From positions 1 through 59,428 of the IMG/VR virus record IMGVR_UViG_2866649352_000001: DNA of 59,428 bases, one strand, 5' to 3'. Positions within the stretch are counted from its first letter, which is position 1. Every line of letters begins with the position of its first letter. The position numbers were made by a program, and so were the translations under genes. Below the pieces are notes generated by a model that was given only the letters and a program-made list of their open reading frames with translations, did no database searches and was not told the origin of the DNA. Shown piece by piece: positions 1 to 59,428 of this stretch. This DNA comes from a virus.

Positions 1-127
1 GCAATCCACCCACACAAGACGCTCCACGCCTATACCCTCCTTGACCTGCCAAAACACCCGAGCGGAGAGTGTGACATGTCCAGATTTGACCAGCGACGAC
101 GGACTCGATTGTGACAGGACTGTGACA
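1..127. repeat. Terminal direct repeat identical to 59302..59428 (127-bp window-end overlap)
   Basis: Bases 1-127 (gcaatccaccc...ggactgtgaca) recur verbatim as the last 127 bases, so the unique unit is 59,301 bp and circular or circularly permuted. Confidence 0.95.
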
Positions 128-186
128 CCAACTGTGTCACGGACTCTGCCCTGCTCAGAGCTTACTTCTTTCCTCCGAACGAGGGT

Positions 187-212
187 GAACCCCCGGATGT
201 CTCCGGGGGTTC
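187..212 (-). terminator. Stem-loop 3' of the BldC-like gene
   Basis: gaacccccgga-tgtc-tccgggggttc forms an 11-bp stem directly after the minus-strand stop at 218. Confidence 0.6.
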
Positions 213-217
213 ATGCG

Positions 218-418
218 CTACTCCGACGTCTCTGGCTCTCCGTGGAGGAAGGCGAGCACCTCGGACTCGCGGTACCGGCGGTGGCCACCGGCCGTCCGGA
301 TGGAGTTGATCTTTCCCGCCTTCGCCCACCGCGCCACCGTCTTGGGGTCAACGCGGAACAACGCTGCCACCTCGGCTGGAGTCAGCAGGGGCTCGATCGT
401 TGGCGTGTATTTCGGCAT
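218..418 (-). CDS. BldC-like small MerR/excisionase-family DNA-binding protein (66 aa)
   Basis: MPKYTPTIEPLLTPAEVAALFRVDPKTVARWAKAGKINSIRTAGGHRRYRESEVLAFL closely matches my recollection of Streptomyces BldC (EPLLTPAEVA..FRVDPKTV.RWAKAGKL.SIRT.GGHRRYRE.EV). Start chosen at the ATG preceded by AGGAGA; the longer ORF 218..508 has no RBS. Confidence 0.8.
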   Translation of the reverse strand: MPKYTPTIEPLLTPAEVAALFRVDPKTVARWAKAGKINSIRTAGGHRRYRESEVLAFLHGEPETSE

Positions 419-600
419 GGGTCTCCTGTCGTACATGCGAAGGGACCCCGCCGTCCCGGCGGGGTCCCAGCCGCTAATGATCTCGCTGCGATCCGATCGA
501 TAAACCACCTACCTCTCCTGCGAAGGGTTGGAGCCTCCGGACGTGCCAGCACTGGGGTTTGCCCCAGTCCAAGGGGCGTGCACAGCACGCCCGGAGGAGT

Positions 601-975
601 TCATGCCGCCCACCACTCCACGAAGACGATCTTTCCCTTAGGAGCGGTGTACTTGGTTCCCCAGCAGTTGACGATCTTGTCCACAGTCAGGAGACCCCGG
701 CCGGATTCGTCGAACATGCCGATTTGCTGAGGGTCGCGCTTCTCGGGCGGGATAGGGGAGGCGTCCCAGACCTCTATGCCGTAGACGCCGTCCTCGAAGT
801 AGGCGTCTACCCAGAACGAAGTGGTCTCGCCGTGCCGAATCGCGTTGGTCGCCAGCTCGGAGGCGACTAGCTTTACCAGGTGTACGTCGAGTGGCCAGCC
901 CTGGCTCTCGGCGATCTTCGCCACGTGATCACGAGCGGCTTTGACGTTGACTAGATCCGCGTCGAGTTCGATCAC
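601..975 (-). CDS. Anti-sigma-factor-like ATP-binding protein (HATPase_c_2 type), WhiJ-locus-associated class
   Basis: The motifs LVASELATNAIRHG ... FDESGRGL ... fit a GHKL/SpoIIAB-like kinase fold. GTG start at 975 is preceded by GGAGGGAGG. The upstream part of ORF 601..1167 looks non-coding. Confidence 0.7.
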   Translation of the reverse strand: MIELDADLVNVKAARDHVAKIAESQGWPLDVHLVKLVASELATNAIRHGETTSFWVDAYFEDGVYGIEVWDASPIPPEKRDPQQIGMFDESGRGLLTVDKIVNCWGTKYTAPKGKIVFVEWWAA

Positions 976-1109
976 TTCGGCCTCCCTCCTGCTGTCCGTG
1001 AGTCTGGCAGCGCCTTGACACACGTGCGATGCTGTCCGACAGCGTTGACAGCACTTCTTTGAGGAGGGCCCGGAGAACTGTGGCACGTGACCTAGACCCA
1101 AGCTCCAAC
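976..1109. promoter_or_regulatory. Divergent intergenic control region between the ATPase and XRE genes
   Basis: Two TTGACA hexamers (1015-1020, 1045-1050); a 13-bp palindrome GCTGTCCGACAGC (1031-1043); a half-site GCTGTCCG repeated at 991-998. Confidence 0.4.
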
Positions 1110-1877
1110 ATGTGGGACTGGATCGCGATCCAGCTCCGACATGAGCGAGAGAAGCAGAACTGGTCAACGGCGCAGGTCGGACGCCTGCTGAACACTGACC
1201 GGTCGAACATCACGCACATCGAGGCGGGGAGGCGGCACCTCGCCGCAGATCAGGCCGCCAAGCTCGACACCGCGTGGGACACGGGGGGCCGCTTCGCCCA
1301 GATGGTGGACTACGCCCAATCGACGTATCACCCTGACTGGAACCGGGAAAGGCGGACGTACGAGCAGAACGCGACCGCAATCAAGACGTTCCACGCAACC
1401 CTCATCCCTGGGTTGCTCCAAAGCGAGGAGTACGCGCGTGCAGTCTTTGTGGCAGGTGGACGAGCGGATGTCGATGCAGCGGTGGCGGCGCGTCTGGCGC
1501 GACAGGAGGTCCTGAAGCGCCCTGGCGTGAGGCTCTGGGTGCTGCTGGATGAGGCGGTGCTGCTTCGGCCGGTTGGTGGTCCGGCCGTCTGGGCACGCCA
1601 GCTCTCCCATCTACTGAATGCCTCGGAGCAGCCCGATACCGTCCTGCGCATCATCCCATTGGCCTACGGTGAGTACCCTGGTATGGACGGCCCCATAACC
1701 ATTTTCACCATGGACGGCAAGGACGTGGCCTGGACGGACGCTCGGTCCGGGGGTCGGCTGGTGACGGACCCGGCAGCGCTGGACCGATACCGGGTTGAGT
1801 TCGACATGATCGGAGCCGACGCCTTGAGCCGGACTGAGTCGCGACGGCTGCTGACTGAGAAACTGGAGGCATTGTAG
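1110..1877 (+). CDS. XRE-family HTH regulator with DUF5753-like C-terminal domain (WhiJ-like)
   Basis: N-terminal HTH (WSTAQVGRLLNTDRSNITHIEAGRR). The C-terminal ...FHATLIPGLLQSEEYARAV...ARLARQEVL... is typical of Streptomyces WhiJ/Scr1-type XRE proteins. Start taken at ATG 1110. Confidence 0.75.
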   Translation: MWDWIAIQLRHEREKQNWSTAQVGRLLNTDRSNITHIEAGRRHLAADQAAKLDTAWDTGGRFAQMVDYAQSTYHPDWNRERRTYEQNATAIKTFHATLIPGLLQSEEYARAVFVAGGRADVDAAVAARLARQEVLKRPGVRLWVLLDEAVLLRPVGGPAVWARQLSHLLNASEQPDTVLRIIPLAYGEYPGMDGPITIFTMDGKDVAWTDARSGGRLVTDPAALDRYRVEFDMIGADALSRTESRRLLTEKLEAL

Positions 1878-2059
1878 TGATCCACTGGAGGAAGTCTTCG
1901 CGCAGCGATTCGCGTGGAGAGTGTGTCGAGCTGGCCGAGCTGGACAGCTCTGTAGGCATCCGAGACAGCAAGAACCCGGACACCCCCCACCTCACTGTCG
2001 GCCGCGAGGCCCTGTCGGGCCTCCTCAGCCGGATCAAGGCCGGCGAGTTGGACCTGTAG
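1877..2059 (+). CDS. DUF397 domain protein
   Basis: WRKSSRSDSRGECVELA....VGIRDSKNPD.P.L is the DUF397 signature. GTG start overlaps the XRE stop (TAGTG), indicating translational coupling. Confidence 0.8.
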   Translation: MIHWRKSSRSDSRGECVELAELDSSVGIRDSKNPDTPHLTVGREALSGLLSRIKAGELDL

Positions 2060-2067
2060 AACCGCTT

Positions 2068-2088
2068 GACCGGCCTCCAGGGCCGGTC
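2068..2088 (+). terminator. Stem-loop after the DUF397 gene
   Basis: gaccggcc-tccag-ggccggtc lies 9 nt after the stop. Confidence 0.5.
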
Positions 2089-2222
2089 CTAGGCTTCTCT
2101 GTGTGAGGCCGTCACCGTTGCGGCCTAGCAGTTTGGACTTTGGTTCACCTAGCTCGACCCAATCCACGGCCTCACCCCAAGAACCTCCCCTCCGGGGGAG
2201 GTTTTTTGGCTATTCTGGGCTC

Positions 2223-2504
2223 ATGAAGGGCAGAATCCTCCTTTTCGGGGCAGTTTTGGCCGTTGCGACGGCCTGTGGGGCGTCTCAGGACGACCAGATC
2301 GTCATGAAGGACCCATCCAACGGGAAAGAGCGGACCTTCAAGGAGGTCCGAGACATGTTCGCGGACGGTTCGGTCACGACCGGAGGCGAGTCCTGTGCCA
2401 CTTTCGTGTCGTTCGGGGCCAAGGACCAGGGGATCGAGTTCCCGGCCGGACAAGCTGAGTTCGTGAAAGCCTGCGAAGAAGGCTTGAAGGCCAAGTCGAA
2501 TTAG
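2223..2504 (+). CDS. Secreted lipoprotein (93 aa)
   Basis: MKGRILLFGAVLAVATAC is a signal peptide plus lipobox (A-T-A-C). Start taken at ATG 2223 inside ORF 2103..2504. Confidence 0.6.
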   Translation: MKGRILLFGAVLAVATACGASQDDQIVMKDPSNGKERTFKEVRDMFADGSVTTGGESCATFVSFGAKDQGIEFPAGQAEFVKACEEGLKAKSN

Positions 2505-3539
2505 GAATGGCTGAAATGGCCTCTGAACGAGTCTCGGCCCGGACTCGTTCCCTCTCCACCCGGATTAGCCCTGAGGCTCTTAGGAGCCGAATGAGCGCCA
2601 TTTAGAGGCATATGGGACTCCGCGGGGAGTCCCGGTTTTACCATTTCGTGATCTTGGAAGTTTTCCGAGGTGGGATAAGGAATTTTGGTGACGAAACGAC
2701 TACGTTTCGCACTTTCTATTTTCGTACATTTCCGGAGAGGGGAGACGAGTCTCTCCCGCACCCCCGGACGAATGAAGGTACCCCCCCAGGGGTAGGCTGA
2801 CCTGCGGCAACACACTCCCACGCGTGATCACCCTCACTGTATGTGACAGTCATCACTCAATCACATTCAGTGCACGCCGTGCACTGTGATCTGCGCTAAC
2901 ACCATGTGAGTGTGTCACTCACATCATCAACAGTGTGTAGCCACATTGAGTGCATACCTCACGCGCATATGCGCACATGTGCGCACGCGCGGATGAATAA
3001 ACCACGCGCGTACGCGATTAACACACACCTCGCCATTGTGCCAACACCCTCTAAACGGCTCTCAGAGGGCCCGTGAGCGCTTGAACCCCCATTCCCTAGT
3101 CCCACTATGGCCCTGGCCCTATTCGCTGCCTGCCTGGTTAGGGGCACTATTCCTACACTCGGTAATCGACCCCTCACGGGGGCCGATGCTCCCTGGCTCG
3201 GTATCTCGGTTCGGTAACGAAACGCTGCCAGCACCCAAACCCTGCCAAGTGAGCGTCAAGTGAGCTTCCCTCGCGCGTACGCGCGCGAGAGGGAGGCTCG
3301 CGCGTGCGTTGGTTCTTTCATCCGGGCGGGCCGGGACACGCTCCCCGCTCCACGGAGCGTAGTTTCAGAACTCTTTTCAGTGAGTTTCTGAGCCCTGACC
3401 TGGAGAAACGCAAGTCCTCTAAAATATCTTGCTCTTACCTATTGTGACCTGCGGAAACGACCTAAAGCCGCAGGTCAGAAGAACGCACAACCTGTTAAAA
3501 CAGGGTGTTAGCACGTCGTGTGTTTGCTAGCTTTTCGGT

Positions 3540-3925
3540 TGTCAGCAACACGGACCGCCACCACGGGGCCCGGGAAGCAGACGGAGGAACGAAACCCGGC
3601 AACGACGACCGGGAGGGCAGGGACCAAACCGAGGTTCGCGAAGATGCCCATAGTCAGCCGTAGACACTTACGGGCAGGCTCGAACGGAACGTTGGGAAAC
3701 GTGCCGGGCGCGAAAGTGGCGCTTGAAGCCTCGTGAGAAAAATCGCGGGTGAACTAGATGGCTTCGCGGACTATGGCCGGTAGGTCGCCAGCCCAAAGGT
3801 AGCGGGTGAACACGCGCTTACCGTGGGAAACCACCGCCGAAAGGCGGTAGGTCCGGCGGTAACTAGGCAGTCGTACCCGGCGTAAAGCCTTCAACTCAGA
3901 CGCTCGGAAAGTCCTCTGACCAAAG
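3540..3925 (+). ncRNA. Candidate structured RNA or long structured leader (unclassified)
   Basis: Plus-strand GNRA-capped helices: cggaacgtt-GGGA-aacgtgccg (3685-3706), gtgg-GAAA-ccac (3823-3834), cgcc-GAAA-ggcg (3835-3846), a GAAA-containing loop at 3708-3722. Further helices at 3595-3613 and 3658-3673. Internal repeats GCGGGTGAAC x2 and GGTAGGTC x2. No convincing ORF. Confidence 0.25.
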
Positions 3926-3933
3926 GATGGATC

Positions 3934-4266
3934 ATGTACCAACGTCAGATGCAGCGTCCGGACTTCGACGCCAAAAAAGACTTCTCCCAAGCGGAACCTA
4001 CTGACCGTCACCACTACCGGAATAACGGTCTGGGCCGCAGGATGCTCCACCTGTCCAGCGGTAAGGGTACGCGTACGGGAGTGGGCGAGACTAAGCCGTT
4101 CACGGCTGCTCGTAAGTCTCCCCGTAAGCAGAGTTCCGCGCCAAAGGGCTACCCGCCCGCGCGGATGTCGAGTCCGAAGAATGCCGCAGCGCACGAAAAG
4201 CGTATGGCGACGCTTCGCGAACGTCACCCGGACGTTTACGCCCGAATGATGCGTGAAGCCAGCTAG
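3934..4266 (+). CDS. Hypothetical basic protein (110 aa)
   Basis: ATG preceded by AAAGGATGG and followed by a clear terminator. Arg/Lys-rich. Preferred over the antisense ORF 3754..4227. Confidence 0.5.
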   Translation: MYQRQMQRPDFDAKKDFSQAEPTDRHHYRNNGLGRRMLHLSSGKGTRTGVGETKPFTAARKSPRKQSSAPKGYPPARMSSPKNAAAHEKRMATLRERHPDVYARMMREAS

Positions 4267-4279
4267 TACTGTCCGATAA

Positions 4280-4308
4280 AGGCCGACCCTTTTGGGTCGG
4301 CCTTTTTC
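4280..4308 (+). terminator. Intrinsic terminator
   Basis: aggccgaccc-ttttg-ggtcggcct followed by TTTTT. Confidence 0.75.
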
Positions 4309-4322
4309 CTTTGGGAGGGTTA

Positions 4323-4550
4323 ATGGACCTCGCGTTCAGTCCCGGCTACTTCCCGAACGACTTCGGGGGGACGGACATCCTGACCGGCAACGGGGAGTTC
4401 TGTGGCCGGACTGGTCGAACCAAGTTCGACACGTGGGCCGCCGCCATCCCCGATGGGGCGGGTTCGATCGCCATTCTGGGGGCCAACTTCGAGACGGACA
4501 ACGATGCACAGGTGTGCATCTTCCGTGCCCTCGCGAAAAGGGGCTACTGA
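4323..4550 (+). CDS. Hypothetical protein (75 aa)
   Basis: ATG after GGGAGGG; stop overlaps the next start (TGATG). Confidence 0.55.
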   Translation: MDLAFSPGYFPNDFGGTDILTGNGEFCGRTGRTKFDTWAAAIPDGAGSIAILGANFETDNDAQVCIFRALAKRGY

Positions 4551-4705
4551 TGAACCTCGGCAAGCTGAACCGCGACAAGCTGATCGAGGCCGCCGCTAGG
4601 CGCGGCATCCCAGTGGAGGAACTGGAGAAGGCTCTACGGGAGAACAAGACGCTTGTCGCACGTCACGGCGCGACGCATTCGGCCACTTTTTTTGGCCAGT
4701 TTTAG
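4550..4705 (+). CDS. Hypothetical protein (51 aa)
   Basis: MNLGKLNRDKLIEAAARRGIPVEELEKAL...; coupled start. Confidence 0.5.
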   Translation: MNLGKLNRDKLIEAAARRGIPVEELEKALRENKTLVARHGATHSATFFGQF

Positions 4706-4724
4706 CAGGTCGTTAGCAGACCAT
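4692..4724 (+). promoter_or_regulatory. Conserved promoter-like element, copy A (divergent)
   Basis: T-run, TTGGCC, 16-nt spacer, and tandem 11-mers TAGCAGGTCGT TAGCAGACCAT. Same architecture as the copies at 43069, 47564 and 51408. Confidence 0.45.
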
Positions 4725-4854
4725 TAGTGATGAGGTCTCGTGCCTGTCATCTCGACTAGGCCGAAACGTACGCCCATTGCCGTACGTCGCACGCTGACAT
4801 TGCGTGCCCGATGAGTGCCTGTCATCGGTCCGGAAAACCTTCAGGAGGATTTCC

Positions 4855-5049
4855 ATGGTGATCGTGGACCAGAAGTTCAACATGCCGGTCGGCTCCCTGG
4901 TGGAGGACGTCGATTACCCGCAGGACGGGGTATTCCGTATCACCGAGCGGCCTCACACCACGGCATACGGCACCGAAGTGGGTGTCGTGAACGCTGCCGG
5001 AAGGCGGTTCACGGACTACGCGATCTTCTTCAAGCCGCTCGCCCGGTAA
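4855..5049 (+). CDS. Hypothetical protein (64 aa)
   Basis: ATG preceded by CAGGAGGA. Confidence 0.55.
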   Translation: MVIVDQKFNMPVGSLVEDVDYPQDGVFRITERPHTTAYGTEVGVVNAAGRRFTDYAIFFKPLAR

Positions 5050-5077
5050 TGACGAGCCGTTGGCTTGTGTCCACTGA

Positions 5078-5410
5078 ATGACTCGTCTGGTCATGGATGA
5101 CGTGCGGGATTACCCAAACGAGCCATGGCCGTTTAAGCCATTCAACGTGACAGGAGGGCAAGTGAAGTACGGGTACGAGGTCATTTACGTCGAGCCTGGC
5201 GAGGGCGTGGAAGTCGGGTCAACAGGTCGAGTCTTCGACACCATGAAGGAAGCCGCGGAAGAACTGAGCGTGATCTACGGCGACAACGAGATCCTTCAGG
5301 TGACCTTTACCGTCCACCCCAACCGGGTCATTACCCGGAGGGAAGTCGTCCGCGAAATCGCGGAGATGCGCGGACTGTCCGTCACGGAGTACTACCAGCG
5401 CACTTCCTGA
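5078..5410 (+). CDS. Hypothetical protein (110 aa)
   Basis: ORF track; coding-like composition. Confidence 0.55.
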   Translation: MTRLVMDDVRDYPNEPWPFKPFNVTGGQVKYGYEVIYVEPGEGVEVGSTGRVFDTMKEAAEELSVIYGDNEILQVTFTVHPNRVITRREVVREIAEMRGLSVTEYYQRTS

Positions 5411-5436
5411 CAACACACCAGATGGAGGGATGACAT

Positions 5437-5613
5437 ATGGCCAAGCAGGGCGCCAAGGGTAAGAAGATCGGGCGGAACAAGGTGAAGTGCGAGCGCTACC
5501 GCGCGAAGGGGACGCGGGAGCAGAACAAGGAACGTCGTCGGCTGAAGCGAGAGGGAAAGCTCGCTGTGCGCAAGATGCTGCGTGAGGCCGCCGAGCGGGT
5601 GGACGCCGCGTAG
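5437..5613 (+). CDS. Hypothetical highly basic protein (58 aa; below ORF-track cutoff)
   Basis: Hand-translated: MAKQGAKGKKIGRNKVKCERYRAKGTREQNKERRRLKREGKL...; ATG after GGAGGGA. Confidence 0.45.
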   Translation: MAKQGAKGKKIGRNKVKCERYRAKGTREQNKERRRLKREGKLAVRKMLREAAERVDAA

Positions 5614-5618
5614 CGATC

Positions 5619-5747
5619 ATGTGCCACGTCTACATCGATGAAAACTGGACCGTCCAACGGGACGAGTGTGACTACCCGGAGGACGACTACTGCCCAACTC
5701 CCGAGGAGTTGGACGAGATGGAGTGGGAGGCCACGGAAGGGCTCTGA
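5619..5747 (+). CDS. Hypothetical acidic protein (42 aa; below cutoff)
   Basis: Hand-translated: MCHVYIDENWTVQRDECDYPEDDYCPTPEELDEMEWEATEGL; followed by a terminator. Confidence 0.35.
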   Translation: MCHVYIDENWTVQRDECDYPEDDYCPTPEELDEMEWEATEGL

Positions 5748-5766
5748 CGAGTCGTCGGATCTCATC

Positions 5767-5797
5767 GAGGCACCTGGTGATACCCAGGTGCCTCTTT
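5767..5797 (+). terminator. Intrinsic terminator
   Basis: gaggcacctgg-tgatac-ccaggtgcctc followed by TTT. Confidence 0.7.
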
Positions 5798-5832
5798 GCA
5801 TTCTTACGAATCGTTTCTACTGAGGAGATGAG

Positions 5833-5994
5833 ATGAGCGACTACCGATGGAACGGCGCCTACATGCCGGGCGCCAGGAAGGTCAACGGCAACAAGGGCAT
5901 CATGCGTGCCCTGAAGAAGCTAAAGCGTCAGCAGGCCGAGACGCGGAACGCGCAGACGCCGGCCGAACGTCGGCGCAAGAACCGGGTGGCCTGA
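5833..5994 (+). CDS. Hypothetical basic protein (53 aa; below cutoff)
   Basis: Hand-translated: MSDYRWNGAYMPGARKVNGNKGIMRALKKLKRQQAETRNAQTPAERRRKNRVA; GAGGAG upstream. Confidence 0.4.
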   Translation: MSDYRWNGAYMPGARKVNGNKGIMRALKKLKRQQAETRNAQTPAERRRKNRVA

Positions 5995-5995
5995 G

Positions 5996-6784
5996 ATGGT
6001 CGTTTCTCTGGTGAAGGACTACGTCCACACCTTCCCGTACCCGTATGACGACCTCTGGTTCAAGATGTCGCCTGCGTTCCGCTTCCTGGTGGACAGCGGC
6101 GTGATCGACCTGGAGAAGGGCGCCGAGATCCCTTACCGGTGCGAAGGCGTAGACGAGATCGCCTTCGAGCTGGACGGGCCGTGGTCGGGTTCGGACTACT
6201 CCGGGGATGACATCACCGAGTCGAACCAGCGATCCCTGGCCCGTGACTACAAGGACATCGTGATCGACTCCACGAGGTACTGGGGCCACAGCCCCTACGG
6301 CCTCCAGGTGGACGTCTACTTCGGATGGGGTGAGAACGCCGATCACGCCATGGACCTGGCCGAGAACCTTGTCAGCCTGAAGCACGACTACCCGTTGTAC
6401 GACGAAGAGGACAACTCCAAGCTGCTCGACGAGCGCGCGGAGCGGGCGTGGGACGGATACATGGAGTCGGACATCGCGTCCGACATCGAGAAGCGTCTCG
6501 GGATCGATCTGGATCTCAGGACGGACAAGGCCGGTGAAATCTTCTGGGAGACGTGCAGCGATCACGAGATTTACCCAGAGGCCGAGGGACACCGAGACGT
6601 CCTCATGCGGGGGACCGGTGATGAGGAATTCCAGATCGATCTGGCGCGGCGTGTGCTGGAAGCACAGGGGCCCGAGTTCCCCGACTACCTCTACGACCTG
6701 ACGGACCTCGGTTACGAGGTCCTGGCCGACTACATGGTGAAGCAGTTCGAGGGCCAGTGCCCTGGCCAGATGAGCATTCTCTGA
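5996..6784 (+). CDS. Hypothetical acidic protein (262 aa)
   Basis: Long ORF, Asp/Glu-rich; no family recognised. Confidence 0.6.
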   Translation: MVVSLVKDYVHTFPYPYDDLWFKMSPAFRFLVDSGVIDLEKGAEIPYRCEGVDEIAFELDGPWSGSDYSGDDITESNQRSLARDYKDIVIDSTRYWGHSPYGLQVDVYFGWGENADHAMDLAENLVSLKHDYPLYDEEDNSKLLDERAERAWDGYMESDIASDIEKRLGIDLDLRTDKAGEIFWETCSDHEIYPEAEGHRDVLMRGTGDEEFQIDLARRVLEAQGPEFPDYLYDLTDLGYEVLADYMVKQFEGQCPGQMSIL

Positions 6785-6795
6785 GGGTGTGACAG

Positions 6796-7032
6796 GTGTT
6801 CAACTACGACCCCGCTAAGGACTGGGACAACAGGAACAACCCCAAACCGCACTACCGGCTGTACCTGGACCGTGATGGCAAGCCCTGCATCATCTGTGTC
6901 CAGGACTTCGACTACATGGATTACGAGGACAGCCGGTTTCTCAGCGACGAGGGTTACGACACCGAGGCTGAAGCCGAGGTCGGTCTTCTGCTGCTGAGGG
7001 CCAAAGCAGCCCAGATCCTGGGCCTTCTCTAG
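6796..7032 (+). CDS. Hypothetical protein (78 aa)
   Basis: ORF track; GTG start. Confidence 0.5.
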   Translation: MFNYDPAKDWDNRNNPKPHYRLYLDRDGKPCIICVQDFDYMDYEDSRFLSDEGYDTEAEAEVGLLLLRAKAAQILGLL

Positions 7033-7064
7033 TTCTTTCATCCGACAACGCAAGAGGAGAGCAC

Positions 7065-7337
7065 ATGTTTGAGACGGAGATCAAGCGCGGCGCGGCATAC
7101 CTGGACAGAGTCGATCCGGAATGGGTCAAGAAGATCGACTTGGACCTCCTGAGCATCAACGATCCCAAGGACTGTGTCGTCGGCCAGGTGTTCGGCGACT
7201 TCTGGGAGTGGATGGGCTACTACACCAGTTGGGAGACCGTGCACGAGCACGGTTTCGCCGCTGAGAACGGCGATCACCCCCAACTGACTAAGGAGTGGAA
7301 GGAGTTCATCCGGGAGCGTCAGTCTGAGCAGGCCTGA
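7065..7337 (+). CDS. Hypothetical protein, paralog family A member 1
   Basis: Shares GAA.LD...P.W...IDL..L.....C...Q...GF...LT..W...I..R with 7366..7647 and 8331..8633. Confidence 0.6.
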   Translation: MFETEIKRGAAYLDRVDPEWVKKIDLDLLSINDPKDCVVGQVFGDFWEWMGYYTSWETVHEHGFAAENGDHPQLTKEWKEFIRERQSEQA

Positions 7338-7365
7338 CGCGAGCTAATCGAAAAGGAGAGGACAC

Positions 7366-7647
7366 ATGCTGGACATCGAAGTGAGAGTGAAGGACGGAGC
7401 CGCTTTCCTGGACGAGAAGCGTCCGGGTTGGGCCGATGAGATCGACCTGGAGACGCTCGACGTCGCGGACGGGGACTACTGCGTCCTGGCGCAGCTCTAC
7501 GACGACTACAACACGGGCTACTACGTGCTTGGGCTGGACGACGTCTGGGATAGGCGGGACCTCGGGTTCTCGGCGATCGGGTACGACGAGTATCCCGCGC
7601 TGACGGACGCCTGGCACGCGCTGATCACAGAGCGTCGAGCCGCCTGA
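7366..7647 (+). CDS. Hypothetical protein, paralog family A member 2
   Basis: See 7065..7337. Confidence 0.6.
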   Translation: MLDIEVRVKDGAAFLDEKRPGWADEIDLETLDVADGDYCVLAQLYDDYNTGYYVLGLDDVWDRRDLGFSAIGYDEYPALTDAWHALITERRAA

Positions 7648-7727
7648 GAACGTCGGTAGGGCATCGGGTGCACATCGGTGGATGTGCGCCCTTTTGTTTT
7701 CCCGAAGTTCCGATTGAGAGGAGAGCC

Positions 7728-7907
7728 ATGAACACGGCTGTTGAGGAAGAGGAGCCGGAACCCCTGCACGCTTACCAGGTGACCCCGGAAGACGCCTCCT
7801 TCTTCCGAAAAATGAAAGGCAAGTGGTCATACGGAAACGAGATCGAGGCCGTAACCCTTCCGAGCGGCCGGGTGATCAGCGGGGCCGAGATGAAGAGGTG
7901 GGTGTGA
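7728..7907 (+). CDS. Hypothetical protein (59 aa)
   Basis: ATG after GAGAGGAGAG. Confidence 0.5.
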   Translation: MNTAVEEEEPEPLHAYQVTPEDASFFRKMKGKWSYGNEIEAVTLPSGRVISGAEMKRWV

Positions 7908-8080
7908 TGTTCAAGCTGGAATTCAGGACGGACACGGCAATCTTCAAATCCTCCCCTGTCTTTGAATATTGGAGGATTTTCAACCTGGTAAGGGACCAGG
8001 TTGACGCAGGAGCCCGCGAGGGCACTATCCAGGACACCAACGGCAACACCATCGGCCACTTCGAGATTACGGAGGACTGA
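7907..8080 (+). CDS. Hypothetical protein (57 aa)
   Basis: Coupled start (GTGATG). Confidence 0.45.
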   Translation: MFKLEFRTDTAIFKSSPVFEYWRIFNLVRDQVDAGAREGTIQDTNGNTIGHFEITED

Positions 8081-8319
8081 TGCGGCACTGGACAACGTCT
8101 GACGGTTCGCACGTGTGGGCATGGGAAGACGTTCGAGGCGCGGACTACCGCGCCATCTGGATTCCTGCTAAGGACTCCATAGAGCTGCTCCGTTCCGTCT
8201 CCGCCGGAGCGGGTTGGCCCACGGTCGCGACCGTTTCGGAAGTGTACGACCGTTTCCATGCGAAGCACATCACCGACTCCTGGTACGCGCTCATCTTCCA
8301 CATCGACACAGTGAAATGA
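8080..8319 (+). CDS. Hypothetical protein (79 aa)
   Basis: Coupled start (TGATG). Confidence 0.5.
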   Translation: MRHWTTSDGSHVWAWEDVRGADYRAIWIPAKDSIELLRSVSAGAGWPTVATVSEVYDRFHAKHITDSWYALIFHIDTVK

Positions 8320-8330
8320 GGAGAACTGAC

Positions 8331-8633
8331 ATGGATCTCACCTACGAGGAGCGCGCCAAGGCTGGCGCGGATCTGCTCGACGCGGAGTACCCCAACTGGT
8401 TCGAGGAGATCGACCTCGGAATCCTGAGGCTGGAATCGCCGTGGAACTGCATTTTGTCTCAGGTGTACGACAGCTACAGCCTCGGCATGGACGAGCTGGG
8501 GATCTCAGAGGCGGATGGACAGGCCGCCAATCTCGGGTTCTTCGAGCCGGGGAATGACCCAGAAATCTACATGCTGGGTTACGAGAAGCTCACCGAGGCG
8601 TGGACTGCCGAAATCAACAAGCGGAGGAACTGA
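8331..8633 (+). CDS. Hypothetical protein, paralog family A member 3
   Basis: MDLTYEERAKAGADLLDAEYPNWFEEIDLGILRL...NCILSQVY...LGFF...LTEAWTAEINKRR. Confidence 0.6.
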   Translation: MDLTYEERAKAGADLLDAEYPNWFEEIDLGILRLESPWNCILSQVYDSYSLGMDELGISEADGQAANLGFFEPGNDPEIYMLGYEKLTEAWTAEINKRRN

Positions 8634-8634
8634 C

Positions 8635-8973
8635 ATGACCAAGCCAACCTTTGCGGCCCTGGAGAGCAAGGTGCGCGAACTGGCGAGCGCGAACCCAGAC
8701 TTCGTTTACGACCGTGGCGACTACATCTCGTGCCGCTACAACCCCGATGACTTGCAGCCCGGCTGCTTGTTCGGTCAGGCGTTCATCGCCTTGGGGCACC
8801 CGATTCCGATGCACCTGGACACCAGGCCTATCGACACAGTTCTCAGGATCCTGGCGATCGAGATGACTCCTGAAGAGGAGAGCTGGGCGTGGTACGCCCA
8901 GAAGGGACAGGACCGAGGCAAGCCCTGGGGTGAAGCAGTCAAGAATGCGGATCGCCTGCACCCTCTGAGCTGA
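8635..8973 (+). CDS. Hypothetical protein, paralog family B member 1
   Basis: ...RELASANPDFVYDRGDYISCRYNP...GCLFGQAFIALGHPIP parallels 10624..10968. Confidence 0.6.
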   Translation: MTKPTFAALESKVRELASANPDFVYDRGDYISCRYNPDDLQPGCLFGQAFIALGHPIPMHLDTRPIDTVLRILAIEMTPEEESWAWYAQKGQDRGKPWGEAVKNADRLHPLS

Positions 8974-8989
8974 TTCCCCGATGGACTCT

Positions 8990-9018
8990 GGCACCCGTCC
9001 TCCTTGAGGACGGGTGCC
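8990..9018 (+). terminator. Stem-loop terminator
   Basis: ggcacccgtcc-tccttga-ggacgggtgcc. Confidence 0.6.
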
Positions 9019-9065
9019 GTTGCCTGTCTAGGAGTCAGGTTCATCAAAAGGAGAGGAAGTCAGCA

Positions 9066-9497
9066 ATGGCGAACATCGGGCGACTCGACAAGATCATCGA
9101 CTTGATCACGGCCGAGGAGATCAAGCACGATCAGGGCACATGGACATCCGGCCTCAATGGTGAGGTGAAGCACGGGGAGGAGGGTCAGATTGACGACGAG
9201 CTGAAGTGCGGAACCGCGTGCTGCATCGCGGGTTGGGCCGCCGTCATGTACGCGCCGAAGGGCACGAAGTTCACCGACTACGACGATGTGACCCTGCCGG
9301 ACGGCATCCGCGTGTCGTACCCCTCGTACGGCCGCCAGGTTCTGGACCTGACCTGGGATGAGGCGGATGTCCTCTTCAACGGGGACAACGACCTGGACGA
9401 AATCCAGGAAATGCGAAACGCCCTGGAGGACGGCAGTTTCCATTCGAGGTACCTCGGCTACGAGGACGGAAACGAAGAATGTGAGTGCTGCCGCTGA
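9066..9497 (+). CDS. Hypothetical Cys-rich protein (143 aa)
   Basis: ORF track; KCGTACCIAGWA motif; C-terminal ECECC. Confidence 0.6.
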   Translation: MANIGRLDKIIDLITAEEIKHDQGTWTSGLNGEVKHGEEGQIDDELKCGTACCIAGWAAVMYAPKGTKFTDYDDVTLPDGIRVSYPSYGRQVLDLTWDEADVLFNGDNDLDEIQEMRNALEDGSFHSRYLGYEDGNEECECCR

Positions 9498-9519
9498 TTG
9501 ATGGGCCTCGGATGACTCT

Positions 9520-9546
9520 GGAGCACAGGCCACATGCCTGTGCTCC
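9520..9546 (+). terminator. Stem-loop terminator
   Basis: ggagcacaggc-cacat-gcctgtgctcc. Confidence 0.6.
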
Positions 9547-9599
9547 GGGGCTTTCTTAGGACCGTTCAAGCCTGACACGTCAAACAAAAGGGAGATGAC

Positions 9600-9953
9600 A
9601 TGTCCGCTGCCAAGCCGATGACCATCAGTCGCCGCACTCGGGTCTATCTTGCTCAGAACAACGGTGGTCCGCTCACGCCTCCGCAGCGCAGGCGTTACGA
9701 CAAGAAGAACCGAAAGTGGATGGGCCAGCACACGGCCGAGCTGGAGGCCGTAGCAAGGGGGATAGCCGACAACCACACCAAGAGGCCGGACCTGCCGGTC
9801 GGCCTGGTGCCCTTCGAGGAGATCGCGGAGGAGGTCATCGCTCCGGTGGAGGACTTCCCGGTTGTGGTGCGCCCGTGTGGTGGCACGGACCACTGCGTCA
9901 CCAAGAGCGGCAAGAAGGCCAAGACGACGCACAAGGGATGCGAGGGGTTCTGA
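9600..9953 (+). CDS. Hypothetical protein (117 aa)
   Basis: ATG after AAAGGGAGA. Confidence 0.55.
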   Translation: MSAAKPMTISRRTRVYLAQNNGGPLTPPQRRRYDKKNRKWMGQHTAELEAVARGIADNHTKRPDLPVGLVPFEEIAEEVIAPVEDFPVVVRPCGGTDHCVTKSGKKAKTTHKGCEGF

Positions 9954-10108
9954 TGAAGGAGCTGCTGATCGAGGTCTATTGGGACGGGCATTCCCGGACA
10001 TGGTCTGTCCACGTCCGTCGAACGCTCGATCACGACTGGGAGGAACTCGTCGGCTCGGAGGACGACCTAAGCGACCTCCTGACTGAGGCTCACGACATCG
10101 TGAATTGA
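9953..10108 (+). CDS. Hypothetical protein (51 aa)
   Basis: Coupled start TGATG. Confidence 0.4.
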   Translation: MKELLIEVYWDGHSRTWSVHVRRTLDHDWEELVGSEDDLSDLLTEAHDIVN

Positions 10109-10119
10109 GGGAGGTTCTG

Positions 10120-10389
10120 ATGGAGCTGCATCCGCTTGGAAGGTGGACCACCCTCCCCTGGGGGTGGTCTCGATTCGTCTACAAGGGCGAGCCCTACAGC
10201 GTGCTTCGCAAAAGATACGGCGTCTGGCTCGTTTACCGGGAAGGACGAGACGATGACGATTGGGCGGTGAGGGTCTGGGCCACATTCCCCATGACTGCCT
10301 CACTACGCCATGAGCCGGACCAGCAGTGGTCCACACCCAACGACATCGACGTCACCATGTTCACAGCACTCCAGAGGATAGGGGACTGA
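10120..10389 (+). CDS. Hypothetical protein (89 aa)
   Basis: ATG after GGGAGG. Confidence 0.5.
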   Translation: MELHPLGRWTTLPWGWSRFVYKGEPYSVLRKRYGVWLVYREGRDDDDWAVRVWATFPMTASLRHEPDQQWSTPNDIDVTMFTALQRIGD

Positions 10390-10391
10390 CG

Positions 10392-10562
10392 GTGATCGAT
10401 GACCCCGAGGTGTGGGTGACTCTCGCGACCGCCATGCAGCGTCAGATCCGGGAGCTGAACCGGCTCATTCGAGCCGCTGAGAAAGACGGATACGACTCTG
10501 CCGGCCTGAAAGAGGATCTCGCCCGCGCCAAGCGTGCGCGCGACTACGTCACCGCTGCCTAA
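10392..10562 (+). CDS. Hypothetical protein (56 aa)
   Basis: GTG start; followed by a terminator. Confidence 0.4.
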   Translation: MIDDPEVWVTLATAMQRQIRELNRLIRAAEKDGYDSAGLKEDLARAKRARDYVTAA

Positions 10563-10575
10563 GTAGACGTTCACG

Positions 10576-10601
10576 AGGCCCGCTAGATGGCGGGCCTTTT
10601 T
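10576..10601 (+). terminator. Intrinsic terminator
   Basis: aggcccgc-tagatg-gcgggcct followed by TTTTT. Confidence 0.7.
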
Positions 10602-10623
10602 CATGCCCAGATAGGGAGAGCAG

Positions 10624-10968
10624 ATGACTGAGACGCTGACATTCAAGCAGATCGAGAACGAGGTTCGCCGACTGGCGGCGGAGAATCCCGATTTCGTATA
10701 CGAGTCCTATCACGGATCGTGCTTCTACAACCCCACGGAACGGGCGGGGAAGCAGTACGGGGCGTGCATTTTCGGGCAGGCGTTCACCAATCTCGGGACC
10801 CCCGTGCCCGATGGAATCGACGAGGACTACATCGGGTCCGTTCTTCCGAACATGGGCATTGAGACCACGCTCGACCAGTACGAATGGGCGGGAACGGTGC
10901 AATACCAGCAAGACCAGGGCTGCGCGTGGGCGCTGGCCGTTGCCCTGGCCGACGACGAACGCCGCTGA
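10624..10968 (+). CDS. Hypothetical protein, paralog family B member 2
   Basis: ...RRLAAENPDFVYESYHGSCFYNP...ACIFGQAFTNLGTPVP. Confidence 0.6.
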   Translation: MTETLTFKQIENEVRRLAAENPDFVYESYHGSCFYNPTERAGKQYGACIFGQAFTNLGTPVPDGIDEDYIGSVLPNMGIETTLDQYEWAGTVQYQQDQGCAWALAVALADDERR

Positions 10969-10987
10969 TCTGATCCGATTTGGGAGG

Positions 10988-11012
10988 GGCCACCTCTTCA
11001 AGGTGGCCTTTT
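10988..11012 (+). terminator. Intrinsic terminator
   Basis: ggccacct-cttca-aggtggcc followed by TTTT. Confidence 0.7.
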
Positions 11013-11014
11013 CC

Positions 11015-11368
11015 ATGTCCGATCAAATCACAACCCTACTGTCGAGACAGGAGAGAGAGTTGAGTGAGGACGAGAACGTTGAACTGTTCCAGAGCAAGCG
11101 CCTCATATGGACAGGCATCTTCGCAACCTTCGTGCAGGACCTGATCAACCAGGGTGCTCCCAGCTCGGAGCTGGACAAGCGTGCTCTGGACGCATTGGAC
11201 GGTCTGATCGCGGTCGTGGACAAGAAGCTGCCTGAGGGCTGCTGGTGGGCCGTGGGTTCTTCCGCCATCTGGGGCCCTCCCGGCTCCGTCCTGCCGGACA
11301 TCGACTCTCTCATGGAGGAGCTGATCGCGGATGCCCGCGCAAATTTGGAAGCCCAAGGAGAGGAATGA
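11015..11368 (+). CDS. Hypothetical protein (117 aa)
   Basis: Internal ATG of ORF 10811..11368, directly after the terminator. Confidence 0.5.
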   Translation: MSDQITTLLSRQERELSEDENVELFQSKRLIWTGIFATFVQDLINQGAPSSELDKRALDALDGLIAVVDKKLPEGCWWAVGSSAIWGPPGSVLPDIDSLMEELIADARANLEAQGEE

Positions 11369-11523
11369 GTAGTTACGAGACATACGCCAATGAGGAAGGC
11401 GAAAGCGTCACTCACAGGGTGACACGAGACGGCTTGGTCCTCGAAGCGGATCTCGATGATCCGGAGGACGTTCGCAACATTCCCTACTTCTGGGAACACC
11501 AGTCCCCGGCTGATTACAACTAA
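11365..11523 (+). CDS. Hypothetical protein (52 aa)
   Basis: ATGA-coupled start. Confidence 0.4.
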   Translation: MSSYETYANEEGESVTHRVTRDGLVLEADLDDPEDVRNIPYFWEHQSPADYN

Positions 11524-11571
11524 CAGGAAGGCAGCTCCGCAGGGCTGCCAAGACGATGCCCTCCCGAGGGC

Positions 11572-11844
11572 ATGGAAAGGCACACAATGCTGTTCGAGAA
11601 CGACGTTTACCCGCTCACCGACAACCCGTACAACGGCTTCGCTACGGAGGCTGAGGCCGTATCGAAGGTGGCAGCCAAGTTCGCCCTCGTGATGCGGCTG
11701 CTCACTGGCGACTTCACGTGTGAGGGTTTGATCCACGCTTTCGGTGAGATGGCCATCACCGACCCGGAGCTGGCGATGACCGCTCTGGACAAGGTCGAGG
11801 AGGCTCACCAGGCCGACCCCAGCCGGGGCCTGCTTCAGCGCTGA
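11572..11844 (+). CDS. Hypothetical protein (about 85-90 aa)
   Basis: ORF track; start could instead be ATG 11587. Confidence 0.5.
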   Translation: MERHTMLFENDVYPLTDNPYNGFATEAEAVSKVAAKFALVMRLLTGDFTCEGLIHAFGEMAITDPELAMTALDKVEEAHQADPSRGLLQR

Positions 11845-11931
11845 TGTTCGCCGGATGGGATTGGTTCTTCGCGACCCTGGCCGTCCTCTGGACGGTCGGG
11901 GTCGTGGGGTCCTGGCGTGAATGGAGACAGC

Positions 11932-12117
11932 ATGTTTCGCGGACTAAGCGTCGATGAGCTGTATGAGCTGGCAGGAAGACTTCGCCGTGCGGCTATACGG
12001 GTTCCGGACAGCGATACGAGTGCGGAACTCGCTGAGATTTACGTTGAAGTCCTTGATCACGTCTGGCTGGAGGAGTTCTTCGACGCCCAGGAGCGAGAGT
12101 CCGGATATGTTTTCTGA
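11932..12117 (+). CDS. Hypothetical protein (61 aa)
   Basis: ATG after GGAGA. A 37-aa hydrophobic ORF (11844..11957) overlaps upstream and is unresolved. Confidence 0.45.
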   Translation: MFRGLSVDELYELAGRLRRAAIRVPDSDTSAELAEIYVEVLDHVWLEEFFDAQERESGYVF

Positions 12118-12298
12118 GCTAACCGACGAGGAGCTGTGTGCGCTCGAAGAAATCCTTTACCGAGGCAAGAACCGGGCCCTACCTGTGAACCTCGATGCTC
12201 CGTACGCCATGGATATCTGGGATGACGTTTTCGGGGCCTGGGACGACGCCACTGACGAGATGCGAAGAAGGAACTGGACCCACATAAAACGAGTGTGA
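12107..12298 (+). CDS. Hypothetical acidic protein (63 aa)
   Basis: Tail of ORF 11954..12298, from the ATG at 12107. Confidence 0.45.
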   Translation: MFSELTDEELCALEEILYRGKNRALPVNLDAPYAMDIWDDVFGAWDDATDEMRRRNWTHIKRV

Positions 12299-12312
12299 TG
12301 GGTTTGGTTACG

Positions 12313-12344
12313 GCGAGGCCCCCTTCTTTGGAAGGGGGCCTCGC
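12313..12344 (+). terminator. Stem-loop terminator
   Basis: gcgaggccccctt-ctttgg-aagggggcctcgc. Confidence 0.7.
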
Positions 12345-12378
12345 TATTTCCATGCCTGGACAGTCGAAAGGAGAGCCA

Positions 12379-12498
12379 ATGACTCAGGTCGAGGTGGGGT
12401 TTGGGCTGCTGCTGATCGGGAGCAATGCCCATTTGCTGGCTATCTATCTGCTGCTCCGCGAGAGGCTGCGGAAGGGAGGAGAACGCGATGAAGGGTGA
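12379..12498 (+). CDS. Small membrane protein (39 aa)
   Basis: ATG after AAAGGAGAG; hydrophobic core GFGLLLIGSNAHLLAIYLLL. Confidence 0.4.
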   Translation: MTQVEVGFGLLLIGSNAHLLAIYLLLRERLRKGGERDEG

Positions 12499-12676
12499 TA
12501 AGCCTACGAACTGGTGGATCGTCAAAGACGGGGCCGAAGAGGAGATCGCCGTTGTGTACGGCGAGGACATCGGTGACGCCATCGACGCCGCCATCGATGA
12601 GACCGGACTCATGGGGGGCTTCTACGTCCGCCGGCTCAAGGAAGAGGCGGCGAGGAACCGAGGGCTGATCGCATGA
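12488..12676 (+). CDS. Hypothetical acidic protein (62 aa)
   Basis: Tail of ORF 12425..12676. Confidence 0.45.
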   Translation: MKGDKPTNWWIVKDGAEEEIAVVYGEDIGDAIDAAIDETGLMGGFYVRRLKEEAARNRGLIA

Positions 12677-12864
12677 TCTTCGGTCAGTTCGTGCGGCGGG
12701 TTCTTCCCCTGGACTGCGTCCAGTGTCGGTACTTCAACTCCATCGGCAACAACGGACACATCATCTGCAAGAGGTACTGGAAGTGGTCCAACCACAACAT
12801 CACCTACAGGGAAGCGCGCTTCTGGAAGCGCTGGCATGAGTGCAACAAGGAGGACTTTGAGTAA
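12673..12864 (+). CDS. Hypothetical Cys/Trp-rich protein (63 aa)
   Basis: ATGA-coupled start; CVQC...C...C pattern suggests metal binding. Confidence 0.45.
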   Translation: MIFGQFVRRVLPLDCVQCRYFNSIGNNGHIICKRYWKWSNHNITYREARFWKRWHECNKEDFE

Positions 12865-13028
12865 GCCCGACGAGAAGAAGGTCAAGAAGGCCATCAAGTC
12901 GGAAGCGATCAAGCGGGTTCCGAAGACGGACCCGAAGGCATTGGACAAGATCAAGGACAGGACTAGGGGTAAATGATGGATCCCGAGAAGCCGTTCAAGG
13001 AGCTGGCGAAGCTCATCGAGGAGCAACT

Positions 13029-13238
13029 GTGACGAACCTGGCGCCGTCACGCGCCATGGGCGCGATTGAGACGTATGAGGCCGACAACGCTCACCGCTAC
13101 AGCGGTGAGAGCGAAGCGGTGAAGCTGGCAGACCTGATCGCCGACGTTCTTCTCTTTGCGAAGGCGGAGGGGCTCGACTACGAGTTCATTCTCGACTACG
13201 CGAGGATTGCCTTCGAGGAAGAAGAGGACGAGGTGTGA
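13029..13238 (+). CDS. Hypothetical protein (69 aa)
   Basis: GTG after GAGGAG. Confidence 0.5.
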   Translation: MTNLAPSRAMGAIETYEADNAHRYSGESEAVKLADLIADVLLFAKAEGLDYEFILDYARIAFEEEEDEV

Positions 13239-13486
13239 AGCGTTACGGGCTTCTGGAATGGGGCTCCGATTTTGACCGGGAGCCCGCCATCTTCATTGGC
13301 TTCACCATCTCCGACATTCGTCTTGGGGCGATGGAGCATCTCGAAGCCCTCGGGGACGAGTTCGAAGTTCCGTTCCCCGATGAGCGGGACCCGGTCTGTG
13401 TAAGGCGTTGGTGGCGAGAGATGTGGGAGGCAACTACGTCTCCGATGCTCACCATTTTTTCTGAAGATGAGGTTATCCATGTGTGA
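13235..13486 (+). CDS. Hypothetical protein (83 aa)
   Basis: GTGA-coupled start. Confidence 0.5.
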   Translation: MKRYGLLEWGSDFDREPAIFIGFTISDIRLGAMEHLEALGDEFEVPFPDERDPVCVRRWWREMWEATTSPMLTIFSEDEVIHV

Positions 13487-13550
13487 CGTGGCGCTCTGCG
13501 CCGACGACGAGGTGTTTGTCACGCCATAGTGGCTGACTAGAAAGGGAGAT

Positions 13551-13820
13551 GTGGTGTCCACCTACACGCGCAGTGATGGTAAGAAGATGCTCGGGTTTTT
13601 CCCGATCGAAGCTCAGCTCGTCCAGGAAGCAATCTCCGATGCTGAAGAGAGCCTCCGAGAGGCCCGGAATTACTTCAGTGGCGAAGACACCGTGGTTGAC
13701 AGTCTTGAGGGCGAGCTGCTGAACGCCCTCAAGCATCTAGAGCGGGCCCTACGCGTGGTTGCGATCGTTGACGAGCGCGCCCGGATCGTCAGCGTCGAGC
13801 TAAGTGAAGAGGAGTTCTGA
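13551..13820 (+). CDS. Hypothetical protein (89 aa)
   Basis: GTG after AAAGGGAGA. Confidence 0.5.
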   Translation: MVSTYTRSDGKKMLGFFPIEAQLVQEAISDAEESLREARNYFSGEDTVVDSLEGELLNALKHLERALRVVAIVDERARIVSVELSEEEF

Positions 13821-14074
13821 TGAACACCAACATAAAAATTGCCGCTGTCCTGGTCCTCGTGGCGGTGCTGCTGATCGGCGCTTCCGCCGTGGCATGTAGC
13901 TCGGCCGGCGGATCCGGTGGCGGGGGTGGCATCGAGCTTGAGATCGACACCGATCGGCACAAGACGAAGCGTCCTCGGACGACTAAGGCTCCGCGTGTGA
14001 ACAAACCGACCCACAAGGCCCCGACGACCACGAAGGCGCCCTCTAACAAGGCGCCTGCTTCCACCAAGAAGTAG
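13820..14074 (+). CDS. Lipoprotein with Gly-run and Lys/Thr/Pro-rich tail (84 aa)
   Basis: Signal peptide IAAVLVLVAVLLIGASAVAC with a lipobox. Confidence 0.55.
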   Translation: MNTNIKIAAVLVLVAVLLIGASAVACSSAGGSGGGGGIELEIDTDRHKTKRPRTTKAPRVNKPTHKAPTTTKAPSNKAPASTKK

Positions 14075-14093
14075 CAGGTACTGATTCGGTCTG

Positions 14094-14115
14094 GGCCGGT
14101 CCTTCGGGACCGGCC
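14094..14115 (+). terminator. Stem-loop terminator
   Basis: ggccggtcc-ttcg-ggaccggcc. Confidence 0.6.
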
Positions 14116-14155
14116 TTATCCGTGTCCGTATCCGTGGATTTGGAGGAGAGGAGAT

Positions 14156-15430
14156 ATGGCCGAGAAGAAGACTCCAGTAGTCAGCGAAGTAGCCTTTGAC
14201 AACGTCTTCGGCAAGATGGCCGATGAGCTGGATCCGCACTGCGAAGGCGCAAAGATCGGCGTGATGCTGACTTTGATGTCAGCCTTCAGTGGTTACATCG
14301 GCCCTGATATTCGGGTGAAGATGGGCAGCGGGACCGCGCCCATGTCTATCTGGGCCGTTCTCGTGGGGGAGTCCGGCACAGGCCGGAAGGGCGCCACGGC
14401 TCGGGTAGCGATGCCCATCGTCCGTCGAGCCTTCAACAAGTGGGCGACTACCAGCATCGTTGATGAGGGTGTTCCGGCAACCGCCCTCGGCCTCCTGGCC
14501 GAGCTGGCGGACCGAGACGGGGCTTCCTGCTTCTTCCTGGAGGAAGAGGGAGACGACTTCGTTGGGGCGACCAAGAACAGCCGGAAACTTGGTCCCATGT
14601 TCCGGAAGGTCTGGGACGGCAGCCCGATCGGGCACAAGACAGCGAAGACGAACGTCCGTGTCGATGAGCCTCACATTGGCTTTGTGCTGCACGTCCAGCC
14701 GGACAACTGGGCTGCGATCACTGGCACCCTGAACGCGAGTGGTGGCACGTTCAACCGCTTCTTGCTCGTCTGGGTTGAGCAGTCGAAGACGGTGGACCTC
14801 TACCGGAGCGACGAGGAGGAGGCCGCTTACGCGGCGACTCAGAAGACTCTAGCCGATCGCCTTCGAGAGATGGGAACCCACGCCGCAAACCTCGGTAGGG
14901 ATGACCCGATAGACGTGACTCCGGATGTCGCCCGGCGCATCAAGGAATGGCACCGGCCTAAGTGCGAGGACCTGACCAAGGGCAACAAGGTCCTCGCCAA
15001 CATGTCCGAGAGAGCGCTTGCCTACATGGTTCGGCTCGCTGGCCTGATGGCCGTCGCCGATGGTCGGGACCAAGTCAGCATTGCCGATCTGGACAGCGCC
15101 CTTGCGATCGTCACCTACTCCGTGGATTCCGTTCGATACATCCTGCCGGAAACGGGAGGCGAGAGTCTCCGTCAGAAGATCCTCTACGTACTGGACGAAG
15201 CGCGGAACGAGAACGGCGAACCACAACCCGTTTCTCGGTCACAGTTGTGGGAGGAAATCGGCAAGCACATCAAGGCCGAGACGATAGAGAACGAGGCTGA
15301 GAAGTGCCCCAATATTCGCATGTGGAAGGGCAAATCCACAGGCGGGAGACCCCCTTTGTATATGCAGATCATTGACGACTTCGAGGAAGTCGAAGAGGCA
15401 GAGGAGGATTTGGTTTGCTCCGCTGTCTGA
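14156..15430 (+). CDS. DUF3987-like P-loop protein (helicase/primase-associated class)
   Basis: 424 aa with VLVGESGTGRKGA (Walker A-like); overall resemblance to DUF3987 phage and plasmid proteins. Family call is from memory. Confidence 0.5.
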   Translation: MAEKKTPVVSEVAFDNVFGKMADELDPHCEGAKIGVMLTLMSAFSGYIGPDIRVKMGSGTAPMSIWAVLVGESGTGRKGATARVAMPIVRRAFNKWATTSIVDEGVPATALGLLAELADRDGASCFFLEEEGDDFVGATKNSRKLGPMFRKVWDGSPIGHKTAKTNVRVDEPHIGFVLHVQPDNWAAITGTLNASGGTFNRFLLVWVEQSKTVDLYRSDEEEAAYAATQKTLADRLREMGTHAANLGRDDPIDVTPDVARRIKEWHRPKCEDLTKGNKVLANMSERALAYMVRLAGLMAVADGRDQVSIADLDSALAIVTYSVDSVRYILPETGGESLRQKILYVLDEARNENGEPQPVSRSQLWEEIGKHIKAETIENEAEKCPNIRMWKGKSTGGRPPLYMQIIDDFEEVEEAEEDLVCSAV

Positions 15431-16155
15431 CTCCGAAGTGCCGGACCGAACTCCCGTGGTCGGGTAAGGGCAGGAAGCCGAAGTACTGCCAGGTTCACAA
15501 GGCCACCAACGCCAGGAAGAAGAACACCCAGAGGAAGAGGAGGGTAGACAGACACAAGAAGGGACGGGCGGCGTCGCGCTTCGGCGAGCTGTGGCTAACG
15601 GATGGCAAGCCCATCCGCCGGGAGGCGTCCCAAGTCTGGGGAGCCACGGGTGAGAGCGACGATGACGTTTTCAACCGTTCCGGTGTCTTCCACAAGACAG
15701 GCCCTGACGGGCTCCCAGGGCTCGGACATTCGATTCCCACAACGGATGAGTACGGAGATGTCCGGTGGGCTCTTTCGGAGCTTCAGAGGCTCTCTGAGGG
15801 CCATGTGGAGATGGACGAGAGCGGGCTGATCCCCGAGGGTACCGACCCTCGCCTCCTGGAGGCTCGGGAGTGGCTGAAGGCCAACCCCGGATGGTGGAAG
15901 TTCGAGTCCGACGACGAAGGCCGGCCGAAGGGTTCACCGGCCGACGAGCACACCCACTTTTCGAAGGACATCCGGGAGACCGCCATGGTTCATGGCGGGA
16001 GCTACACCGATTCCCCGGACGAGTCCACGAGGAACGACAGGTGCTCGTTCTGCTGGAGCTGGAACCCGCTGATCGTTTTCGACGAGTTCTGTTCCGCGGA
16101 GTGCGCATTCGACTACATCACAACATTCGGTATGGATGGGAGACGGCATGGCTGA
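15415..16155 (+). CDS. Hypothetical protein with N-terminal zinc-ribbon-like and basic segment
   Basis: CLTPKC...KYCQVHK, then a Lys/Arg-rich stretch; TTG start after GGAGGA. Confidence 0.5.
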   Translation: MLRCLTPKCRTELPWSGKGRKPKYCQVHKATNARKKNTQRKRRVDRHKKGRAASRFGELWLTDGKPIRREASQVWGATGESDDDVFNRSGVFHKTGPDGLPGLGHSIPTTDEYGDVRWALSELQRLSEGHVEMDESGLIPEGTDPRLLEAREWLKANPGWWKFESDDEGRPKGSPADEHTHFSKDIRETAMVHGGSYTDSPDESTRNDRCSFCWSWNPLIVFDEFCSAECAFDYITTFGMDGRRHG

Positions 16156-16384
16156 CAACGCAACGCCCGGTGACTTTTTCGTCGATTGGGGGGACCTGGA
16201 CAACCCTCGGATTCGGCTCAAGGAAGAGGCTCCTCCGGGGAGCTTTGACAGGAGGTATGGCTACACCTTCCCGTGGTGCAAGGCGGTCATCAAAAAGCAC
16301 GCGCAGGAAAGGATAGATCATTGGACCAAGGTGAAGCGGGCCACCCAGGCGCTTCGAGTGAAGGACGTCAAGGGGGACGCCTAA
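16148..16384 (+). CDS. Hypothetical protein (78 aa)
   Basis: ATG after GGGAGA inside ORF 16136..16384. Confidence 0.45.
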   Translation: MADNATPGDFFVDWGDLDNPRIRLKEEAPPGSFDRRYGYTFPWCKAVIKKHAQERIDHWTKVKRATQALRVKDVKGDA

Positions 16385-16840
16385 GTGATCCCCCGGGATC
16401 CGTGGGCAAGGGTCCCCGAGGATGAACGCGTCCGCCTGGTGGTGGTTGTCGGGTGTAGTCGGGCCAAGCGGGACAGGCCGGCTGATGCCGGGGAGCTGTA
16501 TACCGGCAGCTTCCACAAGCTGTGCATGGAGACGGCTAGGAGCCTACGGCCTGACAGGCTGTTCGTTCTGTCTGCCCGATACGGCCTGGTCGGACCAGGC
16601 CACCCCATGAGGCCCTACGACACCAGGATCGGGGATCCGGACCAGGTGAAGCCTGCTCGCCTGGTGCGACAGGCCAAGATGATGGGCTGCTGGCAGTCGG
16701 ACCTGACGATCGTCCTCGCGGGCCGTGAGTACGTCGAGCTGGCGCGCAAGGTTTGGCCTGACGCGGTCGCTCCTCTGGAGGGAGCGAGAGGGATCGCAGC
16801 GATGCGACGGATCCTTGCGGAAATCCGAGATAGGAAATAG
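16385..16840 (+). CDS. Hypothetical protein (151 aa)
   Basis: ORF track; GTG start; the pattern VVVGCSRAKR...LYTGSFHKL...VLSARYGLV...PYD is conserved-looking but the family is not confidently named. Confidence 0.55.
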   Translation: MIPRDPWARVPEDERVRLVVVVGCSRAKRDRPADAGELYTGSFHKLCMETARSLRPDRLFVLSARYGLVGPGHPMRPYDTRIGDPDQVKPARLVRQAKMMGCWQSDLTIVLAGREYVELARKVWPDAVAPLEGARGIAAMRRILAEIRDRK

Positions 16841-16854
16841 CCCCATTCTGTGAC

Positions 16855-16878
16855 GCCGGTCTTCGGACCGGCTTTTTT
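16855..16878 (+). terminator. Intrinsic terminator
   Basis: gccggtc-ttcg-gaccggc followed by TTTTTT. Confidence 0.8.
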
Positions 16879-16901
16879 CATGCCAAATTGGAGGAGGAAC
16901 T

Positions 16902-17447
16902 ATGGACGTCGCCGAGGTGATGGATTCGATCGAGTCTTCGCTGACGGGCCTTTTCAGCCAGATGGAGATCGCCGAGGAGGAAATTGAGCTGGCGCAGAAG
17001 CGCCACGGTGAACCGCTGCTGCTCCGGGACACTGATGGACGGCCGGTCAACATGGACGAGATGGGTCCGATCTGGCATTCGTTCCGACTACTGGGCCCCG
17101 ATCCAGACCGCGGATTTCCGGAACGGATGGAAACCGAGCTGCTCTACCGGCAGCACTGCGCCGAGCTGCTGGATCGCGTGGCCGAAGGGTTGGACACTCG
17201 CGCCGCCACGGGGGCGGAGCTGGTCATTGCGTTGTCGGAGGCGAGCATGGTGGCTCCGCTGACCAGCTCGGGCGCGGGGCTCTACCTGAAGCTGATGACG
17301 CGCTACTTCCCCGAGACGCTCGGGGCTTCCTTCGAGGAGGTCGGCCTGGAGGTGAAGGACTACCAGAAGCTCCACGGTCAGCAGATGGAGCAGGACGAGC
17401 TGTTCCTGAGGAAGAAGCTCCGTCAGGACTGGCGGGTGCAGAAGTGA
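16902..17447 (+). CDS. Hypothetical protein (181 aa)
   Basis: ATG after GGAGGAGGA. Confidence 0.6.
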   Translation: MDVAEVMDSIESSLTGLFSQMEIAEEEIELAQKRHGEPLLLRDTDGRPVNMDEMGPIWHSFRLLGPDPDRGFPERMETELLYRQHCAELLDRVAEGLDTRAATGAELVIALSEASMVAPLTSSGAGLYLKLMTRYFPETLGASFEEVGLEVKDYQKLHGQQMEQDELFLRKKLRQDWRVQK

Positions 17448-17647
17448 GCGACGAAAGCCCGCCCGACCTCGTCAAGAGCAGGGCACCCACAGTGTGGGAT
17501 GTGGTTCGATGGCCTGAGTACTACATCAGCGGGCCTGGACGACAGCAGGCCGGGGAGACGCGGTGCGATCATGGGTACAAGCTCACGGACTCCTGCCCCG
17601 GCTGTGACGTGGACAAGGAAGACCTCCGGGAGAAGCTGAACAAGTAA
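17444..17647 (+). CDS. Hypothetical protein (67 aa)
   Basis: GTGA-coupled start; C.H...C.GC motif. Confidence 0.5.
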   Translation: MSDESPPDLVKSRAPTVWDVVRWPEYYISGPGRQQAGETRCDHGYKLTDSCPGCDVDKEDLREKLNK

Positions 17648-17666
17648 TCCGTAAACGACGAAACCG

Positions 17667-17699
17667 CCCCTAGCCAACATGGGCTAGGGGCTTTGTTTT
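17667..17699 (+). terminator. Intrinsic terminator
   Basis: cccctagcc-aacatg-ggctagggg followed by CTTTGTTTT. Confidence 0.7.
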
Positions 17700-17721
17700 A
17701 GAAACTAAAGGGAGAAACAGG

Positions 17722-18051
17722 ATGGCTACTGAGATCAAGACGCTTCTGCTCGACGACATTGACGGCTCCGAGGCCAAGGAGACGATCACCTTCAGCTTGG
17801 ACGGGGAAAGTTTCGAGATCGACCTGAACGACAAGAACGCGGCGAAGCTGCGTAAGGCCCTGCACCCCTTCATGGAGAAGGGACGTCGGCAGAAGGCCAC
17901 CAGGCGACCGGCTGGGACGAGCAAGCCCGACGCCAGTCGGGAGCGGAACCAGGAGATTCGGCAGTGGGCGAAGGACAAGGGGATTAAGGTAAACGAGCGG
18001 GGCCGGATCCCGATCCACATCGTGCAGCGCTACGAGGCCGCGAACTCCTGA
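17722..18051 (+). CDS. lsr2: Lsr2-like nucleoid-associated protein
   Basis: N-terminal LLLDDIDGSEAKETITFSLDGESFEIDLNDKNAAKLRKAL, a basic linker, and C-terminal IRQWAKDKGIKVNERGRIPIHIVQRY (AT-hook-like RGR). This is the classic Lsr2 two-domain layout. Confidence 0.85.
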   Translation: MATEIKTLLLDDIDGSEAKETITFSLDGESFEIDLNDKNAAKLRKALHPFMEKGRRQKATRRPAGTSKPDASRERNQEIRQWAKDKGIKVNERGRIPIHIVQRYEAANS

Positions 18052-18196
18052 GGAGGAAGACCGTTGGATCGATCATCGCTACGCGATCAAGTCCAGCGAG
18101 CCGTCGATGCCAGCGATGGTGAGTACGGCATCGACAGCTTGGACCACGACGAGTTCTGGACAATCGTGTTCGACCACAGCATCGATTGAGGGTGCC

Positions 18197-18388
18197 ATGA
18201 GTACACACGAGATCAGTCACCTCGACACCATTGAGATCGTTCTCCCGCGAGAGACCGGTCACGCGACCGTCCGAGTCACGGGTAGCGGGGAGATCCTCAT
18301 CAACGTCATCGATGACGACGGGAACGAGAAGGGCTTCTTCGCCAAGATCGACGACATCGTGAAGTCTCCCGAGGAGTTGGGCGCCTAG
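18197..18388 (+). CDS. Hypothetical protein (63 aa)
   Basis: ATG after GAGGG. A further 41-aa ORF at 18064..18189 (TTG after GAGGAGGA) is possible. Confidence 0.45.
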   Translation: MSTHEISHLDTIEIVLPRETGHATVRVTGSGEILINVIDDDGNEKGFFAKIDDIVKSPEELGA

Positions 18389-18406
18389 TCCAGAAACGAG
18401 AAAAGC

Positions 18407-18436
18407 GGGGCACCCCTTCGGGGGTGCCCCTTTCTC
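18407..18436. terminator. Bidirectional terminator between convergent plus and minus gene blocks
   Basis: ggggcacccc-ttcg-ggggtgcccc, flanked by A-run and T-run. Confidence 0.75.
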
Positions 18437-18501
18437 TTAGTTCCTATTTCCCACTGAAGTAGTAGGAAATCACAAGAACCCGCGCCGGATTTTCGACGGG
18501 A

Positions 18502-18762
18502 TTACAGCTTGTCCTTCACGTAGGCCACAACCGTTCCGACCACGGCCAGGCGGAGAGTCTCCATCAGGCTCGGTAGGTCGAACTCGCCCTCGACGGGCAC
18601 GGTCACGAGGACTGTCGCCACAGTCGAGAACACGGCAGCGAGCAGACCAACGGCAAGGGCGATACCTACACGCTTCACGCGGGACACCGACTCGGAAGTC
18701 AGCTCCCCATCGTCCAGGACGTCGAAGGCGACGTCCTTAGCAGTGTCCTTCAGTTCACTCAT
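18502..18762 (-). CDS. Membrane protein, holin candidate (86 aa)
   Basis: Hydrophobic segments VGIALAVGLLAAVFSTVATVLVTV and LRLAVVGTVVAYV; lies downstream of the endolysin. Confidence 0.5.
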   Translation of the reverse strand: MSELKDTAKDVAFDVLDDGELTSESVSRVKRVGIALAVGLLAAVFSTVATVLVTVPVEGEFDLPSLMETLRLAVVGTVVAYVKDKL

Positions 18763-18889
18763 TCGGACTCCTCAGATTGAGATAGATCACGTCAGGCCGG
18801 GCGTCCCACACGAGGACGCATGGGACGCCAAGCAGCAAAAGCAAGATGACGGTGACGAGGATCGGATGCGCCTTCAGTAGGCGCATCAT
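18755..18889 (-). CDS. Small single-TM protein (44 aa; below cutoff), lysis-cassette member
   Basis: Hand-translated: MMRLLKAHPILVTVILLLLLGVPCVLVWDARPDVIYLNLRSPNE; ATGA overlap with the endolysin stop. Confidence 0.4.
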   Translation of the reverse strand: MMRLLKAHPILVTVILLLLLGVPCVLVWDARPDVIYLNLRSPNE

Positions 18890-19647
18890 GTGACCGGCGA
18901 CTCCCATGTGGCACGCCAGGTGTTCGGGCCAACGATGCCGTCAACCGACAGACCCTTCTCGGCCTGGAAGCGACGACACACGGTCTTCGAGGCAGGGCCG
19001 TACCAACCGTCAACGGCGATGTCCCAACCGCGGTCCTTCATCCGCTGCTGCCACTTACGGCACGTCTCCGTCTTACGAAGAGGCGGGTACTGGAGCATCG
19101 GGCCGGGGAAGGCGGGAGCCTTCTCGGTCTTCGGCTTGGGCTTCGGGGTAGCGGGCTTGCTGGGTGCAGGGGTATCCAGCTCCCAGTCGGGACGGCCGTA
19201 GCCGGCCACTGTGGAGGCGTCGCGGACACGACGCTTCACAGCGTCGGAAGTGTTGGCCTCAATGGTCTGGATTCGGCCATCGCCGAGAACCTTCTCAATG
19301 ATTCCAACGTGGTCGATGGCACCAACGGAGTTGGTTGCTCCCCAGTCAAAGAAGACGATGTCGCCGGGCTTCGCCTTCTTCAGGTTGGCGACCGTTCCTG
19401 TGTACCAGCGCTTGGCCTTCTGGAAGTCCTGCGCGTGCCAAACCGTGTAGGCGCGATCTCCGCCTGGGAGGACGGCCGAGGCGTTGCCGCTGTGCCGGGC
19501 CCAGTAGGTGATGGCCATGTCGCACCACGCAGCGCGCAGGAACGCGTCCCCGTGGCGGTTGGCGTATTCCTTAGTGATCTTGTTTGGACGGCCCGAGAGA
19601 CCGATGTCGGCACGAGCCACCTTGAGCAGGTCGGTTGGACCAGCCAT
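18886..19647 (-). CDS. Endolysin: N-terminal CHAP/NlpC-like amidase-peptidase plus C-terminal peptidoglycan-binding domain
   Basis: Motifs AAWCDM...DHVGII (Cys/His), a Pro/Lys linker, and C-terminal CRKWQQRMKDRGWDIAVDGWYGPASKTVCRRFQAEKGLSVDGIVGPNTW (PG_binding_1-like). Confidence 0.8.
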   Translation of the reverse strand: MAGPTDLLKVARADIGLSGRPNKITKEYANRHGDAFLRAAWCDMAITYWARHSGNASAVLPGGDRAYTVWHAQDFQKAKRWYTGTVANLKKAKPGDIVFFDWGATNSVGAIDHVGIIEKVLGDGRIQTIEANTSDAVKRRVRDASTVAGYGRPDWELDTPAPSKPATPKPKPKTEKAPAFPGPMLQYPPLRKTETCRKWQQRMKDRGWDIAVDGWYGPASKTVCRRFQAEKGLSVDGIVGPNTWRATWESPVT

Positions 19648-19781
19648 CAGCTTCCCACCCCTCGGAAGAAACCGTTCTCGTCCGGAATGCCGTACAGCTC
19701 CCGGAGAACCTCCTCTTCGTTCTCGACGGTGCGATCAGCACCGTTCTTTGGCTCCACAGGGAGCCCTTCGTTTTCGGCCAT
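19647..19781 (-). CDS. Hypothetical acidic protein (44 aa; below cutoff)
   Basis: Hand-translated: MAENEGLPVEPKNGADRTVENEEEVLRELYGIPDENGFFRGVGS; GGAGG RBS; stop overlaps the endolysin ATG. Confidence 0.4.
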   Translation of the reverse strand: MAENEGLPVEPKNGADRTVENEEEVLRELYGIPDENGFFRGVGS

Positions 19782-19790
19782 TTGGCCTCC

Positions 19791-20057
19791 TCACTTCACG
19801 AATGTCTGCGCTACGAAAAGGGCGACGGCGACCACCGCCGCGATAAGGGCGGAGGTCACGTTTGGCGAGACCTTGTCTTGCTTGTCCTTCTCAATCGCCC
19901 GGATGCGGATCTCGTGATCCGCCTGCTCTTCCCGGGTATCCGCTAGGAGTGTGGCGATTTCCGCGAGCTTCTCCGCAACCTTGCTTAGCTGCCTATTCGT
20001 TTCGATCTGCTGCTCGTAGAACTTCTCTTGGAGAGCAGAGAACTTGTCCTCTGTCAA
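19791..20057 (-). CDS. Coiled-coil protein with C-terminal TM anchor (88 aa)
   Basis: The C-terminal segment TSALIAAVVAVALFVAQTFVK is hydrophobic; lies upstream of the endolysin. Confidence 0.5.
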   Translation of the reverse strand: MTEDKFSALQEKFYEQQIETNRQLSKVAEKLAEIATLLADTREEQADHEIRIRAIEKDKQDKVSPNVTSALIAAVVAVALFVAQTFVK

Positions 20058-20078
20058 CGGAATCCTTGGGCGTGAAAA

Positions 20079-20109
20079 GGCCGCCCTTCTTCTCTGAGGA
20101 AGGGCGGCC
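20079..20109 (-). terminator. Stem-loop after the tail fiber gene
   Basis: ggccgccctt-cttctctgagg-aagggcggcc. Confidence 0.55.
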
Positions 20110-20124
20110 GTTGAGACTTGGTTC

Positions 20125-22266
20125 TTACGCAGCCACGAGGGCGACGGTGTATCCGCCTGCGTCGCCAGCGGTAACGTTCGCCGTGGCCGTGGCCAGAGGA
20201 ACGGTCTGCGGAGTGGCGACAGTCTGACCGGTGGCCATCATTCCGATGGACGTCGGAACGCCTCCGTACTGCTCGCGCCTGAGGGTCGCAGTGGCGTCAT
20301 TCTTGGTAAGTGATGTGATCGTCGAACCACGGCCCCAGTAGAAGCGTGCGACAACGGCGGGCGCCGAGTTCACAGCCAGGGCTGGAGCAACAAAGTTCCC
20401 GTTGATGTCGTCAACGGTGCCGTCCGAATCCAGCACCGTCGCGGCTGTGTAGCCCAGGACGATGCACGACATCAGCGCAGCCGTTCCCGTAAGCGTGAAG
20501 GTGTTCGAAGCGATCTCCGCAGCCTGCGCCACATACAGTGCAGACCTGGAGCCGGAGGCTCCATAGCTTCGGAGCAGTGTCCATCCCGCAGGAGGCGTCA
20601 TGGTCCCCTGCGTGTTCCAGCCGATGCAGGCAACGAGAGTGTCTCCGTCTGTCGCTGGCAGCGTGATGGAAGTGGAGTTCACCGATAGGCCGTCAGCATC
20701 GACGAAGGTCGGTGCCTCGGTAGCGTCAGGAACGACAGTTCCACCCTGGAGAGGTGACCACCCACCCGTTACACGCATATTCAGCGTTGGCGGAGTCGTC
20801 CCAGGGTTGATCCAAAGGTCTCCAGGCTCTGCCTGGAGAGGCTTGGGACCCGTGAATACCCTGGCATTACCAATGTTCGGTGCGTAGACCGTACCGTCCG
20901 CCGCGAATCCCGCCATCGGAATGTTATTCAGGTCGGCGACCTGGAACGCGTCGTTCGTCTGTCCATTCAGAAGACGAATACGAACAGGGACCCTTGTCGG
21001 AGCGGAAGGGATGACCCGCAGCTCTCCATACTCGTTGAAGTATCCAGTGCGCTCCCAAACAGGAGCTGCATCGGTACCCGTGTTGTAGAAAATGGCGAAG
21101 GTATCTGGAGCACTCGGCCTATCACCCGCAGGAATCCGAATGTTCAGAGCCTGTGTGGTGACGTTTCCGTCCGGGATACGAATCGAGCTTCCACCCGCTG
21201 TCAGTACGACGTCGCCAGGGTCTAGGACGTCACCGGGCTCCGGTGCGCCTGGGGCGACCTCTGTGTAGACCGGCTCGACGAGAATGCTCCTCATGATGAT
21301 GATGATCTGAACGCCGGCTCGGTCGCTTCGGTGCATGGTGCGGACAAAGTAGGTCTCACCGGGAGTCAGCCCGGAGATCAGCTTGCGCCTAGTCGAGCCC
21401 GACCAATACTCCATCTGCTGTCCGGCAGCGTCATCAACATTCGGAGCGACGACTACCGCTCCAGAGGCATTCTCTTCTCGAATCTCGAATCCGCAGTAAG
21501 CGGACGAGCTACCCTGCGCCTCAAGCTGGGCGTAGACGGTGATGAAGACCTGCCCCGAAGGCGGAGCCTCGAATGTCGTGGACACCTGAGGAGAACCCGC
21601 AATCCACGCAGTAGACGTGGTCTGCTGGGTAGCGGAGGAACCTGCTTCCTTTACTTCAATCCGCTCCGAAGAGATCGGGTACCAAGGCGACCAGAAGGGC
21701 TGACCATTGGAGTCGAGCTTGCCCAGGAAAACAGTTCCAGCGCCATCGGCGCTGGCGTCATAGATCATCCCGCCCGGCGAGGCCGGAGGCATCGCGGTAG
21801 GTAGGTAGGGACGGACCCGGTTGCCGATGAACCACCTGGCGTCGGTAGCCGTTCCCCAGTCCTCCGCAGTGACCTCAGCGGCCGGGGGCTGTGTCCACAG
21901 GCCGATCGGGCAGCGGTCGGGGCCGACGTTGCTTCCGTTCTGCTCGGTCAGCAGGACGGGGGTGATGGTCTTGGTCACCTCGTCGAGCTGGAGCACGACG
22001 AGGTCTGTGCGATCAGTGGCACCCGCGTTGGCAACGGTACTGATGACCTTCGGAGCTGTCAGTCGGTAGTGGAAACCGGAAACCTGAGCGTCGCCAACGT
22101 TGACCTGAATAGTGTTGGGTTCGGGGCCTGGCTCAATGGTCAGATCAGTTGTGCCGGGATGACCGTAAACGCCGGTGTCCTGGTAGCCCTCGGTCATCGC
22201 TGCCCAGTCCTCTTCGGTTACAAAGGCGCCGGGACCGGTGGAAAAAGGGTAAGCCTTCTCAGTCAT
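20125..22266 (-). CDS. Tail fiber / receptor-binding minor tail protein (713 aa)
   Basis: Large Gly/Thr/Ala-rich ORF, last in the tail module; ATG at 22266 overlaps the upstream stop. Confidence 0.6.
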   Translation of the reverse strand: MTEKAYPFSTGPGAFVTEEDWAAMTEGYQDTGVYGHPGTTDLTIEPGPEPNTIQVNVGDAQVSGFHYRLTAPKVISTVANAGATDRTDLVVLQLDEVTKTITPVLLTEQNGSNVGPDRCPIGLWTQPPAAEVTAEDWGTATDARWFIGNRVRPYLPTAMPPASPGGMIYDASADGAGTVFLGKLDSNGQPFWSPWYPISSERIEVKEAGSSATQQTTSTAWIAGSPQVSTTFEAPPSGQVFITVYAQLEAQGSSSAYCGFEIREENASGAVVVAPNVDDAAGQQMEYWSGSTRRKLISGLTPGETYFVRTMHRSDRAGVQIIIIMRSILVEPVYTEVAPGAPEPGDVLDPGDVVLTAGGSSIRIPDGNVTTQALNIRIPAGDRPSAPDTFAIFYNTGTDAAPVWERTGYFNEYGELRVIPSAPTRVPVRIRLLNGQTNDAFQVADLNNIPMAGFAADGTVYAPNIGNARVFTGPKPLQAEPGDLWINPGTTPPTLNMRVTGGWSPLQGGTVVPDATEAPTFVDADGLSVNSTSITLPATDGDTLVACIGWNTQGTMTPPAGWTLLRSYGASGSRSALYVAQAAEIASNTFTLTGTAALMSCIVLGYTAATVLDSDGTVDDINGNFVAPALAVNSAPAVVARFYWGRGSTITSLTKNDATATLRREQYGGVPTSIGMMATGQTVATPQTVPLATATANVTAGDAGGYTVALVAA

Positions 22267-23645
22267 CAAATTCTCTCATTCGTCTTCTCAACCAGCCTCC
22301 GCAGCCTTCGCAGTTCCCGGTAGACATAGGGCGTGCTCGAACTGGACTCTGTTCCGATGGTCGGCTTGATCGTCCACATTTCCTCGGCCTTGCAGCCGAG
22401 GCGAACTTCCTGGACCTGCTGTCGCAGGACTCCATCGGAGTCCGGGATGTTGGGGGGAAGAATGGAAGTGTCGATCAGAACTCGGACGACGTTTCCGATG
22501 CCGTAATGGACACCGAAGGTGCACGTCGGAATGTCCTGGACATCAAGACTGATCTGACCCTTGACGCCGTTCTCCACGAAATACACCGTGGCGGCCGTGT
22601 CGAACTTCAGATCCTCGACGCTGTTGTTGGGCGGCTCGGGCATGACGCCACCAACGACATTCGGGTGCCACTTCGTGTCACGCACATCGGCGTAAGCCTC
22701 GGTGGTGCGGTTCCAATAAGCCTCAATGGCCTCTCGACCCCAACCCGGATCCGACCATCCGGGAGGGTTGTGGAGGTTGTTCTTGACGTAGCGGTAGTAC
22801 CTTCGCGGATTGGCGTCAGTAGGGGTCGCACCCGAGAGGGTGACCCTGGTAGCTGAAGGGGCCTCGGAGACAATCTGCTGGCCGACGAGGTTTCCAACCT
22901 GCTCGTCGAAGACGACCGTCCCCGACTTGTCCGTAGCTGGAGCCACCCGAAGATGGATCTTCTCCGTCGTTGGATCCCAGTAGAAGCGGGTGTCGAGGTT
23001 GGCCCTCCGGCTCAGCTCGAATACCGGCTCCGCAATGGACTTCAGGTGAATCCCCGAGAAGCCCTTCCACAGATCGTCGTTCGGCAGTGATGTAGCAGAC
23101 GATGGAGCTTCGTTGGGCAGCTCCATGAAGGGAATCCTGCGACTCAGATCGTTGAAAGTGTCAACGTACGGAATCTTGAAATTCTGTAGGACCAGATGCC
23201 AGATCCACTCTGCGGAGTTCTCAGCAACGAGGCTCAGGGTCGAGCCAATCTGAAGCTCGCCGTCCCAGTCACCCTCTGTCTCCCGATTCCAGGTGTCCTC
23301 CGCATCGTTTCGGGCAATGCGCTCGTCGAACCACATGTTGTCGCACGAGCCGTTAACGGTGAGTGTTCCGGGGTCGTCCTTGGTCTTCGTTGACTTGATG
23401 GACGTGATCGGGCCAGTGAAAACCGGTGTGGTCTGTCCCTCAATGAAGATGACGACGCCGCGGCCTGGCTTGATAAGCCTGGCCTGTGTGGAACTGGACG
23501 GCATCTCGATCGTGAATGAACCGATGGCAAGGTGGCGGATGATGGCCTCGACGGAGTTGTACTCATCCAGTTCAGCGATCAGGGGCATTCGCCAATCGGG
23601 GTTCTTGGGAGCCTCCCTTAGGTACACTCGAAACTCGCTCATCAC
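22266..23645 (-). CDS. Minor tail protein (tail-tip/baseplate hub-like, 459 aa)
   Basis: Position after the distal tail protein; coupled starts. Confidence 0.6.
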   Translation of the reverse strand: MMSEFRVYLREAPKNPDWRMPLIAELDEYNSVEAIIRHLAIGSFTIEMPSSSTQARLIKPGRGVVIFIEGQTTPVFTGPITSIKSTKTKDDPGTLTVNGSCDNMWFDERIARNDAEDTWNRETEGDWDGELQIGSTLSLVAENSAEWIWHLVLQNFKIPYVDTFNDLSRRIPFMELPNEAPSSATSLPNDDLWKGFSGIHLKSIAEPVFELSRRANLDTRFYWDPTTEKIHLRVAPATDKSGTVVFDEQVGNLVGQQIVSEAPSATRVTLSGATPTDANPRRYYRYVKNNLHNPPGWSDPGWGREAIEAYWNRTTEAYADVRDTKWHPNVVGGVMPEPPNNSVEDLKFDTAATVYFVENGVKGQISLDVQDIPTCTFGVHYGIGNVVRVLIDTSILPPNIPDSDGVLRQQVQEVRLGCKAEEMWTIKPTIGTESSSSTPYVYRELRRLRRLVEKTNERI

Positions 23646-24607
23646 ATCCCCAGGTACTTCGTGCGGTAGGTGAAAGAAGCTGCGCCTGGTTCCGTGGTGA
23701 GGCCGTCAATTGAGACCGTGTTGACACCGGGGTCGATGTACCAGAAGCGGGGGTTGGTCCCCAGAGCGCTCCAGGTGATGTCCACTCCTGCGGAGGTGGA
23801 AAGCTTCACCTGCCCGGGTGTGGTGACGAGCGTCGCCGTCTCCCCGGCTTCGAGCTGGAGGCCGTCGATGACCAGCGACTCTTCGGGGCTGTAGTTGGTC
23901 TCCGCCCGGACCAGGGCGAACGGTTCATTGATCGGTCCCTGGAGGTGCCACGTGGGCTTGACGCTCACCGAGCCCGGATAGAAGAAAGAAGTCTCAGACA
24001 CGAAGGTCGGCGCGGGGGAGACCTTGAAGCCGCCCGTCAGTCCGTCAACGGAGACGAACTCCTCGCCCTCGGGCGGGAAGAAGGGGACCTGCTCCTCGAA
24101 GGTCAGGAAGTCGATTCGTGTGTCCTCGCGGGCTCGGAACCATGGGTCGGTGCTCCGCAGGATGAGGCCGTACTTGAGATGACGTAGCCCCGCTACGTCC
24201 TGGTCCTCATCGCCCTCAAGGCCGGACTTGTAGTAGACCTCGATCTCTCGCTGGGGCTCAGGGGTATCGGCCTCGTCGTATTCCGCTGTGACGAGACGAG
24301 CCATGCGTCGAGCCATCCGGGACGGTGGCAGCGCCTCCAGGAGACGGCGCTTGGTGGCAACCAGCTCGGGGCGGGAGTCCCCGACGAGAGTGAGGGGGAG
24401 GAAAATCTCCCTAGCTAGAGCCCTCTGGGCTCGGGGGAACTCGCCATCACGAGCCGGGTACTCGTCGGCCTGGACGTCCCAGGGCGGCATGTCGAGCCCC
24501 TTGGCTCCCTTACGAAGCCAGATGGAGCCGTGGAGGTCCCCCATGGCCAGGAGGGGAATCTGAGAGCCGTCAACCCCTTCCAGGGTGACCATGGGGAACT
24601 GATCCAC
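23642..24607 (-). CDS. Distal tail protein-like minor tail protein (321 aa)
   Basis: Immediately downstream of the tape measure; GTG after AAGGAGA. Confidence 0.6.
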   Translation of the reverse strand: MDQFPMVTLEGVDGSQIPLLAMGDLHGSIWLRKGAKGLDMPPWDVQADEYPARDGEFPRAQRALAREIFLPLTLVGDSRPELVATKRRLLEALPPSRMARRMARLVTAEYDEADTPEPQREIEVYYKSGLEGDEDQDVAGLRHLKYGLILRSTDPWFRAREDTRIDFLTFEEQVPFFPPEGEEFVSVDGLTGGFKVSPAPTFVSETSFFYPGSVSVKPTWHLQGPINEPFALVRAETNYSPEESLVIDGLQLEAGETATLVTTPGQVKLSTSAGVDITWSALGTNPRFWYIDPGVNTVSIDGLTTEPGAASFTYRTKYLGM

Positions 24608-24618
24608 GGTGAATCTCC

Positions 24619-27600
24619 TTATGCTGCATAAAGCGCGTCCGCGTAGGAAAGCGCTGTGACAATCGTCTTTTCAGTGGGCACATACGGCGCCGCATCGACC
24701 TGGACGTTGTAGGTCGGTCCGCTGTCCGATTCGGTACGAGTCGAGATGCGCATCAGCTCACGGAGCTGGTTGTCCGCGCCGCGCTTCCACGCGGTGAAGA
24801 ACGCGCTTCCGGACTCATCGGTCGCCGCTGCCATTGGCTGGAACTCCGCCGTTACCGGCTCCGACAGAGCGGTGAACGTGGTGAAGTTCTGAGGCACGAA
24901 GTTCTGCGGAACGAGGTTGTTCGGCGCAGGCACATTCTGTGTCTGGACATTCACACGAGCGGTGACGGTTGTGTTCAGCCGGCGAAGCTGCGCGAGCATT
25001 CGCTCAACCGAGCTTCGGACCGACGATTCCGCCTGACTCATGGACGAGCGGATGGAGGCTACAAAGGCCGTCAGTCGCCCGTAGGCGGCCGACCTACTTA
25101 CCAGGCTCCGAAGAGTGGCAAGCATGTTGTTCGTCCAGTCACGGACGGACTGAGCGGCTAGAACCATGTATCCCGAGACTCGTCCCGCGAATACCGAGAA
25201 CTGCCCACCCGTCTGGCCTGCGGAGGCCGATAGTCCCGAGAGCTGCATGGAGGCGTTGTTAGCCGAAGCTCCTGCTCGGTTGAGGGAGGTGGCTAGTCCA
25301 CTGCTTCCGGCATTGAGACGAACGACAGCGCTAGCGGCCCTGCTGGCGTTTCCAGCCACCTGGCCCATCTGCCAGCCCGCCCAGGCGGCCTGTGCGCCGA
25401 CCCTGTTCAGGATCCAGTTGAGCCAGTTGGCCTGCGCGTTGAACTGCTGGACGAAGCCGGTCATCAGAGCAACTTGCCCGCCAAGAATCTGCATTGGGGT
25501 GTTCAGCCCGACGATTTCATTGCTGAGTAGCCGGAACTGCTGGACAGCTCCCTGCACACCCTGGGCGACCTTCTGGCGGAACACTTCCATGCCCTGCCAG
25601 GTCTGGAATGCAGCCGTGGAGCTGAGAAGAGTCTTCTGCATTTCCGTTGGCAGCTTCGCGAATGACGCGGCGATCTTAGGCGTCATCGACGCCATGATCT
25701 GGTTGATCTGCTCCATCTTCGCCTGGAACTGCTCCGGCGTGCGGGACTCCTCCATGGCGGCCTGAACAATGCCAGGCAGCCGGCCGAAGTTCTGCTGGAA
25801 TGCCTCGACGGCCTGAGCCGACTTGAGCTGAGAGCTGTTAACCAGCAGGCCGAGCTGCTCGTCGATCTTCTTGATGACAGAATCATCGACGTTGACGCCT
25901 TCAGCCTTTAGGGCGGCGATCAGGTTGTTCCGGATCTTCTCGCGGAAACGATCCGAGTCCGCCATCAGCTTGTTCATCTGATTCTTGATGGCGATGAGCG
26001 ATGAGTTACCCGAAGCGTCGATCTGCTTGGAAACCTGATCCCACGACTTCTTCCACTCGCCCGAGACCTTTCCGCCTGCGTCCTCCCACTGCTGACTTAG
26101 TGTGATCAGCTTCTGTCCGAGACCCTTAACGTGGGCGCTCATCTTGTCGTCGGCGAAGGACAGCATGATTCCCAGGCGGTTCTGGTAATTGTTGATGCCC
26201 TTAGAGATGTTGGCAGTGTGCCTACCAACCGATGCGTCGAGCTGGCGGAGACCGATGTTTACTCGGTCGCGAGCCGACTTCTCCTGGCGGACGACCTTCC
26301 GGAACTCATTGACAGAGAGATCGATACCGCTATCGATCGTTCCCGAAAGCTTTTCCCACTCGTTCTTCATGGTGGAGAACGAATTCCCGATAATCCCTGT
26401 GATCTGGGTTCCCCACTTGAGCAGGACACTTCCGAGCTTGATGATTCCAGAAGTGATGTTCGCCAGACCCTGAACGACATCGGGATCGTCCAGCGCGTCG
26501 CCGAGATTGTTAATCGCCTCAGCCAGGGCATCGAAGATTCCCGGCGCCATCTGGGCGAAAGCGGTCGCAATCTTGTGGATGCCAGGAGTGGCATCGCGAA
26601 TGGCATCACCCAGACTCGACGCAGCGAGAGTGAATGTCCGGGAGTTGGTCGAGAAGGTGTCGAACAGTGCCACGAAGGCATTGGTGAAGGACTCGATTAC
26701 CGCAGGCGAGAACGTAGCGAACTCGCCCATCCAACGAGCCAGGGCCGCCTGGATCCGGTCGAGACCGGATACTAGGAAGTTGAACCCGGTAGCGAACGCT
26801 GGAGCGTACTGGGAAAGGTTGCTAGCGAACCCGCCGATGACGGATCCAAGCCCGGCGATTCCCAGCGAGAAGATCCTCATGGAACCGCTGGAGTTCAGCC
26901 TGTCGAGAGCCGCGTTCACTCCTGCTAGGGAGTTGAGCGCGAAATCCTTCAGACCAGAACGCAGCGGACGCAGGGCCTTAGCCGACTGATCGAAGGCTGA
27001 CGAGAGCTGCTTGTAGAGGGGCGTGCCCTTCTTCAGGTTCCTGTTCAGCCCTACAATCGAATCGGAGAAGAGATCGACCAGCGGCTGCGCTACGGTCAGC
27101 AGCGTGCTACGGAGGGTCTTTCCCAGCTCCGCGAACTGCTTCTTGACCTTGTCGTTCTCATCTCCCATGGAGATGAGGGCTGCTGTGACACCAGCGAAGA
27201 TCGCTGGAAGCGCGAGAAGCGCGGCAGCGCCTACAACCACGGAACCGATAGCGGCAACGGCACCAATAGCGGCGACGATCAGGGCGCCGAGCGTGTTGAT
27301 TACCGCAACGAGAATTCCGACGACCACACCAATGGCCAGTAGCGAAGCTACGACCTGGGCGATCACGGTGGCGAGGTTGCCCATCCTGCCTGTGGTGCCG
27401 CCGACAGCGCTGGCTAGGTTGCCGAAGACTCGCTGTCCGAGATTTCCGAACTGGCCCATGGCGCTGAACGCAAGAGAGATTCCCCTGAGGACTCCCGCGA
27501 GGGCGGCACGGGCGACATTTCCGACACCAGAGAAGACGTTTCCGAAGAGACGTCCGAGACGGCCTAGCCGGTCCCTATCGACATCGACCTCAACCTCGAT

Positions 27601-28578
27601 GCGGTGATTCCGCATCCGGAGCATCTCGAAGACGCGGTTGATGCGGTCGTAATCAATGTCAACATCGACGTCCAGGCGCTCACGACGGATACGAGCCAGC
27701 TCCCGACGAAGCAGGCCGATCTTCCGGTAGAAGTTCTCCGTCTCAAGCTCAACCTCGACGGGAATCGGGCGACCGAGCTTGCGATACTCACGCTCCAGGA
27801 CACGGAAGCCCTGCCGAAGCCGCCTTTGCAGCTCGTTCTCACGAGCAAGCCTGTCCCTGTCGGTCTGCTCCTGGATCCTCCGTGCCTCGCGGAGGCTCTG
27901 GATCAGGTCGAAATTCCGCCTCAGCTCCTGGCCGGCCTCCTTGAAGTCCCTGCCAAGAGATCCGATCCACCTGCGGATGTCGCGGATGTTCCGAGGATCG
28001 ACCTCGACCTCGACGAGGATCTCGTTGTTGCGGCCGAGGGCCCGCAGCTTGGTGCGAAGGTTCTTATCGTCGAAGTCCAGGTTGATTCGCTGGATTCGAC
28101 TGCGGTCTAGGTCAGCAAGTCGGTTGAGGGCCTCATCCCCGATGAAGCGGTACCGGATCTTGGCAGTCCGGTTTCGAGCCACCCGATTCAGCGCTGCCTC
28201 AGCCCGGCCTGTATCCGCATCGGCCTGAACGTTCGTCTCGCGAGGACGAGAAAGGGCGTCTAGCTTCGCCTCAACCTCACCGAGGTTGAGGTTGACCTTC
28301 ATGTCGAGCTGCTTGTTGCGCTTCTGAGCGACGAACCTGTTGAGCTTGGTCTGCGCAGCGCGCGTGTCCAGCTCGACGCGCATCTTCAGATTGCGGAAGC
28401 GCTTCTGAAGCTTCTTGAGCTTCGTCTCAGCGGCACGGGTATCAAGCTCGACTCGCATGTCGATGTCGCGCTTGTCGTACTTCTTGAGGAGCTTCTCTAC
28501 TTCACGGGTGAAGCCATCGGTATCCGGGACGACCTTGATGTTGATACGGCCGTGTTCGCTACCGCCGGGTCCGGCCAT
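24619..28578 (-). CDS. Tape measure protein (1319 aa)
   Basis: Longest ORF; N-terminal repeated coiled-coil (KLKKLQKRFRNLKMRVELDTRAA x2), a central hydrophobic block, and an Ala/Ser/Gln-rich helical remainder. Confidence 0.9.
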   Translation of the reverse strand: MAGPGGSEHGRINIKVVPDTDGFTREVEKLLKKYDKRDIDMRVELDTRAAETKLKKLQKRFRNLKMRVELDTRAAQTKLNRFVAQKRNKQLDMKVNLNLGEVEAKLDALSRPRETNVQADADTGRAEAALNRVARNRTAKIRYRFIGDEALNRLADLDRSRIQRINLDFDDKNLRTKLRALGRNNEILVEVEVDPRNIRDIRRWIGSLGRDFKEAGQELRRNFDLIQSLREARRIQEQTDRDRLARENELQRRLRQGFRVLEREYRKLGRPIPVEVELETENFYRKIGLLRRELARIRRERLDVDVDIDYDRINRVFEMLRMRNHRIEVEVDVDRDRLGRLGRLFGNVFSGVGNVARAALAGVLRGISLAFSAMGQFGNLGQRVFGNLASAVGGTTGRMGNLATVIAQVVASLLAIGVVVGILVAVINTLGALIVAAIGAVAAIGSVVVGAAALLALPAIFAGVTAALISMGDENDKVKKQFAELGKTLRSTLLTVAQPLVDLFSDSIVGLNRNLKKGTPLYKQLSSAFDQSAKALRPLRSGLKDFALNSLAGVNAALDRLNSSGSMRIFSLGIAGLGSVIGGFASNLSQYAPAFATGFNFLVSGLDRIQAALARWMGEFATFSPAVIESFTNAFVALFDTFSTNSRTFTLAASSLGDAIRDATPGIHKIATAFAQMAPGIFDALAEAINNLGDALDDPDVVQGLANITSGIIKLGSVLLKWGTQITGIIGNSFSTMKNEWEKLSGTIDSGIDLSVNEFRKVVRQEKSARDRVNIGLRQLDASVGRHTANISKGINNYQNRLGIMLSFADDKMSAHVKGLGQKLITLSQQWEDAGGKVSGEWKKSWDQVSKQIDASGNSSLIAIKNQMNKLMADSDRFREKIRNNLIAALKAEGVNVDDSVIKKIDEQLGLLVNSSQLKSAQAVEAFQQNFGRLPGIVQAAMEESRTPEQFQAKMEQINQIMASMTPKIAASFAKLPTEMQKTLLSSTAAFQTWQGMEVFRQKVAQGVQGAVQQFRLLSNEIVGLNTPMQILGGQVALMTGFVQQFNAQANWLNWILNRVGAQAAWAGWQMGQVAGNASRAASAVVRLNAGSSGLATSLNRAGASANNASMQLSGLSASAGQTGGQFSVFAGRVSGYMVLAAQSVRDWTNNMLATLRSLVSRSAAYGRLTAFVASIRSSMSQAESSVRSSVERMLAQLRRLNTTVTARVNVQTQNVPAPNNLVPQNFVPQNFTTFTALSEPVTAEFQPMAAATDESGSAFFTAWKRGADNQLRELMRISTRTESDSGPTYNVQVDAAPYVPTEKTIVTALSYADALYAA

Positions 28579-28594
28579 GGGGCGTCCTCCCTAT

Positions 28595-29367
28595 CTAGTT
28601 CTTGGGGGCAGGGATGACAGCTCCGGGGCCGATTTCCTGCTTCTCTAGTGGCTCTCCTCTAAGCGCAGCCAGCAGTGGGTTAGGCAGGCGGTTCTCGTCC
28701 TGCTTGCGCTTTGCATCGCCGGGCCTTGGGAATGGCTCGGGCTTCTTAGGTGTCTTCTTGCTGTTGACCGTGACGAAGTACCAGGACAGAACCTGAATGG
28801 CGTCGATGACGCTCGCCAGCATTTCCGAGTTCCGGTTCCATCCGATCCACTCGGCACCGCCCCTCAGGGCGGTCATGAACGAGGACTCCGGTGGGAGGTG
28901 CTCCAAGAGGGCGAGGCAATAGCGCGGAGAAAGCTTGCCTGTCACCAGGTCGTGAATGTCGATCCGGTGATACCTGGAAAGGTCAGAAGCTATCTCCGCG
29001 CCGTACTCGTCGATCAGCTCTCGGAGTCGGAGGCTTCCCCCGCCTCCGGGTCACTCTCCAGCCATGCCTCAAGAATGCGAACTCGGACCGTAGGAGGCAG
29101 ATCCTTAACGGACGCGTCCCACTCCGTCTTCTTGTCAGCAGCGGCCTTCATGATGCGGTCGATCGCATCGACTCGCTTCTCGAAATCCGAGTCCTCGTCG
29201 GTGACGGTCGGTAGAAGCGCGTTCACAACCTTGGTCTCGGCATCGTTCAGCAGGTTGATCGGGCGAAGAAGGATGTTCTTCCCATTCTTCCCGACGAACG
29301 TCAGACCCTTTTCCTGGTACTCCCTCTCCAGGTCCGCTACCAGGTCGTCGTACTTTAGAGTAGCCAT
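28595..29367 (-). CDS. Tail assembly chaperone, long form via -1 programmed frameshift (GT-like)
   Basis: The -1 frame is open from the GGGGGAA run (29035-29041) straight into ORF 28595..28945 (...GSLRLRELIDEYGAEIASDLSRYHRIDIHDLVTGKLSPRYCLALLEH...). Confidence 0.65.
29014..29367 (-). CDS. Tail assembly chaperone, short form (G-like)
   Basis: Lies between the major tail and tape measure genes. Start taken at MATLKYDD; the upstream TTG would require a rare TTA codon. Confidence 0.7.
   Translation of the reverse strand: MATLKYDDLVADLEREYQEKGLTFVGKNGKNILLRPINLLNDAETKVVNALLPTVTDEDSDFEKRVDAIDRIMKAAADKKTEWDASVKDLPPTVRVRILEAWLESDPEAGEASDSES
29035..29041 (-). promoter_or_regulatory. Putative -1 frameshift slippery run
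   Basis: Minus-strand GCG-GGG-GAA (G5AA), 7 codons before the G stop. Confidence 0.5.
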
Positions 29368-29476
29368 TTGTAAGTCCAATCGAGTAGGTGTGTGGGTTTG
29401 AAAAACCCCCCGAGCGCGCCACCCACTGAGCGCGCCCGAGGGGCAGTCGTTTTGAACCGATCAGTTCAAAATCAGA

Positions 29477-30097
29477 TCAAGAAAGAGAGATGCGCTGGCT
29501 GATCTCGCCCTGGCCCGCTACGCCAGTGCCGTAGGTCTGAGCGCCGAGAATGGTCGCCCGGACAGGCATCTCCGACAGGGCCGCAGGGTCATAGGTGATG
29601 GAGTCAGCACCGATGATGGAAACCTTCTTGAAGTGCTGGGAAACCAGGTGCTGGCCGTCCACGGCCAGGACCAGCAGGGCCTTTTCCTGCGCCACTGGCG
29701 AGTCAGGAATAACGAAGGACTGGTCTGGCGCCACGCCAATGACGGTTCCGCCGCCGTAGTAGAGCTGGTATGTCTCTAGCGTGAAGGAAGCGAGATTGAT
29801 CGTTACCGAGTAGGTGCGAGTCGGGTTTGTGGTGCGGAGGTTGGCTGTCTGCCAAGTTCCCAGGGTCTCTGGGTCGTCACCATCGGAGGTGAACTCAAGG
29901 CCATTCTCAAGCGAGGTGTGGCCTACGGCCTTCCACAGTGGAGTGGAAGGCGGACCCGGATCCTGCATCTCCGCGCCCCAAGTAGTGGGGTCGGTGTAGT
30001 CGAAACCAGTGTCGATGGTCGGCTTCGCGGTTCCAACGTTGGCGACATAGACGTAACCGGTCGCCGGGTTCATAGCGTTATCGGGCAGAACTGCCAT
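29477..30097 (-). CDS. Major tail protein (206 aa)
   Basis: Position upstream of the chaperones; size and composition are typical. Confidence 0.75.
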   Translation of the reverse strand: MAVLPDNAMNPATGYVYVANVGTAKPTIDTGFDYTDPTTWGAEMQDPGPPSTPLWKAVGHTSLENGLEFTSDGDDPETLGTWQTANLRTTNPTRTYSVTINLASFTLETYQLYYGGGTVIGVAPDQSFVIPDSPVAQEKALLVLAVDGQHLVSQHFKKVSIIGADSITYDPAALSEMPVRATILGAQTYGTGVAGQGEISQRISLS

Positions 30098-30110
30098 TAA
30101 CGCTCTCCTT

Positions 30111-30563
30111 TCAAGGAAGAAGCGGTGCGGAGGTAAGCCGGAACATGCCCTCGTAAAGGACCGAATCCGGGTGCTTACTCGTCAGGCCCTCGTACTGGTA
30201 TCCAAGGGGGCTGAGTTCTCGCACCTTCGTAAGGACCCCCGGCGTGGTTGCAGCGGGGACGTTTTGGTTTGTGTACCTATTGAGGCAGGCCGTCTTGAGG
30301 GCCTTCTCGACATGCCGAATGGCTGTGTTTCCGGATGCCTGGTCAAGGGCGTAGACCTTGACAACTACGTCACGGACTTGGAGACGGACGGAGTTGACAG
30401 GTGCGCCGCCGTTCCACTTCACAGTGATGAACGGCATCAAATCCGCCCAGTCGAGGGGCGGCTTGACGAATACCCGAGTCGCAATCTCCGGTGGAACGTA
30501 TTCGAGTAGCGCGTCCTGGACCAGACGGTCAATGTCAGGCATTAGGGGGACGTCAGTGATCAA
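30111..30563 (-). CDS. Tail terminator / head-tail joining protein (150 aa)
   Basis: Synteny between the HK97 gp10-like gene and the major tail gene. Confidence 0.55.
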   Translation of the reverse strand: MITDVPLMPDIDRLVQDALLEYVPPEIATRVFVKPPLDWADLMPFITVKWNGGAPVNSVRLQVRDVVVKVYALDQASGNTAIRHVEKALKTACLNRYTNQNVPAATTPGVLTKVRELSPLGYQYEGLTSKHPDSVLYEGMFRLTSAPLLP

Positions 30564-30865
30564 AGGATCTCCCTTAGTAGGTGAATTCCCTCGACACGCT
30601 CGCTGGTCTCACGACCCCACAGCACCTTGAAGTGACCGAACTCAAGAGGAACCGAATACCCGGCCGTAGCCGAAACCCAGTAGTCCTTGTCATTGGCACG
30701 GCGGACGTTGATGCTTCCGATGAAATTTCCGCTGTCCACGTGGCCCCCGGCCACAGCAGCGGCAATCCACTTAGCCTTGAACTCCTCGGCGGTCGCTCGA
30801 ACCGCCTGGTTGACGACAGGCATTCCGGCTACGTATTCATCGTCGATGTAGAGTTCGTAGCTCAT
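30560..30865 (-). CDS. HK97 gp10-like tail completion/neck protein (101 aa)
   Basis: MSYELYIDDEY...; ATGA overlap with the upstream stop; the C-terminal ...GYSVPLEFGH... resembles the gp10 family. Confidence 0.55.
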   Translation of the reverse strand: MSYELYIDDEYVAGMPVVNQAVRATAEEFKAKWIAAAVAGGHVDSGNFIGSINVRRANDKDYWVSATAGYSVPLEFGHFKVLWGRETSERVEGIHLLREIL

Positions 30866-31260
30866 ACATCTCCCCGTAGCTCGATGGTTGCCTTCCAGAA
30901 CTGATTGCGCTTCCAGATCCAAAGCTCGGGCTGGTCCACAACGGTCCATTCCCTGCCGCGCACTTCAACGCGCGTCCACCGGTCGAACCGAAGGGACGGG
31001 TCGTACTTGACGTAAAGGAACATTCGCGCCACTTCAGCGAAGCCCTGCTCCTGGTACCTCTGATTCAGAGCCCAGCCAGCACCCGAGAAAGAAGCGGGGA
31101 TTGGAATGCCCTTGACGGTGACTGGAGCGCCCTCAGGCGGTTCATAAGCGCCGTTAGGAAGTCGTGCGGCCTTACCGGGCTTCTGGCCTCGGTAGCCGTC
31201 GTCGAGAAGGACGAGGGGCCAAATGACGATGTCCTCGGTGGCCCTGTCTAGGAGTGCCAT
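30862..31260 (-). CDS. Head closure / head-tail adaptor protein (132 aa)
   Basis: Synteny. Confidence 0.5.
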   Translation of the reverse strand: MALLDRATEDIVIWPLVLLDDGYRGQKPGKAARLPNGAYEPPEGAPVTVKGIPIPASFSGAGWALNQRYQEQGFAEVARMFLYVKYDPSLRFDRWTRVEVRGREWTVVDQPELWIWKRNQFWKATIELRGDV

Positions 31261-31268
31261 GGGACCCC

Positions 31269-31925
31269 CTAGACCTGGTAGTTCGTGTAGAGGGCGCGCG
31301 TCCAGGGTGAGGTGTCGTCGTCATAGCGCCAGCGAGCCCGCCACTTGTAGTGACCGGACACAGAGGGAGCCGGGTAGATGACCCGCCATGCGGGGTAGCC
31401 GCCGTCAGAGATGTCGAGCGACTCAACGAAGACGTGGTCAGCCCAGGTCCACCCATCGGGGGACGTCTGGAACTGGACGAGGCCCTCTTCGAGCGTGCGG
31501 CCGAGGATGATGATGTTGTCCGGCCAGTGGACGAGGTCTGAGACCTCGAAGTAGGGCTCGGGCAGGGCCGGGCCGCGAAGCGGAGAGACCAGGCGGAGAC
31601 TGGACGCACGAGGTGTGGTCCACCTCAGGTAGGCGTCGAGCGCTGCCAGGGAGCTGGCCGAGAGGATCTCGTTGGTGCCGACGAATCCGGTTCCCAGGTC
31701 GCCGATCCGCTCGTCATCGATACCGGGATCGACGTTGAGCATCCTCCGGACCTCGATCAGGGCAACAGCCTTGATGGCTCCGGGAACGGGATCGGTGAAG
31801 GTGCGTCGGCAATACGCCTCGATCGAGTCGGAGACGTTCTGAATGAAGGACTCGACACGCGTTAGGGCATCGCCGGTATAGGTCTGTCCGGTCTGGACGC
31901 TGACTTCAGCAGCAGTGATTAGCAT
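31269..31925 (-). CDS. Head-tail connector (gp6-like N-terminus) with extended C-terminal domain (218 aa)
   Basis: MLITAAEVSVQTGQTYTGDALTRVESFIQNVSDSIEAYCRRTF is gp6-like. Confidence 0.6.
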   Translation of the reverse strand: MLITAAEVSVQTGQTYTGDALTRVESFIQNVSDSIEAYCRRTFTDPVPGAIKAVALIEVRRMLNVDPGIDDERIGDLGTGFVGTNEILSASSLAALDAYLRWTTPRASSLRLVSPLRGPALPEPYFEVSDLVHWPDNIIILGRTLEEGLVQFQTSPDGWTWADHVFVESLDISDGGYPAWRVIYPAPSVSGHYKWRARWRYDDDTSPWTRALYTNYQV

Positions 31926-31985
31926 TGGGAACTCCCCAGATAGCGGGGAGGGACCCCTCGAAAGGGGTCCCGTCCCAAAGTCGAA

Positions 31986-33038
31986 TCAGGCAGCCGGCGG
32001 AACGATCTCGGTACGAGTCGCCACAACCATCTGCTCGGTACGGATCGCCTTGGCGTCGTAGACCAGGCGCGACTTCACGGCCGAGGTGAAGTCCTCCTGC
32101 GGCTGGTACGCCTGCATCTCTGCAAGAGGCAGAACCATCGAAATGGCGTTGGTCGAACCCATCACCATGGAGAACTTCGCCGCGCCAGTGTGAAGCGGCT
32201 GAACCAGCTTCTTGGTACGGACCGAGGAAGTGTTCTCAAGGGTGTTGGAGACCATGACCGGCACGCCAAGGATCTGGCCGATAGCGCCAGTAGGCATCAC
32301 GGCCCCGCCACCCCAGTGAGCGGCGTCGATGAACGCTTCTGTCTTCAGCAGCTCGGCGCGAACCGAAGGCGCGATGATCAGGTAACGGTCCTGTGGAGCG
32401 TGGTTGAGGTCCAGCTCCGTCAGCATGTCCACGATCGTTGTGTAGATCGCGTTAGCAGTTCCCGGAATGACCTTCTGCGCAATCGAGCCGTGCAGAGCAG
32501 GGATTGCATTGAAGTCCGCCAGGACGGTCGGAACGACGGCCGAAGGGCTGGCGTTGAGGTCCTTTCCAAGGACCGCGGCCTGGATGGTCTGCGCCACTAG
32601 CGCGTCGATCGCGTACGCAGTCTTACGAGCACGCTGGGAAACCAGGTTGCTCATCAGGTCGATTCCGGCCTGAGTCTGTAGCTGGTGGAGCGAATCCACG
32701 TGGAAGCGGAACGACGAACCCTTTTGAACCGTCATCTTGATGTACTCAAGAGCGGCCTTGTCCATCTCATTCGAGGCAAACGAATCGTACGCCTGCTTGA
32801 GACCGAAGTCGTTCACGGTGTCAAGGAAGTGGGGGATATGGATTACATCTCCACCGCGCTTGAACTCGCCCTCGTAGTTCCGGTTAGTGATTGTGGCAGA
32901 ACCTAGAACAAGCGACCCCTCAAGGTCGTTTAGAAGCTGGCTCGTCCAAATCTTCGGAATGAAGAGGTTGTTAGTAGTCTGAAGCGGATGCCCAACCGCG
33001 GAATCGGTGTAGACACCACCTGTAAAGGCTTCAGCCAT
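31986..33038 (-). CDS. Major capsid protein (350 aa)
   Basis: Position after the scaffold gene; strong RBS AAAGGAGA; size is typical. Confidence 0.8.
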   Translation of the reverse strand: MAEAFTGGVYTDSAVGHPLQTTNNLFIPKIWTSQLLNDLEGSLVLGSATITNRNYEGEFKRGGDVIHIPHFLDTVNDFGLKQAYDSFASNEMDKAALEYIKMTVQKGSSFRFHVDSLHQLQTQAGIDLMSNLVSQRARKTAYAIDALVAQTIQAAVLGKDLNASPSAVVPTVLADFNAIPALHGSIAQKVIPGTANAIYTTIVDMLTELDLNHAPQDRYLIIAPSVRAELLKTEAFIDAAHWGGGAVMPTGAIGQILGVPVMVSNTLENTSSVRTKKLVQPLHTGAAKFSMVMGSTNAISMVLPLAEMQAYQPQEDFTSAVKSRLVYDAKAIRTEQMVVATRTEIVPPAA

Positions 33039-33115
33039 AGGTGCGTTTCTCCTTTAAGCGCACACAACAAAGGCCCTACGGGATTCCCGTAGGGCCTCGC
33101 AGTGTTAAGGGGGTC

Positions 33116-33712
33116 TTAGAGCTGTCCCCGCATCAGCGCATCTAGCCGGCCTTCCTCGCGCGCCTTATTGATCTGGGCGGGAGTCATTCGTTCCAGGTCG
33201 GCGTAAGAGAGCTGTCCAGCGTTGCTGTTGCTCTGGGCGCCGATGTTCAGATCGGCTGCTGTCTTCTCAAACTTGCGCTTGCCGCCGGAGAGGGAAGAAA
33301 GAAGTTCAAGGTTGGGCTCACCTTCAGGGGTGAACACCTTGTTGGGGTCTAGGAGGCCAAGGACCTCCTCAGGGACGCCAGCCGTGGCGGCAGCGGCCTT
33401 GAGCTTCAGGCTCTTGACCTCTGCGTCGGACTCAGCCTTCCCGGCCTCTCGTCCACGCTGCTCGGCTTCACGGACCGCCCGCTCCGTCTCGGAAAGGTTG
33501 GCAGTCTCGTAGTCCTGGACCTTCTTCCAAAGGTCCTTCTTCTCGCCCTCTTCCTTGCGCATCAGGGACTTGTACTTTTCACGGTCGTTCTTCAGCTCGG
33601 CAATCTCGGCCAGGGCCTCTTCAAGGGACTGAGGCCCCTTCGGGGCATCGTCCGCCGGCTGGTTGTTAGCCTCTCCCGTAGTAGCCGGGGAAGTAGGCTG
33701 GGTGTCACTCAT
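33116..33712 (-). CDS. Scaffolding protein (198 aa)
   Basis: Charged, coiled-coil Glu/Lys/Ala-rich protein between the portal and capsid genes. Confidence 0.7.
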   Translation of the reverse strand: MSDTQPTSPATTGEANNQPADDAPKGPQSLEEALAEIAELKNDREKYKSLMRKEEGEKKDLWKKVQDYETANLSETERAVREAEQRGREAGKAESDAEVKSLKLKAAAATAGVPEEVLGLLDPNKVFTPEGEPNLELLSSLSGGKRKFEKTAADLNIGAQSNSNAGQLSYADLERMTPAQINKAREEGRLDALMRGQL

Positions 33713-33792
33713 TCAGTTAGCTCCATCTCGGAAAAGGAAACGAACGTAGGCATCTCGCCTACGTTCGTGTTAGTGACTGGTTGCTAGATTGC

Positions 33793-35184
33793 CTAGCGAG
33801 ACGCCTTCTCCTTCTGGCGTTCGGCTGTAGCCGACTTAGGAGACGACGAAGACTTGTTGGCACCATTAGCGCCAGGAGCACCGGGAGTACCCGGAGCAGG
33901 CATTAGCTTGTGCTCTCCGTACTTCTTCTGAAGCTCGAAGTCGCGCTTCATCTCTTCCTCGCGCATCTGATCGAAACGCGCGATGGTCTGAGGCGAGTAG
34001 CCATAGTCCTCCCAAAGCTGACGCTTCGGGATCTCCAGTGTTTCCTTGGCCTTGCCAAGGGCATCCACGAGAGCGGACATCTGACGGTGCTCTGGATCGC
34101 CCCAGATGACTTCGGCATCCCATGCCTCTGCTCGGGCATCGCCCTTCACTTCAAAGGCGAGGCGAAGCGCCTCTTCCCACGACTCACCGAAGTGAAGCAT
34201 TCGCTCTCGTGCCTTAGCTACGAGGCCCGCTTCAGCGGCGGTAATGGACTCACCCGAAGGTGCCTGTCCGCCGTTCAGAAGGAAGTAGTGAAATGGCACA
34301 CGGCTCTGCGAAGCCATGTGCTGGACGAGCATGTCAATGAGCTTGACGTAGTTTCCCAGATCGGCAGCCGAGAACTCGTGGACACCAACGTTCTCGCCAT
34401 CAAAGGCGAGAATCCTGTCAATGTAGGCCTTGAGCATCGCCTGACGCTCTTCATTCGTGTCCTCGAACGGTTCAAGGCCGGTTAGAACACGCTGAGGGAA
34501 CGCAGCAAACTCACTGGCTACGATCGCGTCGGCACTTACCTTGTTGATCGCGTCCTGCACAGGAATGATCCCGGCCAGCTCCGAGAAGGGCTTCTGCTTC
34601 AGCCTCTTGCGGTTGAGGAGGGGAACGATAGGCACGCGGCCTAGGGGGTTACTGGAACCCTGCGGAGTGCCCCAGGTCTCCTTGCCTCGCTCAGAGGTGT
34701 AGACACCATCGGGAAGCCAAAGAGTGGCGTGGACTACGCCCCAGTCATCGGTGAACTCGCGGTAGCCGGCCTCCAGCTTGCGCCTCGAACCGGGCGCATA
34801 CTGGACGGTGACCTCAGTCGCAGACTCAGGGGTGATGACCGGCTCGTCATCGTCGTCGCCCCAGACAATGAGGTAGGACGATCCCTGCACTAGCGCATCG
34901 ATATGCGCCGCGTTCGAGTCGGCGTCGAGGAAGTTCTTCTGCCAAATCTGCTGGGCGTCCTCGTCGGCGGCCTCCTCGGGGCCCATCCGGAAGCCCTGGA
35001 CGACCAGACGCTCACTGATCGAATCGACGATCAGCGAACAGAAGTTGTCCTTGTAATTCCTGAATAGCTCTCCGAAGATTTCCTGAAACTTCTTCTGCGC
35101 ATAGGAAAGGGGCGTGCTCTCCGCATCGTAGTAGTTAGCGAACTTCCTGCCCTGGGCTTCCTGCGTGTGCAGCTTCCCGGACAT
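33793..35184 (-). CDS. Portal protein (463 aa)
   Basis: Size and position immediately after the large terminase. Confidence 0.8.
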   Translation of the reverse strand: MSGKLHTQEAQGRKFANYYDAESTPLSYAQKKFQEIFGELFRNYKDNFCSLIVDSISERLVVQGFRMGPEEAADEDAQQIWQKNFLDADSNAAHIDALVQGSSYLIVWGDDDDEPVITPESATEVTVQYAPGSRRKLEAGYREFTDDWGVVHATLWLPDGVYTSERGKETWGTPQGSSNPLGRVPIVPLLNRKRLKQKPFSELAGIIPVQDAINKVSADAIVASEFAAFPQRVLTGLEPFEDTNEERQAMLKAYIDRILAFDGENVGVHEFSAADLGNYVKLIDMLVQHMASQSRVPFHYFLLNGGQAPSGESITAAEAGLVAKARERMLHFGESWEEALRLAFEVKGDARAEAWDAEVIWGDPEHRQMSALVDALGKAKETLEIPKRQLWEDYGYSPQTIARFDQMREEEMKRDFELQKKYGEHKLMPAPGTPGAPGANGANKSSSSPKSATAERQKEKASR

Positions 35185-35241
35185 GTAGTCGATCCACTGG
35201 ATGGGGTTTTGTGGCTTGTGTATGACGGCCTCCTTTCCTAG

Positions 35242-36864
35242 CTAGTAAGTGCGCATTCGGGCCTTGCGGCGGATCTTCATTCGGCCATCTGCGATGGCCT
35301 CACCACGGGCGGCGTATGCCAGGACCGCCGCCATCGCGGCGTCGATCTTCTTCTTGGAGCCCTTGGATTCCTTGGTGATGAGAACGCCCTGGGGGACCTC
35401 GAAGGTCACGGCGTTAGTGATGTGCTGGCGCAGGATCTTGTCGCCGTCATGGCAGATCTCATTGCCTAGAAGAACGGCGGTATGAAAGCGCTCGATCGCG
35501 GCGGCCATCTGCTTGACGCGCTGAGGCGGGAACTCGAAGACGATGTCCCGGCCTTCCTTATCCAGCTCCTTGAAGTCAAGCGACCAGAAACCAATCTGGT
35601 TCTGCCACTGGTTGGGGTCACAGTAGACCCACTCGACCTTGTAGGTCTCGTTGGCGAGCCTCATGGCTCGGTCCACGAGGAACGGGTTAACCTGCCAGTC
35701 CTCGTCCCGTTCGTCCTTTTCCTGAATGTGGATCAGGAACAGCTTCCCGTCGCGGAGACGGCAGCCGACAATGGCTGTGGAATCGGACCGGAGGGAGCCG
35801 TCGAAGCCGATGGCGATCTGGTCGCCCGGCTTGATCGGGTCGTTCCGATCGAAAAGGCTCTCCCACGTGTACTTGTCGATCCAGTTGTCTGCCGATTCCA
35901 TGATTTGGTTGCAGTAGAATCGGTAAAAGACCGCCTTCGGGGTGAGCGGGTCTGTAGCCTTCGAAACCAGACCAGTGACGGGAGCCCAGTAGGAATCTCC
36001 GTACGCGTCCCGGAGGGCCGCAAGAACAGCCTCAGAGTCCGTCAGGTCCTCTACAGGAGCACCTTCACGGCAGTCGTAGAGAAGCTCTGGGAAGTCCTGT
36101 AGGAACTTCTCATAGGTCCGCTGAGCGACGCTCTCCTCATTTGGGTTGAAGGCGTTGGTCGTCTGCATCAAGCGCGAGCCATCGGCCATCGTCTTGTCAG
36201 CGTTACGCTGAAGCGTCTCAAAGACGGTGGGGCCGCCATTCGAGGAGACCCAGTGATGGGTCTCATCGCAAATGACAAAGGTCGGACGGGCACCCTCAAG
36301 TCCACGAGAGGACGAGGCAACTGGCTCAATGCGACCAGGCCGGCCGTCAAGGAACTGGATCCGCTCCTTGCCGATGTCGAGCCCGTAGACGTGCTCGGCG
36401 GGACTTTCCGAGAGCATTCCCCGGATCATGTCGCGGGTCTGCTCGGTCTGGTCTAGAGAGGTGGCAGCGATCTGCACGACGGGCAGCGGAACAGGAATGC
36501 CGATGGGCATTCCCTTGTCGTCTCGGCCACCGAAGCGACAAGGACCGATGAACTCGATGATCGCCAGAGCGGCGAGCAGGGGAGTCTTCCCCCAACCCTT
36601 CGAGCGACGGAGGCTGACCTCTCGATACAGCCAAGGACTGTCCTCTTCCGTGACAGTCGCCTCGTCCTTGATCGCGTAGGCCCAGAGAATGAAGCGCTTC
36701 TGCTCGGCGGTGAACTGCCACGGCTCGCCAGCATGGCGGCCGTCAGGGTGGACGATGTAGGTCTCACACCAGCGGAGAATCTGATATCCGAGAGTGTCCT
36801 TCGGATGCGGAACGCCCTTGGGAAGATTTCCGGTCTGCGGTTCCCAGTCCATTGGGTACGCCAC
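35242..36864 (-). CDS. terL: Terminase large subunit (540 aa)
   Basis: Walker A-like SKGWGKTPLLA; VICDETHHW (Walker B-like); C-terminal nuclease-like IGFDGS...D; GTG after AAGGGGG. Confidence 0.85.
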   Translation of the reverse strand: MAYPMDWEPQTGNLPKGVPHPKDTLGYQILRWCETYIVHPDGRHAGEPWQFTAEQKRFILWAYAIKDEATVTEEDSPWLYREVSLRRSKGWGKTPLLAALAIIEFIGPCRFGGRDDKGMPIGIPVPLPVVQIAATSLDQTEQTRDMIRGMLSESPAEHVYGLDIGKERIQFLDGRPGRIEPVASSSRGLEGARPTFVICDETHHWVSSNGGPTVFETLQRNADKTMADGSRLMQTTNAFNPNEESVAQRTYEKFLQDFPELLYDCREGAPVEDLTDSEAVLAALRDAYGDSYWAPVTGLVSKATDPLTPKAVFYRFYCNQIMESADNWIDKYTWESLFDRNDPIKPGDQIAIGFDGSLRSDSTAIVGCRLRDGKLFLIHIQEKDERDEDWQVNPFLVDRAMRLANETYKVEWVYCDPNQWQNQIGFWSLDFKELDKEGRDIVFEFPPQRVKQMAAAIERFHTAVLLGNEICHDGDKILRQHITNAVTFEVPQGVLITKESKGSKKKIDAAMAAVLAYAARGEAIADGRMKIRRKARMRTY

Positions 36865-36875
36865 CGGTCACCCCC

Positions 36876-37301
36876 TTAGTCGTCGTTTAGTTCCGCAAAC
36901 AGCTCCAGGTCTGCTTCGATGGTTGGCGGTTCGTCTTCTTGGTTCTTCTGGGCGCTCTTGAGCGCATTGACCTTCAGTCGCATACGGTCACCGATGGTTG
37001 CCCCGAGCAGGCTTTCGCACTGGCGAAGCTCGGCTGCCACGAAGTGAGAGCCGGTCTTGATGAACTTCTCGTGCAGTCGTGCCATACGGCGAAGCGTCAG
37101 CCAGTCGGTAGGCATGAACCACTGCGCCTGCTCGCTGTCCGCCCATACGTCGAAGTAGAGCTGCGTCTCGGCGGAGAACGAGCTGCGGTTGGGGAGCTTG
37201 GTGAGACGCTTGTCAATCGGGCCTGCGTACTCCACCAGGTGCGAGGTGTCCACGAGGTTGCGACGAACCGCGTTCGCCTTGGCCGGCCTGCCTCTTGCCA
37301 T
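36876..37301 (-). CDS. terS: Terminase small subunit (141 aa)
   Basis: MARGRPAKANAVRRN... N-terminus; position upstream of terL. Confidence 0.7.
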   Translation of the reverse strand: MARGRPAKANAVRRNLVDTSHLVEYAGPIDKRLTKLPNRSSFSAETQLYFDVWADSEQAQWFMPTDWLTLRRMARLHEKFIKTGSHFVAAELRQCESLLGATIGDRMRLKVNALKSAQKNQEDEPPTIEADLELFAELNDD

Positions 37302-37341
37302 GCGACACCTCCCCCGTGTGCGTGTGGATGAAAGAACTAAG

Positions 37342-37415
37342 TGGTGACCCCGGCGGGAATCGAACCCGCACCACGAGGGTGAGAACCTCGCAACCTCCCG
37401 TTAGTCCACGGGGCC
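37342..37415 (-). tRNA. tRNA-Glu (CTC)
   Basis: Hand-folded cloverleaf: acceptor GGCCCCG/CGGGGTC, anticodon loop TTCTCAC, T-loop TTCGATT, CCA encoded. Confidence 0.8.
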
Positions 37416-37416
37416 G

Positions 37417-37490
37417 TGGCTCCAGGACAAGGATTCGAACCTCGATTGCCGGGTTCAGAGCCCGGCGTCCTACCGTTAGACGATCCTGGA
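37417..37490 (-). tRNA. tRNA-Gln (CTG)
   Basis: Acceptor TCCAGGA/TCCTGGA, anticodon loop CTCTGAA, T-loop TTCGAAT, G73, CCA encoded. Confidence 0.8.
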
Positions 37491-37495
37491 ATGAG

Positions 37496-37568
37496 TTGGC
37501 TAGGCAGGAGTCGAACCCGCACCTTGCGCTTTAGGAGAGCGACGCTCTGTCCATTGAGCTACTAGCCA
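37496..37568 (-). tRNA. tRNA-Arg (CCT)
   Basis: Acceptor TGGCTAG/CTAGCCA, anticodon loop CTCCTAA, T-loop TTCGACT. Confidence 0.75.
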
Positions 37569-37569
37569 G

Positions 37570-37652
37570 CGGAGAATCAGGGATTCGAACCCCGGACGGT
37601 TTTACCCGCGACGGCCTAGCAAGCCGCTGCCATACCATTTGACGAATTCTCC
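37570..37652 (-). tRNA. tRNA-Ser (GCT), class II
   Basis: Acceptor GGAGAAT/ATTCTCC, anticodon loop TTGCTAG, long variable arm, 83 nt. Confidence 0.7.
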
Positions 37653-37653
37653 A

Positions 37654-37728
37654 TGGAGCCCCACACCGGAGTTGAACCGGTATCCTCTGATTGGAAGTCA
37701 GACATCATTGCCGTTAGACCAGTAGGGC
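37654..37728 (-). tRNA. tRNA-Gly (TCC)
   Basis: Acceptor GCCCTAC/GTGGGGC (one G-U), anticodon loop CTTCCAA, T-loop TTCAACT, CCA encoded. Confidence 0.75.
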
Positions 37729-37794
37729 AAGTACACTCTTTGGCTCCGCCGCATGTATGTCTGCGGACTTTGACGGGTAGAGTGCGGACCTTTG

Positions 37795-37867
37795 AGCCCC
37801 TACGAGGTGCTGCCCCCCGCTTTCCTGCTTACAAGGCAGGTACATTCGCTGATATGTTATAAGGGCT
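37795..37867 (-). tRNA. Candidate non-canonical tRNA-Thr (TGT)
   Basis: 73-nt element with an 8-bp acceptor AGCCCTTA/TAGGGGCT, D stem ACAT/ATGT, a perfect anticodon arm CCTGC-CTTGTAA-GCAGG and T stem CGGGG/CCTCG. The T-loop is GGCAGCA (no TTC) and the D-loop has no GG. Confidence 0.35.
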
Positions 37868-37935
37868 GGTTTTCCCACCAGGACCCATAGTCCCTCCATC
37901 TCCTCAGGGTGCTACCCCTCGGATTAACGGGAACG

Positions 37936-38022
37936 CGGAAAGCGGAGGACTCGAACCCCAACAGCAATGCCATCCACCCGTTTTCGAGACGGGGGCCGCA
38001 CCCACAGGCGACATCACTTTCC
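37936..38022 (-). tRNA. tRNA-Ser (CGA), class II
   Basis: Acceptor GGAAAGT/GCTTTCC, anticodon arm CCCGT-CTCGAAA-ACGGG, T-loop TTCGAGT, 87 nt. Confidence 0.7.
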
Positions 38023-38066
38023 ATCGCACGTCGATATTTTTACACGCCTCGACGGCGGGGCGAGAG

Positions 38067-38139
38067 TTGGTCATGTGGGAATTGAACCCACCATCTTCCG
38101 CGTATCAGACGGATGCTTTCACCACTAAGCTAATGACCA
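38067..38139 (-). tRNA. tRNA-Ile (GAT)
   Basis: Acceptor TGGTCAT/ATGACCA, anticodon loop CTGATAC, T-loop TTCAATT. Confidence 0.7.
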
Positions 38140-38141
38140 AG

Positions 38142-38215
38142 TGGAGCCTGAGAGATTCGAACTCTCGGCCTCTGGTTTGCAAGACCAGCGCTCTAACCAT
38201 CTGAGCTAAGGCCCC
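38142..38215 (-). tRNA. tRNA-Ala (TGC)
   Basis: GGGGCCTTAGCTCAGATGGTTAGAGC..., anticodon loop CTTGCAA, T-loop TTCGAAT, A73. Confidence 0.85.
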
Positions 38216-38610
38216 ATGTACTTTCCTGCGCAAGACCTACCGCAGAACGGTCCGGCCTTGCCTTGCTTCCTGTTGTGTCGCACCTTGCGAGCTTCCTTCT
38301 TTGAAGGCGTCTCACAGACAGGGCAGATGAACTCATACCACTCGACGCTCAACCTCAGAGCTGCACTCTTCTTTGCGTTCTCAGAACGAGTGAGCACGGC
38401 AAGGTTGCTGAGATCGTCGTTGGTCTTGTCCTCGTCGATGTGGTCAACGGTTTCGTCCGTGTCGAGCACCCGGCCGAGATGCTGTTCCATCAGGTGCCGG
38501 GAGTAGAGCTTGGTTGTGCGCTTGCCGTTGTCAGTAAGAACCACGTACCTACGCCCGGCAAGCGGTCCACTGTTGTGGACGTAAGGGCCGTTGACCCTGA
38601 GCATAGACAC
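38206..38610 (-). CDS. HNH homing-type endonuclease inserted in the tRNA array (134 aa)
   Basis: The motif ...VDHIDEDKTNDDLSNLAVLTRSEN... is HNH; C-terminal CPVC...C..SC. The last 10 nt, including the TAG stop, are the first 10 nt of tRNA-Ala. Confidence 0.8.
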   Translation of the reverse strand: MSMLRVNGPYVHNSGPLAGRRYVVLTDNGKRTTKLYSRHLMEQHLGRVLDTDETVDHIDEDKTNDDLSNLAVLTRSENAKKSAALRLSVEWYEFICPVCETPSKKEARKVRHNRKQGKAGPFCGRSCAGKYMGP

Positions 38611-38623
38611 GATCCTTTCGAAG

Positions 38624-38696
38624 TAGGCTCGGAGGGACTCGAACCCTCACTACACGGTTTCTAAGACCGCTCTCTCTACCATTGGAGTACGAGCCT
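38624..38696 (-). tRNA. tRNA with anticodon TAG (Leu codon CUA/CUG) but class I (short variable arm) body
   Basis: Acceptor AGGCTCG/CGAGCCT, D-loop AATGGTAG, anticodon arm GCGGT-CTTAGAA-ACCGT, 5-nt variable loop GTAGT, T arm GAGGG-TTCGAGT-CCCTC, A73. Confidence 0.65.
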
Positions 38697-38704
38697 AAGA
38701 AAAT

Positions 38705-38729
38705 ATGGGGTTGGTGGATTCGAACCACC
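38705..38729 (-). pseudogene. Orphan tRNA 3' half (T arm plus acceptor 3' strand) without a matching 5' half
   Basis: Perfect T arm GGTGG-TTCGAAT-CCACC followed by AACCCCA. No complementary TGGGGTT occurs in the next 100 nt (38730-38801), which instead forms GC-rich hairpins. Confidence 0.4.
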
Positions 38730-38801
38730 TCGCGTACCGCAGAGCCAGCCGCTTTCCCATGTGTCCGCGTCCGGACGCCCCGCCCGCCGTCGCGGGCTTT
38801 G

Positions 38802-38875
38802 CTGACCATGCAGGACTCGAACCTGCACCACCGGGATTAACAGTCCCGCGCACTACCTAGTTATGCTAATGGCCA
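38802..38875 (-). tRNA. tRNA-Asn (GTT)
   Basis: Acceptor TGGCCAT/ATGGTCA, anticodon arm CGGGA-CTGTTAA-TCCCG, T-loop TTCGAGT. Confidence 0.8.
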
Positions 38876-38920
38876 TTGAAGAGAAAATGAGGGGGCGCTA
38901 GCTTCCCCCTCATCATGATG

Positions 38921-38993
38921 TAGGTCCACCAGGATTCGAACCTGGACAACTCCGGGTAAGAGCCGGATGCACTGGCCGTTATGCTATAGACCC
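38921..38993 (-). tRNA. tRNA-Lys (CTT)
   Basis: Acceptor GGGTCTA/TGGACCT (two G-U), anticodon arm TCCGG-CTCTTAC-CCGGA, T-loop TTCGAAT. Confidence 0.75.
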
Positions 38994-39049
38994 ATGACGT
39001 AGGCTGTACCGTGCTACGCCCCACGGGAGGGGATTTACAGAACCCTCAG

Positions 39050-39122
39050 TGTGACTCCCAGGAATCGAACCTGAGACCTGCCGGGCTTCAACCGGCCGCT
39101 CTTCCAACTGAGCTAGAGCCAC
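39050..39122 (-). tRNA. tRNA-Phe (GAA)
   Basis: GTGGCTCTAGCTCAGTTGG..., anticodon arm GCCGG-TTGAAGC-CCGGC, T-loop TTCGATT. Confidence 0.85.
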
Positions 39123-39123
39123 A

Positions 39124-39198
39124 TGGAAGCGCCAACGAGATTCGAACTCGTATGAAGCAGGGTTGCAATCTGCTGCCTCACCATTCAGCCATGGCGCT
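39124..39198 (-). tRNA. tRNA-Cys (GCA)
   Basis: Acceptor AGCGCCA/TGGCGCT, anticodon loop TTGCAAC, U73 discriminator, CCA encoded. Confidence 0.75.
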
Positions 39199-39202
39199 TC
39201 GG

Positions 39203-39277
39203 CGATCCGTACCGGATTCGAACCGGCAACCTTCGGCGTGACAAGCCGATGCTCTAACCTGATTGAGCTAACAGACC
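39203..39277 (-). tRNA. tRNA-Asp (GTC)
   Basis: Acceptor GGTCTGT/ACGGATC (G-U pairs), anticodon arm TCGGC-TTGTCAC-GCCGA, G73. Confidence 0.75.
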
Positions 39278-39282
39278 GAGAG

Positions 39283-39354
39283 TACCCGTTCCAGGATTCG
39301 AACCCGGATTCCGAGGTTCGTAGCCTCGTGCTCTATCCGTTGAACTAAACGGGC
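39283..39354 (-). tRNA. tRNA-Arg (ACG)
   Basis: Acceptor GCCCGTT/AACGGGT, anticodon arm CGAGG-CTACGAA-CCTCG, T-loop TTCGAAT. Confidence 0.8.
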
Positions 39355-39406
39355 ATAGAGCAGGCGGAGCCTGCTCCAAGAGGGGACAACCTACGTTGTC
39401 CCTGAG

Positions 39407-39479
39407 GGTGACCAGAGGGAGTTGAACCCTCGCCTACAGGATCACAACCTGTCGTGCAAACCCTTTACACCTTGGCCAC
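39407..39479 (-). tRNA. tRNA-His (GTG)
   Basis: Acceptor GTGGCCA/TGGTCAC, anticodon arm ACAGG-TTGTGAT-CCTGT, C73; no encoded G-1 seen. Confidence 0.75.
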
Positions 39480-39481
39480 AG

Positions 39482-39553
39482 TAGATCCTCTTGGATTCGA
39501 ACCAAGGCCAACCTGTTTGTAGGACAGGCGCTCTTCCGCTGAGCTAAGGATCC
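39482..39553 (-). tRNA. tRNA-Val (TAC)
   Basis: Acceptor GGATCCT/AGGATCT, anticodon arm CCTGT-CCTACAA-ACAGG, with C rather than U at position 33, which is atypical. Confidence 0.65.
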
Positions 39554-39579
39554 ATAAGCACGGCGGAGCCGTGCTGACG

Positions 39580-39652
39580 TCGCGGACGCCTGGAGTTGCA
39601 CCAGGGGCCTTCGGGTTATGAGCCCGCTGCTCTACTACTGAGCTACGCCGCG
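39580..39652 (-). tRNA. tRNA-Met-type (CAT); initiator, elongator or Ile2 identity unresolved
   Basis: 5' CGCGGCG TA GCTC...; anticodon arm GCGGG-CTCATAA-CCCGA (three G-C pairs next to the loop); T arm CCTGG-TGCAACT-CCAGG (non-canonical loop); acceptor 3' strand CG(T)CCGCG needs one bulged T. Confidence 0.55.
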
Positions 39653-39710
39653 TAGTGGCTTTTGACCGGAGCCTCCAACCGGAACGATTCTTATGGCGTC
39701 GATCTACCCG

Positions 39711-39783
39711 TATACCCAGAGGGATTCGAACCCCCACCCCCGTGGTCCCAAACCACGTGCTCTAGCCATTAAGCTACGGGTAT
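39711..39783 (-). tRNA. tRNA-Pro (TGG)
   Basis: Acceptor ATACCCG/TGGGTAT, anticodon arm CGTGG-TTTGGGA-CCACG, T-loop TTCGAAT. Confidence 0.75.
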
Positions 39784-39926
39784 ATGTTTGTGGGCTGGTG
39801 AGTCTGTCAAGTACTCACACTTAGCTGTGAACAGAGCCCACTGAAATCCGGACCTCACATGCTGACGGAGTCAGCAGGCTTGAACCTGCAAGCTCCGCTT
39901 GCATGTAAGGGAACGGATGGTTTAAG

Positions 39927-39999
39927 CACGACGGGTAGGACTCGAACCTACACACACTGGTTTTGGAGACCAGCGCTCTTCCAATTGAGCTACCGACGC
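39927..39999 (-). tRNA. tRNA-Trp (CCA)
   Basis: Acceptor GCGTCGG/CCGTCGT (one U-U mismatch), anticodon arm CTGGT-CTCCAAA-ACCAG, G73. Confidence 0.7.
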
Positions 40000-40000
40000 A

Positions 40001-40083
40001 TGGTGCGCAGGGTAGGAGTCGAACCTACACAGCCAAGGGCGCCTGGTTTACAGCCAGGGCGACTCGCCAATGTCCGCCTACGC
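40001..40083 (-). tRNA. tRNA-Tyr (GTA), class II
   Basis: Acceptor GCGTAGG/CCTGCGC, anticodon arm CCTGG-CTGTAAA-CCAGG, 13-nt variable arm, CCA encoded. Confidence 0.75.
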
Positions 40084-40229
40084 ATGTTCCCTCCACTCTT
40101 GGCAGGCCGTCTGAGAGACCCTCAACCGCGTTACGGAGGGGCTTGGTGGGGGCGCCAGGCGGGAGAGGGGACCTGGCGCCCCAAGGCCGGGGGAGCGGCT
40201 CAGAGAGCGCTCAACCGCGACCAGGTCTG

Positions 40230-40391
40230 TCACGCTTCGATCCACACGACGGGGCCGGAGGAGAACTTCCCAACGCGGACTTCGTCTACGTCTCCCATCT
40301 CGACTTCGCCGTACCCCATGTACTCCAGGACCTGGACCGGAAGGTCCTGTGGGACCTCCTGAAGCTTCTCGATCAGCTCCGCTACCGTCAT
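40230..40391 (-). CDS. Hypothetical acidic protein (53 aa)
   Basis: MTVAELIEKLQEVPQDLPVQVLEYMGYGEVEMGD...; ATGA overlap with the HNH stop. Confidence 0.45.
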   Translation of the reverse strand: MTVAELIEKLQEVPQDLPVQVLEYMGYGEVEMGDVDEVRVGKFSSGPVVWIEA

Positions 40392-40738
40392 CGGCTCTCC
40401 CTCGATCGCTGGAGGCCCCTCCGGGCCTCCTCCTGTGTCTTCTTCCGACTGTCGTCGGGGCAGAGGGTCTGAAGGTTGTTCTTCGACCATCGGCCCTTCT
40501 CCGCAACCGGGTTGATGTGATCAACGATGTTGCCAGGCCGCCCACACTTGACGCAGCGGCCCTTGTCCCTCCGGAGCACATCGCGACGGAGGCTCTCCCA
40601 GTTCCCCGGCCTGGCGGCCTGCCACCGGCCCTTGGCGTTGGCGCCCTTGGTGAAGGGCGCCGGCCTGTGCTCGTCGCAGTGGCTACCCCGAGTAGCCACC
40701 TTCCGGCAGTCGAGGCAGAGCCGCGGGGCTCTGGGCAT
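40388..40738 (-). CDS. HNH endonuclease (terminase-associated type, 116 aa)
   Basis: CLDC...HC..H, then C.KCGRPGNIVDHINPVAEKG...NNLQTLC is HNH with zinc knuckles; GGAGG RBS. Confidence 0.8.
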   Translation of the reverse strand: MPRAPRLCLDCRKVATRGSHCDEHRPAPFTKGANAKGRWQAARPGNWESLRRDVLRRDKGRCVKCGRPGNIVDHINPVAEKGRWSKNNLQTLCPDDSRKKTQEEARRGLQRSRESR

Positions 40739-40765
40739 CAGCCCCTCCGGATGAAAGAAGTTTCT

Positions 40766-40860
40766 CTAAGAGCCACCGAAGGTGGCTCTCTTAAGAGAGA
40801 CAGCCCTTTAGGGGCTGTCTCTAAGTAAGTAGTTAGTAGCAACCCCTTAGGGGTTGCTTA
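40766..40860. repeat. Three consecutive strong hairpins upstream of the late (minus-strand) operon
   Basis: Hairpins agagccacc-gaa-ggtggctct (extended imperfectly), gagacagccc-ttta-ggggctgtctc and agcaacccc-ttag-gggttgct, separated by TAAG/TAGT-rich linkers with stops in all frames. Confidence 0.7.
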
Positions 40861-40949
40861 ACCAGTTGGGTCGTCGGTCGTTCGGGACTTCGTCCCTCTC
40901 TCCCTCCTCCCAGGGAGAGTGATGTGCCTCAGGAGGCCGAAGCGTGGCA

Positions 40950-41330
40950 CCGAGCCAGTGTGACCTTTGTCACAGGACCGGAGGTCAGACCTTATGTGGC
41001 CACTGTGACCTGGGCCATGTCACCTCACAGCGGCCGAGTAGGCACGGAAGGTAACTGTTCACACACTGTGATCGCTCGGAGTGCGATTCCAGATTGAACG
41101 ATCAACCGTCGAGACCTGCGCAAATGTCGGGGACGCGACGGTTGTGGCCGAGGTTTACTTGCGTTTCGGTCAAGACTCGACCAAGAGGTCAAGCCGCCGA
41201 CCTCCCCGTTGTCCGGTTCGCGGAGATGTGCATACAGTGACAGCCGCCACGGAGGGTGAATGCAAGTGCAGGGGGGTGGTCGGAAGGGTTTCAGTGACAG
41301 TGCGTGTCCAAGGTGGTGACAGTCCGTTCA
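40950..41330. promoter_or_regulatory. Cluster of GTGACA(G)/TGTCAC motifs, some as inverted repeats (operator-like)
   Basis: tgtgac-cttt-gtcaca (40959-40974); gtgac-N9-gtcac (41005-41023); GTGACAG at 41237, 41294 and 41316. Confidence 0.45.
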
Positions 41331-41390
41331 CCAACTGGGGTCTGACCTGGGGGATCTCCCGAAAAACGGGGACAGGGTGAGAGCGGCAAG

Positions 41391-41426
41391 TTACAGCAGC
41401 TTGATAGCAGTGTGTTAGCGTCAGCC
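41391..41426 (+). promoter_or_regulatory. Conserved promoter-like element, copy E (divergent)
   Basis: ACAGCAGCTTGA TAGCAGTGTGT TAGCGTCAGCC shows 11-nt phasing as in the other copies; lies 60 nt upstream of the HTH gene. Confidence 0.35.
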
Positions 41427-41486
41427 TGCCAAGGGCCCATCGGGCCCAGACCAGCTCTGACCCCCACAAGCGAGGTGTGCTTCCCC

Positions 41487-41963
41487 ATGGCCCGACCTAG
41501 GAAGGTAGAAGACGAAGTACTCGTCCAAATGGTCCTGGACGAGATCCCTTACGCCGAAATCGCGAGTGAGGTCGGCGTGACGATCTCTGGCGTGAATCAG
41601 AGAGTTCGCCAACTACGGCGAGCGGGCAAGCTCCCGCCCGTGAAGTACGTGGACCATAAATGGGCGATTCCGTGGACCATCGCCACTGAGCACCAGAAGA
41701 ACCGGGTTGCGATGTATCTACGGTGGCTTTCCAGGACGGCCCAGGGCGATGAAATCCTCCAGGAGAATCGCAACACTGCGCTTAGGTGGGCCCAGACGCT
41801 AGTAGACGAGAATCGCGACGTCGATTATGACCGAGACGCGCCACCAAACGATCTGAGCAAGCAGGGGGGATTCTTCCTCAGGGAGGCAGACCCTGAGAAT
41901 TGGCACCTGAAGATGGTTTTGGACAAGGCCAAGGCAGGTGTCCTCAAGAACAAGAAGCGCTGA
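41487..41963 (+). CDS. HTH DNA-binding protein (158 aa), first gene of the rightward block
   Basis: IPYAEIASEVGVTISGVNQRVRQLRRAG is an HTH of sigma-region-4/LuxR-like shape. Confidence 0.55.
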   Translation: MARPRKVEDEVLVQMVLDEIPYAEIASEVGVTISGVNQRVRQLRRAGKLPPVKYVDHKWAIPWTIATEHQKNRVAMYLRWLSRTAQGDEILQENRNTALRWAQTLVDENRDVDYDRDAPPNDLSKQGGFFLREADPENWHLKMVLDKAKAGVLKNKKR

Positions 41964-42003
41964 CGCCGAGGTCAGCTCTTTGGCCCCGCATACAGGAGAG
42001 TGT

Positions 42004-42258
42004 ATGTCCGTGACGTCTGTAGGCTACGCCGGCCCGAAAGAGCCACAGGCACCCGTGGGAGAGGCGGTCGAGCTTCACGAGGGAATGACGGTGCAGGACT
42101 ACGAGGACGGAACGCTGGTGGAAATCTCCGCACCAATCGGTGCTCCTGTGGTTGTTCACCCGATCCCGGAGGGCGGGGTCTGGGCGCAGTCGTTCGAGCA
42201 CCGTGGCGTGTGCTACGTCGCCATCTGGTATCCGGATCAACATCTCGGATTCAACTGA
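42004..42258 (+). CDS. Hypothetical protein (84 aa)
   Basis: ATG after AGGAGAG. Confidence 0.5.
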   Translation: MSVTSVGYAGPKEPQAPVGEAVELHEGMTVQDYEDGTLVEISAPIGAPVVVHPIPEGGVWAQSFEHRGVCYVAIWYPDQHLGFN

Positions 42259-42268
42259 AAGGAGCAGT

Positions 42269-43057
42269 ATGACGGAGGGAAAGCGGCGATATTCCCCCTC
42301 CAGACTCCAGACATACACAACCTGCGGTCACGCGTACTACCTGGAGAAGTTCGTCCGGGAACCGCAACGGCAAGCAGTTTGGTTCATCCAAGGAACGGCC
42401 GTTCACAGCGCCATCGAGGCGTACGAGCGGTCGTTCCGCATGTCGGCCCCCGAAATGCCCCTAGAGGTCTTTGAGGCGACGTGGCACCTGGAGATGGAGA
42501 AGGCGTACAAGGAGCAGCCCGACGAGTCCATGTGGATGGTCGGTGGCCGTAGGAAGCTCTCTACGGACCGTGAGAAGCGCTTCGAGATGGGGCGCAACCA
42601 AGTACTCGACTACATCGGGTACCACGCCCCAGACGGCCGTATGAGGCCCGCTGAGATCGTTCCGGGCGAACCGGCCGTCGAGGTCGGGTTCGAGCTGGAC
42701 TTCGGTGAGTTCCTTTGCATCGGCTACATCGACATGGTTGTCGAGGATCAAGAGACCGGCCTCTGGTTTCCAGAGGACTGGAAGACAGGCTCGAAGCTGC
42801 CAGTCGATCCCTTCCAGATCGGGACGTACGGCATCGCCCTCAAGGAGCTGACGGGACAGGAAGTCCCGTGGGGTGGTTACTGGGACTGCCGGAACAACGA
42901 GCTGGTGACCAAGGACCTGACGCCCTACACGAAGGACGTTGTTGGGAACTGGTACCGCCAGTTCCACGAGGGGATCAAGGCGGGTGTGTTCCTGCCCAAT
43001 CCGGGCGACGCGTGCTTCACCTGCACGGTGAAGCCGACTTGCGTCTACGCCGCGTAG
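42269..43057 (+). CDS. Cas4/RecB-like PD-(D/E)XK exonuclease with Fe-S cysteine cluster
   Basis: N-terminal C (TTCGHAYY), GYIDMV...EDWKTG (D...ExK), C-terminal CFTCTVKPTC; AAAGGAG RBS. Confidence 0.75.
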   Translation: MTEGKRRYSPSRLQTYTTCGHAYYLEKFVREPQRQAVWFIQGTAVHSAIEAYERSFRMSAPEMPLEVFEATWHLEMEKAYKEQPDESMWMVGGRRKLSTDREKRFEMGRNQVLDYIGYHAPDGRMRPAEIVPGEPAVEVGFELDFGEFLCIGYIDMVVEDQETGLWFPEDWKTGSKLPVDPFQIGTYGIALKELTGQEVPWGGYWDCRNNELVTKDLTPYTKDVVGNWYRQFHEGIKAGVFLPNPGDACFTCTVKPTCVYAA

Positions 43058-43068
43058 GTCTCTCTTTT

Positions 43069-43101
43069 TTGACTCATTACAGCACATCGTTAGCACAGTG
43101 A
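43069..43101 (+). promoter_or_regulatory. Conserved promoter-like element, copy B
   Basis: T-run, TTGACT, 16-nt spacer, cAGCACATCGT TAGCACAGTGA, then GAGGAGG RBS. Confidence 0.5.
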
Positions 43102-43112
43102 GAGGAGGTGCT

Positions 43113-43925
43113 TTGAGTCTCTCTAGTTTGGATGCAGCCCTCCGGACTAACAGGGAATCCGGTCAACCTTTGCCTTCGGTGTGGCAGTCCCTCACGGACG
43201 CGACGGCCGTCTTCCGTAGGCCCCAGCTCGTGGTCATCGCTTCGGCCCCTGGCGTGGGTAAGAGCGCCCTGGCGCTCAACCTGGCCGTCCGTTCGGGTTC
43301 GAGCTGCATCTACTTCAGTGCGGACTCGGGGCCTGGCACGCAGCTCGTCCGGACGGTTTCCATCCTCACCGGCCGGGAGACCGGTGTAGTTCAGAAGGCC
43401 ATGGAATCCGGCTATCCGTTCACGGAGGAGCTGCGGCCTGTCCGCAACATCTGGTGGGAGTTCGACGCAGGCCCGAGCTTGGACCTGATTGACCGATCCG
43501 TGACAGCGCACGGCTATCTCGGGGCCTACCCCGACATGACGATAATCGACAACTTGATGAACGTCGATGCCGAAGGCGAATCCGAGGCGAAGGCCCACAA
43601 GGACACTCTTCTGTTCGGGCTTGAACTAGCCCGAAGTCGGAACATGTGCGTGATAGTCCTGGCCCACCTTATTGGTGAATACGAGGACGGGATCACACCC
43701 CCGCCACTGTCGGCGCTGATGAACAAGATCGGGAAGATTCCCGAAATGGTCCTCACTCTCTACAACCTGGAAAACCCGCTCGGTGGTAGCGAACTGGGAG
43801 TGGCCATCGTCAAGAACCGCGATGGAATCGCGGATGCAGCGGCCCGATATGGCGTCAGCCTTCGCAAAGACCTTTCCCGAATGACCATTGAGGATCTCAA
43901 CAACGGAGGGTTGATCGCAGCATGA
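43113..43925 (+). CDS. DnaB-like replicative helicase (RecA-fold C-terminal domain type)
   Basis: Walker A IASAPGVGKSALALN, Walker B-like MTIIDNL. TTG start 5 nt after GAGGAGG; the track start at 43098 lies inside the promoter-like element. Confidence 0.7.
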   Translation: MSLSSLDAALRTNRESGQPLPSVWQSLTDATAVFRRPQLVVIASAPGVGKSALALNLAVRSGSSCIYFSADSGPGTQLVRTVSILTGRETGVVQKAMESGYPFTEELRPVRNIWWEFDAGPSLDLIDRSVTAHGYLGAYPDMTIIDNLMNVDAEGESEAKAHKDTLLFGLELARSRNMCVIVLAHLIGEYEDGITPPPLSALMNKIGKIPEMVLTLYNLENPLGGSELGVAIVKNRDGIADAAARYGVSLRKDLSRMTIEDLNNGGLIAA

Positions 43926-44062
43926 TAAAGCGACGTGATGACGGCCGTGGCCTCTACATCGAGGTTGGACCGGTGTTCCTGGTTTTCAACGGGTGGGTTT
44001 ATGGGTTCCAGCTTGGAATCTGGCGACTGCTCGACATTGCGATTTGGGAAAAGAGGGTCTGA
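43922..44062 (+). CDS. Small hydrophobic protein (46 aa; below cutoff)
   Basis: Hand-translated: MIKRRDDGRGLYIEVGPVFLVFNGWVYGFQLGIWRLLDIAIWEKRV; ATGA coupling. Confidence 0.35.
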   Translation: MIKRRDDGRGLYIEVGPVFLVFNGWVYGFQLGIWRLLDIAIWEKRV

Positions 44063-44226
44063 TGTGTTGCAACCTGGATGAAGTGCCCGAGATCTTCTTC
44101 GTAGATGAAGAGGGGGATCGCGTTTACTCGGGGGAGTTCGCCATCCTCAGTGTGAACCTGGGTCACTGGGTGTTTGATCGGGACGACATCACGTTCATTG
44201 TCCGAAGGAAGGACGATGACACGTAA
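44062..44226 (+). CDS. Hypothetical protein (54 aa)
   Basis: TGATG coupling; MCCNLDEVPEIFFVDEEGDRVY... Confidence 0.4.
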   Translation: MCCNLDEVPEIFFVDEEGDRVYSGEFAILSVNLGHWVFDRDDITFIVRRKDDDT

Positions 44227-44671
44227 GGGATACAGGCCATGCGCGAAGTGCGGCAGGAATAGAGCAGAAAGGTTCTTCACATCTAATCGCGGACGAATCT
44301 GCGAGACCTGCCGCAAGAAGACCCGATCGAAGGCGAGCCACGAAGCCAGGGTCACAGCGACCTACGGCCTGCTGGCCGGAGAGTACGACCAGCTCTTCAA
44401 GGCCCAGGGCGGCGTCTGTGCGGGCTGCCTACAGCCTCGCACACAACGGTTGTCGGTAGACCACGACCACAAGTCACAGCTCGTTAGAGGGCTTCTCTGC
44501 CGCCGCTGCAACGGACACGTCCTGCCGTACTCGAAGGACTCACCTGAGACCCTTCGCCGGCTGGCTGACTACTTGGAGAACCCGCCTGCGCTTCGCATTC
44601 TCGGCAAGCGCTATTACCAGGGCGAGGACAAGTCCAAGCGAAAGAGGAAAAAGCGAAATGTCGTACGTTGA
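44216..44671 (+). CDS. Recombination endonuclease VII-family protein
   Basis: C..C...C..C N-terminus; GGVCAGC...LSVDHDHKSQLVRGLLCRRCNG is the Endonuclease_7 signature. Confidence 0.8.
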   Translation: MTRKGYRPCAKCGRNRAERFFTSNRGRICETCRKKTRSKASHEARVTATYGLLAGEYDQLFKAQGGVCAGCLQPRTQRLSVDHDHKSQLVRGLLCRRCNGHVLPYSKDSPETLRRLADYLENPPALRILGKRYYQGEDKSKRKRKKRNVVR

Positions 44672-44843
44672 CCTGAACGTCGAGATCGATACAGAGGACC
44701 TGGCTCGGGAGTTGGCCTGGGGCGAGAGCCACGAGTCGTTGATCGATTTCGTCCTGGGGTTGGACCTTCGGGTTGGTGACTCCAGCTTCACCAAGAACCT
44801 GATCGCAGAGCTGGAGAAGTCCATCGAGGACGAGGGGGTCTGA
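44658..44843 (+). CDS. Hypothetical acidic protein (61 aa)
   Basis: ORF track. Confidence 0.45.
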   Translation: MSYVDLNVEIDTEDLARELAWGESHESLIDFVLGLDLRVGDSSFTKNLIAELEKSIEDEGV

Positions 44844-44844
44844 A

Positions 44845-45033
44845 ATGACGTACCTGGAGCATGAGGTCACTCTTGACCTTGATCTCGACGAGCTTGCCGT
44901 CGAGATGAGCCAGAACCTCCTGCGTTTCGAGATCGAGGACTTCATCGTCGAACTCGTCGAGCACGAGGAGAGCGACGAAATGGCTCGAAACCTTCTGCGT
45001 TTCCTGACTGACTACCTTGAGGAGAGTAACTGA
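44845..45033 (+). CDS. Hypothetical acidic protein (62 aa)
   Basis: ORF track. Confidence 0.45.
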   Translation: MTYLEHEVTLDLDLDELAVEMSQNLLRFEIEDFIVELVEHEESDEMARNLLRFLTDYLEESN

Positions 45034-45034
45034 C

Positions 45035-45262
45035 ATGAAGGTCCGTAAGGAAGAGATCAAGGTCACCAAGAACATTCTTGAGATGACTGACGATGAGTTG
45101 CGAATGCTTGCGGCGCTCGCTGACTTCCCGAGTTGGCTCCGCCAGACGGAGAAGGCTCGTGAGTTCCTGGAGGAGCTTCACGAGAAGGCCGGTGGTGACA
45201 CCGGTTTCGAGTTCGTCACCGCTGACGAGTACTTCGATATGACGCCTTCGAAGTTTGCCTGA
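45035..45262 (+). CDS. Hypothetical protein (75 aa)
   Basis: Internal ATG of ORF 45017..45262. Confidence 0.45.
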   Translation: MKVRKEEIKVTKNILEMTDDELRMLAALADFPSWLRQTEKAREFLEELHEKAGGDTGFEFVTADEYFDMTPSKFA

Positions 45263-45645
45263 TGGATCTCGACATCGTTCCGATTCTTGAGCACTACGGA
45301 TTTGATGTCCCCGATCCGGAGCCGGGCGAAGCCTGGACGAAAGTGCTCTGCGAATTCCATGGCGAGTCGAATGCTTCGGCGAGCTACAACCAGTACGCAT
45401 TCCATTGCTTCGCCTGTGGCGTGAAGGGAGATGCGATAGCAATCATCATGGGGAGGGAGGAAGTGGATTTTGCTGGTGCCAAGCAGTTCTACGAAGGAGT
45501 GGTTGGAGAAGGCGTCACTGAGGTACCACGAGCAGCTAACACCGGCCGCCGTCGAGTATCTGACCGGTCCCGATCGAGGGCTAACCGAGGAAACGATCGA
45601 GCGGTTCCGGCTCGGGGTCGTAGACGACCCTCTTCCCGGCCATGA
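45262..45645 (+). CDS. DNA primase N-terminal zinc-binding (CHC2) domain protein
   Basis: CEFHGESNASASYNQYAFHCFACGVKGDAIAII is zf-CHC2. The last ~50 aa are Arg-rich and low-complexity, and overlap the next ORF. Confidence 0.65.
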   Translation: MDLDIVPILEHYGFDVPDPEPGEAWTKVLCEFHGESNASASYNQYAFHCFACGVKGDAIAIIMGREEVDFAGAKQFYEGVVGEGVTEVPRAANTGRRRVSDRSRSRANRGNDRAVPARGRRRPSSRP

Positions 45646-46105
45646 GGGCTACCGAGGCCGGATCGTCATTCCCTACCTGACGAACTACGGGGTGACCACA
45701 CTCCGGTTCCGGAAGCTTGGTGGTGACGAGAAGTACAAATACCTGTCCCTTCCGGGAGACCCATCACGGATCTTCAACCCGGCGGAGTTGGAGAAGGGCC
45801 ACAGGTCCATCTGCGTATCCGAAGGTGAATTCGACTGCATGGTCGCCATGCAGTGCGACCTGCCTTGCATCGGAATCCCTGGAGTAGATCACTGGGACCC
45901 CATCCTGGCGATCCTGCTGAGTCCGTATGAGCACGTCTTTCTGCTCCAGGACGCGGGCGACGCAGGACAGCAGATGGCCGATCGGATGGCGAAGGAACTT
46001 CGCCACAACCTCAGGCCCATCGTGATGGGCGACGACGACACGACTTCTTTCTTCCTTCAGCACGGGAGGGATGGACTCAGAAACAAGGTGATTGGCAATG
46101 GCTAA
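45470..46105 (+). CDS. DNA primase Toprim/catalytic-core domain protein
   Basis: AVEYLTGPDRGLTEETIERFRLGV..., CVSEGEFDCM (Toprim E), LLQDAGDAG (DxD). TTG start 6 nt after GGGAGGGAGGAAG. Confidence 0.7.
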   Translation: MLVPSSSTKEWLEKASLRYHEQLTPAAVEYLTGPDRGLTEETIERFRLGVVDDPLPGHEGYRGRIVIPYLTNYGVTTLRFRKLGGDEKYKYLSLPGDPSRIFNPAELEKGHRSICVSEGEFDCMVAMQCDLPCIGIPGVDHWDPILAILLSPYEHVFLLQDAGDAGQQMADRMAKELRHNLRPIVMGDDDTTSFFLQHGRDGLRNKVIGNG

Positions 46106-46388
46106 GTACTTCCTGGACATGGACATGGGCCTAGACGACGTGGCCGACGTTTTTCGGCAGAACGGCTGGGAGTACGCAGCCCGCGGAGTCTACGGGGTTC
46201 CGGAGGCCGAGGATCTCTCTCGCCAGGTGATGGTCCTGGCGGCCGAGCTGGATCGCAACGAGACGGACTACATCCATCAAGGCCGGCTGGCTGTGCTCCG
46301 CGACCCGGAGGTCAACGGAACTTGCCAGGTGGCGCTGATTGTCGGCTATCTCTACAACGAAGACGTGGAGGCTTTTGAGGATGCCTGA
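46098..46388 (+). CDS. Hypothetical protein (96 aa)
   Basis: ATG after AAGGTGA. Confidence 0.5.
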   Translation: MAKYFLDMDMGLDDVADVFRQNGWEYAARGVYGVPEAEDLSRQVMVLAAELDRNETDYIHQGRLAVLRDPEVNGTCQVALIVGYLYNEDVEAFEDA

Positions 46389-46794
46389 GTACGAGATCGG
46401 TCACATCTACAGGGATCGTATGGGCGACGAGTGGAAAGTCGTCAACGACCTCGAATTCGTCATGTGGGACCCCGATGGCCAGAAGTGGTACGAGAACAGC
46501 CCCTGCACCATCTCCTCAGTCGAGAGGTTCTGGTCTCCGCTGGTTCTCATCGGGGAAGTCCCCGAGAACCACGACCCGATCAACAGCCCGCGCCACTACG
46601 CGGACGGATGGTCCAACGGTGCCGAAGTCATCGACATCGCAGAGCATCTGACGTTCAACCGTGGCGCCGCTGTGAAGTACCTCGCCCGTGCTGGCCGAAA
46701 GGACCCCGAGACTGAGCTGGAGGACCTGAAGAAGGCGCAGTGGTTTGTGAATAGGGAGGTGGCACTCCTTGAAGCGGGTCGTAGTAATCAGTGA
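46381..46794 (+). CDS. DUF3310-like protein
   Basis: The C-terminal INSPRHYADGWSNGAEVIDIAEHLTFNRGAAVKYLARAGRKD...DLKKAQWFVNREV matches the DUF3310 pattern from memory. Confidence 0.55.
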   Translation: MPEYEIGHIYRDRMGDEWKVVNDLEFVMWDPDGQKWYENSPCTISSVERFWSPLVLIGEVPENHDPINSPRHYADGWSNGAEVIDIAEHLTFNRGAAVKYLARAGRKDPETELEDLKKAQWFVNREVALLEAGRSNQ

Positions 46795-47572
46795 TGTCCA
46801 GATGCCCTATGAATCAAAGCGGATGCTGAAGAACGTCATTGACTTCATTGGCGTCTGGCAGCCGGACGAGGTTTACCAGATCGGGGACCTCATGGACTAC
46901 CCGACTCCGTCTCGGTGGTCGAAGGGAACTCGGGACGAGTTCGCCCAGCTCGTCAAGGAGCACAGCGAGTACGGGAAGCGCAACTTCCTCGATCCTCTCC
47001 GGGCCGTCTACGACGGGCCGGTAGGCGTGTTGGAGGGCAACCACGACGAGCGGCCTCGGGTCTACCTGACCAAGGAAGCTCCAGCTCTGGCCGAGTTCCA
47101 GGATGTTGTGCACTTCAGCACCCTGTTGGATTTCGACGGCTTCGGAGTGAGCCACACGCCCGCCTTTCACAAGGTCGGACCTGACACCGTGCTCGTTCAT
47201 GGCCACGAGATCAAGGGCTACTCGTCCGTCGCAGGGACGACTGCTTACAACCATGCTCGGAAGGCTGGAGCCAATGTCATCTGCGGACACACTCACCGTC
47301 TTGGAATACGACGAGAGACTTTCGGAAACAGTTCAACGGGATATACGACCCGATGGGGATTCGAAGTCGGACATCTCATGGCAATGGATAAGGCCGGATA
47401 CCTTGGCGCTGGTGGAGTCGCGAACTGGCAGGCGGGTTTTGGTCTGCTCTACGTCGGCGACTACGACGTCCAGCCCGTAGAGGTGGACGTCAATCGGGAT
47501 GGCTCCTTCGTCGTCGAAGGCACCCGCTATGGCGCTCTGAAGAGGGGCCCCGGTGGTCGTTTTTCGGTCTAG
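46769..47572 (+). CDS. Calcineurin-like metallophosphoesterase
   Basis: Motifs ISDVQMP, GDLMD, GNHDE, VHGHE, GHTH. Confidence 0.75.
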   Translation: MKRVVVISDVQMPYESKRMLKNVIDFIGVWQPDEVYQIGDLMDYPTPSRWSKGTRDEFAQLVKEHSEYGKRNFLDPLRAVYDGPVGVLEGNHDERPRVYLTKEAPALAEFQDVVHFSTLLDFDGFGVSHTPAFHKVGPDTVLVHGHEIKGYSSVAGTTAYNHARKAGANVICGHTHRLGIRRETFGNSSTGYTTRWGFEVGHLMAMDKAGYLGAGGVANWQAGFGLLYVGDYDVQPVEVDVNRDGSFVVEGTRYGALKRGPGGRFSV

Positions 47573-47597
47573 TTTTAGCACATTGTTAGCACATTGA
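47564..47597 (+). promoter_or_regulatory. Conserved promoter-like element, copy C
   Basis: T-run, CGGTCT, 16-nt spacer, and TAGCACATTGT TAGCACATTGA (a near-perfect tandem 11-mer). Confidence 0.5.
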
Positions 47598-47611
47598 GAG
47601 TAGGTGAGAAC

Positions 47612-48355
47612 TTGTTTGAGCAGGTGACCCTTGAGCAGCTCATGGAGCTGGCTTCTCGGGCTGGGAAGGAGGTCGCCCGGAAGTATCCGGGGGTTGAGGC
47701 CGAGGACATCGCCTCGGAGGCTCTCTCCTCCCTCATGGAGAAGCTTGACCGCGTTGCGGAGATGGCCCCTGGCTACCTCTACGAGGTGCTGCGTCGGGGT
47801 GGTCTCACCTACGCGGCTGCCCAGCGCTACCAGTACATCGTTGAGTCCAGCCAGTACGTCTACACACCCAAGGAAGTTCGGGCGCTGCTGGAGCATTGCT
47901 ACTACGACCCGGCCGCGTGGGATGTCCCGACCGGTGAGGACGACTGGCTGAGTGCCGAGATCGACGGACAGTCAATCGGTGTCGCTCTGATCGACATCAA
48001 GGTCGCCATGAAGGCGATCTCGCCCGCCCACCGGAACGCCCTGGAGTGCCGGTTCTACAAGGGCGATACCTCGGTGGAGCGGAAGCTGATCTCTCGCGCC
48101 ATCGATTCACTCGTCCGCGCCCTGAATCGGAAGATCAACGGCTTCGAAGGCGACTTCGAGGGCCGAAGGTCGATGTCGAATGGCGAGGCGCAGAGGCGAA
48201 TCTCCTACGAGATGGAACAGGACTCGTCCTACCGGTCCGATGCGCTGGACGAGTATCACGACATCCGGTCAGCTACTGCGGTTGCACGGGATTTCCAGGA
48301 CCCACCCGGAACATGGTTCGACTGGTCGAAGTACACACAAAAGGAGGCGGCTTGA
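47612..48355 (+). CDS. Sigma-70-family (ECF-like) factor candidate
   Basis: Region-2-like VEAEDIASEALSSLMEKL and region-4-like ISPAHRNALECRFYKGDTSVERKLISRAIDSLVRAL. Start is uncertain: TTG 47612 or TTG 47594. Confidence 0.5.
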   Translation: MFEQVTLEQLMELASRAGKEVARKYPGVEAEDIASEALSSLMEKLDRVAEMAPGYLYEVLRRGGLTYAAAQRYQYIVESSQYVYTPKEVRALLEHCYYDPAAWDVPTGEDDWLSAEIDGQSIGVALIDIKVAMKAISPAHRNALECRFYKGDTSVERKLISRAIDSLVRALNRKINGFEGDFEGRRSMSNGEAQRRISYEMEQDSSYRSDALDEYHDIRSATAVARDFQDPPGTWFDWSKYTQKEAA

Positions 48356-50457
48356 TAGAGCCGAACTTTGGACCTAACGGCAAGGACATCTACGAGCGCA
48401 CCTATAGCAGGACCAAGCCTGACGGCACCAAGGAGACCTGGTTTGAGACCGTTAAGCGGGTAGCGGTCGGAAACGCTTCGCTCGTCCACGGCTCCGTCGA
48501 GGACGACGAGATTCCGCAGCTTCGGGAGCTGATGCACAGCTTCGCGATTCTTCCTGCTGGTCGTCACCTGTGGGCTTCCGGCGTCCAGGGCCGACAGTTC
48601 CTCTTCAACTGCTGGCACTCGGGTTGGGCTGACACGGTCTCCTCGCACTTCTACTTCACCTTCATGCGCCTCATGGAAGGTGGGGGAGTCGGGGCTACCT
48701 ACTCGACGGAGAAGACCCGGACGTACGGGCCTGTGAAGCAGGCCGTTGAAGTCCACGTGGTGTGCGACAAGGAGCACCAGGACTACGAGGCCATGCGGGA
48801 CGCGGGGCTTCTTTCATCCGTCTACTCGTCGGACTATCAGGGTGCCTACTTCGAGGTGGAAGACTCCCGAGAGGGATGGGCTGAAGCCCTCGTAGACCTC
48901 CTAGAGGCCGCGTGGAACGACAACACCTCTCCGGTGCGGGTCTACGACGTCTCTCGGGTGAGGCCGGCTGGGGCCAGGCTGAAGACCTTTGGTGGCCATG
49001 CGAGCGGTCCCATGCCGCTCGCCACGATGCTGAGGGACGTTGGGGATGTCCTGGAGGATCTGTTCCTCGGCAACAGCATTACCGTCGAGGGAAATTCGGC
49101 TTTTATCGGCCTATCTCTCGATCCGATCTCCGCAATGGAGATCGACCACGCCATCGCTCAATGTGTGGTCGCTGGGGGCAATCGGCGCTCCGCGCGGATG
49201 TCCATCATGCCGTGGGATGACCCGTACATCTTTGACTTCATCAAGCTGAAGGAGGATACCGATTCCCACTGGTCCACCAACATCAGTGTTCAGGTCGATG
49301 AAGAGTTCTTCTACCACCTGAATCAGGAACCTGAGGATGAGCCGTGGTCCGGGTACGTTGCGGATCAGGTTCATTGGCAGGAGCGTGCCAAGAGCGTCCT
49401 AAAGGCCGTAGCTGAAGGAATGCTGAGGAACGGCGAGCCGGGCATCTGGAACAAGTCCTACAGCAACGTGGGCGAAGTCCACGAGGTCTCCAGCACGAAC
49501 CCCTGTGGTGAGATCCCACTTCCTGAGTGGGGAGCCTGCGTCCTCGGGCATGTGAATCTGGAAGCCTTCGCTCCGAAGGAGCCTGGGCAGGCGTTTGCCC
49601 TTGGCGAAGCGGTTCAGGCCGCGAAGCTGATGACTCGATTCCTGATCCGGGCCACCTTCGGAGACATCCTCGATGAGCGAGCCCGCGAGGTCATGGATCG
49701 GGACCGACGTATTGGAGTCGGTCTTTTCGGTTTCCAGGCTGCTTTCGCCAAGATGGGGATCAAGTACTCGGACATCCCGAGTAGCTGGGAAGCTCGGATA
49801 ATTCTCTTCGAGTTGAACAGGGCGGTTCGCCAGGAGGCGAGGGACTACGCCTTCCAACTCCGCATCCCGGAACCGATCAAGGTGACCACGGTGGCCCCTA
49901 CGGGGACCATTGCGAAGCTTCCGGGGACGAGTGAGGGCATTCACCCGATCTTCTCTCGGCACTTCATCCGAAGGATCCGTTTCTCAACCCTGGACCCTAG
50001 CCAGATTGAGCGAGTTCAGGAGTTCATCGATCAGGGTTACCACGTCGAGGACTGCCTCTACGCGGACAACACCGTTGTTGTCGAAATCCCCACAAGGGAT
50101 CGCCTGGTCGATGAAGTCGTTGCCCTTGGCTACGACCCGTCGATTGTCCAGTCCGCCGACGAGGTTTCCCTAGTAGACATGCTTCGGGTTCAGGGTCTCG
50201 TCCAGGACTGCTACGCCGATAATGCGGTGTCCTTCACCGTCAACCTGGATCCCAGCAAGTACACGGCGGAGCAGCTCATGGCGGCGCTGAAGCTCTATGG
50301 GCCTCACCTGAAGGGGACCACGGTCTTTCCCGACCAGTCCAGGCCGCAGGCACCGTATGAGCGGATCTCGGAAGCTGATTTCGCCCTCTACCAGATGACA
50401 CAAGTCGGTGAGGGTGTTGACGAAGAGTGCGCCTCTGGCGCGTGCTCGGTTCGATAA
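48352..50457 (+). CDS. nrdJ: Class II (adenosylcobalamin-dependent) ribonucleotide reductase
   Basis: 701 aa; active-site STNPCGEIPLPEWGACVLGHVNL; TTG start 5 nt after AAGGAGG. The track's 48046 start is an off-target N-terminal extension overlapping the sigma-like gene. Confidence 0.8.
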   Translation: MIEPNFGPNGKDIYERTYSRTKPDGTKETWFETVKRVAVGNASLVHGSVEDDEIPQLRELMHSFAILPAGRHLWASGVQGRQFLFNCWHSGWADTVSSHFYFTFMRLMEGGGVGATYSTEKTRTYGPVKQAVEVHVVCDKEHQDYEAMRDAGLLSSVYSSDYQGAYFEVEDSREGWAEALVDLLEAAWNDNTSPVRVYDVSRVRPAGARLKTFGGHASGPMPLATMLRDVGDVLEDLFLGNSITVEGNSAFIGLSLDPISAMEIDHAIAQCVVAGGNRRSARMSIMPWDDPYIFDFIKLKEDTDSHWSTNISVQVDEEFFYHLNQEPEDEPWSGYVADQVHWQERAKSVLKAVAEGMLRNGEPGIWNKSYSNVGEVHEVSSTNPCGEIPLPEWGACVLGHVNLEAFAPKEPGQAFALGEAVQAAKLMTRFLIRATFGDILDERAREVMDRDRRIGVGLFGFQAAFAKMGIKYSDIPSSWEARIILFELNRAVRQEARDYAFQLRIPEPIKVTTVAPTGTIAKLPGTSEGIHPIFSRHFIRRIRFSTLDPSQIERVQEFIDQGYHVEDCLYADNTVVVEIPTRDRLVDEVVALGYDPSIVQSADEVSLVDMLRVQGLVQDCYADNAVSFTVNLDPSKYTAEQLMAALKLYGPHLKGTTVFPDQSRPQAPYERISEADFALYQMTQVGEGVDEECASGACSVR

Positions 50458-50465
50458 GGAGAGAG

Positions 50466-50789
50466 ATGCCTAGCTACGACAAGAACATCTACTACAAGCC
50501 GGAGGCTTCCGGTCTAGAGATCGTTGTTGACATCGACATCGCGGGCTCGTGGTCGTTCGACATGTTCGTTGTCTGGCGCGAGACGGCAACTGGCCGTCTC
50601 GGTTACCTGACGGACTCCGGCTGCTCGTGTCCGAGTCCCTTTGAGGACTACACAGCGGAGGACATCAAGTGGGGTGAGCGTTGGGAAATTGCAGAGGCTT
50701 TCACGAAGTGGGTCAATGAGAACCGGGCCTATCACTCCATCAACGATAACGCGATTGTTTCCGTGATCGACAAGGTTGTGAACGCCTGA
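50466..50789 (+). CDS. Hypothetical protein (107 aa)
   Basis: ATG after AAGGAGAGAG. Confidence 0.55.
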   Translation: MPSYDKNIYYKPEASGLEIVVDIDIAGSWSFDMFVVWRETATGRLGYLTDSGCSCPSPFEDYTAEDIKWGERWEIAEAFTKWVNENRAYHSINDNAIVSVIDKVVNA

Positions 50790-50914
50790 TGAAAGTCTCC
50801 AACGGCAAGCGCCATTCCGGCGAAGTCATCATCGGCTGCGTCTTCATGGGCCTCGTTGCCCTGACCCTAATCAACACCCTAGCCATCATTCTCATTGCGA
50901 TTCTCGCACTCTAA
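50789..50914 (+). CDS. Small membrane protein (41 aa; below cutoff)
   Basis: Hand-translated: MKVSNGKRHSGEVIIGCVFMGLVALTLINTLAIILIAILAL. Confidence 0.4.
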   Translation: MKVSNGKRHSGEVIIGCVFMGLVALTLINTLAIILIAILAL

Positions 50915-50923
50915 GGAGACACA

Positions 50924-51388
50924 TTGACTGACAACCCGTTTGAGACCGACAAGCCGGCCGACCCGTGGTCTGACGGCCCCGCCGAGCAGCCCGCCGAAGA
51001 GACCACCCCCGTTGAGGTCTCCGCGACCGTCAAGGCGGGTTCGGGTTATGACGCCCCCTGGCTGGTCGCCCGAGGGCCGAGCGCCAAGGCGATCGTTGCC
51101 GAGATGCGAACCTGGTTCGGTGAGGGCGGCCTGATCCACGCCACGGCCGAGACGGCGAAGGCGTTCAAGAAGGTCACTGGTAACGACAGGCCCGCCGCGA
51201 GTGGCGGGGCTGCTCCATCGCAGCGCTCGCCACAGTCCTCGCTTCCGCCTGGTGTCGAGCCTAAGTCGTGCCAGCACGGCGAGATGGTCTTCCGCAGTGG
51301 AACCAATGCCAAGGGCACGTGGAAGGGCTTCTTCTGTCCGACGCCCAAGGGCACCGAGGGCCAGTGCAAGCCGACCTTCATCAAGTGA
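50924..51388 (+). CDS. Hypothetical protein (154 aa) with C-terminal Cys motif
   Basis: TTG after TAAGGAGA; C.HG...FFCP...GQC. Confidence 0.5.
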   Translation: MTDNPFETDKPADPWSDGPAEQPAEETTPVEVSATVKAGSGYDAPWLVARGPSAKAIVAEMRTWFGEGGLIHATAETAKAFKKVTGNDRPAASGGAAPSQRSPQSSLPPGVEPKSCQHGEMVFRSGTNAKGTWKGFFCPTPKGTEGQCKPTFIK

Positions 51389-51407
51389 CCTGAGCCCAGT
51401 CCTTTTT

Positions 51408-51440
51408 TTGGCTAGTTATAGCACATTGTTAGCACATTGA
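51408..51440 (+). promoter_or_regulatory. Conserved promoter-like element, copy D
   Basis: T-run, TTGGCT, 16-nt spacer, TAGCACATTGT TAGCACATTGA; followed by the hairpin gagggcaccctcc-tccg-ggagggtgccctc and the polA RBS. Confidence 0.5.
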
Positions 51441-51486
51441 GGGCACCCTCCTCCGGGAGGGTGCCCTCCGTCTTGGAGGGAGGGGG

Positions 51487-53484
51487 ATGAAGGGAACTCT
51501 GGTCTTCGACATCGAGACTCACAGCCGGGAACTTCTTTATTCCATGCCGCCCGAAGAGTTCGTCCGGCTGATCGGTTACGCCTGGGGTGATGGCGAAGTC
51601 CACATCACTACGGATCTGGAAGAGATCCGGGAAGCCATCCTCCGAGCCCGATGGATAATCGGGCACAACATCCACGACTTCGACCTTCGAGCCGTCTTCG
51701 GGATCGATTCCAACATCCCCATGCAGCTCGCGGACGAAGGCCGTGTGTACGACACATGGACTCACGCTGCGCTGGTCAATCCAGCGCCCGAGGAGTTCAT
51801 CAACCGGCACGGGAAGAAGACCTTCGCCCGGAAGCCGGAAGAGATGCTCCGATGGTTCGGGCTCGACGAGCAGGCTTACCAGCTCGGAGTGAAGGGGAAG
51901 ACCCACGACCTGAAGGAGTTGGCCTATGAGTTCGGAGACCCCGCGCTTCCCAAGCGGCAGCGGATTGAGGATGGTTACGGAAAGATTCCGGTCACTGACG
52001 AGCGTTATCGAGCGTATCTCGTTGGCGATGTTGAAGCTTCTCGCGCAGTTGGAAAAGCCCTCCTCAAGAAGGGACCACTCGACGCCTACGCGCTCCGAGA
52101 ACAGCGAATAGAGAGCCGTAAGGCGGCGATCTCGTCCAACGGCTGGCGAGTGGACCAGGAAGCCGCTAAGGCCCGCTCGGACGCTCTGAAGGAGCGTCGG
52201 GACGAACTGATGGCGGAGTTGGTCGAGCAGTACGGCTTCCCCACGGAAGGCGATAAGCCGTGGATGTCGAGTGTTGGCAAGGACGCCATCATGGCCGTCC
52301 TGAAGGACCACGGGATCACGTCGAAGACGGTTCCGGACTGGCCCAAGACCGATGGCTACAAGAAGAAGGGTGAGGCAGAAGAGAAGGCCAGGGAGAAGGC
52401 TCGCGAAGCGGAGGAGCTTCGCAGGTTCCTTGAAGAGGAGGGCGAGACTCTCAAACCTCGGTCACTGAAGGCGAAGGAGCGCCAGCTCCGGGAGTTGGAG
52501 GAGAAGTCCGCGGTTCCCGAGTGGTTCGGTCTCAGTCTGTCGGGTGACACGCTCGTCAAGCTGACCGAGGGAACCGAGATTGAAGCTCTCGGCAAGGCCC
52601 TGGCTGAGCTGATGGGGCAGCGGTCCCTGTCCGACCTCGCTCTGGAGTCGGTGTACCCGGACGGCCGTGTTCACCCCGAGATCACCATGCTTCAGCTCTC
52701 GGGGCGGTGGAGCACCACTAAGCCCGGTCTGACGATCTGGACATCCAGGGGTGAGGGCGCCGTCGAGAAGAGCTACTTCGTTCCGGACCAAGAGGATCAC
52801 GTCCTCCTGGAGATTGACCTCTCCAACGCCGATGCCCGCGTGGTCGCGGCCTACAGCGGCGACCAGGAATACGCGGTCAGGTTCCAGCCCGGACAGGACG
52901 GCCACATGCTCAACGCCTGGGCCGCGTGGGGCAAGGAGAAGGTCGGCACCAACAAGAAGGATCCCGTCACTGCGGGATACCGGGACAAGGCCAAGCCCCT
53001 TGGCCATGGCTGGTCCTACGGCGGGCGAGCGAAGACGCTCAGTGCCCAGGCCGGCGTTCCTCTAGAGGACGCCAAGACCTTCGTCAACGGAATGGACGCC
53101 ACCTATTACCGGGTGGTGGCTTGGCAAAACAGGGTCCGCAAGTACGCCAACCAAAAGGGGTTCGTCCAGAACCTCTGGGGTCGCATCATGCGGATCGAGA
53201 AGGGCCGGGAGTTTACCCAGGCGCCTGCCCTTATGGGGCAGTCGGGTACGCGGGAAATCATGTGCGACGCGCTACTGGCGATGTCACACGCCGCTGTGAG
53301 GTCCATCAAGGCTCAGATCCACGACGCCTTTGTCTTCTCCGTTCCCCGCGAAGGATGGGAGCGGTATCGGGATTACCTGCTGAGCAAGATTCAGGCAGTC
53401 ATGGACCCGCCTAACGGTCAGAGGATCGTGTTCCCGGCGGAATGTGGTCCGCCCGGGAGGGACTGGCAGGAAGCCTGCCACTAG
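51487..53484 (+). CDS. polA: Family A DNA polymerase (PolA-like, with N-terminal 3'-5' exonuclease-like domain)
   Basis: N-terminal VFDIET (ExoI). Motif A is LEIDLSNADARVVA, motif B is RDKAKPLGHGWSYGG, motif C is QIHDAFVF. Confidence 0.9.
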   Translation: MKGTLVFDIETHSRELLYSMPPEEFVRLIGYAWGDGEVHITTDLEEIREAILRARWIIGHNIHDFDLRAVFGIDSNIPMQLADEGRVYDTWTHAALVNPAPEEFINRHGKKTFARKPEEMLRWFGLDEQAYQLGVKGKTHDLKELAYEFGDPALPKRQRIEDGYGKIPVTDERYRAYLVGDVEASRAVGKALLKKGPLDAYALREQRIESRKAAISSNGWRVDQEAAKARSDALKERRDELMAELVEQYGFPTEGDKPWMSSVGKDAIMAVLKDHGITSKTVPDWPKTDGYKKKGEAEEKAREKAREAEELRRFLEEEGETLKPRSLKAKERQLRELEEKSAVPEWFGLSLSGDTLVKLTEGTEIEALGKALAELMGQRSLSDLALESVYPDGRVHPEITMLQLSGRWSTTKPGLTIWTSRGEGAVEKSYFVPDQEDHVLLEIDLSNADARVVAAYSGDQEYAVRFQPGQDGHMLNAWAAWGKEKVGTNKKDPVTAGYRDKAKPLGHGWSYGGRAKTLSAQAGVPLEDAKTFVNGMDATYYRVVAWQNRVRKYANQKGFVQNLWGRIMRIEKGREFTQAPALMGQSGTREIMCDALLAMSHAAVRSIKAQIHDAFVFSVPREGWERYRDYLLSKIQAVMDPPNGQRIVFPAECGPPGRDWQEACH

Positions 53485-53490
53485 GGAGTT

Positions 53491-53586
53491 ATGGTCAAAA
53501 GGATAAGTCTTGTCGTTGCCTTCGCTGTGATACTCAACCTCTTGGGTTACTGGATCGGATATTTCCTCGGCGAAGCGCTGTTCTAA
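53491..53586 (+). CDS. Small membrane protein (31 aa; below cutoff)
   Basis: Hand-translated: MVKRISLVVAFAVILNLLGYWIGYFLGEALF. Confidence 0.3.
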   Translation: MVKRISLVVAFAVILNLLGYWIGYFLGEALF

Positions 53587-53604
53587 AGAGAGAGGTACGA
53601 GCAA

Positions 53605-53793
53605 GTGAACGAAGAGATTCAGATTATCCAGCCCATTCTGGGGCTCAAGCCCTTCATCCTGCTTGAATTCTCGGCGGAAGAGGGTTCGGAGGACATCGCC
53701 ATCGGTGTGCAGTTCGGCGGCGGGATCGTCGGCGAAGAGGTTCCCCAGATCCTGGACATGGTTCGAGAGAGCATCGAGGAGCAGTTCGCGTGA
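53605..53793 (+). CDS. Hypothetical acidic protein (62 aa)
   Basis: ORF track; GTG start. Confidence 0.45.
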   Translation: MNEEIQIIQPILGLKPFILLEFSAEEGSEDIAIGVQFGGGIVGEEVPQILDMVRESIEEQFA

Positions 53794-53981
53794 AGCTCGA
53801 AGTCGTTCCACTGCCAGAGCAGCGGATTGGGGACGCCGCAGGGTCCCCGTACCTTTTGGTGATCAGTGAGGTTGGCGACTACCTCCTGAATCTGGATGAG
53901 GCCGAGGTGGAGAAGCTAAAGGAGGACATCGGCGCTGCCGGTGTCCTCTTCTTTGAAGACCCGGTGGAGGTCGTGAAGTGA
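53790..53981 (+). CDS. Hypothetical protein (63 aa)
   Basis: GTGA coupling. Confidence 0.45.
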   Translation: MKLEVVPLPEQRIGDAAGSPYLLVISEVGDYLLNLDEAEVEKLKEDIGAAGVLFFEDPVEVVK

Positions 53982-54251
53982 ATGCCGAAGCGTAAGTACT
54001 TCGTAAAGAACCGAGACTTCTACAACCAGGAGCACCGACAAGGGCATGGCAAGGCCATTGCCCGTGACGTAGAACGTCAGGCCGCCGAGAAGGCGGACCT
54101 TCTTAACCGGATGAAGGCTCGGAACTCTCCAGAGCCTCCACAGGGAAACTGGATTGTCGGCCTTCTGGCCAACCTCGCGGGTATCACACTCGCTGTTGTC
54201 TTTTGGATGATCCTTGTGAGACTGATTGGAGCCTTTTGTGGCTGTTCTTGA
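53982..54251 (+). CDS. Membrane-anchored protein (89 aa)
   Basis: C-terminal TM segment WIVGLLANLAGITLAVVFWMILVRLIGAF. Confidence 0.5.
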   Translation: MPKRKYFVKNRDFYNQEHRQGHGKAIARDVERQAAEKADLLNRMKARNSPEPPQGNWIVGLLANLAGITLAVVFWMILVRLIGAFCGCS

Positions 54252-54936
54252 GTTTAAGGCTTGGCCGAAAACACCTCGGCTGATGAAGCCGATGGTGGTG
54301 ACTGAGAAGATTGACGGCACCAACGGGTGTGTCGTGATCAGCCGCCAGCAGGGGTGGGCGTCCCCCAGCCACAACTTCGTGACGGTTCCCATCGAGAACA
54401 CCGCCGATGCCTATCTGGTTGGTGCTCAGTCGCGGAAGCGAATGCTTCCCATGGGACCGCGAGGGATGGACGACCTCTCTTGGCAGAAGGAGGACAACTC
54501 CGGGTTTGCCAGGTGGGTTCGTGAGAACGCCACGGAGCTGGCGGAGACCCTCGGTGAGGGCTACCACTACGGAGAGTGGTACGGCCAGAAGATCCAGCGA
54601 GGCTATGGCCTCTCTGGTCGCCGGTTCGCTCTGTTCAACGTGAGCCGCTACGCGGATGTCGTGAACGACCCGACAAAGGATCCGATCCCTGGCCTGGAGA
54701 CGGTTCCCGTCCTCTACGAGGGTGAGTTCGACACTCGGATGGTCAAGTACGTCTACGACGACCTCATGACGAACGGCTCTCGGGCCGTGCCTGGCTACAT
54801 GAACCCCGAGGGCGTGATCGTGTTCCACACGGCTTCTCAGCAGGTCTACAAGTACCTCGGTCCGGACGACCGGCCTAAGTCGGTGCTTCAGCTCCAGGCC
54901 CTGCCTGACGGCTCGGCTTTGGCGGAGGCGGCATGA
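54226..54936 (+). CDS. RNA ligase-family nucleotidyltransferase
   Basis: Motif I is TEKIDGTNG (KxDG), motif IV-like is EGVIVFH, then ...VYKYL. The start may be GTG 54238. Confidence 0.6.
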   Translation: MEPFVAVLEFKAWPKTPRLMKPMVVTEKIDGTNGCVVISRQQGWASPSHNFVTVPIENTADAYLVGAQSRKRMLPMGPRGMDDLSWQKEDNSGFARWVRENATELAETLGEGYHYGEWYGQKIQRGYGLSGRRFALFNVSRYADVVNDPTKDPIPGLETVPVLYEGEFDTRMVKYVYDDLMTNGSRAVPGYMNPEGVIVFHTASQQVYKYLGPDDRPKSVLQLQALPDGSALAEAA

Positions 54937-55142
54937 GGAAGCCACTGTTCGAGACCCGCGACGAAGTTGCGAGCAAGGTTGATTGGGAAGGTGGCTTCGA
55001 TGGCGCTCTTTCCTGGGGGATCAAGGTCGAAGACCTTCCCGAGGATGACACCGAGCTGAGGGAGGCTTGGGCGGAGCTGCGCGCCGCCTTCCTTGTGTTC
55101 GACGCAGCCTGTTACAAGGTATCCGCACTTCTCGACTACTGA
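54933..55142 (+). CDS. Hypothetical acidic protein (69 aa)
   Basis: ATGA coupling. Confidence 0.5.
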   Translation: MRKPLFETRDEVASKVDWEGGFDGALSWGIKVEDLPEDDTELREAWAELRAAFLVFDAACYKVSALLDY

Positions 55143-55155
55143 CCAACGCTAATCG

Positions 55156-55186
55156 GGACCGCCCCTCTTCGGGGGCGGTCCTTTTT
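55156..55186 (+). terminator. Intrinsic terminator
   Basis: ggaccgcccc-tcttcg-ggggcggtcc followed by TTTTT. Confidence 0.8.
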
Positions 55187-55197
55187 ATTGGAGTGAA

Positions 55198-55464
55198 ATG
55201 CCTAGATACAGGGTCAACCTGCTTCGCACAACTTTCCTCACGGCCTATGTCGAAGCAGAGGACGAAGACCAGGCCATCGACGAGGCACTCGCCGAGGCGC
55301 CCGGATTCTCTGCAATCGAGAGCGGCTGGGGCTCCTTCGGGAAGTGGTCGGCGGACGCCGACGAATGGCTACTACCCAGCCAGTTCTATGAGAACTACAG
55401 GGAGGACGAGCACGGGCCGGACGTCGAGCCCGGACAGGAAGGAGACGGCGATGACCGTTGGTGA
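55198..55464 (+). CDS. Hypothetical acidic protein (88 aa)
   Basis: ORF track. Confidence 0.5.
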   Translation: MPRYRVNLLRTTFLTAYVEAEDEDQAIDEALAEAPGFSAIESGWGSFGKWSADADEWLLPSQFYENYREDEHGPDVEPGQEGDGDDRW

Positions 55465-55735
55465 GCCTCCGGCCGTAATCATCGGCCGAACCTTGGTCGA
55501 AGCTCGCTTCTGGCGAGCGCACTACGAGGCCGCATATCCGGAGCTAGCTACAGCGAAGGAACTTTCTTCTTTCCAGGACACCCGAGCACTCGCCGGCCTC
55601 CGGGTCGGCCGGATCTTTGTCGCTCCGGATGCGGATAAGGCCCCGAAGTTCTACGAGGTCCTGACGGTCGTCCGGCACATGCAGGCCAAGACGAATGTCT
55701 TCGAGGAACCGATCTTTCTAGGGAGCAGGCTCTAA
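55451..55735 (+). CDS. Hypothetical protein (94 aa)
   Basis: C-terminal part of ORF 55067..55735, from the ATG at 55451. Confidence 0.45.
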   Translation: MTVGEPPAVIIGRTLVEARFWRAHYEAAYPELATAKELSSFQDTRALAGLRVGRIFVAPDADKAPKFYEVLTVVRHMQAKTNVFEEPIFLGSRL

Positions 55736-55986
55736 TGGCTCGATACATCTCGGACGGAGAGAGCGCGGCCTACCGCGCTGTTGTGGTCAGTACCTACACC
55801 TACGAGGACCGTACGAAGGCTGTCTACACGACCTATTACGGCCCGTACGCGACTGCTGCGCCTGCCAAGGCGATGGTGAATCGCCAGAAGAAGCAGGACG
55901 GGAACGCCGTCCATTGGCCCCAGAGGGGTTTCAAGTCGGTGACGGGCCACGTCGAGAAGGCGTCCGATTGGGAGGTCGTTAAGTGA
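55735..55986 (+). CDS. Hypothetical protein (83 aa)
   Basis: TAATG coupling. Confidence 0.5.
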   Translation: MARYISDGESAAYRAVVVSTYTYEDRTKAVYTTYYGPYATAAPAKAMVNRQKKQDGNAVHWPQRGFKSVTGHVEKASDWEVVK

Positions 55987-56357
55987 AGCTCACTGACTGG
56001 CGCGGAAACGAGTATGGGGTGGGAGACCTAGTTCTCTACCCCCGAATGTCCGGACGTTCTTGTGAGGTCCGAGAGGCCAGGGTCCTAGACATCTGGCAAG
56101 TCCACTACGACGACTACAAGTGGAAGCGATGGACCGGTGAAGGTCCGGAGCCGATGAAAACCGTTTTCGACGGTTGGGACGACGACGGAAACCGCGTGGA
56201 TAAAGAGGTCTCTGCTCTGGAGACCCGAATCAAGCTTCGGCCTACGGGCCGATCGTCTCGTGGCTTTATGGACTATTCCTGGAGGAAGGACAACGGGATT
56301 GATGTCAAGGACGTCACTCTGACGATTATCGAGAACATCACGGCTTTGGGGGGCTGA
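55983..56357 (+). CDS. Hypothetical protein (124 aa)
   Basis: GTGA coupling. Confidence 0.5.
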   Translation: MKLTDWRGNEYGVGDLVLYPRMSGRSCEVREARVLDIWQVHYDDYKWKRWTGEGPEPMKTVFDGWDDDGNRVDKEVSALETRIKLRPTGRSSRGFMDYSWRKDNGIDVKDVTLTIIENITALGG

Positions 56358-56647
56358 TGAAGCCTGTAGGTCTGTCCGGCCTGCTGTTGGCCGGCCTCCT
56401 CCTCGCGGCCTGTTCTAGCGGACCAGATGAAGGAGTTGTGACCGACCATCGCCACTCGCCGGAGACGACTGTCTTCGTCAACACGTGCGTCGGTAATCCG
56501 GCAATCTGCACGATGACCCCGATTACCACGGCTGCCTCTTGGGAGCTGCATCTGAAGTGGGGTGAAGACCGGGGCTGGACGTCGGTTAACCCGGCTGCCT
56601 ACTACAAGTGCAAGAACAACATGCGTTATCCGGAGTGTGCCCAATGA
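56357..56647 (+). CDS. Lipoprotein (96 aa)
   Basis: MKPVGLSGLLLAGLLLAAC is a signal peptide plus lipobox. Confidence 0.6.
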   Translation: MKPVGLSGLLLAGLLLAACSSGPDEGVVTDHRHSPETTVFVNTCVGNPAICTMTPITTAASWELHLKWGEDRGWTSVNPAAYYKCKNNMRYPECAQ

Positions 56648-57045
56648 AACTCATCGTCACAGGCTCTCGGTACTGGAAAGACGAAGTCTTCATCTGGAAG
56701 GCGCTCGACGTCTTCATTGGCCACTACGTGGGCCCCGTGACCCTCGTCCACGGGGATTGTCCTCCACGTGAGGACGGCACCAAAGGTGCCGATCGAATCG
56801 CTGACGAGTGGGGTCTCTTCCATCTCGGAGACGACTGGATAGAGCGTCATCCGGCCGAATGGAGCAAGTACGGAAAGCCAGCGGGGATGATCCGTAACAA
56901 GGAAATGGTGAATGCCCATTTGGACGCTGACTACGTCCTTGGCTTTCCTCTCGGCGAGAGCCGGGGAACTCGCGGCTGCATGAAGTACGCCCGTGAGATG
57001 GGGCTAACCGTTGTGAACCTAGGAGAGAAGCAATGGCAAGCGTGA
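56644..57045 (+). CDS. DUF2493 / SLOG-superfamily protein
   Basis: MKLIVTGSRYW...VTLVHGDCP...GADRIADEWG...HPAEWSKYGK.AG..RN..M fits the DUF2493 pattern from memory. Confidence 0.55.
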   Translation: MKLIVTGSRYWKDEVFIWKALDVFIGHYVGPVTLVHGDCPPREDGTKGADRIADEWGLFHLGDDWIERHPAEWSKYGKPAGMIRNKEMVNAHLDADYVLGFPLGESRGTRGCMKYAREMGLTVVNLGEKQWQA

Positions 57046-57428
57046 AGTTTGACAGGCTGGAGATCTTCGTGCCGGACGGCGACGATGATGTTGCGTTCGA
57101 CCTCGACCCGTGGGGCGGCGTCGCCTCCGTGTATGTGAAGCGAGACGAGCTTGTGAAGGCCCTTCAGGACCTCGGCATTGTCCCCGCCAACACCGAGGAG
57201 AACTACGGCTTCTACGGAGCCGTTCTGAAGTACGTCCGGGAGAACTGGGATTCGGACGCGGTAAAGATTCTCGATGTCCGGCAGGAGACCCGAGAGACGG
57301 GTTATTGCGAGACCTGCTACGAGAAGTACGACGTCGTTTACGTCGACTACGAGGACAAGTACGGCGACAGGGAGTCCGACTGGTATTACGGCGACATGGA
57401 AGAGTTCATGCGGAGGCTGACGGACTGA
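57033..57428 (+). CDS. Hypothetical acidic protein (131 aa)
   Basis: ORF track. Confidence 0.55.
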   Translation: MASVKFDRLEIFVPDGDDDVAFDLDPWGGVASVYVKRDELVKALQDLGIVPANTEENYGFYGAVLKYVRENWDSDAVKILDVRQETRETGYCETCYEKYDVVYVDYEDKYGDRESDWYYGDMEEFMRRLTD

Positions 57429-57601
57429 TGACCGTTGAGGAAGCCGTTCAGGCGCTCTTTGAGATTGACAACGGCACAGGCGAGGCCGACCCCGAGTTGG
57501 CCCATGGCGAGGCCGATTACGTCCTGTATCAGTTCGCGCCTGCTGAGGTTCAAAAGGCTTACGACGACCTTTGTGACCGAGTTACTTTCTGGTACGCGTA
57601 G
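57428..57601 (+). CDS. Hypothetical protein (57 aa)
   Basis: TGATG coupling. Confidence 0.4.
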   Translation: MTVEEAVQALFEIDNGTGEADPELAHGEADYVLYQFAPAEVQKAYDDLCDRVTFWYA

Positions 57602-57609
57602 GAGGCTTT

Positions 57610-57777
57610 GTGAACGACCACGACGAAGCCCACCTCTACTCCGACAGTGATGACGAAGGCGTTGAGATCTGTGATGCCTGCGGGGACATTGTTGATGTGG
57701 GCGAACTGAAGTTCGACGAGGACTCGGACATGTACGTCTGTGATGAGTGTCTGGAGAATCCGCCCGATGACATGTGA
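57610..57777 (+). CDS. Small acidic zinc-ribbon protein (55 aa; below cutoff)
   Basis: Hand-translated: VNDHDEAHLYSDSDDEGVEICDACGDIVDVGELKFDEDSDMYVCDECLENPPDDM; TAGGAGG RBS. Confidence 0.4.
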   Translation: MNDHDEAHLYSDSDDEGVEICDACGDIVDVGELKFDEDSDMYVCDECLENPPDDM

Positions 57778-57784
57778 TCCGCTG

Positions 57785-57955
57785 ATGACCCTCCAGGAGA
57801 CAGCAGATTACCTTCACATGTCCCGATCCTGGGTTTACGAGAGAATCCACTCCATCCCCAACTTCAAGGTCGGGGGTAAGCGTCTGTTCCGTAAGAGTGA
57901 AGTGGACAAGTGGCTTGAGGCTTTCCGTAAGGGAAGTCCGCTAGCCCTCCTGTAA
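57785..57955 (+). CDS. xis: Excisionase-family HTH protein (56 aa)
   Basis: MTLQETADYLHMSRSWVYERIHSIPNFKVGGKRLFRKSEVDKWL is an Xis/MerR-type winged helix; convergent with int. Confidence 0.7.
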   Translation: MTLQETADYLHMSRSWVYERIHSIPNFKVGGKRLFRKSEVDKWLEAFRKGSPLALL

Positions 57956-57962
57956 AGCAATT

Positions 57963-57995
57963 GGCCCCACCGGTTTCCGGTGGGGCCCTTTTTTT
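57963..57995. terminator. Bidirectional terminator between xis and int
   Basis: ggccccaccgg-ttt-ccggtggggcc followed by CTTTTTTT. Confidence 0.8.
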
Positions 57996-57999
57996 GTGT

Positions 58000-59211
58000 C
58001 TAGCTTCGGCTGCCCAGAAGAAGCTTCGCCATCTCGGCGGCGATGGCCTTCTTCTCTTCCTCGCTGTGGTCGTATATCTCGACCACGGCCCGGGAGCGCT
58101 GTCCGAGGGCATCCCCAACCGTGTCCCGAGAGGCTCCCAGATCACTCGCGATGGTCGCCCACATGTGCCGTAGGTCGTGGGGAGACGCCGGGGGAAGCTC
58201 TGCGTACCGGCCGAGGCGTCTGAACCGCTCCGTGACGTTACCGGGGTCCATCGGGATACCGGGCAGGAATACCCGTCCCTTCACTGACTTCTTCAGGATC
58301 GGGCGGTCGAAGACCACACCGGTTTCCTCCCAAGGCCCCTCGGCCTTGGCCTTCTCTTGCCGCTCCTTCTGACCGAGGAGGATTTCCTCCAGCAGGTCGT
58401 CCATGTGCAGGACGATCCGCCGGCCGCCCTTCTGGCTGACCTCTACGACCCCTTCAGGGGTAATGGTCCGGTTGGTGGAAGCAACGATACGGTGCTTCTC
58501 AAAGTCGATGTCGGACCATTTGAGGCCCAAGGCCGTTCCCCGGCGAACGCCAGTGGCAGCCATGAAGCACCACAGAGCCCTGAAGGAGGGCTCTGTTTCC
58601 ATCTTCAGGAAGTCGAGGAACTGCTCGACGGTCCATCGCTCCTTGGGGGTGGTCTTCCGATCTGCGTCGTAGTGGAGGGCCTCTTCGCGAAGCTTCCGGA
58701 CGCCACCAGAGACCTTGGTCCAATCCGCGTCCAGGAGGTGGTTCACCACGCCGTAATCCATGATGGCGGAGAGGACAGTCACCCTGTTGACAAGCGTCGT
58801 CGGGACGCGAGGCTCGCCCTTGTACTTGATGGCCCGGATCTTCAGTACCCACTGGTCTACGTGTAGGGGGAGGATCTCATCCAGGGCCATCCCCCCGAGG
58901 TAGGGCTCGATGTCCCTCTTGTACCAGGTCTTCCAGTGGGAGCTGGTCGTGCTCTTGACCGTCTCAGCGGCCCAGAACATCTCCGCCAACTTGTTGAGGG
59001 TCATACTCTTGGTCGGCCGCTTCTTGGCGGCCTGCTGTGCCTTGATCCACTCGACAGCGGCTTTGTGGTCTTTGAGACCGCGCTTCCAGAGCCGTTCGGA
59101 CTTCTTCGTGAACGGGTCCTTGATGCTGACGGCGGCGTCGTAGACGATCTCGCCGTTGGCGAGCGTCCTCGGCCGGATGCTTCCGGCCCCATTCCTCGCC
59201 CTCTTGCCCAT
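58000..59211 (-). CDS. int: Tyrosine integrase (403 aa)
   Basis: Catalytic-domain signatures ...GVRRGTALGLKWSD..., ...HDLRHMWATIASDLG... and ...VEIYDH (R, HxxR, Y). ATG 59211 follows GGAGGG; the TTG at 59226 is the alternative start. Confidence 0.85.
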   Translation of the reverse strand: MGKRARNGAGSIRPRTLANGEIVYDAAVSIKDPFTKKSERLWKRGLKDHKAAVEWIKAQQAAKKRPTKSMTLNKLAEMFWAAETVKSTTSSHWKTWYKRDIEPYLGGMALDEILPLHVDQWVLKIRAIKYKGEPRVPTTLVNRVTVLSAIMDYGVVNHLLDADWTKVSGGVRKLREEALHYDADRKTTPKERWTVEQFLDFLKMETEPSFRALWCFMAATGVRRGTALGLKWSDIDFEKHRIVASTNRTITPEGVVEVSQKGGRRIVLHMDDLLEEILLGQKERQEKAKAEGPWEETGVVFDRPILKKSVKGRVFLPGIPMDPGNVTERFRRLGRYAELPPASPHDLRHMWATIASDLGASRDTVGDALGQRSRAVVEIYDHSEEEKKAIAAEMAKLLLGSRS

Positions 59212-59301
59212 GTCCCTCCAGCTCAACTGTGACAGGAACTACAGCATACGCGCTCCGTCGCCGTGTCGAACGAGGTCAGAGGGATGTGGATCTTGCTTCT
59301 A
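59212..59301. other. attP-candidate intergenic region (continues across the circular junction into 1..186)
   Basis: About 300 bp of non-coding sequence next to int. It contains CTGTGACAGG (59227-59236), TTGTGACAGG (109-118), GTGTGACATG (69-78) and the inverted repeat GTGACAC-N5-GTGTCAC (122-140). The core was not identifiable. Confidence 0.3.
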
Positions 59302-59428
59302 GCAATCCACCCACACAAGACGCTCCACGCCTATACCCTCCTTGACCTGCCAAAACACCCGAGCGGAGAGTGTGACATGTCCAGATTTGACCAGCGACGA
59401 CGGACTCGATTGTGACAGGACTGTGACA
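59302..59428. repeat. Second copy of the 127-bp terminal overlap
   Basis: Identical to 1..127. Confidence 0.95.

What the first reader, a model, noticed from the sequence alone, without database searches (positions are those of the whole stretch)
3540..3925. Candidate large structured RNA with several GNRA-capped helices upstream of a basic 110-aa ORF
On the plus strand there are at least four helices capped by GNRA tetraloops: 3685-3706 (9-bp stem, GGGA), 3823-3834 (GAAA), 3835-3846 (GAAA) and 3708-3722 (GAAA-containing). Further helices lie at 3595-3613 and 3658-3673. There are internal direct repeats GCGGGTGAAC (3745, 3802) and GGTAGGTC (3779, 3846), suggesting a duplicated module. GNRA loops read as such only on the plus strand, which argues for a plus-sense RNA. 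A half copy of the TAGCAC promoter-like motif lies at 3509-3519. I could not match it to a known family. A GGAAAGTCC string at 3906-3914 is too isolated to call RNase P. It may be a novel ncRNA or a long regulatory leader for 3934..4266.
Basis: seen in the sequence. Interest (0 to 1): 0.6.

Follow-up and report, generated by a model that had tools for sequence, protein, structure and literature searches.

The report
Conserved structured leader RNA of phage early operon
The stretch is a real, non-coding, folded RNA region that sits between a temperate actinomycete phage's early promoter and its first early gene. Its folded modules are conserved in four related prophages, and it looks like an uncatalogued cousin of the abundant "right-end" non-coding RNAs of mycobacteriophages, whose function is still unknown.

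Summary
Window 3537-3933 has no coding signal in any frame. It lies between a promoter-like site (3508-3533) and a conserved small basic gene (3934-4266). It carries three clean GNRA hairpins on the plus strand against 0.3 expected and none on the minus strand.

Rfam 15 matches nothing: not RNase P, tmRNA, an intron, GOLLD or ROOL.

The decisive evidence is comparative. Four related prophages of the same genus hold homologous modules. These include Actinomadura oligospora ATCC 43269 and Spirillospora sp. CA-294931.
- Core (3640-3778): 5 sequences, 32 pairs, 8 with compensatory changes against 3.1 in shuffles.
- Second module (3800-3882): shared with one prophage, 29 of 29 pairs kept, 8 changed on both sides.
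- GNRA loops are kept while their stems change.

In the relatives the region is longer. It has 4-5 tandem promoters, an rrn-type boxA/boxC word and a tRNA-like 3' end. The window holds a condensed version without boxA or the tRNA-like element.

A probable cos site lies about 750 nt upstream. The layout therefore matches the abundant Pleft non-coding RNA of mycobacteriophage L5/D29.

Function is inferred. The most likely role is a co-transcriptional antitermination platform for a 14-kb operon studded with terminators. A stable trans-acting early RNA is the main rival.

The parts
2769..2800 (.). Probable cos (genome-end) site. This is context, not part of the RNA.
   Evidence: The element is conserved in all five related loci. 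Its best alignment to the joined ends of Streptomyces phage Success falls exactly across the physical end junction.
3442..3480 (+). Hairpin made of two inverted copies of a 10-12 nt word that recurs upstream of the first promoter in the relatives.
   Evidence: Function unknown.
3508..3533 (+). Early promoter-like site. It has a half copy of the phage's tandem promoter/operator word (3508-3514) and a -10-like TAGCTT (3528-3533). The inferred transcript start is near 3537-3540.
   Evidence: One search shows full tandem copies at 43090, 47575 and 51429, directly before genes. In the relatives the equivalent words are followed by a TAnnnT hexamer at 17-18 nt (read). In the window the spacing to 3508 is only 14 nt, so the -35 assignment is uncertain.
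3537..3933 (+). Non-coding structured leader RNA, the object of the finding.
   Evidence: No coding frame. No Rfam match. GNRA hairpin excess on the plus strand only. Purine-rich plus strand.
3586..3650 (+). 5' block with the hairpin 3596-3614. It is homologous to the 5' end of the longest RNA unit in two relatives.
   Evidence: 88% identity over 32 nt to L022 9423-9454. Alignment A3.
3640..3778 (+). Conserved core module: a long irregular hairpin of six nested helices.
   Evidence: Alignment A1 of 5 loci. RNAalifold gives 32 pairs, 8 compensatory. 85% of cells are paired against 78.2% in shuffles. Double changes are 8 against 3.1 (0 of 500 shuffles), and slid controls give 28-41% paired. Model R1 scores 100-131 bits at exactly these 5 loci. 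Folding z is -3.30.
3685..3706 (+). GNRA-capped hairpin inside the core.
   Evidence: The loop is GGGA here and GUGA in three relatives. The loop-closing pair changes U-A to C-G.
3707..3723 (+). Extra hairpin, an insertion relative to three of the relatives (G509, G494, G476).
   Evidence: Alignment A1.
3800..3882 (+). Second conserved module: a long hairpin ending in the GNRA-capped stem 3833-3848.
   Evidence: Homologous to L021 13744-13827. All 29 pairs are kept, 8 changed on both sides, and the loop is GAAA here against GUGA there. Model R2 gives 104-105 bits in these two loci only. Folding z is -3.33.
3886..3905 (+). Possible degenerate remnant of a boxA/boxC word. Unconfirmed.
   Evidence: Seen by eye only. 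A matrix and an HMM built from the relatives' and host rrn boxA do not detect it.
3934..4266 (+). First early gene: a 110-aa basic protein of unknown function, with a ribosome-binding site at 3923-3927.
   Evidence: Homologs share 45-50% identity in prophage G489 and a metagenome contig. Three distant ~95-aa relatives turn up among 1.84 billion representatives. No Pfam or PHROG match.
4278..4305 (+). Strong intrinsic terminator directly after the first gene.
   Evidence: 12-bp stem with 8 G-C pairs and a T-run. The next gene starts at 4323, with no room for a promoter in between.

Best explanation
Window 3537-3933 is the untranslated, plus-strand leader RNA of the phage's early-left transcription unit.

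Layout:
- Transcription starts at a promoter-like site at 3508-3533, about 750 nt inside the probable cos site.
- The RNA is built from at least two independently folding hairpin modules that selection has conserved. They are the core at 3640-3778 and the second module at 3800-3882. Each presents a GNRA tetraloop.

Proposed mechanism (inferred, not shown):
- As the modules emerge from RNA polymerase they fold and act as a loading platform.
- The partners could be host elongation factors, the small basic product of the first gene, or both.
- This converts the polymerase into a termination-resistant form.
- That form can pass the terminator at 4278-4305 and at least five further terminator-like hairpins, and so transcribe the 14-kb early operon.

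The folded RNA is probably also stable and accumulates, as in mycobacteriophage L5.

My estimates: about 0.85 that it is a conserved structured RNA, and about 0.4 that antitermination is its main role.
For: Shown:
- No frame in the stretch scores as coding.
- No known RNA family matches.
- Two modules have compensatory changes in homologous prophages.
- Covariance models R1 and R2 find only these loci.
- GNRA loops are kept while their stems change.
- Each module's single-sequence fold equals the comparative structure, with z about -3.3.

Support for the mechanism (circumstantial):
- In G509, G494, G476 and the IMG/VR contig L044 the same region carries a word 78-95% identical to the host's own rrn leader boxA/boxC. 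In the three prophages with a core it lies just upstream of it. The distant Streptomyces phages Success and Ibantik carry it too.
- In Mycobacterium tuberculosis the rrn boxC is a specific NusA-binding site (cited in PMC2724277).
- The early operon 3934-18051 has 6 strong plus-strand terminator-like hairpins after 4278, plus the operon-end one. No promoter-like site or promoter word follows 3533.
- The second module co-occurs with the family-1 basic first gene in both loci where this can be tested.
- The order of modules differs between phages. From general knowledge, the order of boxA and boxB likewise differs between lambda nut and rrn.
Against: - The window itself has no detectable boxA or boxC, and neither does G489.
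- In the relatives a further promoter-like word lies between the RNA and the first gene. Transcripts from it would lack the RNA.
- Also in the relatives the RNA ends in a tRNA-like element plus a hairpin. That suggests a discrete processed RNA rather than a cis signal.
- There are no transcript data for this phage.
- Only five independent sequences exist, three of them close. The structures were derived from the same alignments that were then scored.
- G.U pairs do not discriminate the strand: 85% paired on the plus strand against 83% read as minus. Strand assignment rests on the GNRA loops and the context.
- The promoter's -35 spacing is poor.
- The first-gene protein has no clear N-terminal arginine-rich motif.
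Confidence: 0.4

Rival explanations
1. It is a stable, abundant, trans-acting early non-coding RNA of the L5/D29 Pleft type. The RNA is the product, made in large amounts early in infection, and it acts on a host target. The downstream genes get only the minority of transcripts that read through.
For: - The position matches: cos, then early promoter, then about 400-500 nt with no ORF, then the first gene.
- Dedrick et al. 2017 (PMC5712189) describe the L5 RNA. It is the most abundant phage transcript and is stable. It is processed to 100-400 nt species and is toxic to the host. About 90% of transcripts end before the genes.
- A similar region exists in Rhodococcus phage WC1 (PMC10986025).
- In the relatives the unit has its own promoters and a tRNA-like 3' end that could be cut by tRNA-processing enzymes.
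- Sense-strand GNRA hairpin excess recurs in L5, Success and Ibantik.
Against: - In the window there is no 3' boundary before the ORF.
- Model R1 finds nothing in the L5 right end, so no homology is shown.
- No target is known even for L5.
- This reading does not explain the boxA/boxC words in the relatives.
- It is compatible with the best explanation rather than exclusive of it.
Confidence: 0.3
2. It is a cis-acting 5' UTR that controls only the first gene 3934-4266, through mRNA stability or translation. It would work like a long regulatory leader or riboswitch.
For: It lies directly upstream of the ORF with no terminator or promoter between them. Structured 5' ends stabilise mRNAs.
Against: - In G489 and the metagenome contig L045 the same gene family has a promoter-like word and a tRNA-like element between RNA and gene.
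- In three relatives the core precedes a different first-gene family.
- The ribosome-binding site sits in an open loop in the predicted fold.
- No riboswitch family matches.
Confidence: 0.1
3. It is a DNA-level element such as a replication origin, packaging signal or protein-binding array. The conservation would then reflect DNA hairpins or binding sites, not RNA.
For: - The region lies near the probable cos site.
- Short direct repeats are spaced 34 and 44 nt apart.
- Pairing percentages are nearly the same on both strands.
Against: - Compensatory changes keep long imperfect hairpins with conserved GNRA loops. Those loops read as such only on the plus strand.
- Composition is purine-rich on the sense strand, as in the transcribed analogous leaders.
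- The better-conserved candidate cos element lies 750 nt away.
- In L5 the analogous region is demonstrably transcribed (PMC5712189).
Confidence: 0.05
4. It is a single large catalytic or architectural RNA with a fixed tertiary fold, in the manner of RNase P, a group I intron, GOLLD or ROOL.
For: Several GNRA loops could make tertiary contacts. The size is near 400 nt. A 9-mer resembles RNase P P4. The phage carries 20 tRNAs.
Against: - No Rfam model matches, even at E up to 10 on a 1-kb search, nor in the relatives.
- ARAGORN finds no tmRNA.
- Module order and content differ between phages. The second module is 5' of the core in G489 and 3' of it here, and is absent in three relatives. That is hard to reconcile with one fixed fold.
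Confidence: 0.05

Closest known systems
Pleft right-end non-coding RNA of Cluster A mycobacteriophages L5, D29 and StarStuff (Dedrick et al. 2017, BMC Microbiol 17:225, PMC5712189); nc_3 of Rhodococcus phage WC1 (PMC10986025)
   Same: - About 400-500 nt with no ORF, between the early lytic promoter and the first early gene.
- Next to the genome end (cos).
- Same transcription direction as the early operon.
- Excess of GNRA hairpins on the sense strand.
- Function unknown.
   Different: - No sequence or structure homology was detected: model R1 against the L5 right end gives 6 bits or less.
- Expression, stability and toxicity are unknown here.
- The L5 RNA has no published covariation-supported structure, to my knowledge.
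- The relatives of this RNA carry rrn-type boxA/boxC and a tRNA-like 3' end. Neither was reported in the passages of the L5 paper that I read.
rrn leader antitermination signals (boxB-boxA-boxC) and the lambda nut/N system
   Same: - A leader RNA just after the promoter(s) of a long operon that contains terminators.
- GNRA-type hairpins.
- Relatives carry a word 78-95% identical to the host rrn boxA/boxC.
- A small basic first gene followed at once by a terminator, as with lambda pL-N-tL1 (general knowledge).
   Different: - The window has no detectable boxA or boxC.
- The conserved core and the second module have no counterpart in the host rrn leaders compared.
- The first-gene product shows no homology to N and no obvious arginine-rich N-terminus.
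put RNA of phage HK022 and other RNA-only processive antiterminators such as EAR (general knowledge)
   Same: Folded stem-loop modules in the nascent leader could act directly on the polymerase without boxA.
   Different: put is about 70 nt with two stem-loops, and no homology was tested. This RNA is larger and modular. No functional data exist.
Large phage-associated structured RNAs GOLLD and ROOL (Rfam)
   Same: Several-hundred-nt structured RNAs of unknown function in prophages. They are often next to tRNAs, and the relatives here end in a tRNA-like element.
   Different: No Rfam match. The module order is variable rather than one conserved architecture.
Bacterial RNase P RNA
   Same: One 9-nt word at 3906-3914 resembles the P4 strand. 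The phage has a large tRNA array.
   Different: No covariance-model match at any threshold used. The word is not conserved in the relatives.

Membership tests
Bacterial RNase P RNA (Rfam RF00010/RF00011) | Match to the covariance model (P1-P4 core, conserved regions CR-I to CR-V) | tested here: not met
   No hit at gathering score on the whole window or at E up to 10 on 3300-4300. None in the relatives either.
tmRNA | tRNA-like domain joined by 5' and 3' ends, plus a tag reading frame | tested here: not met
   ARAGORN finds none in 1-10000, and Rfam finds none. The relatives' tRNA-like elements have both acceptor strands locally.
GOLLD / ROOL / other catalogued large ncRNAs, riboswitches, group I/II introns | Match to any Rfam 15 model | tested here: not met
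   Only chance-level hits, far below the gathering scores.
rrn / lambda-type Nus-dependent antitermination site | boxA word (NusB-NusE site) in the nascent leader | tested here: not met
   A position matrix and an HMM were built from host rrn leaders and the relatives. Neither finds a site in 2500-4300. The word is present in G509, G494, G476, L044, Success and Ibantik.
rrn / lambda-type Nus-dependent antitermination site | Stem-loop with a GNRA-type loop (boxB-like) near the signal | tested here: inconclusive
   Conserved GNRA hairpins exist at 3685-3706 and 3833-3848. No binding partner has been shown.
rrn / lambda-type Nus-dependent antitermination site | Terminators downstream that must be read through | tested here: met
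   Terminator-like hairpins lie at 4278, 5767, 7666, 9516, 16855 and 17666 on the plus strand. No promoter-like site follows 3533. These are consensus scans only.
lambda N-type antiterminator protein (for ORF 3934-4266) | Small basic protein with an arginine-rich RNA-binding motif, encoded first in the operon | tested here: inconclusive
   The protein is 110 aa, basic, first in the operon and followed by a terminator. It has conserved basic patches mid-protein and near the C-terminus. It has no N homology and no family match.
Actinophage early-promoter right-end ncRNA (L5 Pleft type) | ORF-free stretch of several hundred nt between the early promoter and the first gene, beside cos | tested here: met
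   The same layout occurs in Success and Ponzi. Both cos and the promoter are inferred.
Actinophage early-promoter right-end ncRNA (L5 Pleft type) | Very abundant, stable, processed transcript; toxic when expressed | not testable with these tools
   No expression data exist for this phage.
Actinophage early-promoter right-end ncRNA (L5 Pleft type) | Sequence or structure homology to the L5 RNA | tested here: not met
   Model R1 with filters off on L5 50300-52297 gives at best 6.2 bits. R2 on default filters finds nothing there.

The most novel reading that the evidence does not exclude
Actinomycete phages of this group may carry a previously undescribed RNA-based control system for early transcription. 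A modular leader RNA would imitate the host rRNA-operon leader, with tandem promoters, GNRA hairpins, boxA/boxC and a tRNA-like end. In boxA-less members such as this one, it would instead use a phage-specific pair: the conserved GNRA-capped module at 3800-3882 and the small basic first-gene protein. That pair would be a functional analogue of lambda nut/N that arose independently in Actinobacteria.
Probability: 0.2. Interest if true: 0.8.

Novelty: new variant of a known kind. Interest (0 to 1): 0.58.

Why it matters
Abundant non-coding RNAs made from the early promoter at the genome end of mycobacteriophages have been known since 2017. They still have no structure, no family definition and no mechanism.

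This locus supplies three things.
- A small family (five loci) with covariation-supported modules and working covariance models.
- A physical link, in the relatives, between these leaders and host-type rrn antitermination words.
- A concrete hypothesis that can be tested with reporter constructs: termination-resistant early transcription, possibly with a cognate small basic protein.

If confirmed, it would explain how these phages drive long early operons through many terminators. It would also give a handle on the function of the whole class of actinophage 'right-end' RNAs. That class includes phages used therapeutically against mycobacteria.

Tried and rejected
Searches that found no homolog of the RNA:
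- DNA search of the region against 50,697 phage records.
- 60 relatives and 400 family genomes: only chance hits.
- BLAST and nhmmer against the analogous ends of Success, Ponzi and Ibantik: no similarity.
- An exact pattern for the core hairpin: 0 hits in viral contigs, and only two of the already known prophages in 185,579 species genomes.
- R1 on 150 family genomes: none.
- R1 on the IMG/VR contig L044, the metagenome contig L045 and the L5 right end: none.
- R2 is found only in the window and G489.
- L047 from IMG/VR gave scores identical to G489 and is taken as the same prophage, not a new sequence.

Searches with the 110-aa protein:
- Viral contigs and the 5.8-billion-protein word index: nothing.
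- The exhaustive profile search gave only three distant small relatives.

Ideas rejected:
- Coding potential, including the 72-aa and 30-aa ORFs inside the region.
- RNase P, tmRNA and tRNA in the window.
- Whole-region thermodynamic stability as evidence. The contig-wide background is itself at z about -0.8.
- boxA in the window.
- Similarity of the RNA to host rrn leaders beyond the boxA word in the relatives.

Limits:
I redid it from references.
- A visual impression that 3545-3585 resembles the segment after the first promoter in G476 was not confirmed by an alignment program. I do not rely on it.

Full report
**Context.** The window is a whole 59,428-bp contig of a 9-Mb actinomycete assembly. 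It has a 127-nt terminal direct repeat, so it was assembled as a circle.
- It is a temperate siphophage-like genome.
- The integrase is at 58000-59226.
- Regulatory cargo genes lie at 1-2500.
- An ORF-poor stretch runs from 2505 to 3933.
- A plus-strand early operon runs from 3934 to about 18051.
- Lysis and structural genes are on the minus strand.
- 20 tRNAs lie at 37.3-40 kb.
- Replication genes are on the plus strand.
- By large terminase, the nearest sequenced phages are Streptomyces phages Ponzi, Success and Ibantik and Thermobifida phage P318, at 52-58% amino-acid identity.

**The observation.**
- GNRA-capped hairpins with stems of at least 4 bp number three on the plus strand and none on the minus strand. 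Dinucleotide shuffles give 0.28 (P about 0.001). Only 0.3% of equal-sized windows of the contig reach three.
- A codon-usage score trained on 19 confident genes of this phage is negative or near zero for all six frames across 2500-3933. That includes every ORF of 30-72 codons inside the finding.
- The same score is weakly positive (best of the six frames) for 3934-4266.
- Whole-region folding energy is not persuasive alone. It gives z -2.75 on the plus strand and -1.35 on the minus strand, against a contig-wide background of -0.8 ± 1.4.

**Known families.** Rfam 15 gives nothing in or near the region, either at gathering scores or at E up to 10 on a 1-kb search. ARAGORN finds no tRNA or tmRNA. 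The RNase P-like 9-mer is therefore an isolated word.

**Finding homologs.** Direct DNA searches failed.
- A genus-wide search with 19.9 kb of the early region picked up scattered early-gene matches. They led to related prophages in three genomes, and a fourth followed.
- The four are G489, G509 (Spirillospora sp. CA-294931), G494 and G476 (Actinomadura oligospora ATCC 43269).
- An IMG/VR contig (L044) and a 2.6-kb metagenome contig (L045) were added through protein searches.
- The 110-aa ORF has homologs at 45-50% identity in G489 and L045, so it is a real gene.
- Each relative has an ORF-poor region at the same place, 0.9-1.5 kb long.

**Comparative structure.** Two modules of the window are conserved.

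The core (3640-3778):
- It aligns with one segment in each of the four prophages (A1).
- RNAalifold predicts six nested helices with 32 pairs. Eight have a compensatory double change.
- On the pair counter, 85% of cells pair against 78.2 ± 1.5% in shuffles (0 of 500 reach it). Double changes are 8 against 3.1 ± 1.3 (0 of 500). Sliding the partners by 1-3 columns drops pairing to 28-41%.
- The hairpin 3685-3706 keeps a GNRA loop: GGGA here, GUGA in three relatives. Its closing pair switches U-A to C-G.

The second module (3800-3882):
- It aligns with G489 at about 70% identity.
- All 29 predicted pairs are kept. Eight are changed on both sides and two on one side.
- The terminal loop is GAAA here and GUGA there.

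Both modules:
- Single-sequence folds reproduce these structures, with z about -3.3.
- Covariance models R1 and R2 score 100-131 bits on exactly these loci and nothing else. The searches covered 104 genomes of the genus, 150 of the family, and the other phage loci.

Caveats:
- Only five sequences exist, and three are close.
- The structures were derived from the alignments later scored.
- G.U pairs do not separate the strands, at 85% against 83%. Strand assignment rests on the conserved GNRA loops, the purine-rich sense strand and the gene context.

**Architecture in the relatives** (read).
- Their non-coding regions contain four or five copies of a phage-specific tandem 11-mer. In most it includes a -35-like hexamer, followed at 17-18 nt by a TAnnnT -10.
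- Each copy is followed by 110-700 nt of hairpin-rich RNA.
- The longest unit holds the 5' block, then a word that closely matches the host's own rrn leader boxA/boxC, and then the core. The match is 78-95% over 19-41 nt.
- The region ends in a tRNA-like element (Rfam tRNA-Sec model, 35 bits; ARAGORN tRNA-Gly in G509), then a hairpin, a last promoter word and the first gene.
- The same boxA/boxC word occurs at the equivalent place and orientation in Success, Ibantik and L044.
- In Mycobacterium tuberculosis the rrn boxC is a specific NusA site (PMC2724277).

**How the window differs.**
- It has one half promoter word and no internal promoters.
- It has no tRNA-like element.
- By matrix and HMM it has no boxA.
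- Its 5' block and core are adjacent, whereas about 250 nt separate them in the relatives.
- The second module lies 3' of the core here and 5' of it in G489.
- The RNA is therefore modular, not one rigid fold.

**Position relative to the genome end.**
- Success and Ponzi have about 1.2 kb of unannotated DNA at their right physical end, upstream of the leftward early operon.
- A roughly 100-nt element at window 2700-2810 is conserved in all relatives.
- Its best alignment to the joined ends of Success falls exactly across the end junction. cos probably lies near 2770-2800.
- The order cos, early promoter, ORF-free RNA, first gene is that of mycobacteriophage L5.
- In L5 the ~500-nt stretch after Pleft gives the most abundant and very stable phage transcript. 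It is processed to 100-400 nt species and is toxic to the host. About 90% of transcripts end before the genes, and the function is unknown (PMC5712189).
- Rhodococcus phage WC1 has a similar region (PMC10986025).
- Sense-strand GNRA hairpin excess recurs in the leaders of G509, G494, G476, Success, Ibantik and, weakly, L5.
- R1 does not match the L5 leader.

**Mechanism.** What is shown is a conserved, modular, structured non-coding region on the strand of the early operon, directly after a promoter-like site. What follows is inference.
- I favour a co-transcriptional role in making early transcription termination-resistant (about 0.4), for four reasons.
  - The relatives place host-type boxA/boxC in the same unit.
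  - The window has a strong terminator immediately after the first gene, with no room for a promoter before the next gene.
  - The 14-kb operon holds at least five further strong terminator-like hairpins, and no promoter-like site follows 3533.
  - The second module co-occurs with the family-1 small basic first gene. That hints at a nut/N-like pair.
- Four points count against this.
  - The window has no boxA.
  - The relatives have a promoter word after the RNA.
  - The relatives' tRNA-like 3' end suggests a discrete RNA.
  - No expression data exist.
- The main rival (about 0.3) is an L5-type abundant trans-acting RNA. The two are not exclusive.
- A leader that controls only the first gene, a DNA-level element and a single large ribozyme-like RNA are each unlikely, for the reasons given under the rivals.

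**Novelty.** The kind is known but mechanistically unexplained: an actinophage early-promoter non-coding RNA beside the genome end. New here are the sequence and structure family with covariation support and working models. So are the modular organisation and the association, in the relatives, with rrn-type antitermination words and a tRNA-like end. I found none of these in the papers searched.

Noticed in passing
window 2700-2810: A roughly 100-nt element is conserved in all related prophages: a hairpin, then a run of seven C, then a short conserved word. Its alignment to phage Success falls exactly on that phage's physical end junction, so it is probably the cos site.
   Followed up: partly
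window 2797-2808, 3445-3454, 3467-3478 (inverted): A 10-12 nt word is repeated three times, and two copies form the hairpin 3442-3480. It recurs upstream of the first promoter in Success, G489, G509 and L044. It also occurs once upstream of a host rrn operon (L035 164-175). It may be a protein-binding site.
   Followed up: partly
window 43090, 47575, 51429 (plus strand); half copy at 3508: A tandem 11-mer promoter/operator-like word lies directly before replication-region genes, each time after a T-run. Each related prophage has its own version of the word at equivalent places. That pattern fits immunity-specific operators overlapping promoters, reminiscent of L5 stoperators.
   Followed up: partly
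L022 9912-9994; L021 about 14090-14160; L026 about 2300-2385; L023 (minus strand) about 10355-10420; L045 about 140-200: A tRNA-like element (acceptor stem and T-arm, D-arm often missing) ends the non-coding region in five relatives. It is absent from the window.
   Followed up: partly
L022 about 9600-9625; L026 about 1985-2015; L044 about 8005-8030; Success and Ibantik right ends: Words nearly identical to the host rrn leader boxA/boxC lie in the early leaders of relatives and of distant Streptomyces phages. They run in the direction of early transcription.
   Followed up: yes
window 55381, 45280, 50634, 17691 (plus strand): These are the best matches of the boxA matrix elsewhere in the phage, with scores of 9.5-15 against 26-41 for true sites. 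Their meaning is unknown.
   Followed up: no
window 4278-4305, 5767-5794, 7666-7691, 9516-9550, 16855-16872, 17666-17691, 18407-18430: The early operon is studded with strong plus-strand terminator-like hairpins. Over 3300-18600 on both strands there are 21 terminator-like sites, against 11 ± 3.5 expected.
   Followed up: partly
L021 13434-13558: Model R1 gives a weak second match (16 bits) upstream of the main core in G489. It may be a diverged second copy of the core.
   Followed up: no
window 4311-4705: The third-position GC pattern suggests two short genes: about 4323-4550, then a second in another frame ending at 4705. It does not fit the single 137-aa ORF at 4292-4705.
   Followed up: no

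Follow-up and report, generated by a model that had tools for sequence, protein, structure and literature searches.

In stoperator-type silencing, a monomeric repressor halts elongating RNA polymerase at oriented sites. To our knowledge, this mode of silencing is well studied in the cluster A mycobacteriophages only. The cluster A repressor of known structure (TipsytheTRex; PDB 7R6R/7TZ1) binds asymmetric sites as a monomer, its two DNA-binding domains entering consecutive major grooves on the same side of the helix (PMC9283540). The sites are asymmetric, co-oriented with transcription, and located in short gaps or overlapping gene ends (PMC9283540, PMC6550527). Sites in promoters are operators and those in short intergenic spaces are stoperators, and their orientation, which tracks the direction of transcription, is required for silencing (PMC9283540). 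In mycobacteriophage L5, a gp71 site lies upstream of gene 71, and in cluster A lysogens transcription that starts 5' of the repressor gene falls off after crossing the neighboring gene and the Cas4 gene (PMC6550527). Among Streptomyces phages, R4, ELB20, Zemlya and phiHau3 have been proposed to carry stoperators (Smith et al. 2013, cited in PMC10276819), and a repressor-stoperator system has been proposed for the Rhodococcus cluster CA phages (PMC13313380). Hence, gp71-type systems are known beyond Mycobacterium.

The window analyzed here is the whole 59,428-nucleotide stretch of the IMG/VR virus record IMGVR_UViG_2866649352_000001. A repeat search of the window revealed that bases 1–127 recur at 59302–59428, and the sequence is therefore a circularly assembled genome of 59.3 kb with the following main features:

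218–508, minus strand: gene of an Xis-like HTH protein
4.8–18.4 kb, plus strand: block of small genes
20–37 kb, minus strand: structural genes
37.3–40.1 kb, minus strand: 20 tRNA genes
41.4–59 kb, plus strand: replication arm
58000–59226, minus strand: tyrosine integrase gene, which marks a temperate lifestyle

Since both an integrase and an Xis-like HTH protein are encoded, the phage is temperate, and a temperate lifestyle with a tyrosine integrase in turn calls for an immunity repressor. The nearest isolated phages are the Streptomyces phages Success and Ibantik and the Thermobifida phage P318 (39–56% capsid identity), and the closest sequences overall are metagenome contigs and a Spirillospora prophage. 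The host is likely a Thermomonosporaceae/Streptomyces-type actinomycete. A nucleotide search against the phage collection yielded an RNR fragment as the sole match.

Comparison of the gene order in the window with the L5 annotation drew attention to an HTH gene at the head of the replication arm and co-directional with it:

41487–41963, plus strand: gene of a predicted immunity repressor of the L5 gp71 family (158 aa, N-terminal HTH and ‘Stoperator’ domain)

The encoded protein is ~20% identical to gp71. A tblastn search with it against the phage collection gave no match, and profile and fold methods were therefore needed to recognize the homology. PHROG 357, with L5 gp71 as its archetype (E = 2.9e-79), was matched over ~120 of 170 positions by the window protein and by its orthologues from Ibantik, Success and three of the relatives described below (L030, L032 and L033); the HTH protein of a further relative, L031, did not match PHROG 357. 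With a profile of the window family, the first PDB match was the ‘Immunity repressor’ 7R6R/7TZ1 (E = 8.3e-7, residues 19–134, covering both domains). The AlphaFold model (pLDDT 78) had 7R6R_A as its sole significant PDB match (E = 1.9e-5, probability 1.0, TM 0.54, 143 columns). Judged from sequence profiles and the predicted fold, the HTH protein and the L5 gp71/TipsytheTRex immunity repressor are distant homologues.

The initial annotation of this DNA had described a promoter-like element with a tandem 11-mer in front of several gene blocks, and all sequences that it quoted were confirmed in place. The element is a tandem 11-mer of 22 bases, YAGCA-N6-YAGCA, and its five plus-strand copies (A–E) precede the early block, the HTH gene, the DnaB gene, the sigma-like gene and polA. 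These copies, a related site F and two associated features are located as follows:

3499–3533, plus strand: site F, one good unit TAGCACGTCGT after AACAGGGTGT, in a long non-coding region
4683–4725, plus strand: copy D, units TAGCAGGTCGT and TAGCAGACCAT, near the head of the small early gene block
41390–41426, plus strand: copy E, three phased units CAGCAGCTTGA, TAGCAGTGTGT and TAGCGTCAGCC, without a T-run
43060–43102, plus strand: copy C, units CAGCACATCGT and TAGCACAGTGA, with GAGGAGG directly 3'
47556–47598, plus strand: copy B, between the metallophosphoesterase gene and the sigma-like gene, with a ribosome-binding site directly 3'
47612–48355, plus strand: gene of the sigma-like protein, homologous to L5 gp53 (‘sigma-K factor’ by annotation; PHROG 354)
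51399–51441, plus strand: copy A, T-run, TTGGCT and units TAGCACATTGT and TAGCACATTGA
51442–51467, plus strand: GC-rich hairpin GGGCACCCTCC-TCCG-GGAGGGTGCCC, directly 3' of copy A and 5' of the polA ribosome-binding site

Copy A sits between the gp49-like gene (end 51388) and polA (ATG 51487), copy C between the Cas4/PD-(D/E)XK exonuclease gene (end 43057) and the gene of the DnaB-like helicase, and copy E 60–95 nt 5' of the repressor gene. Two start codons were corrected, that of the sigma-like gene to a TTG at 47612 and that of the DnaB gene probably to 43113. The intergenic, plus-strand placement that had been claimed holds for all five tandem copies, each of which lies between plus-strand genes. 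The 22-mer TAGCACATTGTTAGCACATTGA occurs exactly at 47576–47597 and 51419–51440 and with three mismatches at 43080–43101, with zero matches expected in shuffled sequences. For the degenerate form YAGYA-N6-YAGYA, six matches were found versus 0.37 expected (simulation maximum 3; n = 300, both strands of the 59.3 kb), and copies A–E account for five of the six. An independent repeat search grouped copies A–D as one 43-nt repeat family. Copy E, previously taken for a looser version, turned out to be a full homologue: 18 of 25 positions agree with copy C, and it carries three phased units. Single 11-mer units showed no enrichment elsewhere in the window, and the window motif scan detected no copy in the structural arm or late operon. 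An exact scan of viral and genome collections with the motif TAGCACATTGTTAGCAC returned single chance-level matches in unrelated low-GC genomes and no relatives. Some of the matches in that scan were CIRCE-like TTAGCAC half-sites.

The replication arm encodes, in this order, the HTH protein, a small protein, the Cas4-type exonuclease, DnaB, endonuclease VII, primase, metallophosphoesterase, the sigma-like protein, RNR, a gp49-like protein and PolA, which is the order of genes 71 to 44 in the right arm of L5. In that arm, the L5 13-mer GGTGGMTGTCAAG occurs 23 times at ≤2 mismatches, 22 times in the same orientation. The L5 sites read CTTGACAKCCACC on the sense strand and have a ribosome-binding site directly 3', as do copies B and C of the window. 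Four L5 slots correspond to window copies:

Upstream of L5 gene 71: copy E
Directly after the L5 exonuclease gp69: copy C
Between the L5 metallophosphoesterase gp54 and gp53.1/gp53 (‘sigma-K’): copy B
Directly after L5 gp49: copy A

The first window copy downstream of the repressor gene thus adjoins the end of the Cas4 gene. The window and cluster A share a temperate lifestyle and a two-domain repressor homologue in the same syntenic position. They also share asymmetric, co-oriented sites in promoters and in the gaps between stop codons and ribosome-binding sites, a site 5' of the repressor gene, and a TTGNNA core at the 5' side of the site that is usable as a −35 box. Streptomyces phage phiHau3 likewise has a repressor-exonuclease-DnaB-sigma-RNR module and ~27 co-oriented sites, and its stoperator core GTGTG(T/A)TAG (motif taken from PMC10276819, Table S3) resembles TTG(T/A)TAGCA of the window. 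The best window match of the phiHau3 matrix was inside copy E. As the window copies did not score above the random maximum with either the L5 or the phiHau3 matrix, no sequence homology of the sites is claimed. Both the sequence data and the analogy with L5 make it probable that the tandem 11-mers are binding sites of the phage's own gp71-family repressor (41487–41963). Homology, synteny and the behavior of the sites render this binding most likely, and the best reading of the copies is that of repressor operator/stoperator arrays, some of which overlap promoters.

A different explanation starts from the sequence upstream of the units. Copies A–D could be stand-alone early or middle promoters with TTGGCT or TTGACT as −35 box and TAGCAC as −10 box, lacking any repressor role and recognized by RNA polymerase with either the host principal sigma factor or the phage sigma-like protein, the latter of which would explain the odd −10 sequence. 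Copies A, C and D do share with an actinobacterial sigma-70 promoter bearing an UP-like T-tract the T-run, a TTGNCN hexamer (4–5 of 6 positions matching TTGACA), a 16-nt spacer and a TAG-initial hexamer (TAGCAC or TAGCAG). Moreover, the copies precede gene blocks, E and D/F are placed where promoters are needed, the phage encodes a sigma-like protein, and a polA transcript starting ~7 nt past unit 2 would carry the conserved hairpin at its 5' end. However, actinobacterial −10 boxes have the form TANNNT with a near-invariant final T. Both TAGCAC and TAGCAG lack this T, and a consensus promoter scan called no promoter at any copy, so that the −10 box proposed initially is not supported. The architecture described in the initial annotation (T-run, −35-like hexamer, 16-nt spacer and two 11-mers) was recovered at A, C and D, but the upstream half is coding sequence in B and D. 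At copy B, the T-run and the −35-like hexamer fall within the 3' end of the upstream ORF, and the metallophosphoesterase stop codon (TAG, 47570–47572) lies within the copy; at copy D, the C-terminus of the small ORF located upstream is encoded by the T-run and TTGGCC, and this ORF terminates at the TAG with which unit 1 begins. No copy precedes the late operon, whereas one precedes the sigma-like gene itself, and the sigma-like protein therefore cannot start the cascade. In addition, evidence for a sigma fold in this protein is weak (best E = 0.1, among matches with sigma-28 and with ECF sigmas). Taken together with the relatives described below, we consider stand-alone promoters an unlikely explanation of copies A–D.

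Three other assignments were tried and rejected. When the TTGTTA of the motif itself was taken as a −35 box at A–D, no −10 box was found 16–18 nt downstream. Reading the motifs of Success and of the window as SigB-type or ECF-type promoters failed on inspection, as the spacings did not fit. As for upstream terminators that would use the T-run as their U-tract, a convincing preceding hairpin was present at copy C only, too little for a general explanation.

Relatives were reached through protein homologues and their contigs rather than through single-protein-seeded locus searches of viral and metagenome contigs. Three lineages had clear tandem 11-mers in the same four slots, each with its own lineage-specific sequence, and a fourth showed a reduced set:

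L030 (JGI contig): sigma-like protein 75% identical to that of the window; units TAGCAGTGTCC CAGYAGNGTGT
L032/L036 (prophage of Spirillospora sp. NPDC047279): sigma-like protein 48% identical; units CAGCAGTTTGA CAGCRGTTKGA
L033: sigma-like protein 43% identical; units TAGCGTGTTGA TAGYRWGTRGA
L031: sigma-like protein 50% identical; tandem 11-mer only 5' of the HTH gene, looser copies elsewhere

Copies after the exonuclease gene are present in L030, L032 and L033. In the slot of copy A, 5' of polA, the tandem is clear in these three and looser in L031, and no copy was found before the sigma-like gene of L031. Three-unit sites homologous to copy E, followed by TAGCNT or TACGCT, occur 5' of the HTH/repressor gene in L030–L033. 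The initial expectation that the element would be conserved at orthologous positions in related phages was thus borne out, which supports a conserved cis-regulatory element with a set orientation ahead of early and replication genes. The promoter elements were not conserved along with it: in L030, L032 and L033 the tandem units abut the upstream stop codon without a T-run or −35 box, and the second unit begins CAG (CAGYAG or CAGCRG) in two of these lineages. An unconserved and partly coding upstream half and a −10 hexamer without the final T are the two respects in which the window copies are unlike sigma-70 promoters.

Where the relatives do have clear promoters at the motif, it supplies the −35 box and not the −10 box. 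The Spirillospora prophage carries four further copies in the non-coding region before its early block, and in two of them the TTGACA of the motif is followed after 17–18 nt by TAGATT or TAAGGT, forming canonical promoters. The site of Ibantik is single and spans 16 nt (GGTTGWCACGAGACAT); in five copies, its TTGWCA is followed after 17–18 nt by CATACT, TAGGGT, CATGCT or TAGACT. Success carries a 20-nt site of its own in slots comparable to these. The L5 Pleft operator offers a parallel to the use of the motif as a promoter −35 box in Ibantik and the Spirillospora prophage. Site F in the window is built in the same manner as these motif-embedded promoters, with a −35 box GTGTTA (3505–3510), 17 nt and a −10 box TAGCTT (3528–3533), and is the only one of A–F that fits a −35/−10 pair. 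It had first been described as a half-site at 3509; as a unit it has no statistical standing, but its −35/−10 pair makes site F a candidate repressor-controlled early promoter. In copy E, the third unit opens with TAGCGT, which fits the form TANNNT of a −10 box alone. Of the two binders suggested initially, a regulator is the best reading; that the element is chiefly a promoter read through TAGCAC, possibly by the phage sigma-like protein, is not supported in that form.

Both the units and the repressors differ among the window, L030, L032 and L033, with 64% repressor identity between the window and L030, although these are few genomes and the sigma-like protein diverges too. Lineage-specific sites with a conserved repeat would fit the pattern reported for diverging repressor/stoperator pairs. 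All relatives that encode the repressor also encode the sigma-like protein, and co-occurrence can therefore not separate the two as binders.

The sites could be bound by another phage protein: the gp53-like ‘sigma-K’ protein might simply bind DNA, or an OmpR/SARP-type activator might read the 11-bp repeats. Winged-helix activators that bind head to tail typically use direct repeats with an 11-bp period, which suits such a protein; the OmpR/PhoP/GlnR/SARP boxes of Streptomyces are head-to-tail repeats one turn apart that lie beside or overlap promoter elements. The sigma-like protein, which gave tblastn matches to cluster A phages, accompanies the motif in every relative examined. In contrast to those boxes, the unit sequence in the window is unrelated, copies A–D have no properly spaced −10 box (~8 bp after the last unit), and no OmpR- or SARP-type protein was found among the scanned ORFs, which covered part of the window. 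The experimentally studied homologous system also assigns such a site distribution to the gp71 repressor (PMC9283540), and we regard binding by one of these other proteins as improbable.

Still less probable, to the point of being very doubtful, is that the element acts in RNA, as a translational-regulator leader motif, a processing site or an antitermination signal with the hairpin. Copies lie directly before ribosome-binding sites, and, as read from the sequence, each of the three frames of the 22-mer contains a stop codon. The hairpins after the polA and repressor copies persist across genomes with changed sequence; at polA, a GC-rich hairpin of different sequence follows the copy by 0–5 nt in L030–L033 and, with the window, is present in all five genomes. 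The units themselves have no consistent fold, however, and hairpins follow two of the five copies only. No Rfam family was found in the scanned region 2400–4900, which includes D and F, and in relatives the TTGACA of the motif doubles as a DNA −35 box.

We return to the repressor as the probable binder. The sites with their orientation, positions and conservation, and the homology and synteny of the repressor, were established directly; the binding of the repressor to these sites, its stoichiometry and its roadblock activity are inferred from homology, synteny and site behavior. In a lysogen, the repressor would occupy the asymmetric, transcription-oriented sites and keep the early and replication genes silent. 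At promoter-associated copies (F, possibly E with its TAGCGT, and possibly A–D) it would block initiation. Copies A–D may be weak promoters with the spacer and −10 box covered by repressor sites, in that the units overlie these two parts of a weak TTGNNN-16-TAGCAC arrangement. Copies in the gap between a stop codon and the ribosome-binding site of the next gene would act in the stoperator mode as orientation-dependent roadblocks to RNA polymerase. Such a roadblock would confine transcription to the unit of the repressor gene, the small gene and the Cas4 gene, and copy E would provide autoregulation of the repressor. The 11-bp period places the YAGCA cores in successive major grooves on one helix face, a placement that matches the two DNA-binding domains of the solved cluster A repressor.

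Some features speak against the repressor. The two domains of a monomer are not identical and would not be expected to read identical tandem units, monomers placed 11 bp apart would collide if both spanned two grooves, and repressor binding alone leaves the 43-nt conservation of A–D, including the T-run and TTGNNN, unexplained. The window has two or three tandem 11-bp units (22–33 bp) per array at five to six sites, none of which is in the structural arm, whereas a cluster A site is a single 13-bp sequence, and cluster A and CA phages have 20–35 single sites of 13–14 bp. The sites of the Streptomyces and Rhodococcus phages are also numerous single 14–16-mers. Furthermore, unlike in cluster A, the structural operon of the window is inserted between two early arms. 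The cluster A model thus does not explain the identical tandem units, the small number of sites or the conservation of the T-run in A–D. Tentatively, and as a reading more likely wrong than right, we suggest that the lineage comprising the window, L030, the Spirillospora prophage and an ENA contig has remodelled its stoperators, such that a two-domain monomer would read one 11-bp unit with each HTH-like domain. On this view, the dozens of single cluster A sites would have given way to a few arrays at module boundaries, which would serve both as roadblocks and as operators that overlap the −10 box of weak internal promoters. If true, two domains converged on the same half-site, and the lineage would offer an example of how the site of an asymmetric monomeric repressor evolves.

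By repressor family, synteny, site orientation and placement, the window belongs with the known gp71-type repressor-stoperator systems; the phased 11-bp tandems and the small number of sites depart from them, and tandem 11-bp phasing was not found in the stoperator literature compared here, which comprises the works cited. A distant branch with a homologous repressor and a different site grammar, in the form of phased 11-bp tandems at module boundaries, is a natural comparison that could help to separate how the domains read DNA, the dependence on orientation and the evolution of immunity specificity. The data also yield immunity determinants and candidate operators for a group of uncultured temperate phages with Thermomonosporaceae/Streptomyces-like hosts, and they advise caution in annotation, where such motifs should not be labeled promoters by default. 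Upstream of the repressor gene, a candidate promoter of the form TTGTCC-18 nt-TACAGT was detected ~180 nt 5' of copy E:

41209–41238, plus strand: candidate promoter inside a TGCATAC block

The TGCATAC block of this promoter region is conserved in L030, L031 and L032.

The window carries an exact direct repeat of 127 bp at both termini (positions 1-127 are identical to 59302-59428) and is therefore a complete, circularly assembled genome of about 59.3 kb. Consequently, the plus-strand arm at 41-59 kb runs on into 1-4.7 kb.

Features of the window, with equivalents in related genomes (L030, L031, L033 and the Spirillospora prophage L032) and in the Streptomyces phage Success (L001)
601-2059: host-like moron cluster with a HATPase_c_2 anti-sigma-type protein (minus strand), an XRE-HTH/DUF5753 protein and a DUF397 protein
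2189-2504: terminator-like hairpin (CCTCCGGGGGAGG and a T-run), then an in-frame ATG (2221)
2830-3930: about 1.1 kb lacking a convincing ORF; includes site F, a candidate early promoter with one good unit of the tandem 11-mer motif
5767-5794, 7666-7691, 9516-9550, 16855-16872, 17666-17691, 18407-18430: terminator-like hairpins, early plus-strand block
14156-15430: DUF3987 primase/helicase-like protein gene, early block
17722-18051: Lsr2-like nucleoid protein gene, early block
37342-40083, minus strand: 20 clustered tRNA genes heading the structural minus-strand operon
40740-41300 (L030 3061-3700): long non-coding region lying between late operon and repressor gene
41340-41390 (L030 about 3750-3795; equivalents in L031, L032 and L033): conserved block CTGACCTGGGGAATC-N3-CGAAAAAC-N6-9-GGTTGAG
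51442-51467 (L030 11716-11740; also in the polA leaders of L031, L032 and L033): GC-rich hairpin
L001 6375, 13837, 20434 and 21315 (minus), 8127 (plus): copies of the Success element RGTTAGTTGCCTCCTGGGTA

The moron cluster resembles WhiJ/BldB cassettes in style, which points to a developmentally complex actinomycete as host. Its XRE/DUF397 pair also occurs at the same relative place in the Spirillospora prophage (L036 1377-2380). The ATG at 2221 starts a lipoprotein-type signal sequence (MKGRILLFGAVLAVATAC), and this ORF is a probable moron expressed in lysogeny.

Strong terminator-like hairpins are numerous throughout the early block, and a scan of positions 1-19000 returned 27 terminator-like sites versus 12.9 expected. 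This points to several short transcription units or to elements acting on RNA stability. The Lsr2-like and DUF3987 proteins are both common to the window and to the Spirillospora and Actinomadura prophages. The prophage equivalent of the non-coding region around site F (L036 3949-5380) contains four copies of the motif as well as a GGTTCGAATCC segment resembling a tRNA.

Upstream of the repressor gene, the conserved block lies directly 5' of motif copy E in all five genomes (window and L030-L033) and is possibly an additional promoter or operator element for this gene. The long non-coding region at 40740-41300 shares conserved blocks with L030, e.g. GTGATGTGCC..GAAGCGTGGCAC, and may serve as a cos, origin or divergent-promoter region. 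The polA-leader hairpin, which often has a UUCG-type loop, differs in sequence in each of these five genomes and is always located 3' of the polA motif copy and 5' of the ribosome-binding site; its possible roles are 5' stabilisation, attenuation or termination of the upstream unit.

The number of tRNA genes is far above that in Success (8) or the Streptomyces phage Ibantik (2). Success has its own repeated element of 20 nt. Four copies run in the same direction as the genes, and the fifth, which lies between the integrase and an HTH gene, points the other way; as for the window motif, a T-run precedes two of the copies. Chance 17-mer matches to the motif in L004 and L008 (IMG/VR) and in L018 and L020 (Afipia MAG) fell within unrelated tandem TTAGCAC/TAGCAC arrays, and those in Lachnospiraceae and Eubacterium contigs were CIRCE-like TTAGCACTC-N9-GAGTGCTAA operators. 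The word TTAGCAC turns up repeatedly across unrelated operator families.
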